DNA of 63,547 nt, the filler included, from Klebsormidium nitens (Eukaryota; Plantae; Klebsormidiophyceae), in assembly GCA_000708835.1 (NCBI GenBank). It is 7 parts of 7 records of this genome, joined end to end, with 100 filler letters (N's around TTAATTAATTAA, not from the genome) between each part and the next. Parts side by side here need not be neighbours in the genome. Positions count along the whole stretch, not along the records: positions 44,250 to 52,861 come from DF238263.1; positions 52,962 to 58,930 come from DF238388.1; positions 59,031 to 61,613 come from DF238090.1; positions 61,714 to 63,547 come from DF237884.1; 3 more parts are not named here. One strand, written 5' to 3'. Below, piece by piece: positions 1 through 63,547 of this stretch (position 1 is its first letter; each line of letters starts with the position of its first letter). The notes beneath the pieces are model-generated. The model ran no database searches. It saw nothing but the letters and a program-made list of their open reading frames with translations, and was not told where the DNA came from. The translations under genes and the position numbers were made by a program.

Positions 1-765
1 ATCTTAATGGTCTGAAACGACCTTCTAGAAGTTTCCACGGCTCCATAGCCTATAAACCACCCTCTGCATATATGAATATCCCTAAAAATCCTGCGAGGAT
101 CACGCTCCTCGTGCATGCAATCCCATAGCATGTCTTGGAATGCTATCATGCCTGAGCGCCACAAACATATGCATATTGAATCATTCACTTAGGCCCTGCG
201 GCCGGTTGAGGCCCGCGTTGTATATATAACAGCTAGGCCCGGCGGCCAAGCGGGGGCCGGCCCCCTGTGCTGCGGCGCATGCCATGATGGGCTGTTCAAG
301 CCCGCGCGTCGGCCGCCGTGGGCGAGTCCGATCTACACAGCTATGAGTACGCCCATGCATCATGGCATGCGTAGATTGAAAGTGATAGGCCATGCAGCGT
401 ATGCGAAACACATAGTATAGAATCATTTTGTACTGTCATTGCATTTTTTTCAATGATTGGAATGATCTCCAGCCTGAGACTGCACGCTGAGCTTATGTAG
501 GAAGCCAAGGCGGCTACTGTAGTTGTTTTCCGGTGCACCGTATTTATATCTGCACACGATGAGGCCGCCTCAATTGATTCGCGGTCCTTTATTGAGCCCA
601 TATTAAGTTGGTGGCCGGACTTACAAATCCCAGGCTCGGGAACTACCCATCGCAACAATCAATGCAGAAGCAAGGACCAGAGACGACAATCAACCAAACG
701 TACAGTCGAAGCGGGACGCATGCATTTCGAACCCCCTTATTTGAGTCGTATCAGCAGCTGTACGA

Positions 766-773
766 TATATACA
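766..773 (-). promoter_or_regulatory. Putative Pumilio response element UGUAUAUA in the inferred PUM 3' UTR
   Basis: Plus-strand TATATACA reads UGUAUAUA on the PUM mRNA strand and matches the UGUAHAUA consensus. Inclusion in the transcript is not shown. Confidence 0.35.
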
Positions 774-1202
774 ACGCCAGCGCCTATACAGATAGTACTA
801 CTACATACATTTCTACTTACGGCCCTACCCGGGATGCACGGTTTTGGCGGACTCGTATGTCTCTCTTCACAGTGTGCTGCGCGACAAGGTCCCCCAAACC
901 GTCGCCCCGTACACAGCGTGGCTACAACTCTATGGAAACCCCCGCTCTATACACAGCTGCAATTGCCGAGACTACCCGTTCTGAAGTACTATTCGCAAAC
1001 TAATATCGTCCACATTAAGAATGGCCTGCGGAGCTCCACACCCGGTTCCCCGGAGACTCCCCTTCTCTCTTTCCCGTCCGTCACTCAATCGTATGCACAG
1101 AGAGTACACAAAGACCTCATACATGCCCGCTCGTCAACCCCCTCGCCTGGGAACGTTTTGAACACCGCCGGTCACTCAAGGCTAGAGTGCGCCCCTCTGC
1201 GG

Positions 1203-1210
1203 TATGTACA
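1203..1210 (-). promoter_or_regulatory. Putative Pumilio response element UGUACAUA in the inferred PUM 3' UTR
   Basis: Plus-strand TATGTACA reads UGUACAUA on the mRNA strand, about 150 nt past the inferred stop. UGUACAAA and UGUAUACA variants lie within the adjacent 60 nt. Confidence 0.45.
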
Positions 1211-1350
1211 CGCACTCCACCCTGCTCGTTTATATTTTGTACACAACGCTATGCATCCTGTATACAAAGCCCCAAGCTTATGACCGCACATCGACCACCC
1301 AAGAAGAATCCACGCCGGAAACGATGCGGCCGGGTGGACTAGAGGGCAGC

Positions 1351-4300
1351 TCAGTGGCGGTGGTCGGACCGGTTGCGGTCGTTGCGTCGTGACTGAGACC
1401 CGGGGTTTTCTGCAGAAGGGATACAAGAGAATCAAAACACCCTACCGTTGGTCCTCGTAGCCTTCTCTTTGCACTCCCAACTTCATATGGCGAAATTGAT
1501 CCTAATGCTATATTTGATAGCAGACTCATCCTCAAGCTACGCTTCTCTAACGGAACTGGCATTAAGGCTTTGTCAGGGAAGTCCCCTTGCAAGCTTGGCA
1601 CACCCGGTACGCCGGGCAGCAAGCAAATGCATCGGACAGAGGTCTGAAACGTCTGATCCCGTTGCCTTCTGACTGTGCTTTCGCGCATCTCAACGTGCAG
1701 CCCCGGACTGACGTTTGGCGTATTACAAGGGCTGTCATCAACCACGACTAAGCTCACCAGAGCCAACACGAGGACACAAAAATACCCTTGGCATACATGC
1801 TCGTCGAATGTTTATGCGCTGCATAGCAACTGCGCACCACAAAAATAAGGCCAAAAGCCCGCCAGCTCCTGTGGTTCTCTGCTGTCTTCGTTTCCGATTC
1901 CCGCTGGTACTATTCGCAAAACTGCAGCGCAACCGTGATTGCCACCCGCAGCCTGTCCTCCGCATGGCTCACCTGCGGATGCAATGAGCTTCTCGACGCG
2001 CGCGACGATGTGCTTGCCGTAGGTGTACTTTTTGAGGGCGTGCAGGTGCACCTTGATGCGACCGAGCAGGTACTCCCGCTGGCCCTCGTCCGCCACCTCC
2101 AGCACCTGCCACCGAAAGCAAGGGTTTGAGAACAGACCTTCGAAAACGCCGTCCTGAAACAAATGTGGCGCTTCGACTCGTATTTAGATGTAGATTGGGA
2201 GTTCTGAGTCTGAACATCCCTGCTGACCCTTGTCCGCCACCTCCAGCACCTGCCACCCAAAAAAGTGTTTTGGAAGGGCCGTTTCTGAGTCTTAGGCAAC
2301 AATGGGGAACACGTTTTTGAGCGCAACAGAGTCAAAACTAGGATGCCCTTGGACACAAAAGAGCTCCGAGCCCTCGTCGGCAACCTCTGGCCCTAAGAGA
2401 GTTTGAGCTTTACATTCTCAATTAGAAACAAAGACTTTCTGGGAACAGCTTTCGGGTCCAAGAAATATACGGACTTCATACACTTCAGACTTCGGACAGG
2501 GTTCTCACAGACCAACACCCCTCCGCTATTTGTAAATACTCAGGCCCCACCTTTTGCACGACGTAGTTGGCGAACTGGTCCTTCATCATGGCCTGCAGCG
2601 GCTCGTTCTCGTTCGTCTGGCCCAGCATCTCCGTGATCACCAGCTGACGCTCAGCGGGGCCGCCGTACTCCACGCACTTCTCCACCACGTTGCTGCGGAG
2701 ATGACCGCAAAATGTGAGGAACTATTGTGGCAAAAAGGGTGGATTGACAGGTTCTTGGGAACACAACGAACGCAATCTACAGCAGCTATCCAAGGAAGAT
2801 TATGGTTAAAGCTCAGTTAGTCTACAGACGTCAAACGGAATTCAATGCGGCTACGGTACTCAATGCACTTCTCCACCACGTCTCTACAGAAACATGCTCA
2901 CTGACGCGTCAGGGACTACGTCAAGGAAATGCTGGACAAGCTTCGGAAATCAATAGCGACGAACCCCAAAAGCGTTTTGAAGCAAACTCAACATGCATCC
3001 TGAACCCGCATGGTCTCTGAACCCGTCATTTTGGAGGTTGCGAACCCCTTGATATATCACGGTTGAAAACCACTCGGCAAATTTGTGCTGTCTCGCGGCC
3101 ACAATCCCATCGCCAGCTTGGATGCACTTGTCCTTAACCGCAGGCTCAACTTGCATGCCGCACCATAGACGATCCAGGGGCGAGTCCAAACCCGTCGACC
3201 TCCGTATCCCTTTATGGAAAAGACACTCGGAACAATACCAAGATATTCTCAAAGACTTTAAGACTACCAACCCACCTGGCAAACTTGTGCCGGCTCATGG
3301 CCACGATCTGCCCCGCGAGCTTGGTGCAGATGTCCTTCTTCTCTGCGGGCTGGCCGTGCTCCAGCACGTGCTGCACGACGTAGTTGCCGTACTGGTCCTG
3401 CGCCAGCGTCGTCGTGGCGCGCAAGATCTCCTCCATGATGCCCAGCTCCGCCTGCTGCTCCGGGCAGTGCTCCAGCACGCGCTGCAACGCAATGGTTTCG
3501 CAGGGTCAGGGTCGAAGTGCTTGACCGTCACTAGTTCAAGTCTACGGGTCAAGCTTCACGGTCCGTTGTTTCTACAAAACGATGACATCAGAGATCGTTG
3601 AACCAGGGAGGTACACATCAAGTTCTGGAAGATTCCCCGATTAAAGATGAAACGCTACAACTTTCGGCAGATCGAATCGTTACTGCTAACAAGGTCAAAC
3701 ATCGACCCAAGATGCCTCTCGATGGTTTATTTAGACTTGTCGGCATGGAAAGATACCGCAGTATCGTGTCTTCTGCGGAGATCAAACCTCAGAATGGTGG
3801 TCAAATGTCCCGCCCACAGTGCACCGTACCTGGATGACGCGGCAGCCGTAGGGGTGCGTGGAGAGGCTGACGACGTTGCTGTAGAAGGCGTTGACGATGA
3901 AGCCGATGCGGTCGGCGGGGACGCACTCGATGCACTTTTGGATGACGTGGTTCCCGTTCTGGTCGCGCACGCAGCGCATCACCTGCCCGTCCAGCTCCGC
4001 AATGAGCGCGCTCTGCTGCGCACGGTCCACCACCTCCAGCGCCTGCGCAGAAAGGTCGGGGCGGGTCGTTTCTTTTTCTGAGGTGCAATGCGGATTTTTG
4101 GAGTTTTGAAGTGCTTTGCCGTTCATCTTCCAAGGATACCCGGATGGGTCGACACATGCTTACGTATTCGAAGGGCTTTGCAGGCGTGGGTTTTCAAAGC
4201 TTTGAGGCGTCTGAGATTACAACAACTTCAGGCGCTCAACTTCCGAGGAATGCCAATGAGAAGGGAGAATTGGAGATGAAAGGACGCTGGTCCTTCTCCC

Positions 4301-7300
4301 GCTCTCGCGATCGGAACCTGGAAACAGCTTCTACTTTGTAGCTAGCTCAAGCTCATGAACTCGTTGCCACTTGGAGCGACTTAAATGGACACTTGACATA
4401 CTGGCCCTGAACTGAAGTGGAGGTTCAGCGATGGTGCTAATCCCGAAGACGCTCGCAGACAAGTAGTGAGGCAGCAGTAGTTGTCTTTTCTAAGCGTATC
4501 TTTGTAAAACAAAAGCTTCGAAACACCAAAGCGGGTGAGGGTAGAGCTAAGGGTAGAAAAAACCCCACCAGCCTCCACGTATAACAGCCTTCGACCAAAG
4601 TCCAAAAATCAGCGTCCCCCTTTCGAGGCTAGGATAAGCAGCTGCTGACCCTCACCTTTTGGATGACCCTGCATCCGTACATCTGTAGGGACAGCGCCAG
4701 CACGTGGCCCTGTAACTGCTTCGCCAGCTCGCGCCGCTGGGGAGGGGTGCCGTGCTCAAAGAACTGCGCAAACAGATGTAACAGCCCCTTATAAGCTGTT
4801 GCTGGCTTTCTTGGCGGAGCTCTGCACCGTCTGTAACCAAATGATGTCTCACAAGAACGGCCCACGATAACGCCCCGCAGTGCTGCTTTTGAAGCATCTT
4901 TTCGAGCAGAAGGCTGGTTCCGAGCCTTTTCAAACGCTGTTTTTAATCGAAAAGCTTCGGAGCAACTTCGAGACAGTGCGAAAACCCCAGCAGAAAAAGG
5001 CGACTTGAGATATCTCCGAGAAGCGGCACTCAAAGCGACCTGCTCTCATGCAACGAAGTTTTCCCGAACACCGAAGTGATGGGCGCTGTGACCTATAAAA
5101 AAATTGCAACGGGCTGGCCTGTGTGCCCCACCTTCTGTATGACGTAGTTGCCAAAGACGTCGGTCATGAGCGTGAGCGCGCGCGGGAGGACCTCCTCAAA
5201 GATCATCTGCTTCTCCTGGGGGGGTGCGACCTCCAGCTTCTGCTGGATGAACCGGCTGCCGTGCTGGTCCGCACTGCACACAGGGGCCACACAAAGTGTT
5301 GAGGGATCGAGCCTCAGTAGAAAGTCTGCAGCTTCTGTTGCCAGGTTGGAGTTTATTACTCCTTAAGCTGGTAGTGTGCACCCTGTCTGTCGCCCAGGAA
5401 TGACCTGCTTCCGTTGGATTGTGCCGAAAGTGGTGGTCGACATCAAGCACAAAGGCTCGGAAGCAAGTTGCATCCAGGTTCAAAGTCGGATCTTTAAAAG
5501 GACGACACAAGCAATCCAGATTCGGAACGATGCTCACTGGACTATAGCGGTGACTGCGGCTTCTACCAAGTCACAGTCAAAGAAACCCCCAGGCTTGCCA
5601 ACTCTAAGACGTATTCCAGCTTGATTCCTTGAGCCACATTGTGCCGGAGGGCGGTTACCGTGACCTTCTGCAACTTCGGACCCTGACATCCTCCAAAACA
5701 ACAGCATGTGTTCCCAGCAAATCACCAAACGCCAGGCCAACCTTGTGAAAGGGTTTCCTGAACATTGCCGACCGGCGCGGGCCCCTCACCTGAACTCCAC
5801 GACATGCCCCACAATGTCCGCCAGCTCAAACCTCCTCGTCTTGCTGTTCTTGAACTCCTCCAGCAGGCCCGACCCCCGCGTCTCCTCCGCTTTCTCCCCG
5901 CCCCACTGCCCATACCCGGGGGGCTGCCGGCCCCTTTCAACCGGGGCCCCCCTCGCCATCCTCTCCTCCCTTCGCACCCCCCCCAGAGGCGCCATAGCAG
6001 GCCCCGGATACATTGGCGCCACCCCAGGGGGGGATCCATAGTACGCCGGGCTGTGGCCACCCCCCTTGGGGGCAGGGACATTCACCCCCCCGGGGCGGCG
6101 TTCAGGGCTGAACCCGAAACCACCCAAAGCCCCCCGCTCCATCAGAAGCTCCCCGCCAGCGCCAGGTGGCGTCCCCACATAAGGAGCGGGTTCTCGCCCC
6201 ATCCTCGCGTCATCGGCGCTCCTTTGGAGGTAGGCGATGTACATGGGATCCGCCTGGGGGGCGCCGCCCCGGTACATGGGATGCATCCCCGCACCCCCCT
6301 GGTCGTACATCATTCCCGAGGGGGGGTAGCTGCCGAACGGGCTGACCATCGTTGGGCTCATTGGGAAACCCCCCATTTGCATTGCGGCTGCCGCGGCATA
6401 CTGGGGCCCGTACATGGCTGCTGCCGCTTGCATGTTTTGGAAGTAGGCGGGATTGTTGGCCATGTGCTGGTACATAGCGGCAGCCGCTGCGGCGCTGAAC
6501 ATTTCGGGGGGGCCGCCGGAGGGGCCTCCAGGGCCCCCTGGAACGGACATCGGGATGCTGCTGGTGCGGCTGCGGGGGTGGTCCTGAGGGTGGGAACGGT
6601 GGCTCGGCTTGCGGTAGTTGTCCTGGAAGGGAAGAGAATAGTAGAGACGAATTTCAGAGGGTGACCAAGTTCCTGTGCGAACTCTATATTCATGGAGAGG
6701 CGAAGCACAAGGAAACCACGTGGCCTCAGTTCACCTACTTCCTCACACAGAGTGTCAGCCATCAGCACAGTGTTGCTACACCATCTGCGGTGCTTTTAAA
6801 AGCGTTACAACTGGTTGAGTCAGGTGGACACAAATTCAGACTCGTCTGAACCAGCCCGAAATGTGAGAACTCCTTCCACAGAGAGGTGAACTTTCTTGCT
6901 CGCTATTCAATGAAGACACCATGGGCTTGAATAACATGGAGTAAGTGTCTGTGCCGTCAGAGCGGTAGCCCACCTGTGGATGCAGCGCTTTCCTGTGGCT
7001 CTCCCCCCCACGCGAATGTACCTGGTGCTCCTGCTCCATGCCCCCATCCCGAAACCCTTCTCCTCCTCCGACCCTCAACCCCTGCATCTGGGCCGTCAGA
7101 TCCGACGCCGACGCACTGTTCGCGCGGCTAAGGTTGTGCAAACCCCCTCCCTCATGCAAACCCGCCGTAGCGCCCGTTCCAATTGGCGCGGGACTCGCGT
7201 GCCTTGGTGGAGCACCCACCGAAGGGGGGCCTGAGAGAGTGCTTGCAGGGGAGGGGATGCCCAGACTGCCCAAAGGTTTGGGTGTTGCGGTGTTCGAGCG

Positions 7301-10177
7301 CGGGACAGGCGCAGGCGACTCAGCGCGGTGCAGCGCGGCGGCTTCTTGCAGGAGCGAAGGCGCGTCGTCATCGCGGTTGGCGTTGCGCGAGTGGCTGTAG
7401 ACAGGGGAGGGCGTGCGGGGAAAATCCTCCTGCAGATGAGAAGGGGGGGTGACTAAGTTGAGGGATTTTAAAGATACAAGAGGGACATATTGGACTGGGG
7501 ATAATTTCTGTTTGCAAACAAAGGGGCAGAGGAAGTGAACTCTGGTGGCATAATAGAGGAGCTCAATATGATCACTTACTCGAAGAAGAAGCTCTCAGTC
7601 GAAGAGCAATTAGGACTAGAAAGGCATGACTGTAATCAGGCTAGCTTGTCACGGAAACATAGGACCACCTGCCAACGAGGCACTGTGCAGGTGAAATCAT
7701 GACGCCAAACTCTTTGCATTCTTTCTCTCGCTAAATCTCTTGCGATTCTGACAAGCAGGCTTTACCGACAAACCCAAGCGCCGCACCTGGATGAGGTCCA
7801 CCAGGCTCTTGGGCTTGGCCCCCAGCCCCATGCTGGTTAGCCCCAACAGCACCCCAGGGTCTCGCTGCCAATCGTGCTGGGGGTTCGAGAGACCGCCCAT
7901 TCCTTCAAGAAAAGAAAGAAACACAGTCACTTAATGCAAGGCAGTTGGGTGTTGCTTATGGAAACATGTCAAGCTGGAAAATAGAGGAAGTGTAAGAAAA
8001 GTTGTTGGGGTGTGTCAACTTGTGCAGCGGCCGAGTCAGGCTGTTCTTTGCTTGCTCTTGGAGAAAAGGGTGGGGTAGTAGAGCAACAGTGACTGCCACT
8101 TCCTACCCCCCGGTCCACTGTTGCACAGCCAAAAAGATCCAGAGAAAGCTCCAAACACAGCTAATGCTTCGGTACAAAATGGATCCCATGAAGACCAGGG
8201 ACCTGCAATGGAAAGATTGGTACCACATGCTGCAGCAGTTGAGCTTCACATGCACTCTGCCCTAGCTTTCTGCCAGATTTTGCAACATAAGGGATGCAAT
8301 TTGAAGCATGGCCACATTTCAAGTCAACTCTGGCACGACGACTCAATAAGCCGCGTGGTGCGGAGGAAAGACGATCAGCACTTCATCTAAAAAGCTGACA
8401 CCATATGTCCAAGTTTTCTCAAAACTCTACTTCGCTTTTGCCACATTAAGGGTGCTCGTCAAGATTGAAATCAATGTTCGATCTGGAACACAGTATCCAA
8501 CCCAACCGGTCGGACAAACTTTTCTCAACCAATGAAGCATAGAGCGCGTTGGACCTTTACCACCTCATCACAGTTCATTTCAGCACCTGCGCTCTAGTCT
8601 TCAAAGCTGCAGCATCTGATAGCTTGCTACTTTTCGATGAACTGACGAGCACAAGTTGCACCGCAAATGTGTAGCACGGAATGTGCATGGTAATGCACCC
8701 CGCATTTTCGCACGAGCTCCGTGACGAGCCCAAAACGGGAGGCCAGATAAGGACTACCTCGAAATTGGCACCTGACAGTGGTTCAACGGAGTGCTCTCAA
8801 AAATGCAATCTGGGCGTAATTTCTCGCAGAAATTGGAATATGAAGCAGAAGTTCGAACATGCTACAGCGTCCTTTCAAGCAAAATGTTTCTTAAGGTCGG
8901 CAAAAAATGGGCCAAACATATTCTGAAAGCATGCGACCACAAGTTGCAGTGCCCTCAAGCCTCTGGCAACAGCCAGGCTCCAACTTACAATGCAAGGTCT
9001 TTCCTTGATCCCTAAAATCCACGTATTTCAATGTAGAAAACCCTTCATTTGAAATTGCTGCAAACAATCATGTGCCAAGCTGATGTCTATCGAGACTCTC
9101 TCTGATGCTCTGAGGATCAAGATGAAGCCCGGGGTCTTGAGGTTTTTGAATTGGAGAGAGCACAACAAGGATACTCAAATGGGCCACTAGAAAGCAGTGG
9201 TAACGGACCCCTGTACATGTCAACACACCTACATTCATAATTCAAACCCGACATGTTGCAATGCAAAACATTGAAGAGTACCTCTCCATCCTGTCCGAAG
9301 CACCGGGGGGCTTCCGGCCGTTCTCTCCGACAAAATGTAGCGTCTCTTTTTGCTACATTCCAATCTCATCCCATGCAGCATTACCCACATTCTTGCTTCA
9401 AGCCAAAAAAAATTGGCCGGAGAGGTTCACAAACTGAGATTCGACCGCAACCCGCTTCATAGAAAGCAGCAAACTTCACACTTGAGCGCGGACCCAGAGG
9501 CCAAGACCAAGAAATTCACCTGCAGAATTGCCCATATCCAAACCGTCACTCTCATTTGCCAGCTGTTCCGGTTCTTCCTCCCTATGCGTCGGCAGCACCG
9601 GTTGCGTCGCAAACAGCGACTTGCTCAGGGGCCCATTCTCCTCCGCCACCCCGCGCGGCCTTCCCGCACCGTCAAACCCTCCCCCTGCCTTCAACCCCGC
9701 CTGCAACCTTTGCGCCAGCCGCCAATTCTCCCACGAAATCAGGGGTGGGGGCAAGCGGGGGTTCAGGTTGATGTGGGAGTAGTAGTACGCCAGGTAAGCA
9801 GGGTCAGACCGCAGCTCCTTCTCATTCTCGGGGATGTTGTAGTCCTCGGCATACGCAGCTGCAATGCCCGCTTTGTCCCGCGCCGTGAGGGCCTCCCCGC
9901 CGTTCTGGCTGTGGAAGAGGTTACTTAGAGACGCAACTCCAGCCAGGCTGCCCTCCACGCTGGGAGGCGCGCTGCCGCTCCTCTGAGGAACATCGCGCGA
10001 GAGGAGGTTCTCAAAGCGCGCCCTGCTGGGACCGCGGAGAAGCATGCCAATCTCATGGGCCACCCCGTCTGGGTCCTGGGAATGCAGCCCCCGGTGCATT
10101 GTCTCGGTCATGGTGGCGGCCATGCTCCCCCCCCGCAGCGGAAGAGCCTCCTGCGAGTGCAGCTGGGCCGTGCTCAT
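1351..10177 (-). CDS. PUM: Pumilio/PUF RNA-binding protein (APUM1-6 class), about 11 exons
   Basis: Exons 5'->3': 10177-9520, 7902-7787, 7429-7022 (alternative donor 6974), 6622-5790, 5273-5132, 4763-4656, 4042-3830, 3481-3276, 2692-2551, 2105-1973, and a putative last exon 1409-1351. All have GT-AG boundaries with consistent phase. Plant APUM N-terminal motifs [26 protein letters not shown] and [18 protein letters not shown] are present. PUF repeats include [81 protein letters not shown] and YTYGKHIV. The last exon and stop are uncertain. Confidence 0.93.
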
Positions 10178-11635
10178 GTGGGCCGCGTTTGAAGACGGAG
10201 CGAAATGAGCGGGTCATTCAGGGGCTGGCTAACCCAAACGCCCGCAGGAGAAACAGCGTTAAAGCATCCGATTCAGCGTAAAATGCACGATTGAACAGGC
10301 TTGCCCAGTCCCCTCTCTAGAGCTGTACTGAGCCCTGGGGCGCCATGTCAGCTGCTCCGAGTCCACATCAGGCCTTTGCTGGTTTTCCTTGTTTTCTGGG
10401 CGTGCCGCGACAGTCGACGCGCGACGCGCGAGTCGGACTCCTTCTTGAAGTTCAACTTGTAACTTAGTTGAAGTTCTTAGGCTTCAGGTGGTCAACACAG
10501 CACCGAAGTAGGTAATGTCGGGCAACAGACACCGTCGATATATTGCATTTATGTAGTTGTAAACAACTTGTCGCCCGTAGATTTTCTATAATTTTCGATA
10601 TCTTGTACGTGCACAATATGGTATGGTACGGTATCATGTATTCCAAAACCCTGTAAGGGTGCCCGCGCGCGGCATGCGGCCGCGCCGCATGCAAACGGAC
10701 CGTACGCGCTAGGTGCCGCGCCTGCGCGCCTTCAATTATAGTGCGCTGGCAGCTAGGCCGGGCGGCGCATGGGGCCCGCGGCCCGCGCGCGCATGCATAT
10801 ATATGCAGGCTGCAACAGCGCTATACCGGCCTATACAGTTCCTGCATCATTTTCACTGCAATGCACACTGATCAGTGTGATCGATCGAGTACCGTCATGA
10901 TACCGGCCAAGTTGGCATGCATGCTTGTCGAATGATCGGACGGTCCCCGGCCGCGTATTGAAAGAAACACTGATAATGAGAGACCATCCCTCAGTGCATT
11001 TCTCCTTGAAAGTCCACGCAAGTGCGCGGCCAGGTCATTCAAGCTCGATAATACCACGTAGGTATGCCATGATGTTGAGTGTCGTTGTTGAAGGCCAGCC
11101 TGCAGCCGCCCTAATTCAAGTCTGGGGTGCCCCTTGCATGCACATAAAAACGATTGCAATTGGGCTCTTGGGGTTTGATCCTCACTAATCAAACTGGCAT
11201 GATGCAGACCGGCAACTAGGTAGCCTAGATCGTAACATAGACTTATGGCTTCTACTTTCAGTGTACTGTGCCGTAACATGTTCCGTACGCTTCTAATGTC
11301 CCGTGTCCTTCTGGTTGATTCAATCTGCAGGTCTGTTTATAACAACACATCTTTAATGGTTGATTCACTCTTTCATGCTACAGCCCTTATACTCTGGGGC
11401 ATGCCCTTGAATCTGGTCATCGGCAATGCTCAAAGCAATTCTGCAGAATGATTGTTTGCAACACCTAACTCTCATTTTTTGCTGCTGCGCAACTCGATTC
11501 TACGGTGGACTCTCTTGAAGCTTTACAAATAAATGCTCAGCCTTTACAATAGTCTGCTTAGACGGTTCCAGGTGTTGTGCGCTGGCTATAAGAAGGTTTT
11601 CCTTACACGGACTGGCCGCTGAACACATGTCTACC

Positions 11636-14600
11636 TTAGGTCTGTGGGGAAGTCGTTTCGGCATCTCGCTCTTCAGGAAGGCCAAAAACCTTCCCCAAAC
11701 TAGCACGCAAGTGCTTTTGGTCGAGAGGCCTGCAGGATCGTCCGGAGTAAGGAACTGAGGCAGGCGTAGAGTTCACGAACGTAAGAACAATCATAGGAAG
11801 AGCAACGATTCGTAAAAGACGTTTCAATAAACTGGTTAGGACCCGCTTCAAAGGAACGGCAGCCAGTCAAGGAAGCTTGAATGTCTCGTCAATGGCTGCT
11901 CGAATGCGACGATCTTCAAACAGTCTTCACCAATGCAGCTTGGCCCTCCAAGTCCACGGCTTCGACGCAACAAGCTCCTCAAACCCTTCCTGAGCACTTA
12001 CTTGGGAAGGTAGTCCGTCATCCCGGCCTCCATGCACCGCTCGCGCGTGCCCTTCATCACGTCCGCTGTCACCGCACACACGGGTATCCGCCCGTACTGA
12101 CAACTCCCGCTGCACCCGACTCTCTCTGTGCCCACTACGCCCAACCCCTCGGGAGTAATCTCCTCAATCTCCCCCGACGCCGTTTCACCCTGGCTCCGTT
12201 TTCTCCTCCGCACGCTGCTCGGCCCTGCGCCGCCCAGCTCCGTTTGGCACTTGCAGTACTGGCGCTCCTTCTCCCGGATGATCCGCGTGGTTTCGTAGCC
12301 CGAGAGGAGCGGCATCTGGACGTCCATAAAGATAATGTCGATGGCCTCGCCCTCGCCGTCGCGCCAGTGCTTCTCCAAATACTCGATCGCCTCCTGCCCG
12401 CTGCTCAGAGAGAGCACGGAGCACCCGTAGCGCGCCAGCATCGCACTCGCAACGCGCCTGTGAACCACGCAGGCGTTGAAAAGGTTGCGTGATTGCGTTC
12501 CCTCGGTTTGGGTGACTGTTTTCGGGATCGGACCCGTGCAAATGTAGCATTTCTGAAAGCTGCCGGTCACAAAAGCAAGGTGCGACCACTCGTAAAACCA
12601 TCGAACGTGAGGACAGTACTCTAAATCACTTGCATCGCATTTGCAGGTCTTTCTTCCAATAGCACGTAGGATTCCCTTTATGGACATCTGCCTCGAGCGT
12701 GTCTTCAAGAATGGGCCAGGAACGCGGATTTCCAGGCGACCCCAGCCCCCAGTGGCACTCACCTGTTGATCAGCGTATCGTCGACGACCATGACCTTCTT
12801 TCCGCGCAGCCACTTCTCCAGCTGCACCTTGCTCCGCCCCGCGCTGTCTGCACGCTGATTGGCCGCCATCCCGAGCGCCTGCCGCACTGCCGCCTGCACC
12901 GATTGCCACCGCAGTGGCGCTACCACCGCCCCCGCAAACCCGCGCGCTTTGAGCGCCGCCTCTAGTTTCTCGCCCTCCGCGACCACCGCAAGCAACAGCA
13001 GCCCGCGCAGCTCCGGGCTGCCTTTCACTCCGTCCGCCAAAGCCAGCGCCTCCGGTGGGAGCGCCACGTGTCGCTCGCTCGAGCCCGGCGCCTCGTCCCC
13101 TGCGCTCGCGCGCCGCCGGGCTCGAGCCGCTGCACCGAGCGAGTCTGCCGACGCGCGGCGCTCGCCCGCCGAGTTGCGGGACATGCGCACGGGGGTGAGG
13201 TCGATGTCGCGCCTCGTGCGTGACCGTAGCCGTGTGACGATGGAGTCGTCCGGCTGGCGCGTTGCGATGCTGGGAACCGCCGCCTCGGGGTTCAAAGCGT
13301 CCTCGGTGGAGGTGCGGACGTCCGGTGCTAGGGCTGCGGGCGCGCAAAGGAAGAGCAGGCGGAAGGGCTGCCCCGCGTGGGCTGCGGCCTTGGCCGCCTG
13401 GAAAGACAAGCGAGGGTGAGTCAAGAACACGGCGGTTGAAGGGTTTGCTACCACACTTGAAAAGGGACGACGATCCGCTGATGAGTCTACTTGCAATAGC
13501 GCAGTATGCTCAACCCTTCGAAAGTCTGTGGACTGGTTGACTAAAATTGCCGAAACTTTGGACTTGGTGCGAGAGAGGGATCTTAATAATCAGTCACTTG
13601 CACGAGTTCAAAGCTCGCTTCGTTGCACACGGCCTTCATCCAACGCAACGAGGGAGCCGTGTTCAGGTGCCGGGCTCACCTGCAGTGCCGCCTCGGCGCT
13701 CTTCTCGACGTGAGCCAGCATACCCAACCGGATCACGCAGCTGCACACGATCTCTGCGTACACTGGGTTGGGGTCCACGACCAGCACCTGGCAAGCACAA
13801 AAGATTCAATACTTCAATTCATCGCTTGCAAAGCCTTGAAGGTATAGACCTCTCGGGCACGCACCTTCTCCGCAATGGTCGCATGCGCCCCTTGCCAGCT
13901 GTGTGCATCACGTGGCGTTCGATTTATTCTCCAGCAAAGCACGAATCTTTGCTGGAGGCTGGTCCTGGCAGGAGAAGTGGCACAGCAAAAGAGGGATATT
14001 CAACAGGTGGCAGGTGATCTTTCCATGCCTCGAGACGCGGACTCTGTATGTCGGCCTCACCCGCAGGCCTTCTAGGTTGCGGCGCAGTTCCCCTGCGCGG
14101 CTGTTGGGGCTGAGCGCAGCGCGGTCCTTGGCCCCCGGCATCTTGAGCTGCACGTCGAACTGGAACACGGTGCCGTGCCCGTACCGGCTCCACGCGCGGA
14201 TGCTGCCGCCCATCAGCCGCACCAGCTTCTCCGAGATGCTCAGCCCTGCACGCGGATGCCGGATGGATTGCAGAGAACCCCAAATGGTCGCAATCTCTGC
14301 GCTTTGTTTCGTCGAGACGTACTAGGCTCTAACGTACAGCGCTTTGTAGATTGGCTGTGCATATTTCTCAATTTTCTGTACCTATATCCCGGTAACTTCG
14401 TGGAGACCAAAGCAAGGAAAGCATTTTTTTAAAGATCTGCCCTCAAAGATTGAGCAGGTTCGACAACCTGATGAAAATTGAAGGCCGAATGATGTTGATC
14501 AGAAAACCCGCGGGAAGTCGAAGAACAACCCTTCTGATCGATATGTGCCAGTGTCAACCAAGCACACAAGCAACGCCAGCCTGATAAGGGACTCAGCTGC

Positions 14601-17600
14601 TCGGAGTCTGCTCGGAAACCACATCAAGATGATGAAACGCTTACCGATGCCCGTTCCCCCATATTCTCGGCTGGTGCTGCTGTCAGCCTGGAATATACAC
14701 GTCGAAAAGGGTCAGCGCCATGAAGGTGCCCTCAGCTGAGCCTCTGAACTTTACTCCTGTATGACAGACCCATCAGTTCGATAACAGCGCAATAATGGTC
14801 GTAAAGAAGTGCCCAACGCATCAACGACTAGTGACTCTACGGCCTGGCATGTTGAAGGCTGATCTGATGAGTGGTACTTGTATTCCGCTAGGAAGTTGGT
14901 CCTCCAGTGATTGAGGAGGTGACCCAAAAGTACCCTGCCAGTCAAGAGTTTCGAAACGGTTCTCGAGCAGCTTGCAGATTATCCATCATTTCACTCACAC
15001 AAAGCATGAAGACTCCTACAAGGGCAACAGGCCCAAACCCGTCCAGCAGTGGCCCCTACCTGCAGGAAGGGCTTGAAGAGGCGTGGCTGCACGTGCGGTG
15101 CAATCCCGACCCCCGTATCCTCGCAGGACACTACCAGGCGCACACGCCCCGTCTGCTCCGCCACCTCGAGCGCGCGCCGGCCCACCTCCTTGTACGTTGT
15201 GATCGCCGCTGCAGAGTTGAGGCGCGACTCAGGGCGCAGGCTGAGCATGGGGTAGTCGAGCGCCACGGTCTGCGCATCGCGGTCGAGCACCTGCGACGGG
15301 GTGCGGTCCAGCCACTGCACGGGGGGCTTCTGAAAGCTGCGCCGGCGCACCCCCGCCGCGTGCGGGGGGTCGTCCTTGAGAGCCTGGGGCAGGGCCAGGT
15401 TGATGCACAAGAAAACGCTGCCGTGCTTGGTGAACTGCGGAGGTAGGAAGCGGGGGGTCAGCGCGAGGTCAGCAAGGAGAAGACAGAACCGCAGGAAGGC
15501 CTTGAGGCAGCCACCGCACAGAACCAACTAAGCAGCCGAGACAGACAAGGAAAGAAGGAGATCTCGCTTAGACAGCATGATCTGAAAGCAGCGAGGGACG
15601 GAAAGGCAAAGCCAATATGCGGCGCGGCTGACCTTGATGGCGTTGCCGACGAGGTTGATGAGGACCTGGCGCAGGCGGTTGGGGTCGCCGACGAGGAGGT
15701 CCGGCACGGCGTCGCCCACGAGGCCGGCCAGGTGCAGCTGCTTGAGGCGCGCCTTGTCCGCAAACAGGCTCAGCACGTCGTCCACCTCGCCGCGCGGGTC
15801 GAAGCACACCGCCTCGATGTCCATGTGGCCCGCCTCGATCTGGAGCACGATACAAGGCGGCGACTTTAGACAGCGCGCCGACCAGGTCGACATGAGCTCC
15901 AAATCTCCGGCAGAGATGCGGCATAACTTGATCATCAATGGATTTTTTGATTAAATTGGCTTGGAACATGCGCGGACCACCGATTCGAGCAGACAAGTCG
16001 GCCGTTTCAGAATGCACATTTCATTAGCTCACTGCTTGTCGGCCTAATCCAAAGGAGTGATAACGAAATTGCCAGTCCAAGACAAATATTGGTGACACCC
16101 TACTGTCTACTTCGAATAGAATAATTGTAACCGCCAGAAGCTCCTGGTATCATAGCCCGAGACTCTAGGGGATTGCCCAAGGTCAAGAGACAGAGTCACA
16201 ACCTACCCAAAGCTTTCAGGAGGCATTGCCCTATCAAGCCTGTCTTCTTTCCGTCCCGCCTTGCGGTAATTCAAAAGCTTCAACAAGTGCGAGGGCCGTA
16301 CCTTGGACAGGTCCAGTACGTCTGAGACCAGCTCAACAAGCGCCCTTCCAGACGCCTGCGCCGTTCGGACGTAGTCCAGCTGCGTTGCGTCCTGCAGCAG
16401 CACGCAGCCATTGAAGCAAAGACTACTCTTCGTTTATCCGTTCGTTTATCCACTCGTTTATCCATTCGTTGTCCATCCGTTTATCGCAAGTTCAGAAGGA
16501 TGCTGGGTGAACATATCAGGCGAATGCGACTGATTGGTTCTTCCCCAACTTTCCGACTGATGAAGTGCATCTATCCTCGCTTTTCGCAGAACCGGAGGAC
16601 TCACGACCATTCTCGTAATCACGTCGTAGAGCAGAAGCGACTGGGTTTACGTGGTGAGCAAATCACTCACCAGGTTTGTTTCCATCAGAAGGGACGTCAT
16701 GCCGATCATGCCTGGGAATGACGGACACCGACGACGTCAGCATGCGGGCAAACATACCGAAAAAGCGTCAAATTACGACATTCGGCCCAATTTGCATTAT
16801 ACCGATTTCCAACCCTTGGCAGAAGGGCTGAGCTTTGAATCATGCAATTGAGAAACACGAGCAGACACCAGCAACAACAGGCACCAATTCCGAATTGCGA
16901 GTACTGCAGAAACAGTAGCGATACCCGTTAAGGAGGAGAATGGGGAAGCTCACCGTTCATCGGGGTACGAATCTCGTGAGACACGCTGGCGATGAAACTG
17001 CTCTTGGCCCTGCGAGTGGAGGGACAGGTCCCCGTCATACTCGAAACCGGTTTGCTGTGCAATTTCGAGCCGTTGACGCAGACCTTAAGCATGACCCTGC
17101 GCCCTCAACACCCTTCTCTACGTTTTGATCACATAGTACAGCCGTTGGTGGCAAGCCTTGCTTGACCCGCTCTCACAAAAGAAACTGGAAGGCGAATGCC
17201 CATCAGGGCAGCGGGGTCCTCAGCACGAATACTCATGCACGGTTTCAGACTTTAGAAACCTTAATGATTTACTAGAAAAGGTGATCACGAACAAGGGTCC
17301 AAAAGCAAGGTCCGAGTTGTAAGCACTGATCATCCGCTAGTGGGCTCACTGTCTAAACCGTCGTAGCTGGCTCCTCCTTCTCAAGCCCGTTTGAACTAGG
17401 CCCCGAGCCGCAGACTCGTCGGTGCGCATCGTGCTTACCTATCGGCCGCCTCGGCGGCGATCTTGGCGAGGCGCATCTCCTCAACATGCAGCTCGACGGC
17501 CTGCATCCGCTTCATGACCAGCCCGAAGATGACCCCCACCAGCAGCACGATGATCACGATCAGGCCCGCCCACCCCAGCGCGCCCTGGACGTTGTGCCCG

Positions 17601-19979
17601 CGGCTCCCCGACATGTCCTTGCACCGCAGCTCGTACTGCCGAAACCCGCGCTCGAACGACACCACGAACTCGTACTGCGTGGTGCGTGCGGCGGCGTCGT
17701 CCGGGATCTCTCCGCCGTCCAGGCTGGTGAAGATGATGCCCTGCTCCGCGCGGACGTCGGGCGTGACGTCGTAGCCGTGCACTAGGATTGCGGCGTTGTT
17801 GCCGAACTTCTGGAGAGCCTCAGCGAAGAGCTGCTTGAAACTGTAGACCTGGGAGGCAGGAGGAGTGGGGTCAGCAAGCCGTTTGGAGAGGCGTCCAAAC
17901 TGGAAAATGATCCGAGGGTTTCAAGTCTGTGGCAAAGAAAGAACGAAACAAGATCGACAATGCAAGAGGCCCAAGAGTGAGGGCACTGTATCAGGCTGCC
18001 TTTGGGCTTGGCTTGCCCGAAGTGTTCCCCTGGGAGTCGAAAAGTTCCAGAAACCTTTCTGGGATTTGTCTTCCTTCAGGCCCATCCCCCTCAACTTGTG
18101 AAGATGGCAGTGGACATGCAAAAGGCTCATGGAACAGCCCAGCAAGTCCAGCAATGCACTCAAGGTCGTGGCTTGATCTAACGACTTGCCGGGTCGGGTG
18201 TGGAAAGCCCAAGCGGCCACTGAAGCACTTCAGACAACACATCAACCGGAAGCGCACATTTAGGATCAGACGGACCGTTCCAAGCTGAGGCCACGTCAAA
18301 ATGAATCATTGTCTAAGAATTACCCTTGGTTCCAACCTGCGCCCAAGCACTTCACAAGATACAAAGTGAGGACCATGCACTCACTGAACCCACATAGCCC
18401 CGGCAGGCCGCCCTGCGCTCTTCCACTGTTGCGTTTTGTATGTCTATGCCATTCGTATAGACTGCGCGCCAAGCCACGAATTTGGCCCAGCCGCGGGCCC
18501 TACTGGGGGCGCTAAAGACCATCTCGTTGGTGTCGCGCGTCGTTTCAATGGCCACCTTGTGCATCGGCAAGGACGAGAAGTCGAAGTAGATGTACTCCCG
18601 CGAAATCATAGGGTCGAAGCACAAGACAGCGTACTCGCTCGCGCTGCACGCAAGAAGGACACCAGACAGCCTCACTGAGTTCACGCACGTTATGCCCAGA
18701 GAGGTGACCAGTGCAATCATTTGAAGGTCTCCTTCAATCTAATTGAATACCGTGGAAATGCATCAACAAAGCCTGACGTTTCTGGCAGTCCGCATCATGA
18801 GACTGAAACACTGACAAGTCTCTTCTTCCAAGGCTTGATAAGGAAAGAACCGCCTTTCTGGTCGGATATCAGGACTTTCGACCGAGGCTCATGTTGTGGG
18901 GCTTGCACCCTGAGACGCACTTTTTGGCTGGCATGTAGCGGTTCAGGTCGGGGGCAAACATCTGGAAGTCGTGCCCAATCCTTTCCTCCACTGCTTTCCG
19001 CTGTGCGTGCAGGACTCTCTCCAGAAAAATCTGCACGGCGCGAGTTTACAAGGTGAAACACAGATGCCAGGGGCTGTGGCATCCTGCAGGCCAGCGGCTC
19101 AGTATAGGCTCAACCGTTAGCTGGTTGATACTTCAAAAAGATTTATTATTAAAGCAGAGTCTTTTCAAGGAGCCATATTCTTTGACCCAAGAAGAGTTTG
19201 CCGCAGTGTTGGCTTGTTTGTATGAGATGCAAGACAGTGGAGGTTCTTTCAAAGGGACTTTGTGCACTCAAGCAGTGCAGGCCCGTGACTCACCACTGCG
19301 TACGTCTGAGGCCGCGTCCAATTTGTGTGCCGGACATATGTGTGGAACGTTTCTTCATTGAAGGTCGGGAGTGTCTGGACAAACCCATGGAAGGCGCCAG
19401 TTGAGTACAGGCTAGCCTGGATCTCCCCTTCCAGCACCTGCAGGAGATCCGCTGGAATTGATTCAAGTTCAACAATAAAAAGACAGCGCACAGTTGTCTG
19501 CGTGCACAGAGCCCTGAGAGAGCCCTGCGAATGTCTATAGTCATAGCAGGATTCTACATTGACAGTTTCATAGCATTCTCGTCTGACTAACATGTTCTCA
19601 GCCATGATCACCGCCAAAGATGGAAGTATGTCAGTCAAAGTCAAACCGCCATCCTCGAGAACAAGAGTGCGCACGTCTGAATCTGCTGCAGTGGCACCTT
19701 GCGTGAATGTCCTGCTTGATTGCGAGGGCCAAGGCAGCCTGGACTTACCTGCGCCCTGTTGGTGCATTCTTGGTGAAACCACTGCAGCCTGCCTGCCTCT
19801 GCTCGCCGGTAGAGCTGCCAGCCAATCACAGCAGCCATGATGAGGCCACAGGTAATCCATGCTTTCAATATGCCTGCCCAGTGCTTGCTCAGCGTGCTGG
19901 TGTAGGGACTGCTCTCACTGCCCTGACCATAGGCAGAGCTCTCCCCAATTGGTTGGAGTATAACATCGTCTGACTGCAT
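11636..19979 (-). CDS. CHK: CHASE-domain hybrid histidine kinase (AHK2/3/4-CRE1-like; TM-CHASE-TM-HisKA-HATPase-pseudoREC-REC), 16 exons
   Basis: Exons: 19979-19749, 19437-19294, 19030-18921, 18643-18385, 17848-17439, 17009-16954, 16711-16671, 16391-16302, 15839-15633, 15434-15060, 14687-14645, 14245-14061, 13787-13680, 13397-12763, 12457-12002, 11729-11636, all phase-compatible. Motifs: H-box SVSHEIRTPMNG, N-box RQVLINLVGNAIKFT, G1 EDTGVGI, F/G2 FLQADSSTSREYGGTGIGLSIS, receiver VVDD...IFMDVQMP...KP, and CHASE FNEETF...RP...ERVLH...EYA...NATVEER. The start codon is tentative. Confidence 0.93.
16429..16485. repeat. Intronic minisatellite, about 5 copies of a 12-bp unit (TCGTTTATCCAY-like)
   Basis: The sequence cgtttatccgtt cgtttatccact cgtttatccatt cgttgtccatc cgtttatc is visible in a CHK intron. 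Confidence 0.8.
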
Positions 19980-20533
19980 CTTGCTCAATCACTCAGAGGC
20001 CTGAGCAAAGCGTTGACAAGTGCAAGACAACATATCACATTGACATTGTGCACTCAGATGAAGGCTTGCGTCTCTGAACGCTCAAATCCCAAGGTCTTCC
20101 ATTGTAATCCTAAGAAGGTGAGCTCAGCTTAGCAGCTACCAATGAGCTGCCACATAGTACAAGCTAGCACAATATTTTGTGAACCTTGATCATAGGTATT
20201 ACTTGTACAAGTGGTGCGCTGCTCGAATTTCACTGAAAACCCCACACAAGCTTTGAAAAATGTGAACTCTTCTTTTGGCCATGCCTAGCTGATCCCCAAC
20301 AAATACTGAGCACTCCGTCGAAGACTTCACGAATCACGCAATCTCTTCCTCAAGCGTAAGAAGCTCCAGGCTGCAGACTTCAATGCGCCCCTGGATTCGT
20401 CCTTCAGCAGAGGGTTCACCTGAGCTCGCCCATTTGCTAGTGCAAATTGCGAATGCAATGCACCCATTCTCCATTGGCATTGCACAGGCAGAATTTCAAA
20501 CACAATCTGCCGAGGATTCTTTACGTTAGACTT

Positions 20534-20558
20534 GACACGTGGCAGGGGTTTGCCACGT
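20534..20558. promoter_or_regulatory. Inverted pair of ABRE/G-box motifs in the CHK-DENND6 divergent intergenic region
   Basis: GACACGTGGCA-GGGGTT-TGCCACGT contains ACGTGGC twice in opposite orientations. Sequence match only. Confidence 0.35.
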
Positions 20559-21439
20559 CTGCAGTGTGCAGTCTCAAGTTGACTTTGAGTTGGTTAACAC
20601 AACCAGTTCACGGAATCCCGGACCACCGGCTCGAAGACCCGGTTTTGATTTGCTAACCACCTAAATTAGGGCGTCTCCTTTCAACTTCAAGGAATTCCCT
20701 CGTCTTCACATTTCACTGGTCTTCACGTCTTCACACAGAATTTACCTAGAAAGCCTGGGAAGAGCTGGATTTAGGAAACATTGTTTCAGCTTACTGGTTG
20801 GGTTCCCAAAGGACAGGACTCCATTTGACGCGCTTGCGAAGCCGCAGCGATTGCTGGTCAGGTTTTTTAGGGCAAGTACTCTACTTTGCGGGCAATATGC
20901 ACCGCTGTCATAGTCCTGATCAGCGGCATTGAGGGCTTCAGGAACTGTCCTTCGGTTGAGTCCTTTGGTTGAGTCTTTCATCACTTTTGGAATTGATTGT
21001 GATGGAATAAGGTAACACATTCTGCATCATTGCGGCTCTCAGCGTCCTTGCTTGGGGTCTACCTATGTGCAGGTTCATGAAATGCAGACCAGTGCACCTT
21101 AGACTTGCACTTTGTTGCCTTTGTTTGCGGAGTGGTCGTCTAGGACGGGAGAAGAAATGGATCAAATCCGGGGATGGTTGCAAATCTCTGGTCTCACCAT
21201 GCGCTCCACCTCGCTGATGCCTTGTCCAGTGCCTTGGGGCTTGCCTTCAGCATTCATCAGGAACTTAGGCAGAACAATTCCCCCATGGTGGCGGCATTGT
21301 TAGCAACCATTGATGCATTCTCTGCCGGCTGGGCGTGCCTTAGCCTCGCGCTGCTACTCTTTGCGGAACGCAAGTCCCACAGCCTTCCTGGCCTGTGCCT
21401 CAGCTGTTGCTGCTGTTTCCCTGCAGTGCTGCAGTCGCC

Positions 21440-24400
21440 ATGCTGCGCACCAGCTCCCTGGGCACCATTCGCCCGGACCCCTCCCTGTGGGTGGATCCCC
21501 CTGGCCTGCGCCGCTGGCTGGTGGCAGTCGCGGCCTTCCGCTTTGACCTCGAGCAGGGCCAGCTGCTGGAGGCATGCTACCCCCACGGTGCCCTCAGCGC
21601 AGAGGAGGAGCTCGACATCGGCTTCTCCTGCTTCCCCGATTCCATGGCCACCGCGCACAGCCGCTCCTCCGTGCACGACTGCTTCTTCTTCTTCCGCCTG
21701 CGCCGCCGCGGCACACCCCCCCAGGTGGCCCCCGCAGAGGCGCCGCGCCGTGCTAGCACTGGCGAGTTTGACCGCCACATCAGCAGCAAGTTCACAGACG
21801 TGCAGCCGCGGTCCCCGGTTGCCATTCCTAGCCCACGCCGGGGGGGAACAGCGGAAAAGGGGACGTGGGGCTCACCCTCGAATCGACGACACCTGCAGAG
21901 GGGCGTCAGCGACCTGGGGACTTCTTCTCCTGCCGTGGGCGCTATGGGGGGCAGCGGTGACCTGGGCATGAGCCCCCGGGAGTCATTCCTCCAATCGATG
22001 CCGTCTCTCGACAGCCAACGAGCTGCTGCCGCATCACCCGGGCTGCGCCGCACCTCGTTCTCTGGGCCCCTCACCCCCACCCCTCGGCAACCCAGTGACC
22101 CTTCCAGCCCCATCTTCTTGGCCTCACCAATTGAGGAGCAGCCCACCCCTGGGCAGCACCGCCGCACTGCCACCTCAGACTTCCCCCGCTCCCCCAGCCT
22201 GGCAGCAAGTGGGGCGACACCAGGCAAAACGGGGGGTGCCGCCAGTGCGGGCCGGGTGCGGTATCTCTATGGGTTTGTGTTTAACCGGCAGCGGCAGGAC
22301 GAGCGCCTGCGGCGGGGCGGGGAGCAGAAGTCTGTGGTCCTGCTGTCGGAGCGGCCGTTCACGGGCGTCTTCCGGCCGATGGTCCAGATTGCGGGGCCGC
22401 TCTACTTTGACACCGGGGCCAAGGCTCTTGAGCAGGTTCGCAGACAAACCCTTAAGAAGAGGAGGCCCGTTGGAAGCACGCAAGGAAAGACTAGGGAGCG
22501 AAGTGTTCACAGCGAGGCCTGTGGTCGAATCTGTGCTGCTCTGCTTGATAGGAAAGGCGATCCTGGCGGGCCGCCTGAGGTCACGTTCATTGCAGCAGAC
22601 CGTTATCCGATCCTGATTCGCATGTGGCTCTCATGACACATTCTGCTCTGGCATATAGTCAATAGTCAGGCAGAGGCCAGAGCAGCCGCACTCCGCGGTT
22701 GCTGTAGGGCCTTGTCAAAACCCTTCCCGTTCTCCAACAGGTGGCAGCCATCATTTCCCAGTGGCCTCCCCCCCAGTTCGGGTCTCCTATGGACCTTCCC
22801 GTCGGCTCCGCCAAGCTCAAGGCGCACCTCCCCCCTGCCAGCGCGCTCCCCCCCGGCTGCGGCTTCTCCCCCACCGACGACGCCCAGTCCATCCCCTGCC
22901 TGGCCGGTGGCAAGCTGGTCCCCCACGGGCCGTTCCCCGAGGCCGACCTGTGGGGCCTGTTCCGCGGCGTGTTGCTGCAGCTGTGGCTCCTCTGGGAGCT
23001 CCTCCTGATCGGGGAGCCCTTGTTGCTAATCGCCCCCACCCCCGCACAGTGCTCGGAGGCTGCCGCTGCGCTGGTAAACTTGATAGCCCCTCTCCCCTAC
23101 TCCGTCGACTTTCGGCCGTACTTCACCATCCACGACCCCGACTTTCCAGCGCTCACGCAGCCGGGGGCCGCACCCAAAGCGCACCTTTTAGGGGTAACCA
23201 ACCTCTTTTTCCTGAAGGCCCTGCGCACCCTTCCCCACGTCATCTCTGTCGGCACTCCTCCCCCAACGAGGGCGCAGCTAGTGACAGGGCCCTCACCAGA
23301 AACGGGCCCCGCGGCTTCGCGTGCGAGCCCATCTCGACTACGGAACATGTCAACGGGGCTGTCGCCTTTCCGGCGACTGCTGGGGTCGGGGGGAAATTTG
23401 TTGCGGGCGGCGCGGCAGCGCGCGCAGGGCCCCATCAGTCTGATGGCGGAGCACAAGGAGTGCGTGTGGACCAACTACGTGCCCGCCACCAAGCCGGACA
23501 CCGTCATCCTCAACCGCCTGGTAAGAACCCTGCGCTCATCCGTTCTCCCTCCGGTATCCTCAGCAGTTCCTGGAGAAGCTGGTCGCTGCATCGCTTAGGC
23601 TCCTTGCTATCTTCGTCTAAAGCCGACTCCCCCTTGTACATGCCTTTTGACCGTTGAGCGTAATTGCTTTCAACGCACGCCAAAGCTTTCTTCCGCACTC
23701 CTGCGACACTCACACACTGTCCTAGGCCTTCAAAATCACCGTGTCGGCCGGTTGAACGGTTTACACCGGGTTTTAGTGTCAGTAAGCGGTGGGATAAGTC
23801 TCGTGCAATTAGCAAGACCCAAACTGCTCAGTCCCTGGCTGATTGGGATCTGTGGCTTCGACTCACCTCATGTTTGGCGTCAACCGAAGGATATCGGCAT
23901 CCTTAGGCTTCGATTCTTCTTGGAACCTAAGCAGGTGCCAAAGTGGCTTGCGTGATTGGCTAGAAGAAACAGATTGCCTGTTTTCAGCACCCGGGAAACT
24001 CCGTAGCAAACGACGTGATCCTCTCGGTACAAGGACCACGAGTTGAGCCTCAGCTCTCTTTTAGTTGGAGGTAGACCCTAACCCATAGTTGCACAATACG
24101 TCAGTTTCCGGATTATCATACGCGTATTGTTCCGTATTGGTTCAAAAAATAATGATACGGCGGAAATACGGCTTAAATGCGTCAAAAATACAAAAAACAG
24201 CGATTTTCAAGTTTTTCCTTGGAAAAATCATTATAAAAAGCCCTGAAATAGCTTGTTTGACGTGACCAGGAGTTGCACGGCCTTGCAACTACCTTAACAA
24301 GCTCAGTAACCAATAAACGCAAGTTGGTTAACCAGGAAAATGATTCAAAAAGAGGAAAAAGCCAAAAAGCATGCGACACATTTTTGGGGTATTTTAAAAG

Positions 24401-25841
24401 GCCAATTTTTTATACGTCAAAATTCGCGTATTTCCCTTCGCCATAATGATACGCGTATCACGTATCGTGCAACTATGCCCTGACCTGTCCCCTTGCCTGG
24501 CTGTGCGCAGGTGGACGCGAGCGCAAGCGGCCCTCGCGCGGAGGAGTCGATGGCGGTGGTGAACAACGACATGCTGTGGCGCCACTTCGTGGAGCTGACC
24601 ACCAACTTCCTGGCGCCCTTCGGGCCCTACCTCCGCGGAGCAACGCCCTCGCAAGGTCAGCCGTACTGCATTTCGTTGTTGCCTCTACAGAAGCGAAGTG
24701 CTGGCGACGAAAGCAATGTGGTTGCATCGACTTCGTTGCTGTTGAATTGGGAAGAGACGGTGTACGTGGAGGCAGAGGAGAGAGCAACGGTTCCGTGTTT
24801 GCCACCTGTTGCATTGTCAGAAGGCAAGGCCGGCGTTTGCGTTGCCCTGCTTTGCTCTACGATTCAGGCTGCCTATGTTGCTTCACCCGAGATTATCGAG
24901 CATCCTTACGACAATTGTCCGGCTGACCCCAAACGCGGTAAAACTCACATTGTAGCTTGCGTCCGGTTTGCAGGCGCATCCCCGTTCGTGGAGCCTCCCC
25001 CGCTGCCGCAGTTCGACTCTGGCGTGTTTCTGCGCGGGCTGGCGGAGCGCGGCCCGGGCAAGTTTTTGTCGAAGCGGCTGAAGGCCAACTGGCACGACCT
25101 GTACCGCCGCTTCGTGGAGGGGCCCAACTTCCAGCCCTGGTTCCAGCGCCGCCGCGCAGCAGCGGAGCACGAACAGCACCGCGCCTGGAGGTGAGCCGCG
25201 GAGATTCTTACTATGGAACAAGTCTGTTTTACATGCAAGAGAGTATCGACAACACTAACAAGTGTTTTCTACTTTCCGTTGCTTTACCCACTCTACCGCA
25301 ACGCCTCCCCTGTCCATCGCCTTCACAGCAGATTCATTCCGAAATACGTTTCGGCGACTGTATTTTGCTTTGGTGCCCTGCCAGGGCGGCTCGGGCCAAG
25401 GCGGACGTGCGCGCATTCCTGGGCAGCATGTCGGAGGTGGAGATTGTGGACGCCTTCACCGCCGTCGAGAAGCAGCTGCTCCTGGAAGTGCACGCGCACT
25501 CCCGCTCGGGTGCGCGCGGGACGGCGCCCCCCGCTGCGGCCAAGCTGCGCGCAGACCTGCGTATCCTATACGACGCCCTGCCCCGCGACATGCAGCAGCT
25601 GCTCCTCTTCACGCCGCAACGTGCCGCGCTGCTGCAGGGGGGGCGCGAGCCAGCCAAGCTGCCGGGGCGGGTCTCGCTGTCGCGCGAGGACTCGACAGCG
25701 GGTTGGAGCGACACGCACTCAAATAGGAGCACAAGTACGGACATAGCGGGTGCTCGAGCTTCGCCTGTGTTTTCGGATGTGGGGAGCCCTCGCAGCTCGC
25801 GTTTGGGGTCAATACCTCCCCTTAACTTGGATCGAACGTGA
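21440..25841 (+). CDS. DENND6: DENND6 (FAM116)-like DENN-domain Rab GEF, 5 exons
   Basis: Exons 21440-22435, 22741-23520, 24511-24655, 24974-25190 and 25385-25841 are phase-consistent. Motifs include FRFDLEQGQLLEACYP, FSCFPDS, YGFVFNRQRQDERLRRGGEQKSVV, LWELLLIGEPLL, DFRPYFTIHDPDF, LLGVTNLFFLK, LRxHFVELTTNFLAPF and LYRRFVEGPNF. Confidence 0.9.
24084..24477. mobile_element. MITE of 394 bp, probably hAT-type, in DENND6 intron 2
   Basis: TIRs CATAGTTGCACAATACGT and ACGTATCGTGCAACTATG (17/18 match). An 8-bp TSD CCCTAACC / CCCTGACC has one mismatch. The interior is AT-rich and non-coding, with subterminal ATACGCGTAT motifs at both ends. Confidence 0.85.
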
Positions 25842-26304
25842 GGTACATAGGGTTACTTCAGAAAGTCTACTTGTGCAAACCAAACCGTCATTCAACCGTC
25901 ATTCATGATTGCTAGCCGACCGTGTATGTAAGTCCAGGTCCGTGTCCACCAGTTGTATACTTCAACTTGAGCGGATCTGGCGAAAGGGCGCATGATGCTC
26001 GCAAAAAGTTGGACTCAAGCGCTTGAAACGTTTATTGCACGGACTCCGGGATGACTGAGCAGAATAACACTGATGACATGCCATCATGAAGTGCAATGAG
26101 CAGAAGATACTGTCTGATTCAACGATCAGATTGATAGATCGGATGCATTTGTACGCATCATCGCAGCGGGGCCCGCGTTCAAGCCTTTCCCCAATAGTTC
26201 CTANNNNNNNNNNNNNNNNNNNNNNNNNNNNNNNNNNNNNNNNNNNNTTAATTAATTAANNNNNNNNNNNNNNNNNNNNNNNNNNNNNNNNNNNNNNNNN
26301 NNNT

Positions 26305-26848
26305 TTGAGCTCCCGCCTCTCACCTCCGAGTTTCTTCCCAGCTCGTTTGAGCTTCCCCGGCCCTTCTCTGAGCTCGAGTAGCCCCTATGCTTGGCGGCAT
26401 ACGCCACAGCCTCATCCCCACCCGAAGTCCCCTTCAAGGACCCCGCTTCAGCCCTCAACTTTAGCTTCTGCTCTCTCTGCATTAGCTTTGGCTGGATCTC
26501 ATCTAAGGTTAGCTCCTCCTCTCCGAGCTCCAAGAACTCCACAACAGTGGCATACTCCTCCGGCAAACCTTCGAAAGCGTGCACGGCCAGCTCACCCTCT
26601 GAGACGGTTTGTCCCGCCGCCTCTAAATCTATCTTGAGCTCCCGGAATTCCCCTAGGTACTCTGCAATGGCTTTCCCCTTGGTCACCCTTAGACCCGTCA
26701 GCTTCCTCCTGAGCTGAATCATGCGCGCATTGCTCCTCTTCTCAAAGATCTCCTCCAACTTCTTCCACGCTTTCTCCGCAGTGGGTTCACCCTCAATCAA
26801 CTTCACATAAGCATCTTCCGTGTGGATGAGCATCAGCCCCCTTGCTTG
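26305..26848 (-). mobile_element. Ty1/copia gag fragment (UBN2/Retrotran_gag_2-like)
   Basis: ORF TAEKAWKKLEEIF...ARMIQLRRKLTGL...IAEYLGEFRELKIDLEAAG...FEGLPEEYATVV...LTLDEIQPKLMQRE. It is cut by an LTR on one side and an assembly gap on the other. Confidence 0.85.
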
Positions 26849-27097
26849 GCTTACTAGCCTAAGTCACACACTACTAGGCTCACTAGCCTAGCTCACAGTC
26901 ACATTCAATCTTAGCCTTCGATATCCGCATCTACGGTTTACACTGACGGCCGCTCTCAACCGCCTAACCTCCAAACCGACTAACGGTTTAACCGTCGAAC
27001 CGCCGTACACGCACGCCGGCGCTCACTAGTTCAAACCCTAACTCGGGGCGAACCCTAATCACAGTAATTCGGCTGACTATAATCACCGAATTCTATT
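26849..27097. repeat. LTR family B, copy 1 (partial)
   Basis: Shares the block ctagcctaagtcacacactactaggctc...agccttcgatatcc...ctctcaaccgcctaacc...cactagttcaaaccctaa...aatcaccgaattcta with three other copies in the window. Confidence 0.8.
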
Positions 27098-27099
27098 AA

Positions 27100-28620
27100 A
27101 ACACCCCCGCCTATCCGGCTTACTACATTCTGGGCAATGTGACCGAACTCTCCGCAATTACAGCACTTAGGCCTTTTGCCTCGGCTCTCATCCTTGCCGT
27201 GGCCCTTCTTCTTGCTCACTTTCCGCTCGGCCACATAGGCTATAGCGGAGTCCGACCCACCGCCGCCCTTATCCTTAGGCGACTCCTCAAACCCCTGCTC
27301 ATGCATCAAAAGCTTTGGCAGAATCGCATCCACCGAGCTAATGGCGCTCTCTGAGGCCTCTAGGATCGTTCACAGGGTACTAAACGTCTTGGGCAATCCC
27401 GCAAGCACGCTCCATGCCAACTCATCCGGCGCATCTCAAAACTGGTGGCGCCAAGTCCCTATACAAATCCTTTGCCCGACCCACATACATGGCCACGGGC
27501 TCACCCGACTTCATCTTGAGAGAATGTGTTGAGATCGGGCTAAATCTGTGTACGTTGTGGTACTCGTCATCGCGTTATCATAGTGTTCGGCACTCATGCG
27601 CATCACATCGATGATAGCAGCCATGCATCATGAGAGGAGCACACGAAGCGCCTCACAGTCGGCAACCTTCTTCACCACAAACTTCTCTTCGAATCCTCAC
27701 TATTGTCTCACGAGTCTCTTTTTCCACTAGGCTCACTAGCTTACTAGGCTCACTAGCCTAAGTCACACACTACTAGGCTCGCTAGCTCAAGTGACTCTCA
27801 GCCTTCGATATCCTCATCTACGGCTCACGTTGACGGTCCTCTCAACCGCCTAACCTTCAAGGTATAACCGCCTAACCGCCTTGCACGCGTGCCGGCGCTC
27901 ACTAGTCCAACCCTAATTCGGGCCGAACCCTCATCACAGTTACTCGGCCGGCTATAATCACCGAATTCTAGCTGAATGCAACTCTTGCCTAGGTTGCATC
28001 TTCCTTGCATTGGTTTTGCTCTTGTAGGTCTTTCCAAGGAAATCCCACGCCTCCTTGGCGGTTCTGCACTCCTCAATCGACCCCAAATGGTGGTCTCCAA
28101 CCGTTAGCACGATGATGAACAACGCTTTTTTTCATTGAGCTGGGTGCGCTATGGGATCTTTAAGTTCATCCCATAGATTCTTGGAAATTAGCGAAACTTA
28201 ATCTTCGAAATCCACGTCTCGTTTTCCACATGATCCAACTTATCGATGTGGATCTTGTATCCGTCGGCCATTTCAAGGATTGCGTTCCCTTTCTCTCTTT
28301 CTCAAAACGAAATGTGGAGTTTTCTATTGAAAATTCCCTGCCACTAGATTCCCCTGACGGGCTTTCAAATGTCGTTTAGCTCAAAGAGCATCCACGATAA
28401 AGCAGACCGCCCGCCCCGATGCCTTCATTGACAAAAGAGAACCAGTGGCCGACCTTGGCGCACAGATTCAATGGTCACCCTCGTGGAGGCCTACTATTGA
28501 ATGCTTGCGCCTTCACTCCCTAGGCGCCGTGGTGCGCCGTCCGTGCGCCGTGGGCCCATAAGCTGTTGAAACACGGCGTTGTTGGGAATATATGATCGAA
28601 TGATCAAGTTCACACAATAC
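27100..28620 (-). mobile_element. Degenerate Ty1/copia element A1: 5' LTR end, half-tRNA-iMet PBS and gag remnant, interrupted by a solo LTR
   Basis: On the minus strand the LTR end ...GTGTTTCAACA (28564) abuts PBS GCTTATGGGCCCA (28563-28551). Gag remnants include TAKEAWDFLGKTYKSKTNARKMQPRQELHS | LKMKSGEPVAMYV...LAWSVLAGLP...VDAILPKLLMHEQ and the zinc knuckle CCNCGEFGHIA. Confidence 0.75.
27527..27973. mobile_element. Solo LTR (family B, copy 2) with 5-bp TSD inserted in copia gag
   Basis: It starts TGTTGAGA at 27527 and ends GAATTCTAGCT at 27973. GAATG flanks both sides (27522-27526 and 27974-27978). Removing it rejoins the gag frame RQELHS-LKMK. Confidence 0.8.
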
Positions 28621-29194
28621 ATATCAAGTGTTTGGAGTTTAGCGGCGCCAAAGCTATTTAGTCCGTGTGGTATGCTAGACTCCTTCAGGTAGAGTTACAT
28701 TCCTAGTCTAAATCTATACTGATAGCCTAGTAGGCTCAGAGATCGCGGGTAAGCATGTCCGAAAGTTTCGCGCAAATCTGAATATCTACGGCTGTTTTCA
28801 ACCTACTCATTACAGCGCTTATTTCAATAAGTCATTCAGATGAAACGCTGTAATTCGGGCGCATTTGACCGCCAATCGCTAGCTATCGATCATCGGTCGA
28901 ATTCCCGTCGACGTTACGCAAGGACAGCGCACACCAAATGCCCGAATTTCAAAGTTGTAAATCTGAGGCGCTCGACTCTGGGTATGGCGAGAACATTCTG
29001 GTCACCAAAACTTCTGCCCTCGTGCCCGTGCCTGGGCGCAGTATGGGCACGTGACTCTTGAAGAGAACTTTGTTCCTTGCCAAGGGCTCCGGTAGAAGTG
29101 AGTACAACGCCAAGCAAAGCAAGTCGTTTAAGCACTGCCTTCACACGAGGCTTTCGATCTAAAGCTTGAAGGGTCATCCGGAATTTGAGTTCCT

Positions 29195-32100
29195 TTGCAA
29201 AACGCTAAAGACGTCCAAAGCTTCTGTAAAGCCTCTGAACCAATTAGGTCGGGTCACGAAGCATCGTTTTCAAAGGCATCAGCAACTCCCCCTTCTTTTC
29301 AAACGGAGCCCATTGTGTTGAGTCATCAAAAAGAGTGGCTTTCTCCGCCCACTCCGAAAACGCTGCACTTCTTCGACCCGAAACTTGCCGTACACCTCAC
29401 TCCAAAGCTTCCACAGCAGCTCCAACAGAGCCTCTACGCACGTCCTATTTGCAAGTCGACTGCCCATCAAGCTGCCCTTTCCAACGGCCTCGTCTTTTAG
29501 CTTCGGTCCTCTCTCGGTGCTGCTTCTGTAACAGCAAGCTAAGCCGAAAGAGCTTCGAGAACGTCATTCTGCTCGACTATGGGAGGATCATTTTCGACCG
29601 GAAGATCATCCTGCAAACCTATACGGGCTTTTGCAAGGCGGCCTTTTCGCCTTTCCGCTAGTTGATTTGGAGAAAACCGGCTGTGCAGTCGTGTATTGCA
29701 ACAAGTTGATCTTGAGCCTCAAACTGACAGAGTGGATCCGGGATGCAGACACGAGGGGCTTTGCTCCCACCTCGAGCGTCCTGGTCCTGATGCGGCGCTG
29801 ACGTCAACAAGCTTCCAACGCCGGCGTTGATCTCTGGCGACTTCCGAGCGAGGACGACGTGGCGCTCGCGTACCGGGCAACGGAAGTGAGGAACTTTTTA
29901 GCCCGTCCTATGCTTTCGACGGGATCCATGTGCAATAATTCCTTCTGTCTGATTCCTTGAGGTTCTTTCCTCAACATAGCTTTGATATTTTGCGACTCGC
30001 ACATATTGCTTCTCCTCACATACTTCGACCTTCCTTACGGAATGACGTGGACCCAAGGCACTGACCATTGGATCTAGCTTCCCGTTTGAGTGATTCTGCG
30101 AAAGTGCCATTGGCCAATGGCCAAACCCTTTGAAGGATAGTTAGTCCACAAATCAAAGCGCGGCCCTGGACACTTTATGAGCGGCTATCGAAGGTTCATG
30201 ATCCGGGCTGTCTTGGCACCAGTCTTAGACATCTAGACGTCTGAAATGCTGACATTATCTTTTGAGTTCTATATTCTAGTACATCGAGCGAATTCCAGAA
30301 CGACAAAACGCCTTGACGCCAGTTAGATGCAAGTTCTAAACCATATCGTCCATGCTCTCTTTGTACAAAATTTGGAAACCGCAAAGTAACGTCGGTTGCA
30401 TTGGCTAACGTCATGCATTTTTGCGCAGGCCTTGTAGACCACAAGTCCGATTTCACGTGCGGCGTTGACGATTGCGCCAAAAGGACCTTCGGCTCGACGG
30501 AAGTGACAAAGAGCGTTCCGACCTTAGGAAGAGGTACGAGGTGGACACGTCCATGGAGCAGATAATTGACTGTTATATGTTCTGGCTGCATTCGGAATTG
30601 TCGGTTCTGTCCCCTCTAGTTCTCGGGCGGCGTGTGATTACACTTGATGCGAAAACGGTGAAGGAGTGGATTCGGGGTCTGGCCCCCTACCTGTGCCCCC
30701 GAAATCGCGTTGGCTCGGGTTCGTTGCTCCGTTTGCTTAAAGCAACGGCCTTACTCTTCCAAGGATCAAGTTTGTCTTTCACGGGAAATCCGTGTACCTG
30801 CTGATGTCACCATCAAGAATATCATATGGTCCTCATGCAAAAGGTAATTTGTGGCCCTTCGTAGCTTCGTTGGAAGTTTTTAGATTTGCAGCCGCAATCT
30901 AGTGCTAGAAAAAACTTGTACGACACTATTTGTGGCCCTTCGTAGCTTCGTTGGAAGTTTGTAGATTTGCAGCCGCAATCTAGTGCTAGAAAAAACTTGT
31001 ACGACACTTCACGTTTCTCTCTCTTTGCTCCTACTTGAGCTCTTTCTTATCGTACTCGGTTCAAGGAGTGCGTCGCTAAGGATCGCATCCAGACGCTTTC
31101 GTCAAACCTCTTTGATCGTGCACTTTGGTCGTGTTGGAAGGTTCTTTTGGTCGTTTTGAGAAGTCTGGTAGAATCTACCCGAAACAAAGCCTTTAAATGT
31201 TTTCGGAATGAACTAGTGGTCTCATGCAAGACTCTCGAAGCACAGCTCTTCGAAGACCTACTTGACGCCAGCTGTGATTCTTTTTACAGAGCGATTCTGC
31301 GTGCAAAGCGCCAAGACCGATCGAATGCCCAAAGGAGACCCGCGGGTTGGAGACTAGTAGGCCCTCGCGGAGCAGATGAAGGTGGACAAGGTCCAACTCG
31401 GCGACTTGAGCTCCCTTTCGACGGCAAAGCTCAAGCAGTACCACACCCTCGCATACGACGTCGCGGGATCCGGCAAAAAGGCGGATTACGTCAGCAGGCT
31501 TGACGCCTTGATCGCCCACGGCCAATCCCTTGAAGCCCAAGCCAAAGAGGAATGCGAGACGGCCCGTTTCAATTCATTTCGTGACCTCCGGGGATCACGT
31601 CGTACGTGGGCAAAGGCGTCTGCTCCTGCGGAGTCACGCACTTCTCGATGATCAGCGTCAATGATGATCATCAAGTGCGTACTGCGTTTGGTTTCATCAC
31701 GGGCTTCAGCTCTTCTGTTGCTTACGTCAAGATTCGATCCGTATGTGTCTACTAGTCCTTTCGTTTGAGAGTAATTTGAAACTTTTTCATATCCGGCTTT
31801 CTTTCCAACTGTCAGCTTTGTCCGTCTGAGAGCTCTGCTGGACAGAAAGCTCAAATCGAGTTGCTTTCAGAAGGCGTCATTGAAGGCTTATTTTATTGGC
31901 TAGATCCTCAAGCCTCGCTTTGTGAGAGGTTTCTGAAAGACTTTGAAAAATTCCTTCACGTTTATGCAAAGTTGAACTCCGCTCGTCGGTGCCGCTCCTT
32001 CCCGCTCTATCTGAAGCAAGAAGTTTGAACCAAACCAAAATTGGGCCCGGCTCACCAAGAACGCTCGACGACACCCAGTAACGCGGTCGACGCGCGGCCG

Positions 32101-32613
32101 CACGGCCGCTTTGCCGCTAAGCTGCGACTCAAAACTTTCCTTTTCGCCACGTGCCATATCTTTTGACCGAGCTTCATTCTGGCAGCACAAGTGAAGAGCC
32201 TCGTTCGCTTGTCAGGATGCGAACCAGACGAGAATCGCGTCATTCAAAACAGCTGATTCCGTTGAACTTCCGCCCATTGATTCCTCGCAGGTCGGGCCGT
32301 TGTAACGACGGAGAAGCATCAAAAGTATTCCACTTTCACGCTTTGTCATGTGCAGGACGCAAAAGATCTTTCTTTGAACCTGCGACGGGATCTGGACATC
32401 TTTGGCTACGACCACGTCTGCAAGTCGATGCAAAGTGCGCAAGCAGACCATCCGCTTGCGTTTTCGACACGTGGCAAGATTCCCCAGGAGATCAAAGACC
32501 CCAACCGCCTCACCCACCTGGAACACCTCGCCCCCGTTTTCCAAAAACCGACGGGTCAGCCAACGTTCCAAGCCCCTAGTCAGAGCGTTTCCTCAGTGGG
32601 GTCTCTTTGCTAG
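29195..32613 (+). mobile_element. Degenerate coding block with a SAP-like motif; possible KDZ (Kyakuja-Dileera-Zisupton) transposase remnant
   Basis: ORF 31376-31651 contains LSSLSTAKLKQY...GSGKKADYVSRLDALI, a SAP-like motif. ORF 32350-32613 contains DIFGYDHVCK, similar to the YDxxC motif of KDZ transposases. Frames are fragmented, and the family call is an inference. Confidence 0.35.
30847..31008. repeat. Near-perfect tandem duplication of an 81-bp unit (2 copies)
   Basis: atttgtggcccttcgtagcttcg...aaaaaacttgtacgacact occurs at 30847 and 30928 with one substitution. Confidence 0.9.
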
Positions 32614-33578
32614 AAACAACCCTTAAACGAGCCCCGAATTCACGTTGACGCCCTCCACGAGATCCTCTTGCACCATCTTCGCCAAGTTCTCGTATCCCAG
32701 GTACCCCAATCGTCGGTGCCACAGCTCGGCCGTTTACGGCTTTCTTAGGAGGAAGCATGCGTCCTCCCCCGGCGCGGCGCCCTCTCGCTTCATTTCCGAA
32801 AGCGGTCCCTCATGACCACTCTTGAAGATTGTGCGTTCTTTGCCCTGTCGACCACGTAGATTCCCTTCACTTCACAAGCTACAAGGACTACTCTCCCGAC
32901 AGCCGCAAGCTCGCACCTCTTTTCCTTGGACGATACCTGTTGCAACCTCGGTTGGCTTGCTCACCAAAACAAGTTTGCCCCCATTCTCAAAACATACATC
33001 ACGTTTTGCAAAGTGATGAGACTTTCTCCGTTCGGGACACACACCGCAACTCAACCGAGCCGCTCTCCTCCGCCCACAGAGTTCCCTTGTTCCCGAACAT
33101 GAATTCTCGGCCACTTCTCCCTGTCATGCCACTATGGATCAAATCCTCATAGGGCCGAGGCCGATGCTGAACAAGCCATGCTCTCTGGCAATGCAACATG
33201 GATCAAACAAACAATGAGGGATGTCTGCAACACGTGCATCTAACTTTTTCAAGCTTCTTCGTTGGTGCGTCGCCGCTCTTGCACGTCATATGCTCGTTGT
33301 GCAAGTACAAGAGCAGCCGTGTGCTGCTCAAGGTTCACCCAATGCTTCGGCACTAAATGATGACAGAAACACGTAATCACGGGCGCCATGGCGCCCACCG
33401 AGGCTCTGTCACCAGCAACTTACAAAAGGTTGCAAGTTGCAGTTCCAGAATGAGTTTGCAGCTGACGAAATTGGGCTTAAAATTGTCCGCTTATACGCCT
33501 ACACGCTCTGCGCTCGACTCGAACTCGACTTGAGCTTATCGAGCATGACACCCCGAACATGTCAAGGTCAAATACGCT

Positions 33579-34076
33579 TGTTGAAACGCATGGTGGAGGA
33601 TCGTAGTGTAGTCGAGTTACACGCCATCGGGTCTTGTCGTGTTGCCCGGCACTTATGCTCATCTCTCATTGATGGCAGCCATGCATCCTAAGAAGACCGC
33701 ACGAAGCGCCTCACAAGCGGCTTCCTTCTCCACAAACTTCTCTTGATATGAAATATCACATTAGTAGTTCTACCACCATAAGTCTTACAGGTCTCTCCCG
33801 TCTCACTAGGCTCATTAGCCTACTAGGCTTACCAGCCTAAGTCACACACTACTAGGCTCACTAGCCTAGTTCACAGCCACACTCAATCTTAGCCTTCGAT
33901 ATCCTCATTTACGGCTTACACGGACGGCCGCTCTCAACAACCTGACCTCCAAACCGCCTAACGGTTTGATCGTCCAACCGCCATACGCAAACATCGGGCC
34001 TCACTAGTTCAGCCCTAATTCGGGCCGAACCCTAATCACATAGTAATTCGGCTGACCACAATTAGCGAATTCAACA
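33579..34076. mobile_element. LTR family B, copy 3 (apparently full length, no TSD seen)
   Basis: Runs TGTTGAAA ... GAATTCAACA and shares both the gcagccatgcatc...gaagcgcctcaca block and the ctagcctaagtcacacac block with copy 2. Confidence 0.75.
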
Positions 34077-34221
34077 CTCCCACTCAGACGAATAACTTCA
34101 AGACTCTAACTCGTCACGCTCCTCTTGTGGGCTGTCTTCTTCGCCTTGGGCGTCACCCACCCTCTTCCCTGGTTGAATCCCTCGATGACCCCGTCCCGAC
34201 GTCAGCCTTCGACTCCACTTT

Positions 34222-34302
34222 TTGTTAAATATCATGGGCCGTACCACTGGGCTATCCTTGCGCAAGTGGTAGCCCAGTGGTACGGCCCATGATATTTAAC
34301 AA
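34222..34302. repeat. Near-perfect 81-bp palindrome (33-bp perfect arms)
   Basis: TTGTTAAATATCATGGGCCGTACCACTGGGCTA (34222-34254) is the exact reverse complement of 34270-34302. The centre CTTGCGCAAG is itself palindromic. Confidence 0.95.
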
Positions 34303-34316
34303 GGCTCTTGTCCTGG

Positions 34317-35645
34317 TTAGGTGTTGGGAGCTAGCCAATTCAACGAGCCGCTTGCCCGCATTACCCTTTCAATCACTTCAAAAGCCACTCTTTTGGAAGG
34401 TTTCCCTCCTCTCTGTTGCTCTGCCTTGAGCTCCCTCTTGTCCAATTTGCTACAGATCCGGGCAATGTGATCCAACTTTCGGCAATTGTAACACTTAGGC
34501 CCCTTGCCCCGGCTCTCATCCTTGCCGGGGCCTTTCTTCTTGTTCCCTTTCCAGAGAGGTAAATAAGCCATAGCGGAGTCCGACCCACCACCGTCCTCAT
34601 TCTTGGGTAAAACCTCTGCTCATGGATGAAAAGCTTTAGCAGAATCTCATCCACCGAGCTCAAGGTTCCCTCCGAAACTCTAAAGATTGTTCTTAAGGTA
34701 TAGAACGAGCTCGGCAATCCCGCAAGCACGCTCCAAGCTAGCTCCTCCGGCTTCAGCTCGAAATTGATGCCTGTCAATGTTTGCCCAAGCGACGAACTGT
34801 ACGTACATGGGCAAAGGCTCGCCCAACTTCATCTTAAGGGAATGCAAATCCTGCTCTTCAGGAGCTACACCTTTCTTGCATTGTTTTGTCTCTTTTAGGC
34901 CGTCAAGGAGATTCTAAACCTCCTTTGCGGTCTTGCACGCCTCAATGGTCCTCAGATGATGGTCCTCACGTTCAACCCGATTTCGTTGATTAAGATGCGT
35001 GACCTCGGGATCCATTACTCCGTTCCATGGATCCTTGGACGTTGATAAAATCCTTGATCCTTCAACTTCAATCAATGTAGTTGTCTACAACAAGCTTGTC
35101 TATGTGGACTTTGAACCTCTTTAGCCATTTGAGGGTTTGCCTTCCGTTTTCCTCTTTCTTAGACCTAAAGCTTTATGTCACGCTTTCCCTGCCACTAGAT
35201 GTCCCTCACAGGGCTTTTGAATGTCGCTTGCCTCGAAGAGCATCCGTGATAAAGTAGATGCCAATGCCCTCGTTGACAAGGCTGATTTGATTGTACCGCG
35301 TTGTACCGCGTTGTGTCGCGTTTCCTCATAAACATGCCTTCCTTTCTGCGGATTTCACGCGTTGCCTGCTCAATGGCCGTAGTACAGTGGAAAAAACGGC
35401 TTCTTTACAACGTCGTCGCAACAGGGAGAGCACCCTTGGCTGACCCTCCTCCCTAGCGCTATGGGCCCATAACCTGCCAAAAACACAGCGTTGTTGTTTG
35501 GAAGTGAAATTGAATCTACTACACAATGTAAATGGAGTGGGGCCTCCACACCGAGGAATTTCCACGAGGGAATTCAAAACTTCTTAACTCTCAAATCCAA
35601 AGTCCCAAATCCAAATTCCCTTTCGACTCAAAGGGGGTTCCTTGA
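34317..35645 (-). mobile_element. Degenerate Ty1/copia element A2 (same family as A1): LTR end, PBS and gag
   Basis: LTR end ...TTGGCA at 35475 is followed by PBS GGTTATGGGCCCA (35474-35462). Gag pieces are ELAWSVLAGLPSSFYTLRTIF...VDEILLKLFIHEQ and the knuckle CYNCRKLDHIARIC. The 5' leader is similar to that of A1. Confidence 0.8.
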
Positions 35646-35932
35646 TGTTAGAATCCGGTGATTATGGTCAGCCGGATTACTCCGTGATTAGGGTTCGGAC
35701 CGAGTTAGGGTTTGAACTAGTGAGCGCCGGCGTGCGTGCACAACGGTTAGGCGGTTAACCTTGGAGGTTAGGCGGTTGAGAGGGCCGCCGATATGGAGCC
35801 GTAGATGAGGATATCGATGGCTATGATTGAGTGTGAGTGTGATCTAGGCTAGTGAGCCTAGTAGTGTGTGACTTAGGCTGTGAGCCTAGTAGGCTAGTGA
35901 GCCAAGTGGAACGGAAGAGACCCGTAGACTTA
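35646..35932. repeat. LTR family B, copy 4 (inverted relative to copies 1-3, truncated by gap)
   Basis: Begins TGTTAGAATCCGGTGATTA and is the reverse complement of the shared block of the other copies. Confidence 0.8.
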
Positions 35933-36223
35933 NNNNNNNNNNNNNNNNNNNNNNNNNNNNNNNNNNNNNNNNNNNNTTAATTAATTAANNNNNNNNNNNN
36001 NNNNNNNNNNNNNNNNNNNNNNNNNNNNNNNNTGAGCCCCCCAGGAACAGTACTTGCGCCTCGATCTGGTTTCATGGTGCTGGCTCAGCTGCATTTAATT
36101 CAGCTTATAACCACTGTCTTCAGCGCAGCTGATCGCGCTAAAATAGGTATTGCATTAGTGGTCGCTCATTCAATCTGCTTTTTCTTCGCCTCGAAAGCTG
36201 TTTAATTGAGAGGTAGAGTCACC

Positions 36224-39200
36224 ATGCTAGAGACCACTCTGCTTCCTACTCTGGGAGGGCCAGTTCTATCTTTTGCACTTTGCACCAACAGCCCGCCCGT
36301 ATTGAGCTCTGGCTTTAACGTCATTCTAAATAGCTTCTCCCAGCTATCAAGATCAGGAGGGCATTGTCTGTCATCTTGTCCAGGACGTGCAATCCACTCG
36401 GGTCGGTTCCGACGCTCAGCGGGCAAGGCAGCTGATCGTCAGAGGATCGATTGCCGGAAGCATCAAATTACGCTTTTCACATTTGAGCCAATGCAAATGC
36501 AGTCAGCTGCCCAAAGGAGAAGCCAAAAAGGTTGCGCAGGGGCTCACAGACAACAGAACACTTCAAACATCAATAACCCAGAACAGAACTGCAGATTGCA
36601 AGGCGCACGCAAACGGATTTCGAAACCAGCTGCAACAAGAAGCCTCACTGTGCGCACTGCCTACGATTGCAGAGCTGCAATCTCGTCACAAAGGAACTCC
36701 ACAACCCCGCGCAAAGTAACGATGAGCGCTGTGCCATCCCCAATCATCTCCAATGAAAAGCGAGAATCTGATCAGCTCAGGCCTTCGATCACTGTGATCG
36801 CGACAGATGTCGACGGGACGTTGTTGGATAGCAAGCAGCAGCTGCGGGGAGAAACGGTGGCGGCACTCAAAGCTGCAATGGCGAAGGGAATCCAGGTGAG
36901 CTTCATTTAGAACCGGTTTGAGGGTTGCTTTTTTCCTTATTGGGTCTGACTGTGTCAGGTTCTATGTAGGCTCGCCAGGGCAGTGTGCTCGACTTGCTGG
37001 GTCAGAGGCTCACCCAAAGACCAGAAGGAGCAAGACTGCCTTCCACTAGTCCAAGATCCTTGCAGATACGTTCAAGTAGGCGCAAGGGGTGATGCTGAGA
37101 AGCAGAAATGAATGTTAAACACCTGAGATTGAGGAGCCAAATTCAGCAGAGCCTGGCTGCTTCACCCCACTGACCAGACCCTCCAAGTGAGTTCTAGAGC
37201 TGCCATCTGCACCGATGTCCCGACGGCTGACATTGGCCAACCGCCAGATCAGACTGCACTAACCGCCAGTGTTCAGAACTTCGCTCTAGCTCCAACTGAA
37301 GTCCGCCAACTTCCTACTTCACTACGTTTCGATCTGTGCCTGCGTAGACTCGCAAGGACATGCAGACTGCCACTACAACCACAAGTGTCTATTTGCTGAC
37401 TTTATACTTGATGAAAACTGCCACTTCAACTTGGAACAGCATATGCTTTCTTCTTGACTATACCAACAGGCCTTGTAAGCTGAAGCTACAATTGTGGGCA
37501 CCTCAGCCAAAGAAACTGATCTGCAAGCTACATCTGCATTAGCATATCCAAGTGAAAAAGCAGGCGGAAACGAGTACGAAGGTTGCTTATGTCTTTCTCA
37601 GGTACTGATTGCTACCGGAAAGGCCCGGGGTCCCTGGATAGACACTGTACTGCCCCAATTGGGACTCACCACACCAGGTGTGTACATGCAGGTAAGAAAT
37701 TTCGATCTTTTTTGGAGACTTTTGCCCTCATTGTCGCTGCTTTCTCTTTGGATCAAACCATAAGCCTGGTGATCTCATTTCGGAGATATTTTCCAATCTG
37801 AAAGCACTGAGTCCAAACAAATAGTACTCTGAAACGGGAGGTCGTGCTTTTCCTGGAACATTATCATTTGTGGGAGATCCGATAGGAAGATGCAGATTCC
37901 CTTTCCGACAGGGCCTCATTCTGTATGATGGCGACGGCAGCATTCTGTACGAGCGGTGCATGGACGAGGACGTGGCCCGGAAAGTCATCCGACTAGGCGT
38001 GGAAGAAAACGTAACTGTGACCGCGTATTGCGGGAATCGAATGTAAGCAACCTCGCTATCTCTCCTTGTATACTCTGCAGGGCGAGAAGATTTGCCCAGG
38101 GAGGCGAATTGTAGAGCTCTCTGGGCCGGTCACCTGCGTCTTCTTTACTCTGTGAAAGCTTGGGAGGAAAGAGAGAGTCGAAGGGAGCTCCCTCATGGGT
38201 CCGTCTTTGGCTGCTTGTCCGCAACTGCTCCTAATCGCTCTTTTTGGCGGGACTTCCGCGTGGTCTCTGTTTCTGTACCCTAAAGGATCCGTTTTCGAAA
38301 CCGTCAATCCCATGCGTTTACGAACCTTCCACAAGCTTCTGCCCTTTCGGGGAACTTCCGCTGGTCTGCGGCACGCGCAAACAGTTTGTGTGAATCAGAC
38401 AGTTGCCAGGGTCCTTCCTGTCATGACTGCATTTTCTTTCCTCGATGCAGACTCTGCGCCGAGCGTGATAAGCACACGGACCGCCTCATAGGCTATGGGG
38501 AGCCGGTGCCGGAAGCTATGGGGTCGCTCCTAGACGTGGTTGGAAAAATTCCCATCAACAAGGTACGGGGATCGCCCGGACCAATTCATAAGAGCAGATT
38601 TGTTCCATTAACTGGAAAGTTGCACGTCGTTTAATAATGCTGGGTGCTCAGATGATAACAGTTTTGGATGCTTCAACTTTTGCCTCAAGCTCCTAGGTGT
38701 CAGGAGACGACGTTCACGTGCCGCCTGTTTCGTTGAAGAATGAACGTGCCGCCTGCAGTGGCTCCGGTTATTGTGTTTTCCGATAAGGCTCGCTTCTCAG
38801 CTTGCGTGTCAGTCAAGGAAGAAGGTCTCTTCTAGGAGTCGTTATGGCTTTTGCGTGATTGTTCTGTTATCAAAAGAGGTTCTCGCAAGAAATAATGTTG
38901 CTCCCTGCGCGGTTCTGCACGGCTTTCAGGTCGACGTCCTTCTCGGTCTTGCCGCTCTTGCTGAGCTCTATTTGGAAATCGAAGGGGGCTTTGTAAGGCG
39001 GAACAACACTAGGGCTGAATCCAAAGAAAGCTCCCAGAGTCGGCAGCTTCGACCTGTTCCGAAAGCTTTTTGAAGACGAGGTTCTGTTTCGCAGTTTAGC
39101 AAGTGAACACAAGTTGGGCTCCAAAGCTGGTCACCAGCCGAGTTAAGGCCGTTGGAGTTGTCGCAGCCAGCTAAACCAGCCGTCGATGTTTTCTTGTCTG

Positions 39201-40989
39201 GAGTGTGCCACGTCAACACATCCCTTCCAACGTGTGACATCGAGAAGATTCGGAGTCCGATGTTTGGTCGCTGGCGGACACGCGAGAGTCATTCTCTCTC
39301 GTTTTCCCACAAATTTACTTCAGTCTAGATCAGAACATGACCGGCCGAAAATGTCATGCGGTGAATTTGCAGAAATTTTCGAAATCGTATCTGTCCTCGA
39401 TCCCCTAACCAAGTTTGTTGTGGCAACGGAAGTGCTCACTAAATGTAGCGTTCACAATCGTAGGCACCCGGGAGACTGGTATGGTTAGCTTGGTGGTTAG
39501 AGTGGGTACGGGGGCGGAGCGCGTGACCTTTCAGGTTGGGTTTTTTATCATGTGCCCGGGGCTTTTTAATCTTAGTGAACACTCTGTTTATTGAAAACTG
39601 CCGTTGCCACTACCCCAAGTTTGACTTGCGCGCGTGCAGTTGTTATACATGGGCGAGCAGTCGGCCATCGACGCGATCCGGCCGGCGGTGCAGGCGGCGC
39701 TGGGCAGAGAAGCCACGCTCGTGACGGCGCTCAACGGAATGCTCGAGGTGCGTGCTCAACGGAATGCTCAACGGAATGCTCAACGGAATGCTCAAGTGAT
39801 CGAGGAGAAGGAAATCTGGGCAGAGTTTTTAGGTTTCAAAGTGGTCGACGGAATACTCGGAGTGCTCAAGGGAATGCTCGAGGGGGGTGCTTTTCGAAGC
39901 AATCTAGTAACGTAATACGAGTTCCGTTTTCACTGATGTTCGTGTTCTTTCTAGACACCCCTGCGGTGTGAAACCAGAATATCAAAGGATCCATATCAAC
40001 AGCCCTAAGTTTCGGCGCGTTCCAGCAACTGGTCAGTTCGTTCTTCTCCTATTCATCTATCCTTTCTTTGCGCTATTTCACCCCGCAGCGCAGTGGCAGT
40101 CATCGTCAAAGCCAGCAATGCTATTTACAATATTCGAGATCTCGTTGCATGTCGCTAAAACAGCAGGCGCTCTTATCGAGTACATAGAGCACCTGCCACA
40201 TGATTCCTCAGCTCATTGTTAGCAGTCGCCTCCCCTTTCCCAACGTCTTTCGGCTCGTCGAAATTCAGTAGCTGCAAAAGCCCTTTTTGTAGGGCGTTGC
40301 CGCGCAGACTCTTTTCTCGAGTCTGCGAACGATCTGGTATTTTCGGCGTAGTGACAGTTTCTGCCCCTTTGACAAGCAGGCCCAGATGTTGCAGCCCCAG
40401 TTGTCATTCGCACTCGGTGCAAGATCTATTCGAATAACTACACTCCCGGCCATGCTGTAACACAAACATGTGGTCCCTGCGTGGGACAATCCGAGGACAC
40501 CATTCTTTGCATCCACAGCAGTTATTTGTCAATGTCTACTGGAGGCATTCAAGAGGGCCTCCGTTTGCACAATGGAGATCCGGGCACTTTACTGCGCATC
40601 ATATCCCTTCTTCTTACCCCCCACTCATTTTTTCTTTACCCCCTGTAATAACCCTCCCTCTACCCCAGGTGCTTCCCCGGGGCGCCTCAAAGGGCCTCGG
40701 TCTCAAGATGGTCCTGGAGCGGATGGCCGTGGATGCGCGCCACGTGTTGGCCATCGGGGACGGCGAGAACGACATCGAAATGCTGCGGACGGTGGGAACT
40801 AGTGTGGCGATGGGGAACGCGGGGGCGGAGGTGAAAGCCGCGGCGCAGTTCGTGACGTCATCGAATGACGAAAGTGGGCTCGCGCTTGCGGTAGAAAGTT
40901 TCGTTCTGGGGGGTTTGGAGTCGGGGCGGTGTAGGGTGGGCGAAGGGGGGCGGATAGAAATGGTGGAAAGGGTTGAGGTGATGAGATGA
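36224..40989 (+). CDS. Cof-type HAD-superfamily (subclass IIB) phosphatase with a long N-terminal extension (possible organellar transit peptide), 6 exons
   Basis: Exons 36224-36895, 37602-37691, 37912-38042, 38451-38562, 39640-39747 and 40669-40989 are phase-consistent. Motifs: I ATDVDGTLL, II IATGKAR, III ASKGLGL, IV IGDGENDIEML...AMGNA. The start is tentative. Confidence 0.9.
39729..39882 (+). repeat. 12-bp unit GCTCAACGGAAT repeated from the exon 3' end into the following intron
   Basis: One copy lies in the exon (39729-39740), three tandem copies follow the donor (39754-39789), and degenerate copies lie at about 39847-39882. Confidence 0.9.
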
Positions 40990-42243
40990 GACCGGGTATG
41001 GTCTGCTCAGTCACGGGTTGGCGGTAATCTTCGTTAAGCGTAGCGTCCTTGTCTCGAGCGTGTACAGAGAGGCAGAAGAGGGGGAACGAGTCGTAAGGCC
41101 CGAAACGGCTCCAGTTCCAGGGGTTGACAATACTGACTTGCAGCGCTGAGCTTTTTGTATCATTCTGCTTGAAGCGAGTTGACTTTGAGAGCGACTTTGG
41201 CCGGACAAGTCGTCAAATCAGCTCCGACGCTCGCGTTCCTGTATTGCAGTTCAGTCAAAGCATGGACCCAGAATAGACATTCACGAAGTTGCTAAGGAAA
41301 AGATTCCACTGAAAAGTGAAGGTCACTCAGAGGTCGCGTCTAATTATCACTGACGCTGGTTACCGGCCCTGGCAGCCTGGCTCGTGGGCTAATAGACTGC
41401 CCTGAGTCCATGCCAGCAAACTAATCAAGACCTGTCTCTGCGAAAAGCTTGGAACAGCGGGTTCATCGTACTTCTCGCGGCTGTCCGAGGCTTGTAAATG
41501 GTCCTCGATGAGACTCATTGATTGCATGGAGGATCGTGCACAGGCGAAAGCCTGCCACGGGTATGGCATGTCGCATTCCTATTGAGTAACTCCGATTCGA
41601 TGATGCGCAATCAATTTAACACGCTTACAAAATCAGTTTATACTATAGTCACCGCAAAAATGGCCCGGAGTCGAGAGGCAGGCTGTATACGAGATCGAGT
41701 ATCTAACATGTAGCCAGACTCGTATCACTCGCGCTGCATGAGGTCTTCCACCTACCTTTTTATATGCGGCATAATGCTGTGCTTCCTGGCTCTTATAATC
41801 AACTAGCTCTGACATATGTGAGTAACTTGATTTCTGATGTGGTTAGCACATGAGGGGTAGCCATACATAGTAATATTTGCTCCTTGTATACTGCGCAATT
41901 TTTACTGAACCTAGCCATTTTGCAATGGAAAATATCTCAAAATTGCCGCCTTCCAAATGCACGCTGCCGATTCTGGCCCGCGCATCTGTACACACGCGCT
42001 GCACTCAGAGTCTGATTTGATTAGTAGGACCTATTTGCCAAAACGAGGGACTGATGAATGGCTCGAGCTTGCCTTTGTCAATTGCAATGTGCCCGCTGCG
42101 ACCCTGCTGCATAATAAGTGTCCCACTGACCCTACCTGCAACGTAGTATCGATTAGACGCTATTCTGTCCAGCACTTCCTCCTTTGGTTAGTAAAACTTC
42201 ATCAACGCTCAACAAGTTTGTCTCGACCTCATCTGAGGCTCAC

Positions 42244-43281
42244 AAACTTCTGGTGCAACTCAACTCGGACCAATGTCCCTTCCCACACATGCCCCACTAA
42301 AGAACTGGCAAGCACTGCCCCTCCAACCTGCGCAAGCAAGCAAACTGCCGCATGCAGTGCTGCCTCTTTCCTCCCCAGTATCCGGACCTCAGAGGCGAGG
42401 TGCGATGTTGCAGGTGTCCACTGAGATAGGAAAGTCACTGCTGATGTGAGGACGGCTAGCCCAGCGACGCCGGCAACTTGAGGGCCCTTGAACTGCTCAT
42501 CCAGGACTCCTGCATCATTTGAGCATAGGCTTGAGGACTGCAACAGAGCTTGTCTGTACTTCCAAGAAGTACAAACAATCATCCCAATCCTACTCCAAGG
42601 GCAAGCTAGGGTGCGATACAAAAACAGTCCGGGAAACCTCAAGGATGGTTTCGGATCATTTGAATAAAACGCGCAGCCGCCAGTCATGCCTCAAAGTCAT
42701 TCCAGAGCCAAGCTCCTTCAACCTGTCCATTGAACACAAGCACTTTGTTCTCTTTTCAGCTCCTTGGGATTGGTTCAAGACTTGGTGCGGTTGAACGGAG
42801 ACGGCTTCTTCCTTCAGAGGCTACGTCACGTCTGATTCGTAGAGGTCAATCCTCGTCAGAGACATGAGCACAGAATAGTGTATGGTAGCGACTTGGATGC
42901 TGTTTCTTCAAAAATGCTGCAATCTGGTCGATCCTTAGAAGCAGAAGGTCCAGAAGCTGGCACTCTTGTGTGATTGAGTCTAAACCTCAGACTAATGGAG
43001 CCGGCGAAGGGATCTAGCAGTTCTCGTTCTACTAAGTTCCCAATTGCAAGCAATTCACTAGCAAAGAGTGCCTTCACAGCCCGTACCGTTTTGAGGATGC
43101 ATGTCAGGTGTTACTCTCTTGAGTAGGCAGCAGAAGGCAAAACCAGCATAAGAATCAAAATTCTCACACCTGAACCAACGAGGATGCCGCACCCCAGGTA
43201 CACGAACAGGAAGGTGCTCAGCAGCTCACTGCCAGCACCTGCCACCAGAGGACTTCTGCAGAGCCTTTGGCTGATGCTCAT
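42244..43281 (-). pseudogene. Aquaporin/MIP-like gene or pseudogene, N-terminal half only recognisable, lacking NPA
   Basis: Exons 43281-43170 and 42509-42244 join in phase 1. They encode a TM1-like SELLSTFLFVYLGCG, a TM2-like VAGVAGLAVL and a TM3-like AVCLLAQVGGAVLASSLV. Loop B reads SHLASEV where HxNPAV is expected. The second half could not be reconstructed. Confidence 0.5.
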
Positions 43282-44564
43282 GCTGATTCCGATGTCAGAA
43301 GGAAGCTTTATGCTATAGCTAGCTGTATGCTGGACAGGGGCTGCAGATCTAGATCGTTGCAACCTGCGCTGTCCTCAGTACGGCAGTTTCAGCGGTCCTC
43401 CGGCTGGATTTTTGGATACCACAGCTGACAACAAGTAATTGCAGGCTATCTGCTCAAGGCATTGATAATATGCAATAGTTTGCCTGGGAGTGGCGCGTCC
43501 CTGGCAGTCAGTCTGTCATGACGCTGTTCTGAGCATGCGCAAACTATGAAAGTATCTGCAACATTCAAAGTGTATGACGCGCAGTTGCTAGGAATTAGAA
43601 TTCAGATCTCGGCACAAAGCCCTCTGCCGGCCGCCGTGATGTTAAAATTCAAAAAGCTGTCAAATTACCAGTCTTGCGAGGGCTAAAAAGCCGGAGGAAA
43701 AGGGTGCATACTGGCGCTGTAAACGATATAGCGCCTCTGAGATATACGTTTTGCAAGTCAGGATGTTGCTATGAATGAAATGCTTGAGCAAAATTCCTAA
43801 AACGGACACCTGAGGCTGTAAGTTAGAGCAACTCAGCAACTTTAGTCTTCTACCTACCTAGATCGTAGTGTACGGTAATAAGTTATCGACTCTGCATGAG
43901 CTCTACGCGCTGCGCTTCAACCTCAAGTTTGAAGGGGAGTGCACATCTTCCCCGGTTTTTCGAAAAGCACGTGAATGCAGCCGTTCAGATCGCAAGTGGA
44001 TCCGATCGGACGGCTTTGGACGAGCCAAGTACGTCTCTTCTCATCGACGATTCAAACTCGGTCAATGCTTTCAATCGGCGGTCGATACCCGTCGCGAACC
44101 GTTCCCTTTTCTGCCGCGCGGCCGGGCAAGATCACATTCAGCTGGACAGNNNNNNNNNNNNNNNNNNNNNNNNNNNNNNNNNNNNNNNNNNNNTTAATTA
44201 ATTAANNNNNNNNNNNNNNNNNNNNNNNNNNNNNNNNNNNNNNNNNNNNCGGAGGTGGAGGGCTTGAGCATGAAGGCGGAGAACCGGACACGAGAACTAC
44301 TGTCCGCCCTGTCTCTCCTGTCGTCCTGCTAAGGACGGGTCGGAGAGTCCCAGCCCCTGTTCTGTCTAGGAGTCATCCGTCATTTGAGGACCATCTTCAG
44401 GCGCAAGCAATATCGGTGTCTGCGAGGTTACTGTTGCACACCAGTCATCTTGGTTGGGAACAGGTCGGGAGTTTAGCACTCTCCTCTTCTCTTCGCATTT
44501 CGCCTTCCCAATGCTGCCTGGCTTGTTTCAGAAGGAGTAGACGATTAAAGGAAGAGACGATCAA

Positions 44565-47500
44565 ATGGATCCCATTGAGGAAGTCAAGTCGGAAATAGCA
44601 GAGGTCAAGGAACAAATCAAGGCTGTTTCAGAAGAGATTAAGGAAGCGAAGGAGGGCATCGAGCGTGCAGAAGAAGCTGGCAACCTGAGTGAGAAACAGC
44701 GCTGGGTGAAGAAAGAGGAGCAGCTGCGGGAGGAGAAGAACAAGCTGCTGGAGGAGAAGAACAAGCTGCTGGATGAGAAGGCCCGGCTGCAATCTGCAGG
44801 TGCGTCTCTCTTCTTGTCAAAGTATGTTGATTATCTTGGGCACAGGCCTTGAAACACTGTGCAAACCCGCAGGCAGGTGAGTGCACCTGCTCAGAGCACC
44901 TTCGTCAGGGTTTGTTTCCATCAGTGTGGGTTAGAAATGAGCGGCTCTCGTCGCCAGCACCCTTGTGTGTGCCGCTCGCTGTAATTGTGGGAGTTGAAGT
45001 TAGCACAAGAATGCATGTAAAACGGAGCGGCGTGTTCTTTACGGTCATGATGACATGCATGCTAAAGCTGTCTTTCGAATGTGGATAAAATGTTTCAGGT
45101 TGTCGAAAGGTTGCTGATCGACATGAGGGTTCTAGAACAACCGCAGGCTGTCCATCTTTGCAAGCTTTATTGTATGCTCTTCTGCGAAAGAACTGGGAAT
45201 GGCGCAGCTTTGCTGGTCGCATCAAAGGCAGCACAAGACGGTTGCTAAAATGTCAGAAGAATTGCATGTTTCGGAAGAGTGCACGTTGGAGCAGGTTTTT
45301 GCAGCTTAGTCAGCTTGGAAACTTTTCCAGCATGAGCAACTGTGAACTGGCAGAGACGTGCTTACAGATTTCTCTCAGCATGTGCTTTGCTTGCATGGCT
45401 CGGTTTTCCTGCGGGCAAGTGTTCAGCTGTTGTGGCCGGACATCCTGCTTGGAGGCAGAGTTGTTGGTATGCTCTTTTCGTCTCGAGGGTCAAGCATGTG
45501 ATAAGTGAGCATGTAAAGGAGTCTGCAAGTTGGCCTGTTGTGTAGGGATTCCAGTCTAGTCGTTAATGGTTGAGCATGTGGAAGAAAGAGTCTGCTGTTT
45601 GGCTGGTTGCTAAGGAACTCTCGTTCTTATCATTGCAGTGTCAACTACTGGCGGCAACAAGGGCAGCAACATGGAGGTCTGCGCACGACTTCTTGGCGAA
45701 GTTAACCATTGGGAAGCAGAAGGAGCGCTTGAAGCCACAGCTGCAGACTTTGGAGAAAAGCTCCTAGCACCTTTCAACCCTCTCCCGGCCTCAGTTCAAA
45801 TATACGACCAGATCAATGATGAAGATGAAAACTTGGGCCGAAAACTCAAGCTGGAAGGTGACTGCTCCCTTGTTCGGCGCGTCTCGGGTTTGCTGGATGA
45901 TCCTGAACCAACTGCAGGCAAGTTCTTGCTCTCCTGACCTGACTTTGTGTTGCCAATGTGGTTGTTGACGACTGCACTGCCAGCATGGCAGAAATTGTTA
46001 GATGACTGTGTTTACTACCTCCTGACCTTTACGGGTCCTACAAAGATGCTAGGTATGTCGATGAAGCCGCATGAGTCTTCCAAGCATCCTATCGTCACTC
46101 GCTGAGTGTTTGCTGAGTTGGTGCCTTGCTGCAGAGCTGAAGGAGTTGGCAACGTCATTTAATGTGATGAAGTTCCTGAGCCTCCTCCAGCGTCTCGCGA
46201 AGTACGCCCCGGATCGTCTGAGAATCCATATACGGCTCTCTTGGAACCAGGCAGAGCGACGTGTGTCTCGCCCTGTCACGCAGGTACTGTTTGATCATCC
46301 TATCATCCTATCACCTGCTTGAGGACATCAAAACTGTTTCTTCACCTTTCTGGCAGGGCTGTTCATAGGTTGCTTTGTCTACCAGGTTCAATAATGAGTA
46401 CACCCCGTTTCATCATTTGATAAGTTGCTTTGAAGGTGTACTGAACTGGTCTGTCTAATTTTGTAACCTTCATCAGGAACGAGTGGTCAGGGTTGGCTGA
46501 CAAGTGGCTTTTGCATGCAGCCCGGGACCATCGTTCGGCCAGACACACACCTTGTGACAGAAAAGCTGTCCCTCCTGTTTGGGGAGGACAAGGAGGCGAA
46601 CGACGAGCTCACAGAAGCCTGGAAGGACCACCGAAGGAAGCTGAACGGGGGCTTGAATCCTGTCGCCTATGGCAGAGTGCCATTCATCCCTCTCTACGCT
46701 GCTGCAGGCGATTTGATCCAATTCGGAAGGCTGACCTCAGACGGGCAAGTAGGTTGTCAGTCTCAAGCTGTCAGGCCTCTCCTTTCAACCCACGCCAGCT
46801 GGACATTCCATTTCCTGCACGGGGTTGAATAAGAACCTTATGGAGCATCAGGGGACTGCTCAAAGTTTTCGCTTCGTGCTGCCCATGTTGTCTGGATAGT
46901 CTGGAATTGTAAGTCATGTTCATCTCAGCAGAACAAAGTGAATAGCTCTTCTTTGTCTTCGGAGTGGCTCTCTTTCTGCGTCCATTAACAGAGAGGCCTT
47001 CTTCTCTTCAACACTTCACGCAGGAAGAACTGTCAGTCTTCATCCATAGATCTGCAACAGACAATCCCAAAGCCTGTTGTTCATGGTGTGTTATCAATTG
47101 CAGGTTCAGCGCGCTGGCCGGGCGTATGACTGGACCGTCCAAGGAGATCGGATTGCAATCGTGATTGCGGTGGTCAACATCTATAAGTTGCTTGTGACAC
47201 TGGTCAAGCTCGCCCCAGAAGACCACCAGAGGTTTCCAGTGTTTGACATCATCTCCCGGCCAAACGGCGCGGAGATTCTCATTTGCCTTGCAACGGTGCA
47301 CAAGAAGATTGAGAACAGCGCCGACTTCTTTCAGAGCATTCACAACGACTACGAAACTGTAAAGGTGGGGTGTTCAGCTCGTGGCCACTCTGCTCTCCCT
47401 GCTGATCACGGCAATTTCCAAGATTCTGATTATCCGTGGAGTTCCTTGACACCAATACAAGCTGGGTCGCAACATAAATGTGTAAGAGGTTCCTGACGTT

Positions 47501-49254
47501 TGCAAACCTGCGAGTCCCAAAGAGAAACAAAAGTTGTCATGGTGAACGGTCAGTGAGATACGACATTCTTCCAGTGTACACCTTCGAGGATGTTTCAGGA
47601 AGTTCGAGAAGAGTTAGACTAGAAACGAACCTTTGCACCCGATGCTTGAAGTAAGGAGTATGTGCAGTATTACAATGCCGGCCTCACGTTTTAACATTCT
47701 GAAGGCAGGCAATATGAAGTTTCATGGCTCCTTTCGAACTTCCAACTTTCCGAGATGCCTAAAGGCGGCAAGCGCAGAAGGTGCAAACGACGCCAGAAAG
47801 CTGCTGATGTCCTCTGTAGAGTTGAAGACGTTGTGTTGCCAACAAAGAAAGCGAATGAGCATCTGGATCTTTGTCAGTCTTTTGAGGTCTGGGGGCTAGA
47901 TTTCCTCAATTGACCTGCCCTCTACGCATGCAAAGTCAGGAAGACCGCACTGCTGGGGCCCTGTCCTCTCGAATCTTTCAAGCATGCTAAAGGCCCACGG
48001 TTAAATCCGCGCGCGAGCGGTACCATATGCTGCTGACACAAGCCGACCAAAATCATGTCAGTACCTTGGAAACGTTCTCGTCGTTCATTGAGATGTTATA
48101 CCTCAGCAAGATGCATGTCCCAAGTCGAGGAGTTCGTTGAAGAGAGTAGAGCTCGTATTTTTGAGCAGAAAAGGAAGAGTACTGACCAGGGCCTTCTTTG
48201 CATCATTACAGACCGCGTACGAGCTGGCCAACGGAAAATCATTCGCGGTCTGGCACGAGAGCATCTCCAATACCCCGGGAAAGAAGCGTGGTAGTACCGA
48301 TCAGCCACGCTGCATCTACAAGGTAAGTCGCACCTGAGCAGCATTTTGCTTTGATCATTTCTAACCTTTGTCTAGGTTGCCCTGATTCTGTGCGTTCCAA
48401 TGTCGATCGTTCTCATTCGACCTTCCATGCAGAGTTTGCTTGGGCCAGAGTCTCATTGACTTGTTCTTCAAGCCCCTGGCATCGAGCTGCTTTACTGTCG
48501 CTACCACTCTTTCTGGAGCACTGCCTGTATCTCTGTGCAGGTCGTCTTGACCCGGTTGGGCTTCTGCATCGAGGACATCAACGAGCTGAGCGAGAGCGAC
48601 CTTAGAAAAGCTGTCCGTGTGTGCTTAGAGCTCTGCCGGCTGTTCGCAGCTGCGAAGCTCGGCCATTGCGACCTGCGAATGTCCAACATCCTCTGGGGGC
48701 CACAACCCTTCGTCGCCGACTTTGAGGCCGCGCACAAGCTGCCCTGGAAGGTAGGCTTATTTTAAACTGATCCTTGAAGTTGAAGACGTCTGGTGGATCT
48801 CTGCTTGCTTCTTGCTTGCCTTCTGCCCTTGTCCCTTTTCAACTACAAAGGTTCGGCTTTGTTGTGAGGTAACTGTACCTCCTCAGGAGCTTAGTGATAC
48901 AAAAGTTTTCTTTAAGGCCCCAGATTGGAAGCACGAAGTGCGCCACAGCTCAGAAGGATTGGATGTCATTTAAAAGCCCCCATCCTGAACTCTTTTGTTT
49001 TGAATTCTTTTGCAAACATGCTAACATTCCTGGTGGCATCGCAGGTGCCGCACAACTTCCAGCCCTTTACAGACTGGGATGCTGGAACATTGTCGCGATC
49101 AAGAGAGTACACCACCAAAAGCGACGTGTACCAGGTGGGCATCATGATGGACAAGTATGACGGATTGACAGAAGAGGGTCGGCAATTGGCCGCGTTACTG
49201 AAAAGGAAAAAGGTAGAGGCAGAGGTCGCTTTAAAGGACCCCTACTTGTCTTGA
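44565..49254 (+). CDS. Crinkler/CR-effector-like protein: coiled-coil header + PD-(D/E)xK REase-fold domain + divergent protein kinase, 8 exons, 560 aa
   Basis: Exons 44565-44799, 45639-45917 (GC donor), 46135-46283, 46521-46748, 47104-47364, 48212-48322, 48541-48750 and 49045-49254 total 1683 nt in an open frame. Features are a heptad E/K-rich N-terminus, RPD...LLFGEDK, and kinase motifs HCDLRMSNIL, VADFE and KSDVYQVG. Confidence 0.75.
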
Positions 49255-50165
49255 AAAAGCAAGACTGCTTCCTCAGCCGACTGCGGAGGGATGAGGGCTG
49301 GGCCACTTGATTTTTACATTCAGCAGATGCCCAATCAGTGCAAACACAAAGTGGATTGGCGACAAATCAAAATGCAAACCTGTTATTTCAGACCGTTGCA
49401 TATTGGAAAGGTTTTGGGGAAATAAGTCCGGTCACATCGAGACAGAGTGGAAGCAATGTTTCCGATGTCTCAATCTGAAGATCCTGTTTCGACATGAATG
49501 GCATTTGTACTCGTTTACGCCAACATCTCAACGTTTCAAAGGGGCTGTGCACACCGCGGCGAGGCAGACGAAATTCGTTAACTTTCCTCGCTAGATAACC
49601 AAGTGCTTTCGCAAGATCATATCTGCATAGTAACGTTGCATACTATGGCAGTTTACAAAGGAACTTTTGACAATCTGCACCAACTGGCTGGCAGCATTGA
49701 ACTCAAATGCATCTAGAACATGTGTGTGTGTTGGCCTAGCATTATACGGCCTAACCATTGCCATAAGCGACGCACTTTAGATGCAAATGGTCTTCATACA
49801 TACCCCTCTCTAGCTTGCATCATTCCGCCATATAATGGTACAAGAAGCCCTCTCTTGTGTTCTACGATCCCAATCTGTGGGTAGGACGGCCAATTCCAGC
49901 CCGCCAGTACAGACTATCTCTATTTGACTGCATCACATAGTAGAATATAGCAATTTACGTATCCGCATGTATAGCCCAACCCATATTTTTAAACTCGGAT
50001 TTGCATCCATCTATGTCTATATGCGCCTTTGGCAAAGCTTGCTAAATTCCTGTCGACCTCAAAATGAAAGAATATATGCATGTACCAAGGAGTGAAGTTT
50101 TGCAAGCACTATGGCTATAGGAATGGGAGGCAAGCCAATTGACAGTTCTGGCTCGTCCTTTGCAG

Positions 50166-52005
50166 GGGCTGGGTCACCCGACGCCTACCGTCGGGGGCTT
50201 CTTGGACCACATCTTTAATGGCGACCGAGCATTGATCGACTTCATGCAGAGGCTCTGGGGTTATATGCCATCAACGGACGCACCTCGGAGGAGATCACTG
50301 TGTTCCTTCTTGGAAGCGGCGGTACCTCTTTTCCTTCTTCGGCTATAATTGTCTTCGTCGAACTGCNNNNNNNNNNNNNNNNNNNNNNNNNNNNNNNNNN
50401 NNNNNNNNNNNNNNNNNNNNNNNNNNNNNNNNNNNNNNNNNNNNNNNNNNNNNNNNNNNNNNNNNNNNNNNNNNNNNNNNNNNNNNNNNNNNNNNNNNNN
50501 NNNNNNNNNNNNNNNNNNNNNNNNNNNNNNNNNNNNNNNNNNNNNNNNNNNNNNNNNNNNNNNNNNNNNNNNNNNNNNNNNNNNNNNNNNNNNNNNNNNN
50601 NNNNNNNNNNNNNNNNNNNNNNNNNNNNNNNNNNNNNNNNNNNNNNNNNNNNNNNNNNNNNNNNNNNNNNNNNNNNNNNNNNNNNNNNNNNNNNNNNNNN
50701 NNNNNNNNNNNNNNNNNNNNNNNNNNNNNNNNNNNNNNNNNNNNNNNNNNNNNNNNNNNNNNNNNNNNNNNNNNNNNNNNNNNNNNNNNNNNNNNNNNNN
50801 NNNNNNNNNNNNNNNNNNNNNNNNNNNNNNNNNNNNNNNNNNNNNNNNNNNNNNNNNNNNNNNNNNNNNNNNNNNNNNNNNNNNNNNNNNNNACCCCCTT
50901 GATGACGTCAGCAGCCATTCCACCAATAGTCCACCGCGATTGGTGGCGTGAACGTTTCGAGTGTCCCAGTCTGTTGAGCACTTGCCTTTTGCTTTGTTGC
51001 TCTAGAATGACGTCAGCAGCCATCTCTGACTGTTTATCCGTTGGGATAAATAATCACGCCCATTTTGCTTTGATTGGTTTGTCCATCACGAATTCTCTTA
51101 GTCCATTTCGGATGCCCCGCTCACATGCTTTTCATCCCCTTTCCCGTGCAGGGAATGGCAAGGGAGTATGCAAGCAGATGCTGGAGATCACGCTGGGCGA
51201 ATACTACGGCGTGATTTCCAAGGACGCCGTGGTCAAGGCCCCCGGACAACACCCGCCGTCCAAGGGCGCTGCCACGGGCTACCTCGCCGAGCTCCAGGGA
51301 AAGCGGGTGGCCGTGACGGACGAGACGAGCCCGGGAGAGCGCGTCGACCTAGGGAACGTGCTCATGATGACCGGCGGGGGCATGGTCGCCTCCCGGCTCC
51401 TCTACCAAAACAACGTCTCCTTCCGGTTCACCCACACGCCCTTCATCCAGACCAACTATGACCCCGAAATTCCCCCGACCCTAGCCAAGCAGCCAAACAT
51501 CGCCCGCCGCCTCATCGTGGTCCACTTCCCAAACGAGTACGTGACCGAGAACAAGTTTGACGAGACCAACCCAAACCACAGGCACGTGGACATTGGGTTG
51601 AAGGGCCGGATGGAGAGTCAGGCGGTCCGCGAGGAGTTCCTCACGTTCCTCGTCCAGGGAAGTCGGGCCTGGTACGAGGACCCCACGGTCTTGCGCAGGC
51701 ATCCGGCGGCCGTCCAGGCGGCCTCAATGGCATGGCTGCGGCGCGGAGACAAGCTGCAGATCTTCCTGCAATCGGAGCACTGCGTGCACGACCCGTCGGA
51801 GACGCCCGACAATGCCAAGACGGTCACATGGGAGGACGAGTTCTGGACGCAGTTCCAGAGATTCACAGGGGTCAAGATTGCCAAGGAGGAGTTGGCTAGG
51901 CAGATGCGAGAGAAGGGTTACGCGAGAACGAAGCGAGCCGGCCGTTATGACGGGTCATCCCAGCGGAGCTCGTGCTATATAGGCTTCAAGTGCGAGTATG
52001 ATTGA
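50166..52005 (+). CDS. D5-like/P4-family SF3 helicase (viral primase-helicase C-terminal part), intron-containing, with one apparent 2-bp frameshift; 5' part not recovered
   Basis: Exon 50166-50321 reads GFLDHIFNGDRALIDFMQRLWGY-AINGRTSEEITVFLLGSG once an extra AT at 50265-50266 is removed. Splicing G|gtacc...gcag|GG to exon 51152-52005 gives Walker A GSGGNGKG. Walker B is RVAVTDE, followed by LMMTGGG...RLLYQ, FIQTNY, RRLIVVHF and a C-terminal winged-helix-like tail. Confidence 0.8.
50893..51030 (-). repeat. Inverted copy of the ~101-bp repeat inside the D5 intron (next to a gap)
   Basis: The reverse complement ggtggaatggctgctgacgtcatcaagggggt matches ggtgggatggctactgacgtaatcaagggggt at about 52757-52788. 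Confidence 0.7.
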
Positions 52006-52615
52006 CGATCTGCGCCCGCCCATAGAGTCCATTGACCTTCTTTCGTTTGCTCTTGCTTTAATTGGTAGAGCAGAGGAGCCTAGGATGTACATTTGTCCTC
52101 GTTTTCGGAGATAGCTTAGATGCCCTAGGTGTACATTCTAGTAACCCCTTCACTTTGGTATTAATTTTGTATGCGTGTGGACGAATCTCACCAACCCTGT
52201 GGATGTACCATCCTACAATGACAACCTTCAAAGACTCTTTGCTTTCACCAATTGGATTTGCACGTAATGTTGAGACTAGTAAGTCTACAATACCACACAT
52301 CATGGTTGTGAACCATGATGTACACCTCGTGTACAACCCCATTTTTCTGGGTGAAATGGAATTTATGCCACCATGCCAAAGTCTTGGTCAAGAAGTCGAG
52401 TAGCGTTTATGCACTACTGAATTAACAGTCGTAGGCCAGGTCTACGGTTGCAAACTCAACAACACTTCATGGTCAACCAATTCAGGAGCCTTGCATAAGT
52501 TGATTATGAATAACCTGTTTTGATGTAGCCAAGTTGAAAGCCTGACTTGCCAAGTTGTCCATCAAATATGCTAGCTCATGCAATTTATGCGTCACAACCT
52601 TTGAACTTGGGAATC

Positions 52616-52861
52616 CACTCGAACACCTTCGTGCCGTTGATTATAGAGCATTGCTGGTGGGATGGTTGCTGATGTCATCAAGCACGCTCAACAAAAAAGG
52701 CACGTAAAAACTTGGACGATCGGACACCTTCGTGCGGTTGATTATAGAGCATTACTGGTGGGATGGCTACTGACGTAATCAAGGGGGTCGACCTCAAAAC
52801 TTTCGTCAAAAACTCGGGCACTCGAACACCTTCGTGCCGTTCATTATAGAGCATTACTGGT
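52616..52861 (+). repeat. Tandem repeat of a ~101-102-bp unit, at least 2.5 copies, running into a gap
   Basis: caccttcgtgc(c/g)gtt(g/c)attatagagcatt(g/a)ctggt recurs at about 52624, 52725 and 52827. Confidence 0.85.
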
Positions 52862-53640
52862 NNNNNNNNNNNNNNNNNNNNNNNNNNNNNNNNNNNNNNN
52901 NNNNNTTAATTAATTAANNNNNNNNNNNNNNNNNNNNNNNNNNNNNNNNNNNNNNNNNNNNTGATAATACACTCAGTAGATTCGTCCATCATTCTAGAGC
53001 GTGATTACGATGAGTGAGATAAGATTTTGCTATTTCACGTAGCTTATTACATAGGCATCATGCTTTTTCGCTTCGACTGCATATGTTGAGCGCACCCGAC
53101 ACGGCACAGCCTCGACTCATCACGGCACGACAGCTCTATATGCCGGCGGCCGGCCGCGCCGATCCGAGCGCGGCCACAATTTCAAATGTACATATTGCTG
53201 GCGCGCGCGATCAGTCATGCTCGACGGTCTCATGGCGAGTCGTTGCATCGTAGCCTGATCGGCAAGGTGGCCCGCGGAACTGTAAGGAATCAAGTTCATG
53301 TAACTGAGGCCTTGGAAGATCAGAGAACCTTGCGTTCTCCTATCTAGGTCAACCAACGTGAGTCTCTATCGTTGGACAGCGGTTCCTACGATTGCAAGCA
53401 CGGTTTAGAATTCCCCTTGCTGCATGTGCATAGACGGCCAGGAACTTGAACATACATGCGACCCGATATTAATTGATGCAGCAAGGGCAGGCCACCTTTA
53501 GCGCTTTAAAGGGCGAATCAGTGTGGGGCGCCTAGATTTATCAAGTTCTTGTCGACACTGGAAAGCGGCAACCGCATGTTACTACCACTTTCCGCAAAGA
53601 GCTAGCCATTTCATACCAACTAATGAGCATCTCTTGGGTC

Positions 53641-56600
53641 CTAGCTGACTGCGACGCGCCCGCTGACTACGGCCGTGAGAAGCCGGTGCAAGTTGGGCAG
53701 CGTTTGACGGGGACCCACCGCCGGCAGCTGCAGTGCGCTCAGCAGCTGTTCAATGTCCTGCACACCACCACCGCATCTTGGTCACCTCACCACAAACTAG
53801 AGTTGGGACGACCTGCTTTGTGAGGGCAAGAGAGTGGGGATTCCATTGGAAGCTTACTCTAGAAGCGAGTAACCGCCTCCCCAGGATCGTTATTCTAAAG
53901 CTGTACAAACACTATCCGACAGCAAAATGGCCCTCTGCATGCTGATCTGCACCGAACCGCCTACCAGCCGCACACGGGGCAAAGCACCAGAATTTCGTCA
54001 ATCGAAGCTTTAGTACTTGTTGCTAGCCCCCTCTGATCCAAAGGTCACAACCAACCATAGACGTCCAACCAATCTTGGTGGCCGAGACAATGACTTCAGC
54101 ACACACTGAATCAAACATGCCTGGAAGCAGAAAGCTGAAATACACCCAACTCGAAACCAACCAGCCGGAGACAAGGAGGTAAGCTGTCCAGCCGCGTCCT
54201 CACCTTGTTCAGCAGAAACACCGCATACGAGAACTTGGTCTCATCCGCGCCCTCCGCAAACAGCGGAAACTCCACCGCACGCTCCCCGGGGGGCGGTCCC
54301 GGCCCGGAACCCCGGCTCGGCCCCCCGTTCTTCACCCCCCCGCCAACCGCCCCCCGTTTCGTCTGAATCCCCGCGGCGTCGAGCACGTACGATCGCGACG
54401 CGCCGAATCGCAACGGGTACCGCAGCGCAACGCCCAAGATGCGCGCGAGCATTTCGAGCAGGTGCGCCACCCCCCCTAGCGCGGCCGCGACCCGCTCGTA
54501 CGCCTGTTTGTCGGACAACACCTGCCCGGGGGGGCCTTTGGAGAGCAGCCCCAGGCTGGCCAGCGCGGCGGCCCCCGCATCCCCGACCCCCCCGGAAAAG
54601 CGCGGCGAGCCGCACAGGAGCGCCTCGGCGGCGCAGGGGTCCAGACACAGGCACGGGCCGAGGGGCCCGATGGGAGGGGGCGCGGGCGGGGAGCGCCCGC
54701 CGGGGCGTGCCGAGTTGTCCATGTTAAGCAGGTTGCTCCCCGCAATGAACGCCTCGAGAACGTCGGAGGGAGGGGGCGAGCCGGGCCGAGAGCCGGTTCG
54801 CACGGAGGGGNNNNNNNNNNNNNNNNNNNNGGGGGTGTCTGGAAGGGGGGGCGACAGGGAGGGGGGGGGGCGTGCAAGGTCGATCTGAGAGACAGTGCGC
54901 GAGTGGAGGGGGGTGGGGCTGGGAGACGCGGCTGCGCTGGGGGGCGGTTTCGTTCTGGGGGGCACGAATGGGGTGACGGCGCAGGGGAGAAGGGCGGGGT
55001 AGAGAGTGAGAAGGCGCCCGAGCAGACGGCGCCGGCGGGCCGCCAGGCGGTGCTGTAGTTGTGCCACGTGGCCGTGGCCGGTGCCGCTGGCGAGGAGGGC
55101 CGCCGCAGCCTGCATTGCACACGTGTCGTTTTACCAGGCGGCGTCACAAATGTAGAGCTAGGCAGGTGCTGTTGCAAGTCGATGTGGAATGTCTTTCAAT
55201 TGAAACCGCAGACTGGTCCTTGAAAGGGCACAAGAAAAATCTAGAGACGTGCTGACAACCGCCGAAGCCAGATGTCAATGTTAAAACAGGCCAGCTTCTT
55301 GCACGCGAAAAGCTACTGGAAGAAGTTTTGATTTGGCCATTGCCGCAGAAAGCCTGCCGCCCAAATCTTTACTTCATCTTCCGTAGTCGTCAAAGGCCCT
55401 TGATGACGGCGGACTGAACGAAGGAAGCCCGTAAGGAAAGCCCTACCAGCCCAAGAAAGACCCCACACGAGCCTAACAATCCCCCAAAGGTGGCCTACGC
55501 TTGATGCAGCTTTCAACAAAGCTGGCTGCCTTATTCGAGTCCAATTTGAGCCAGCGCGCAATGTTTGAACCTTTCAACAAGTGGCATCCGGGTCCTCGAA
55601 TGCTTTCGGCTCTGCGCATGAGGGGAGTATCTGCGATCGGCTCGGTTCTCGTTATATCCTGATTACCAAGGTCCTCACAGGACTGCATGGACCTTCTCTA
55701 TCGTTCTCGCAACGCGTACTTCGAAAAGGAAACTCAAGAGAAAGTTTACAGAAGCGGGATATCGGACTTGTATCAACCGGCCAGCTTTTACTGAATGTGC
55801 AATATCCTCAAGTCACAGATGAAAGCCGCTGCTCACATCTAGTCGTTTTCGCGCGCCCGCCAGCGTGGTTGCCGCCCCGAGCAGCCCCGGCGCGCGCTCA
55901 AGCACCTCGGCTTTGCGCTCCTCGATGCGTGCGCGCGCAGCTGCGAGCGCATTTTTCTCCCGCTCTAGTTCCTCCCGCAGAGCTGCCACTCGGCGATGAG
56001 CCTTCTGGGCCGCCGCAGCTCTCTCGAAGAGCGCTTGCCGTTCCTGCCAAATTTGAGCGATTGATTTCATTCACCAATTGTTGAGACCAGATGAGGGGAT
56101 TTCTGTTTCTTACCATTATGCTGCGTATGCAGAGTCTTCAAGCCAAAAAAGCAAATGGGAGATTCGACAATGCTTGTGTTGCATCATTTCGGGTCGACTC
56201 AGGGCTCACTGTCATTTTTGCAAGTATCCACTTTCAGTAGCTGACAAGCGCCTCGAAAAGGTCATGTGGCGATATATGATTGTACAACGTCTTAGAGCGC
56301 TGCCACCCGAACCTCATCGACCATACGTGTTCAGATCCAAAACATTCTCTGATACATACTTAGTTCGCAATGACACTCTTGATCTTTCAATCCAAACCGT
56401 GAAAGTCAAAAGTCGCAGAACTCCACAATCATGGGACATTGCTAGCAAACACGAGAGACGACCCGCTTTTCTGGATCCAGAAGTCTCCCTTGCCCCGTCA
56501 GATGTCAAAGAAGCAGCGCAACTTTCTGTGTCCGAATGTTGATTCGTCTGAAGCGGTCATTGCTAGCCGATATGGTATGTTGAACTTTCACGTTTACGTT

Positions 56601-57800
56601 TCGCATCTTGTTTGACACTTGGATCACTGACCCCCTCACCTCTCCTCTGCATCGAACCGCCTCCTTCATCGCATCCCGTCTCGCCCTCGCCCGCCCCAGC
56701 CGCGCCGTCGCCCCCCCAGCCGCATACACCCCCTCCTGTAACTCCTCCAATGTCACTTGCACTCCCACCTTCTTTTCCCCCCTTCCGTGCCCGCCCCCCC
56801 CTTCATGATCATCCGTTGACCCGTTTAACTCGTGCGCTGCGGCTAAGGGGCTGTCCGGTAACACATACCACCCATCGGGGGCCTGAAACAGCAGGGCGTT
56901 AACCCCCCCATCTGCATTAAGCTCCCAGGGAGGATACTGCAGCCGCACCAAATGTCGTAGATCCACGTCCATCCGCACAACTTCTTCTTCCACGATCTCC
57001 ACTACCCCTCCCATCTCATTGTCTTCTTCCCCATCATTGTCTCTATCCTTCTGAAATCTTGAGCTTTCGCCCCCTTTCGCTGATATCGCGCTAACTTCTT
57101 CCCCCTCCCTCCTCCGCACCTTCCAGTTCCGTCCTCCCGGGAGTGTCCCCCATCGTCGCTGCCCCGTTGCCGGCAGCCCCTCCAAAACGGACCTCCCCTC
57201 TCCTAGTTTGCTTTCATTGCCTCCCCCCCCCACTTCCTGCACTGCAGCACCCCCCCGGCCCCAATCTTGCTCCTCTTCCGCGCCCCCATTTTGTCCCCGT
57301 TCGGTGGCCGCCACGAACACGGACACTCGCAACGGACCGCAGTGCGCCAAAGCGTGCGATGACATCAGCGCCAGGTCGATGACGCCCCATTCTGGCGCGA
57401 GGGTGCCCCATGCGAGCTCACTGCTGTAGAAGATTTCACCCCCCTCCGACGAGCGGCTTGTCTCCGATTCCTTCTTAAGGGGACCGGGGTCATAGGAAAT
57501 AGACTTTATGAGCAGTTTTGGGGGTGGGCCGCTGTGCGACTGTGGCTGGGAGCTTTCGGAGCCGTAAGTAGTGGCGGGGACAGCAAGGGTGAAGTAGGCG
57601 GCGAGGTCGTGGGTGCAGGGGGAGAGGGACTGGGGGAACAGGTTGCGCGCTTGAATGCCCAGCAGGCGGCGAAGGCTCAAGGAACCTTCGCTGTCACCCT
57701 GCTCCCTCTCTAGTTTGGCCCCGTGGGGATCCTCGCTGTCTGTCAGATCCCTCCCATTTGGCGTTTGCGCCAGATGGTTCTGTTCGATTCTAGCCATCAT
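53641..57800 (-). CDS. UVRAG: UVRAG/VPS38 (PI3K complex II subunit) with an N-terminal C2-like domain, 4 exons
   Basis: Exons 57800-56640, 56043-55837, 55109-54204 (contains a 20-nt N gap) and 53757-53641. The C2-like segment is LRRLLGIQARNL...YFTL...EIFYSSELAWGTLAPEW, followed by a coiled coil. The BARA-like segment is AALGGVAHLLEMLARILGVALRYPLRFGASRSYV...EFPLF...KFSYAVFLLNKDIEQLL. Confidence 0.88.
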
Positions 57801-59128
57801 AAATTCTTAAAAGCCCTTTTAGTCAATCTTTTTCGATTGATAAAGGCGGTCAGCTGCCGCAGACATTGACGCGTCTTGATGCCTGAGTTGTACATCTCGT
57901 CCAGATGTGATAGGCCAGGCCTCCGCAAGCTCTCTGCTCTTGGTTTCAAGGGGCGCCAGCCACTGCAGCAGAGGCCTTACGAAAGTCAAATTGATTGAAG
58001 GTCAACAAAATCAAAACGAATCTGCCTGTTACTTCTGGCATTGAACAATGGTCTTGTGACTTCTTCAGCGTCAACCTGAAGCTTGAGGACCCCTTGAGGA
58101 CCAGGATTCAATCCGATAACTCAATCCCTACATGATGGAACTCTAAGCAGGAATTGTGATGACCATGAGAATTCGCTTTTGATAGCAAAAGCAAGTTAGT
58201 ATCGCAACAAGGTTAAGAATTTGTCAATCGCGGATGAATGCATGAAAATCTGGGCGACCATCTTAAGAACGGGAGTAGGAATGATAACAAGACGCAACAT
58301 GGAGGAGCATTGTGGAGCTTGCAAGTCTTGTTGATGTTTACCACCGTTAAAGAATCCAAATCCGTCCAGGATTTGGTGCCGTCGTATGAAAAGCTCCATG
58401 TCCTCGAACAAGTTAGATGCCAAAGAGATCACTTTCATACAAGTCAAAAGGGAAATTCGTTCGTAGAGATTACCTAGAAGATGATCAAGTACTAACATAA
58501 GGCTAGGAGGCTTCCAAAATGCCCTTTCCTGGCTAAGACGCCCCTGCTACTCCAACAGATAATGTGCAAGACGCGGCACAGAAGTTAAACACAGACGGAC
58601 ACTCCTATTCGAGCTGGAGAACTTCAAAATTCCAGATGTTATTCCTCCGCCCGAAGATCTTGCCTCTCCCTTTGCGCCTTCTCTTGTCTCTCCCACATTT
58701 TGTCCAGTCAGAACGGAGGGAAGGAGAACGTGGATTGCAGTTTGCAGTCCGAGACCCCCACACCGCTTGATACTCAGTGCGCGAGCACCGGGTCTGGGAA
58801 CGTCACCGCCGGCGAGGTTTGACATGCCGGATCGCTGGCGACCAACATTGGGGTCTTTCAAAGGTCCGGAAATGCACACTCCGTGCATGAGTCTTTTTTT
58901 AAGGGACCAGATTGCAAGTTCGACCAATCTNNNNNNNNNNNNNNNNNNNNNNNNNNNNNNNNNNNNNNNNNNNNTTAATTAATTAANNNNNNNNNNNNNN
59001 NNNNNNNNNNNNNNNNNNNNNNNNNNNNNNTCTTGCGCCAGTTTGCACGATTGACGCTTATGCAATTTTGATTATGTGCTCCGCCAGGTTTCCTGCAATC
59101 TTTGACTCATTTCGCTTCCATTTTGCAG

Positions 59129-61613
59129 TGGGACTGCACGCCTGCTGCACCTCGAAACGGGGCAGATCACTGGCTGGACGGAGGACTACGTCAAGGCGGA
59201 CGGCATGCTGCCCTATCCCGTTTTCCCCATCGACTCCCCCGCCAAGCACACAATCCTCACTTCAGCCAACAAGGGCATTGGAAAGTCGAAGGAGGGGTTC
59301 GACTGGCTCGAGAGGCTGCTGGAAATCTATCCCCACGCCTCCGTCGCCGTCATCGCAGCCAACGTCACGCTCTCTCGGAAATATGACGAAGATCTGAAGC
59401 GGCGCGGCATTGAGGTCACGCTGTACCTAGATTTGCCTGGAAAGATCACGGCAAGCAGGGTGGTGTGCTGCGTCAACTCCCTCCCACGGCTCGACGCCAG
59501 CTTTGACGTAGTCATCATGGACGAGATGGACATGATCATGTCCAACATGAACTCGGATGTGATGGCTCGGAAGAAGATGGTTTTCTTGGCAGTGGAGGGG
59601 GCGACAAAGCACGCCAAGATTGTGCTCGGGATGGACGCCAACATCGGCAGCCCTCGGGTCATGCAGTGGCTGTACATGGTCCGGACGGATGCTGCCTTGC
59701 ACGCAATTCGTAACCGCGGGGTGTACCCAGGTGAAAGGAAGGCCACGATCAAGTACATCCCGTCGACCAAGCGTTTCCAGGCAGATCCCTACGGCCCCGC
59801 CATTGCTGAGACGATGGAGGCTTTGGACCGAGGCAAAAAGGTCATAGTGAGTCCCTTCGTGCAACTTTCAAGAGAGAAGAAAAGCTTTGACTTCCCAACG
59901 CAGGCTGCAAAAAACGAACGCCCTCCCCGGCTCTTTCCAACCAGAAAGAAAGCAGACTGAAAAAACGAAATCGGAAACGAAAAACGGAACACAGCCACGG
60001 ATCCCCCACCGACCAATCACAGACGGCCACGTCAGCAGACAGAAAAAATCCGCAAGCTTCTCAGATCGAAAGGATCCGCCCGTCGAGTGCGCGTCACTTC
60101 AACATATTTTGACCAGGATTGATCCGTGCTCTCTTTACTTCAACCTGCTCCGGAACATTGCATGAAATTCAGGATTTTCTCGCAACTCTAGTTTAGTACA
60201 GCACGGCAGCACTGCCGCACAAGCAGCAGCGCAACGATCATGTTTTTCCGAACGCAACGAGTCGCGGCCTAGATCAAAGGAGCACACTGCACACGAATAT
60301 CGGAACGTTTCTGACACCTTGCAGGCGCCCTCCGCCAGCAAGACGTACGATCTGAAGCTCAAGGAAGCCTTCGAGCAGCGCTACCCGAGCGACAGCCCGA
60401 CTGCCAAGTCTGGAAAGTTCCTCTACTCCAAGCCAGAGTCGGAGGCCGCGAAAGAGGCTCTTGTGTTGGCAGTTACCGATCCGGATACTCATCTGACGGC
60501 GGACCTGTGCGCCTCTTCGCCTGTGATCGGCCCTGGTATCTCGAGGGAGCGGCCCCACTTTGACAAGCTCATCGCTTTTGCCATGAACGCCTTCGAGCGG
60601 GGGCCCACTGTCGAGACGTTTCTCCAGCAGCTCTTCCGCGATCGTACTGTCAGTGACTTCACGATCTACGTGAAGGGTGGTGCGGGCCCACGGTCGCTCC
60701 CTTCGACTGTGGAAGACGTCTTCTGCGCGATTGAGGACGAGGACCGCGAGCTGGCCAAGCTGCTTGGAAGCACCGAGCATCTAGACTTCATGCTGGCACC
60801 CTCGGGGACGCGGCCAATCTGCGACAGAAACTCCCCGAGCTGCATCCTCTACGCAAACAACATTCTCACGATCGCCAACAGTTTCCGGGACTATCCCGAG
60901 CTCCTGCGCGCTGACCTGATCAAGCAAGGGTTCGTCGTCGAGGAGGTGTATCTGGACGACGAAGCACCCTCCATTGCGGTGCGCAAAGCGACTAACGGAG
61001 ACAAGAACCTCGCTGATGAGGATTGGCGGGCAAAGTACGTCGTTGATGAAGAGGCGTACCGCAAATTGCTCCGGAAGGCAGAGGTTGATTCCCTGAACGA
61101 GATGGAGGAGAGGCAGAGACACATTTACGAGTGCATCCGCAACGTGCACAAGGTCGATCCTCGTAGAGTCGACCACAATTACGAGGTGGTGCATTGCGGG
61201 AAGGAGCTAGTCCCGTTCAAGAACTACATCAGGTAAGTGTAAAGCACTGTACGATAGATTCCCAAGTGATTTCGACTGGATCGAACTGCCTTCAGAGCTT
61301 CAAAGCTCCAGCCAACTTTGCCTTGTTTCTGACCAGAGCTGTCGAATTGACTGCAAGATTGTCTTATTGCCTTTGCGCAGATTGTACATGCTTCCTTCAC
61401 TGCCTTGCTCCTTCCGGTTCTTGCCGCAGGCTTGCCTTGCCTCTTCCCAATCCCTCAGTCCTGCAACGTTTGCGGCCTAGATTCAAAGAATTGAGTATAT
61501 CGGAACAGCATGCTAGGTGACTCATACAAACGCTCTTTTCGGACAGGTTCCGAACGACCCCTATCTCCTCCCTCATGGACGAGCTCACGAGAGCTTTGAA
61601 GGAAGGAGACACT
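59129..61613 (+). CDS. Origin-binding-protein-like SF2 helicase (herpes UL9 / NCLDV ori-binding type), intron-containing, both ends lost near gaps
   Basis: Exons 59129-59846, 60325-61232 and 61547-61613(gap) splice in phase. Motifs: Walker A SANKGIGKS, Ia AANVTLS, VVCCVNSLPRL, Walker B VIMDEMD, III GMDAN, SSPVIGPGIS and QQLFRDR. Confidence 0.75.
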
Positions 61614-61713
61614 NNNNNNNNNNNNNNNNNNNNNNNNNNNNNNNNNNNNNNNNNNNNTTAATTAATTAANNNNNNNNNNNNNNNNNNNNNNNNNNNNNNN
61701 NNNNNNNNNNNNN

Positions 61714-62345
61714 GGGGACAGAGTGAGGTTCTGATCACCCTCGGGATGCTGGCGGATATGCAGAGTCCCACCAACCCAACTCCTATCCCACCGACACCCA
61801 CACCAACTCCGACTCCTACTCCCATCGCACCAACCGTTGCAGTCTCACTGCAGACTACACCTAATGTGTGGAAGTTGACCGTGACACCCACACCAGTCTC
61901 AGCTGTGGTCAACGGTGACAACACGATCACGGTGACTCTGGCGACACCTAACACTCCCACTCCAGTGGTGACTCCGACACCAGTTGTGACTCCCACACCA
62001 ACACCTATCGTTACTCCAACTCCGACTCCTGTCGTGACACCCACGCCACCACCTACAAGCGGTGGCATCTCGGTGACGTCCCAGGTGACAAGCTCCTGGT
62101 CGGAGGGAGGCGTTACGAAATACAACTCGCAGATCTTTATGAAGAATAACACCGCAAACACGGTGCACAGCATCGTGTTGAACAAGCCAAGCACTACATT
62201 GAAACCTTGGAGTATTACGGAGACTGAAACTACCCTATCGCTTCCCTCATGGATCGTGCAGTCGGGTCTTCCTGCGGGACAGACGTACGACTTTGGTGGG
62301 ACATTCACCAGTATCCCTACATTCACGGTTCTGAGCTTTGCATGA
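61714..62345 (+). CDS. C-terminal part of a Pro/Thr-linker protein ending in a CBM49/CBM2-like carbohydrate-binding module; intronless, 5' end probably in the gap
   Basis: (PT)n and (VVTPTP)n linkers are followed by VTSQVTSSW...Y...I..KNN...PWSI...LSLPSW...LPAGQTYDFGG, which matches the CBM49/CBM2 pattern. Confidence 0.65.
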
Positions 62346-62382
62346 GCAAAAAATTTAAATTGTTCTACAACAAAATAACAAG

Positions 62383-62832
62383 ATGTTACAGGTCAACGAC
62401 TTGAAACAATTGGAGACTGGCCATTATGTACTATATTTCGTGCGTGGACGTGCTCCGAATAACTATGTTTGCTATGATATACCCTTTATCAACGAGACTT
62501 TAGCGAATGAATGCTGTGAGATTTATCAGGAACATCGAACAGAATATTATGGGACTGGATACACTTTCTGTAGAGTTTATAAAACGATATGCATATTTGA
62601 TGGAGAGTATATGCATTCACTTACACATTCTGGAACAAAGTGGTCTTTGACACAGATCGATAAATACAACGACAAGGTTATGCAATGTTCGGATAAATAC
62701 AAGACATACATAGGATTCTTTGGAGATGGATTGCGAAGGCATCGTACTTTCCTCGAGAAGTTAGCAATGACACTGACATTTGGTTTCTGTTGTGCCGTAG
62801 ATGACTGTGTGAGTGTGCGGATCGATGGGTAG
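62383..62832 (+). CDS. Hypothetical 149-aa intronless AT-rich ORF, virus-like gene organisation
   Basis: ATG-initiated ORF only 37 nt after the previous stop. The spacer is A-rich (aaaaaatttaaattg...aacaaaataacaagATG) and codon usage is A/T-ending, unlike the host exons. No recognised domain. Confidence 0.55.
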   Translation: MLQVNDLKQLETGHYVLYFVRGRAPNNYVCYDIPFINETLANECCEIYQEHRTEYYGTGYTFCRVYKTICIFDGEYMHSLTHSGTKWSLTQIDKYNDKVMQCSDKYKTYIGFFGDGLRRHRTFLEKLAMTLTFGFCCAVDDCVSVRIDG

Positions 62833-63472
62833 AAACTTTTGATTTCTTCAATCAATCAGAATAGTGTGCCCGGTTCGCCCAGCAATCGACGGATCAGGTC
62901 AGGTTTACGTAGCAGGATCGACGGTGTTCGTCCCAGGAATAGCTTTAGCACTGTTGAGTAGGAAAGGTATTAGACAGACAAGGAAGGCGGCTGCATATAA
63001 CCCTACGCACATGAATTCCATGCAAGCTCTAGCATGAACCGGTGATACGGTTTGCGATGGAAGGCTTGCGACATGATTGCAGAAGAATGCACAATCGAAT
63101 ATACCGCTTGCGCGCGTGCACGCCACGTATGAAATGTTCCATGAGAATATTCCATGCTTGGTTATATGCAGAAGGGGTCCGTAAAAGGGAATTGGCTGTC
63201 CTACACAAATCGACAATGATACAATGCAGCAAGACCTCTCCAACGAGCATTTTTTGAAAGTAGGTCCAACTCCAAGTACCAAACGTACAACCAATGTCTG
63301 CTTCATCACTCTGCCTCGTTCAACACACTCTTTTTGAGCCTCTAGATAGATAGACAATGAACGTTCACCTCGTTCTGCCAAGCTTGCATATTCTACCCAC
63401 TTCTACAACATAGACTGAGCATCGTCCACACCAGTCGACTTCAGTACCACTATCAATGTTTTGCGGAACACT

Positions 63473-63540
63473 CTACCGCGTCGTGTTGGACACCCTGATA
63501 GTGGTACAGATCCTACCGCGTCGTGTTGGACACCCTGATA
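63473..63540. repeat. Two identical 28-bp direct repeats (period 40)
   Basis: CTACCGCGTCGTGTTGGACACCCTGATA occurs at 63473 and 63513. The array may continue beyond the window. Confidence 0.85.
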
Positions 63541-63547
63541 GGAATGG

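What the first reader, a model, noticed from the sequence alone, without database searches (positions are those of the whole stretch)
44565..63547. Accessory island: two viral replication helicases, a toxin-like effector and virus-like DNA around one core gene
Within about 19 kb lie a CR-type REase-kinase, a D5 SF3 helicase, a UL9-like SF2 helicase and intronless AT-rich virus-like ORFs, interleaved with gaps and tandem repeats, around one conserved gene (UVRAG). Two compositional layers are visible: GC-rich intron-bearing viral genes and AT-rich intronless ones. Inference: either repeated giant-virus endogenisation at different ages, or a candidate undescribed mobile system in which intron-bearing helicase genes with repeat arrays carry effector cargo.
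Basis: inference. Interest (0 to 1): 0.7.

Follow-up and report, generated by a model that had tools for sequence, protein, structure and literature searches.

The report
Two intron-bearing viral primase-helicase families
This stretch of an algal genome is likely a patchwork rather than one element: pieces of two multi-copy, intron-bearing genes related to viral DNA-copying enzymes (one piece broken) lie beside two likely host genes, and each family is likely the copying engine of its own mobile element.

Summary
The listed parts are real; one element joining them is not supported. The window is likely Klebsormidium nitens.
- Kinase gene: intact, 8 exons, all 7 introns spliced in two RNA studies. 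The CR/REase label rests on recalled motifs.
- 'D5' gene: a frameshifted 3' remnant of a Prim-Pol–zinc–SF3 helicase family (4 other K. nitens proteins). Inverted copies of the 101-bp repeat frame its last exon. The scan found this family before on other DNA (e1-10416187, e1-10593016).
- 'UL9' gene: an open three-exon piece, cut by gaps, of a second family: primase (AEP)–zinc–UL9 helicase, the mimivirus R8/ASFV F1055L type (3 other K. nitens proteins, K. subtile transcripts). I found no earlier report of it in this alga.
- The 7 other copies lie on 7 different contigs, and mriyaviruses use these two helicase types as alternatives. No transposase or capsid gene was found.
- 'GC-rich' is host-like codon usage; only one orphan ORF is AT-rich.
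Best reading: independent insertions around UVRAG in a repeat-rich scaffold. Three unsized gaps remain unbridged.

The parts
44250..45014 (+). Multi-copy 5' module: upstream region plus first exon (coiled-coil header) of the kinase gene; other RNA contigs continue from this exon into different sequences
   Evidence: DNA word depth 487-700 against 43 in the gene body (run X1); DNA loose ends at 44998 and 45014; RNA loose ends at 44800 and 44803
44565..49254 (+). Intact, spliced 8-exon gene (560 codons): coiled-coil header, likely REase, likely protein kinase (CR-like). One GC-AG intron.
   Evidence: Open frame in every exon; 7 of 7 introns seen as joints in X5 and X6; motifs RPD..GEDK, HCDLRMSN, DFE, SDVYQVG read by eye against recalled consensus; no profile hit
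50166..50321 (+). Penultimate exon of a Prim-Pol–D5 family copy, with a 2-bp frameshift near 50262; nothing upstream matches the family
   Evidence: tblastn with P0003-P0005; table 4
50322..51151 (+). GT-AG intron splitting the Walker A motif; holds the 526-N gap and inverted copies of the repeat (50893-50974, 51007-51024)
   Evidence: Joint 50320-51151 in X5 and X6
51152..52005 (+). Last exon of the D5 copy: SF3 helicase core
52605..52861 (+). 101-bp tandem array (2.4 units seen, runs into an unsized gap); also present in other family copies
   Evidence: DNA depth 293-330 and variant units in RNA contigs
53641..57800 (-). UVRAG/VPS38 host gene
   Evidence: phmmer to human UVRAG E 3.7e-6; weak ATG14 hit E 0.04; ends read
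59031..61613 (+). Internal piece of an AEP–zinc–UL9 (SF2) primase-helicase gene: exons 59129-59846, 60325-61232, 61547-61613; open frame; unsized gaps on both sides
   Evidence: PF02399; 79/83/76% to P0009 by exon, GT-AG ends, no stops; P0009 N-terminus is an AEP
61714..62345 (+). Intronless ORF, open to the gap: Pro/Thr linkers and a CBM49 domain; GC 0.544
   Evidence: PF09478 E 5e-10
62383..62832 (+). 149-aa orphan ORF, GC 0.396, after a 37-bp A-rich spacer; viral origin unproven
   Evidence: lies in one DNA unitig at depth 49
63473..63541 (.). Two identical 29-bp copies 40 bp apart at the window end
   Evidence: family D10

Best explanation
The region is likely a patchwork of independent insertions around two likely host genes, not one element: it holds a frameshifted remnant of one multi-copy, intron-bearing primase-helicase family, an open internal piece of a second such family, an intact spliced kinase-like gene, UVRAG, and a small intronless contig that is likely a virus relic. 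Shown: both families are multi-copy in Klebsormidium, share intron positions between copies, have transcribed members, and have the layout primase + zinc module + helicase. Family A is Prim-Pol + D5_N + SF3; family B is a giant-virus/herpes-type AEP + UL9-like SF2. Inferred: each fusion is a one-gene replication module taken from a DNA virus (A from a Polinton-like or similar small virus, B from an R8/F1055L-bearing virus). Each gained spliceosomal introns and host codon usage in the nucleus and then spread as part of its own mobile element. The helicase would unwind and the primase-polymerase would prime synthesis; in family A the inverted 101-bp arrays would be the binding sites or origin. 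The integrase is not in this window. The D5 copy here is decaying and lost its 5' part next to the kinase gene.
For: Family A: 4 other K. nitens proteins; Prim-Pol + D5_N + SF3; intronless relatives of 800-999 aa on contigs of 4-35 kb, one of 260 kb. Family B: 3 other K. nitens proteins and 2 K. subtile transcript isoforms; AEP by Atlas at 0.97. The 7 other copies lie on 7 contigs of different length, none shared between families. Exon-sized database fragments P0007 and P0013 start or end at this window's splice sites. The D5 copy is dead: frameshift, all RNA contig depth at that site lacks the 2 extra bases, and 8 of 10 listed exon differences change the amino acid against 77% expected under neutrality. 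The repeat core occurs 4 times in the window, all at the D5 copy, against 0.08 expected. No Pfam hit in 132 further ORF pieces. In mriyaviruses SF2 and SF3 primase-helicases are mutually exclusive (PMC11253617, passages). Copia gag remnants at 26 and 34 kb show a repeat-rich scaffold.
Against: Two rare families within 7 kb is not a cheap coincidence: expected pairs within 10 kb are 0.004 for 5x4 copies spread evenly, and reach 0.19-0.77 only with 10-20 copies each confined to a tenth of the genome. Both helicases and the kinase share one strand. Copy lists are partial (family B comes from one 90% cluster; unannotated copies are missed), so co-location elsewhere is not excluded. No flanks of other copies could be fetched, so termini, target duplications and an integrase are unseen and mobility is inferred. 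The kinase gene and D5 remnant are truly adjacent (one 5292-bp unitig). The two families share a similar zinc module (E 6e-4).
Confidence: 0.6

Rival explanations
1. The juxtaposition is partly an assembly product: the 2.6-kb UL9 contig and the 1.8-kb last contig were placed beside UVRAG by scaffolding links through repeats and lie elsewhere.
For: Three unsized linker gaps separate the parts. The UL9 contig lies wholly inside a multi-copy gene, and about 558 upstream and 150 downstream codons would have to sit in the gaps. No contig bridged these gaps.
Against: The kinase-D5 join is one unitig, and the D5 gene's spliced intron spans the 526-N gap. The UL9 piece is only 75-87% identical to known paralogs, enough to be told apart. 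The last contig has depth 49 against 43 for the kinase body in the same DNA run, so contamination is unlikely.
Confidence: 0.17
2. One large mobile system uses both helicases and the repeat arrays and carries the CR-like kinase (and captured UVRAG) as cargo.
For: Low chance expectation if copies are few. Kinase and D5 remnant are contiguous, and the kinase's 5' module is multi-copy. An earlier, unreviewed note reports family A paired with a KDZ transposase (e1-10593016).
Against: 0 of 4 other family A contigs is a family B contig. The kinase body and the 49.5-50.0 kb spacer are single-depth. The repeat is absent from the UL9 contig. The two helicase types are alternatives in mriyaviruses. No transposase profile hit.
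Confidence: 0.1
3. All viral parts are relics of repeated giant-virus insertions of different ages; the helicase genes are domesticated or passively duplicated host genes, not mobile elements.
For: K. flaccidum (nitens) holds several distinct giant-virus insertions (PMC5294986 section 3.3). Family B's primase is closest to Nucleocytoviricota clusters. Some members are transcribed, and K. subtile and K. nitens copies are 96% identical. No integrase was seen.
Against: Family A's primase is Prim-Pol, and most of its closest intronless relatives sit on contigs under 36 kb. Copies are scattered, partly truncated, and share intronic and flanking repeats. No other giant-virus marker surrounds them here.
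Confidence: 0.13

Closest known systems
AEP–UL9 (SF2) primase-helicases: mimivirus R8, ASFV pF1055L, mriyavirus SF2_hel, SmDNAV (NCVOG0024)
   Same: N-terminal AEP with DxD and SxH motifs, then a UL9-like SF2 helicase (PMC11253617, PMC3493329 and bioRxiv 10.64898/2026.08.29.747986, passages)
   Different: Here a nuclear, intron-bearing, multi-copy gene with host codon usage and no neighbouring viral genes seen
Polinton-like virus primase–SF3 helicase replication modules
   Same: One-gene primase + SF3 helicase; module swapping is common in PLVs (bioRxiv 10.64898/2026.06.19.733378 and PMC4642659, passages)
   Different: No capsid, packaging ATPase or integrase found here; spliceosomal introns, whereas PLV insertions are described as intronless (PMC10120064, passage). 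The source of the closest relatives was not identified.
Poxvirus D5 / ASFV C962R (NCVOG0023)
   Same: D5_N + SF3 helicase (PDB hits E 7e-8 to 8e-4)
   Different: Primase is PF09250 Prim-Pol; similarity is confined to the helicase half
Giant endogenous viral elements of Klebsormidium
   Same: Intronless, tightly spaced ORFs in the last contig
   Different: Only 1.8 kb, no marker gene, no relative found; published inserts are contigs dominated by viral genes
CR (Crinkler-RHS) REase+kinase proteins (Zhang et al. 2016, seen only through review PMC5289972)
   Same: Shared alpha-helical header on variable C-termini; REase-like then kinase-like motifs
   Different: Membership not shown by any profile, homolog or fold; no evidence of secretion or toxicity

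Membership tests
   7 other helicase copies on 7 different contigs; lists are partial
   Kinase-D5 contiguous; three unsized gaps unbridged
   No island-bounding repeat; 0 of 132 ORF pieces hit Pfam; gaps could hide them
R8/F1055L-type AEP–UL9 primase-helicase | UL9-like SF2 helicase | tested here: met
   PF02399 E 2.8e-11; CyRepA1 E 8e-25 on P0009
R8/F1055L-type AEP–UL9 primase-helicase | N-terminal AEP | tested here: met
   In paralog P0009 only (Atlas 0.97; no Pfam primase hit); that part is missing from the window
Poxvirus D5/C962R type | D5_N + SF3 helicase | tested here: met
Poxvirus D5/C962R type | D5/C962R-type AEP at the N-terminus | tested here: not met
   Paralogs carry PF09250 Prim-Pol
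Polinton-like virus | Major and minor capsid, packaging ATPase, integrase | tested here: not met
   No hit in window ORFs; divergent capsids can escape Pfam
Giant endogenous viral element | Cluster of intronless genes with giant-virus markers | tested here: inconclusive
   Two intronless ORFs, no marker or relative
   None in 52006-54110; the array runs into a gap
CR REase+kinase | REase domain followed by kinase domain | tested here: inconclusive
   Motifs by eye (recalled consensus); single exons gave no profile hit, no homolog, best kinase hit E about 1, fold pLDDT 50
CR REase+kinase | Modular header shared among genes | tested here: met
   Multi-depth first exon with other RNA continuations
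CR REase+kinase | Nuclease or toxic activity | not testable with these tools
   Needs an assay

The most novel reading that the evidence does not exclude
Klebsormidium hosts a class of capsid-less, intron-bearing, self-priming DNA elements that run on interchangeable virus-derived replication modules (Prim-Pol–SF3 or AEP–UL9/SF2), insert into the same neighbourhoods, and can move CR-like header/toxin genes; this scaffold would show both versions side by side.
Probability: 0.2. Interest if true: 0.8.

Novelty: new variant of a known kind. Interest (0 to 1): 0.42.

Why it matters
Eukaryotic DNA elements that encode their own replication enzymes are known mainly as Polintons, Polinton-like viruses and Helitrons (recalled). 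Two separate viral primase-helicase fusions that gained introns, stayed transcribed and multiplied in one streptophyte alga would show a route from DNA virus to capsid-less element, taken twice. The AEP–UL9 family would also be a nuclear example of the little-studied R8/F1055L type. The island as a unit matters less: it is most likely a cluster of unrelated insertions.

Tried and rejected
No whole genome was held, so the genome-wide co-occurrence test could not be run. Loci of relatives: nothing confirmed in viral contigs (repeat pattern), metagenome contigs (33, 73) or prokaryote genomes (81). Pfam on 132 ORF pieces from ten intervals between 41.0 and 63.5 kb: 0 hits at E 0.01. Homolog search with kinase exon 4: 0 of 95 candidates at E <= 1. 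Single-sequence folds were too poor to use: exon 4 pLDDT 49.9, orphan ORF 45.7, whose fold search gave 0 hits at E 0.001. Atlas gave no usable hit for the orphan ORF. No RNA contig was laid on 61714-63547 in 3 of 3 RNA-type runs; this is not evidence of silence. No holder was on record as RNA; the RNA label is the tool's guess, backed here by intron-skipping joints. Quick helicase tree (the 60 best of 130 rows covering at least 190 residues; the careful search did not finish): the Klebsormidium rows plus 3 unnamed exon-sized fragments group at 97-99 support, with no supported sister group, so no donor is named. Rejected: contamination of the last contig (host-like depth); 'GC-rich viral layer' as an age marker (equals host codon usage); plastid D5 primases of PMC4877394 as the same thing (those passages concern zygnematophycean chloroplasts).
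Full report
Setting. Named homologs are Klebsormidium nitens proteins, so the window is likely a K. nitens scaffold. Within 44565-63547 there are 6 gaps: one of 526 N, one of 20 N, and three unsized linker gaps written as paired N runs (52862-52961, 58931-59030, 61614-61713); counted as N runs there are 8. No whole genome was held. The left of the window has ordinary host genes and copia gag remnants at 26 and 34 kb.

Kinase gene. Contigs of two RNA-type runs from two studies (X5, X6) skip 7 of 7 predicted introns, and the long pieces differ from the window at 0-2 letters, so this locus is transcribed. The eight exons give 560 open codons. In DNA run X1 the body has depth 43; the first 770 bases have 487-700, with loose ends at 44998-45014, and RNA contigs leave exon 1 into other sequences. 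The tool warns that depth is no copy number, so I read this only as 'shared by several genes'. A shared helical header on variable C-termini fits CR proteins as described in review PMC5289972 (passages; Zhang et al. 2016 itself was not held). The REase and kinase calls rest on motifs matched by eye to recalled consensus. Profiles, a homolog search, PDB and a fold on single exons gave nothing significant.

Family A (D5). The window holds two exons, 50166-50321 and 51152-52005. The intron between them splits Walker A and contains the 526-N gap. That intron is skipped in X5 and X6, but all RNA contig depth at 50262 lacks the 2 frameshifting bases of this copy, so the transcripts come from other copies. 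Of the 10 exon differences among the 40 rows shown (472 in all), 8 change the amino acid, against 77% expected without selection. One unitig (44970-50260) joins the kinase gene to this exon, so the 5' loss is real. Four other K. nitens proteins belong to the family; all four carry Prim-Pol PF09250 and a zinc-type motif was matched in three. A search of 1.84 billion representatives with P0004 found single-ORF relatives of the same layout, 28-39% identical, on contigs of 4-35 kb and one of 260 kb; their identity could not be read. Primase-SF3 fusions are a common PLV replication module (bioRxiv 10.64898/2026.06.19.733378 and PMC4642659, passages). The 2017 survey's table appears to list no D5 for K. 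flaccidum (PMC5294986); I did not see its supplementary trees, which may bear on this.

The repeat. The 101-bp array lies 600 bp downstream and runs into a gap. Inverted, diverged copies lie in the intron (50893-50974, 51007-51024); the alignment score of 116 exceeded all 1000 shuffles (maximum 77.5). The core motif occurs 4 times in the window, all here, against 0.08 expected. Other DNA contigs match both the intron and the array, so the arrangement belongs to the family. An origin or binding role is inferred, not tested.

Family B (UL9). The contig 59031-61613 holds three exons with canonical splice ends and no stop, 79, 83 and 76% identical to P0009 (1275 aa). P0009's residues 170-570 score 0.97 to Nucleocytoviricota AEP clusters in the Atlas, though Pfam found no primase. 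This is the layout of mimivirus R8, ASFV pF1055L, mriyavirus SF2_hel and SmDNAV (passages). Three other K. nitens proteins and two K. subtile transcript isoforms are 87-96% identical where compared. A JGI fragment matches this window's middle exon end to end, which implies shared introns. Families A and B share only a short zinc module (E 6e-4). None of the ten paper searches (notably 19, 52, 59, 84, 102, 109) or the scan look-ups showed a report of this family in Klebsormidium; the library lacks most subscription journals.

Last contig. It has a Pro/Thr-CBM49 ORF and a 149-aa orphan, separated by 37 A-rich bases. It lies in one unitig at depth 49 in X1, close to the 43 of the kinase body. K. 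flaccidum is known to carry several giant-virus insertions (PMC5294986 section 3.3, read), so a viral relic is plausible, but no relative was found.

One element or several? For several: the 4 other A copies and 3 other B copies lie on 7 contigs of different length; UVRAG separates the two here; the repeat is confined to A; SF2 and SF3 primase-helicases are mutually exclusive in mriyaviruses; no transposase was found. For one: chance proximity is low unless copies are many and clustered (0.004-0.77 expected pairs across the assumptions tried, using the 104-Mb size from PMC4052687); copy lists are incomplete; gaps could hide termini. Composition does not separate ages: helicase exon GC3 equals host GC3 and only one ORF is AT-rich.

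Earlier notes. e1-10416187 describes family A with the same Walker A intron on other DNA, which agrees with what I tested. e1-10593016 reports a KDZ transposase facing family A across repeats; I found no KDZ here, but the array ends in a gap. Both are unreviewed.

Verdict. The parts are real and the island is probably not a unit (0.6 patchwork, 0.17 partly mis-scaffolded, 0.13 passive relics or domesticated genes, 0.10 one system). What is new here is family B, and the parallel between two intron-bearing viral primase-helicase families in one alga. Mobility is inferred for both. Interest 0.42.

Noticed in passing
window 44250-45014: A multi-copy module with upstream region and coiled-coil first exon continues into different sequences in RNA contigs: a possible header-shuffling cassette for a CR-like gene family.
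   Followed up: partly
window 50905-50919, 52762-52776: The repeat core contains TGACGTCA/TGACGTAA, which resembles bZIP (CRE/as-1) sites (recalled); could act as an enhancer instead of an origin.
   Followed up: no
window 51162-52025: Summed RNA contig depth on the D5 exon is far above that on the kinase gene in X5 and X6; the tool warns against ranking by depth, but some family copy may be strongly expressed.
   Followed up: no
window 26204-35932: Two copia gag remnants with LTR-like repeats of 250-470 bp in both orientations.
   Followed up: partly
window 42859-43374 (-): Frames that read like a decayed aquaporin/MIP segment by eye (recalled motif); no Pfam hit.
   Followed up: partly
window 45918-46134: A GC-AG intron in the kinase gene, supported by RNA joints.
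   Followed up: yes
window 48471-48871: An 11-kb DNA contig in X1 holds a paralog of the kinase exon (77 differences in about 400 bp).
   Followed up: no
window 58196-58930: Stretch between the UVRAG start and the gap with two stop-free frames of 116-127 codons and no profile hit; may hold an element end.
   Followed up: partly
window 63473-63541: 40-bp-period direct repeat at the window end.
   Followed up: no
P0053, P0067, P0068, P0031, P0039: Exon-sized fragments of more diverged family A members in JGI/IMG and Logan, on contigs up to 61 kb, suggest several subfamilies in related algae.
   Followed up: partly

Follow-up and report, generated by a model that had tools for sequence, protein, structure and literature searches.

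A spliced, multi-copy PrimPol–UL9 helicase gene family in the alga Klebsormidium nitens and its possible origin in a virus-derived selfish DNA element

Introduction

Self-copying DNA elements known from eukaryotes rely on a protein-primed polymerase (Polintons) or an HUH nuclease (Helitrons, Replitrons), or have kept a capsid. The closest described relatives of the gene discussed here are viral: F1055L of ASFV is presented, in the available text of PMC10653895, as a UL9-like protein fused to a primase, and fusions of a primase with a UL9-like helicase also occur on plasmids and phages (PMC5862659, in extract). Virophages, as well as Polinton-like viruses (PLVs), are, in turn, small integrating DNA elements that replicate with a primase-helicase (PMC11296320, in extract). 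A further feature of our discussion, the 2A motif, is known in viruses and in non-LTR retrotransposons (available text of PMC3708506), with GxExNPGP being a recognised non-canonical core (excerpts of the preprint PMC13405545); a survey of such motifs includes two from Klebsormidium, both putative and in a different protein (PMC12338488, excerpted).

The DNA analysed here – 63,547 nucleotides of the K. nitens genome, joined from seven parts and referred to as the window – contains at 59129–61613 a locus for which a preliminary description, made from the sequence, had claimed an intron-containing, viral-type origin-binding helicase in host codon style. We find that the locus is the spliced middle of a PrimPol–zinc finger–UL9 helicase gene belonging to a multi-copy Klebsormidium family, and that its protein falls within a viral family already described.

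Structure of the locus

The locus occupies the forward strand of a 2583-base contig (59031–61613) between two assembly gaps, with both gene ends absent from the window. Its three exons (59129–59846, 60325–61232 and 61547–61613), all without stop codons and with the first whole codon at 59130, are separated by a phase-0 intron of 478 nt (59847–60324, GTGAGT...TTGCAG), which has an in-frame stop at 59958–59960, and a phase-2 intron of 314 nt (61233–61546, GTAAGT...GGACAG); both are of the GT–AG type and preserve the frame. Exon 1 encodes a zinc finger tail and the first RecA lobe of a UL9-type SF2 helicase, with motifs I (GIGKS, 59274), Ia (59355), II (MDEMD, 59517) and III (MDAN, 59631) and the start of motif IV. 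The second RecA lobe and a helical C-terminal region follow in exon 2, with motifs V (SPVIGPGIS, 60517) and VI (QQLFRDR, 60625).

Upstream, 59031–59128 (+) is the 3′ end of another intron, its acceptor TTTTGCAG lying directly 5′ of 59129. Contigs from eight public runs have zero depth over 59031–59117, and in all eight exon contigs run from the locus into another exon instead, an upstream exon missing from the window being held by contig loose ends at 59124. The gap at 58931–59030 (an N run with a linker) has taken the gene's 5′ portion, comprising zinc finger and PrimPol domain and probably also the leader and 2A-like motif discussed below, and neither tblastn nor a leader-HMM search found this part, the leader and 2A included, elsewhere in the window. 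Exon 3 continues into the gap at 61614–61713, which holds the 3′ end of the gene (~150 C-terminal residues) and any element end; the public contigs extend ~418 nt beyond 61613.

A motif block (GCGGCCTAGAT..CAAAG..TATCGGAAC) at 60253–60306 (+) in the first intron has a partner at ~61462–61506 in the second; each of its motifs occurs one time in either intron and nowhere else in the window. The introns thus appear, with modest support, to share this block; the reading of both as introner insertions is nonetheless weak, because the alignment score was also attained by 7 of 708 control windows.

Identity and domain architecture

In a profile search, exon 1 matches PF02399 (Herpes_ori_bp) with 43.4 bits (cut-off 20) and an E-value of 1.7e-11, and the locus has SF2 motifs I, Ia, II, III, V and VI; by both profile score and motif set, the protein belongs to PF02399. 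A PDB search by sequence returned UL9 only below threshold (E 0.16–0.24). An ordinary eukaryotic SF2 helicase, which the preliminary description had regarded as fatal to its reading, is ruled out by the top profile and fold matches, which are to UL9.

The full-length architecture is visible in sister copies. The K. nitens gene models P0009 and P0180, 77–82% identical to the exons (78–79% for exon 1, with exon 2 being 77–83% identical to P0003, P0007, P0008, P0009 and P0180), have an additional N-terminal primase and zinc finger, giving the order PrimPol primase, zinc finger, UL9 helicase. A structure model of P0009, built from an 87-row alignment (pLDDT 87.6), has HSV-1 UL9 as its top PDB match (9hgi, E 5.8e-19), also matches human PrimPol (TM up to 0.72 on target) and finds its best viral fold matches in giant-virus origin-binding proteins. 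The upstream AEP primase that the preliminary description had suggested looking for, and the viral family to which it had assigned the helicase, are thus both borne out.

The sister copies carry the DxD, SxH and D motifs of PrimPol and a C-H-C-C zinc finger, of which the window locus shows only the zinc finger tail. In the alignment of 87 relatives, the AEP residues (D88 in 73 of 81, H159 in 79 of 84, D212 in 81 of 84) and zinc finger residues (C350 in 81 of 83, H357 in 81 of 86) are nearly invariant. Sequence-specific binding and unwinding of an origin is a putative activity of the algal protein.

Family size, phylogeny and an old intron

Copy number was taken from protein records rather than from a genome scan. 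The representative search matched 188 proteins with an E-value of 0.001 or lower, the best 150 of which were used. At least 13 K. nitens gene models on 12 scaffolds align with P0180, in addition to the window locus – a paralogue count that the preliminary description had called for – and two of them (KFL_001380210 and 001380250) share a scaffold. Every AEP and helicase motif is retained in five of the 13, the other eight being partial or minus a domain. The family is accordingly dispersed as well as multi-copy (13 models, 12 scaffolds), and contigs more than 99% alike carry different sets of variants, which may be strain differences.

All eight Klebsormidium rows of a 35-row full-length tree form one clade (quick-search support 100), placed among giant-virus and virophage proteins, with the virophage proteins branching far from it; in a 52-row helicase tree, one clade of 16 rows (support 96, likewise) comprises five subfamilies. 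Sister to the Klebsormidium clade in both trees is P0024, an uninterrupted protein of 1090 aa. As the trees are unrooted, the viral origin of the family rests on distribution rather than on a root. A profile of the distant relatives found 14 viral loci, all of them distant, on 234-kb and 548-kb contigs, in GVMAGs and in virophages; no locus of a close relative was found in the viral contigs, metagenome contigs or prokaryote genomes searched. One of the virophage contigs (L005, 3373–12239) has a PriCT-2 plus PF02399 primase-helicase adjoining Sputnik-type capsid genes, and L006, L008, L009 and L010 have ORFs of similar size in the same order. The wider family also has eukaryotic copies elsewhere, since 61% of an Atlas cluster of similar proteins is eukaryotic, chiefly from Mucoromycota.

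The position of intron 59847 is common to all five subfamilies. Fifteen of 18 exon-sized metagenomic ORFs read into 'VS' exactly at its donor, and of the other three, one does so by eye and two span other exons. Because all five subfamilies are represented among the ORFs that have it, the intron is older than the split between them.

Splicing in public contigs

That the eight public runs, whose contigs were aligned to the locus, are RNA is a guess, made because of their GT..AG skips and the zero cover of 59031–59117 with continuation into an exon outside the window. The joint 61232/61547 (GT..AG) occurs in contigs of all eight runs. The joint 59846/60325 (GT..AG) was found in contigs of two, with the first intron (59847–60324) kept in contigs of all eight; these are the two junctions that the preliminary description had proposed to check. 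Contigs of more divergent paralogues splice the exons flanking the first intron in at least two of four runs, and a protein from a Klebsormidium subtile transcript is colinear across both junctions. Taken together with the stop-free exons, contigs and K. subtile protein uphold the claim of canonical, frame-keeping introns.

The best-matching contigs differ from the window at ~7–11 sites per 1.6 kb, the set of variants changing from run to run, and for that reason are perhaps not from the window locus itself; they probably derive from near-identical sister copies, though strain differences may also contribute, and public contigs may mix copies or strains. Contigs of spliced paralogues reach a depth of up to ~1070 (depth being a poor measure of expression); transcription of this strength would be unusual for a silenced transposon, which counts against the selfish-element reading developed below.

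Selection and codon usage

Between paralogues ~85% alike, 18 of the 21 differences in exon 2 are silent (among 40 of 382 rows), a bias between subfamilies that points to purifying selection. Near-identical contigs present another picture: seven of nine coding differences change an amino acid, one of them replacing the invariant arginine of motif VI in two of four runs – small numbers, which could also represent strain alleles or contig errors. Silent-biased old copies alongside young copies with amino-acid changes are a pattern of transposon families.

The GC3 of the locus (0.78 and 0.75) lies within the range of other window ORFs (0.55–0.81), as the preliminary claim of host codon style implied. 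The observation is not diagnostic, as GC3 also stands at 0.77 and 0.81 in two of the seven viral homologues; codon adaptation is accordingly ruled out as a sign of domestication.

A leader with a 2A-like motif

Three relatives, P0167 and P0168 (whose primase region is 71–74% identical to that of P0180) and P0170 (2047 aa, of another subfamily), have a conserved leader ahead of the primase. It holds a coiled coil – and, in P0170, a small Cys/His finger – and in all three, thus in two subfamilies, the motif LL.IG[GC]V[ED]SNPGP, with a core that fits the non-canonical GxExNPGP form, precedes the AEP domain. Leader, 2A, AEP and helicase stand in one frame only in P0170, a predicted gene model, whereas P0009 and P0180, the nearest full-length models, are without leader or 2A as modelled. 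The class A 2A/StopGo pattern of a hydrophobic or Leu stretch followed by (D/G)xExNPG-P was found in 11 of 195 proteins, all of them relatives of the window gene, and nine of the 11 have both the E and NPGP; the motif is a putative ribosome-skip site.

A search with the leader returned 14 proteins. In addition to the family described here, it heads a different PrimPol (P0194) and ORFs that are similar, in their C-terminal part, to Crinkler/RHS NTPase-REase proteins. Of these, the transcript ORF P0188 has an Atlas score of 0.99 and a weak TIGR01631 match, and P0186 and P0189 are Crinkler/RHS-like by eye only. The leader-sharing proteins are PrimPol or CRN/RHS-like, none being capsid-like in the scans. 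CR genes have been linked to transposons (PMC5289972, in the text available).

Surroundings of the locus

The neighbouring genes are of host type (pumilio, histidine kinase, HAD hydrolase and a CBM49 exon). The last exon of the CBM49 gene, with a Pro/Thr-rich linker, lies at 61716–62345 (+; E 5e-10), its 5′ part lost in the gap adjoining the helicase; on the other side, 54100–58560 (−) is what we take to be a probable VPS38/UVRAG-like autophagy gene, with weak ATG14 matches (E 0.04 and 0.24). Among the window ORFs scanned there is no capsid gene or other viral core gene, and the scanned neighbours are not NCLDV core genes; the exception to their host type is a D5/P4-type helicase fragment 7 kb away. 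The readable window showed no double jelly-roll capsid, packaging ATPase or terminal inverted repeats, the flanks of the locus being gaps; a repeat search of 52962–63547 found no terminal repeat pair around the locus, and no element ends, target-site duplications, integrase or empty-site polymorphism were seen, the gaps on both sides of the contig hiding such features.

The fragment (50219–52005, +) is the interrupted C-terminus of a D5/P4-family primase-helicase (TIGR01613, E 5.9e-18, below cut-off; 24% to phage primases), with a 526-N gap inside and an apparent intron before ~51150, and could be part of a parallel element family. Directly upstream lies a multi-exon gene (44541–49254, +), which begins in a coiled coil, passes through a restriction-nuclease-like segment and closes with a kinase (Pkinase E 0.14), and which by eye we take to resemble CRN8-type Crinkler genes. 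Tandem units of ~100 nt at 52616–52861, at a contig end, have a 36-nt inverted match (89%) at 50893–50928, the start of the D5-helicase contig, and are a possible element end.

Elsewhere in the window, a family of direct and inverted repeats of 250–450 nt, 67–86% alike, occupies 26841–28406 and 33606–35932 and has the look of nested elements with terminal inverted repeats; an 81-nt palindrome lies at 34222–34302. An exact 29-nt direct repeat with a spacing of 40 nt is found at the window end (63473–63541).

A selfish DNA element and its rivals

To the observed gene structure, splicing, sister-copy domain order, copy number and intact catalytic motifs in five of 13 models, we add a proposal, to which we give an even chance of being right: that the gene supplies the replicase for a selfish DNA element which is derived from a virus, bears introns, has no capsid and lives in the nucleus. 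Host RNA polymerase II would make one long spliced mRNA, and during translation the 2A-like motif would free the replicase from its zinc-finger/coiled-coil leader. The UL9-like part could then bind and unwind the element's own origin, with the PrimPol part priming synthesis and host polymerases probably completing the copy. A further enzyme would insert new copies, the best candidates being the leader-sharing Crinkler/RHS-type NTPase-REase genes. Retention of the stop-containing first intron may limit full-length replicase; active lineages would be kept by purifying selection, while inserted copies decay. Against the proposal count the failure to see element ends, target-site duplications, an integrase or empty-site polymorphism at the gap-bounded locus, and the confinement of leader and 2A to relatives, with a single predicted model (P0170) uniting all the parts. 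Of the two readings offered by the preliminary description, the self-replicating element fits better and domestication of a single gene is unlikely as stated, because there are at least 13 models in five subfamilies (eight of them partial), because the differences between near-identical copies mostly affect amino acids and because the leader is shared with Crinkler/RHS-like genes.

The copies could instead be remnants of endogenous giant viruses, virophages or PLVs: following an ancient insertion the gene would have acquired introns, and its multiplication, whether through re-infection, through segmental duplication or through capture by another transposon, would have been passive and not of its own driving. 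We consider this rather unlikely, although every outside relative of known context is on a viral contig (234-kb, 548-kb, GVMAG or virophage), one scaffold carries two of the copies (KFL_001380210 and 001380250), the window has a further helicase of viral type (D5/P4) 7 kb upstream and K. nitens carries several distinct NCLDV inserts (PMC5294986, available text). The inserts described there are dominated by viral genes, whereas the neighbours here are host-type; passive decay would, moreover, erase the shared intron, motifs and silent bias that persist across subfamilies ~40–50% identical, and the viral contig collection yielded no close relative. Far less probable still is an active or inducible intron-bearing virus, in which the gene would serve to replicate an integrated virophage- or PLV-like virus with its capsid genes inside the gaps. 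Gap lengths are not fixed by the assembly, 2A motifs are typical of viruses and L005 has the same helicase family beside capsid genes, but leader-sharing proteins are PrimPol or CRN/RHS-like, with none capsid-like in the scans, and virophage proteins are far from the Klebsormidium clade in the tree.

The family might, on the other hand, be a domesticated and expanded host family, the primase-helicase serving the alga – in repriming, repair, organelle DNA replication or antiviral defence, for example – and young duplicates being lost by birth and death. Ancient introns, purifying selection between subfamilies and spliced transcripts in both K. nitens-like runs and K. subtile are in its favour, as is the NCLDV-like source of eukaryotic PrimPol itself (PMC6222260); we nonetheless judge it improbable. 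Near-identical copies differ mainly at amino-acid sites, many models are partial and the family, with 13 models, is not single-copy; the stop-containing intron is retained in eight of eight runs, the contig is gap-bounded, the 2A-like leader is common to unrelated CRN/RHS-like ORFs and no other green lineage is among the named matches.

Taken further, the selfish-element proposal would define a new class of eukaryotic DNA transposon – capsid-less and intron-bearing, copied by a giant-virus PrimPol–UL9 protein and sharing a 2A-cut zinc-finger leader, with a Crinkler/RHS-type NTPase-nuclease as integrase or cargo – a possibility that we regard as doubtful, if worth stating. If true, a spliced primase–UL9 replicon in a streptophyte alga would open a further path by which a giant virus can give rise to a transposon, link the transposon origin proposed for Crinkler/RHS genes to a concrete element and provide the plant lineage with a natural 2A system. 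Even without mobility, the family is an old, transcribed, intron-bearing set of viral replicase genes in an alga related to land plants.

Comparison with known systems

In the literature searched, we found neither a description of a spliced, multi-copy, 2A-led nuclear family – supplements and subscription papers may bear on this novelty – nor a report of a 2A leader common to primase-helicase and CR-like genes. The cyanobacterial CyRepA1/All3500-type primase-SF2 fusions come close (NF042913, E 2.9e-25, with a score of 89 below the cut-off of 200), yet are prokaryotic and have a different primase domain. In 2A-bearing non-LTR retrotransposons, a 2A-like motif likewise precedes the enzyme in one long ORF (PMC3708506, available text), whereas the algal family has no reverse transcriptase. 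Virophages and PLVs have the primase-helicase in common with it – in L005 as a PF02399 gene beside capsid genes – but are distant in the tree, and the algal locus has introns and yielded neither a capsid, ATPase or recombinase gene nor a terminal repeat. Herpesvirus UL9 (PF02399), the top PDB fold match to the algal model, shares SF2 motifs I–VI, but is without a fused primase and just 16% identical to the algal protein.

Closest of all are the AEP–UL9 fusions of NCLDVs (ASFV F1055L and the origin-binding proteins of Marseillevirus, Bodo saltans virus and Pyramimonas orientalis virus), which have the same order of PrimPol, zinc finger and SF2 helicase and a similar length, about 1000–1200 aa, and give the best fold matches over the full length (E-values as low as 8.9e-43). 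They are 13–19% identical to the algal protein in the fold alignments and are encoded by single exons in viral genomes, whereas the algal family is spliced, multi-copy and nuclear, with a leader and 2A-like motif in some of its members.
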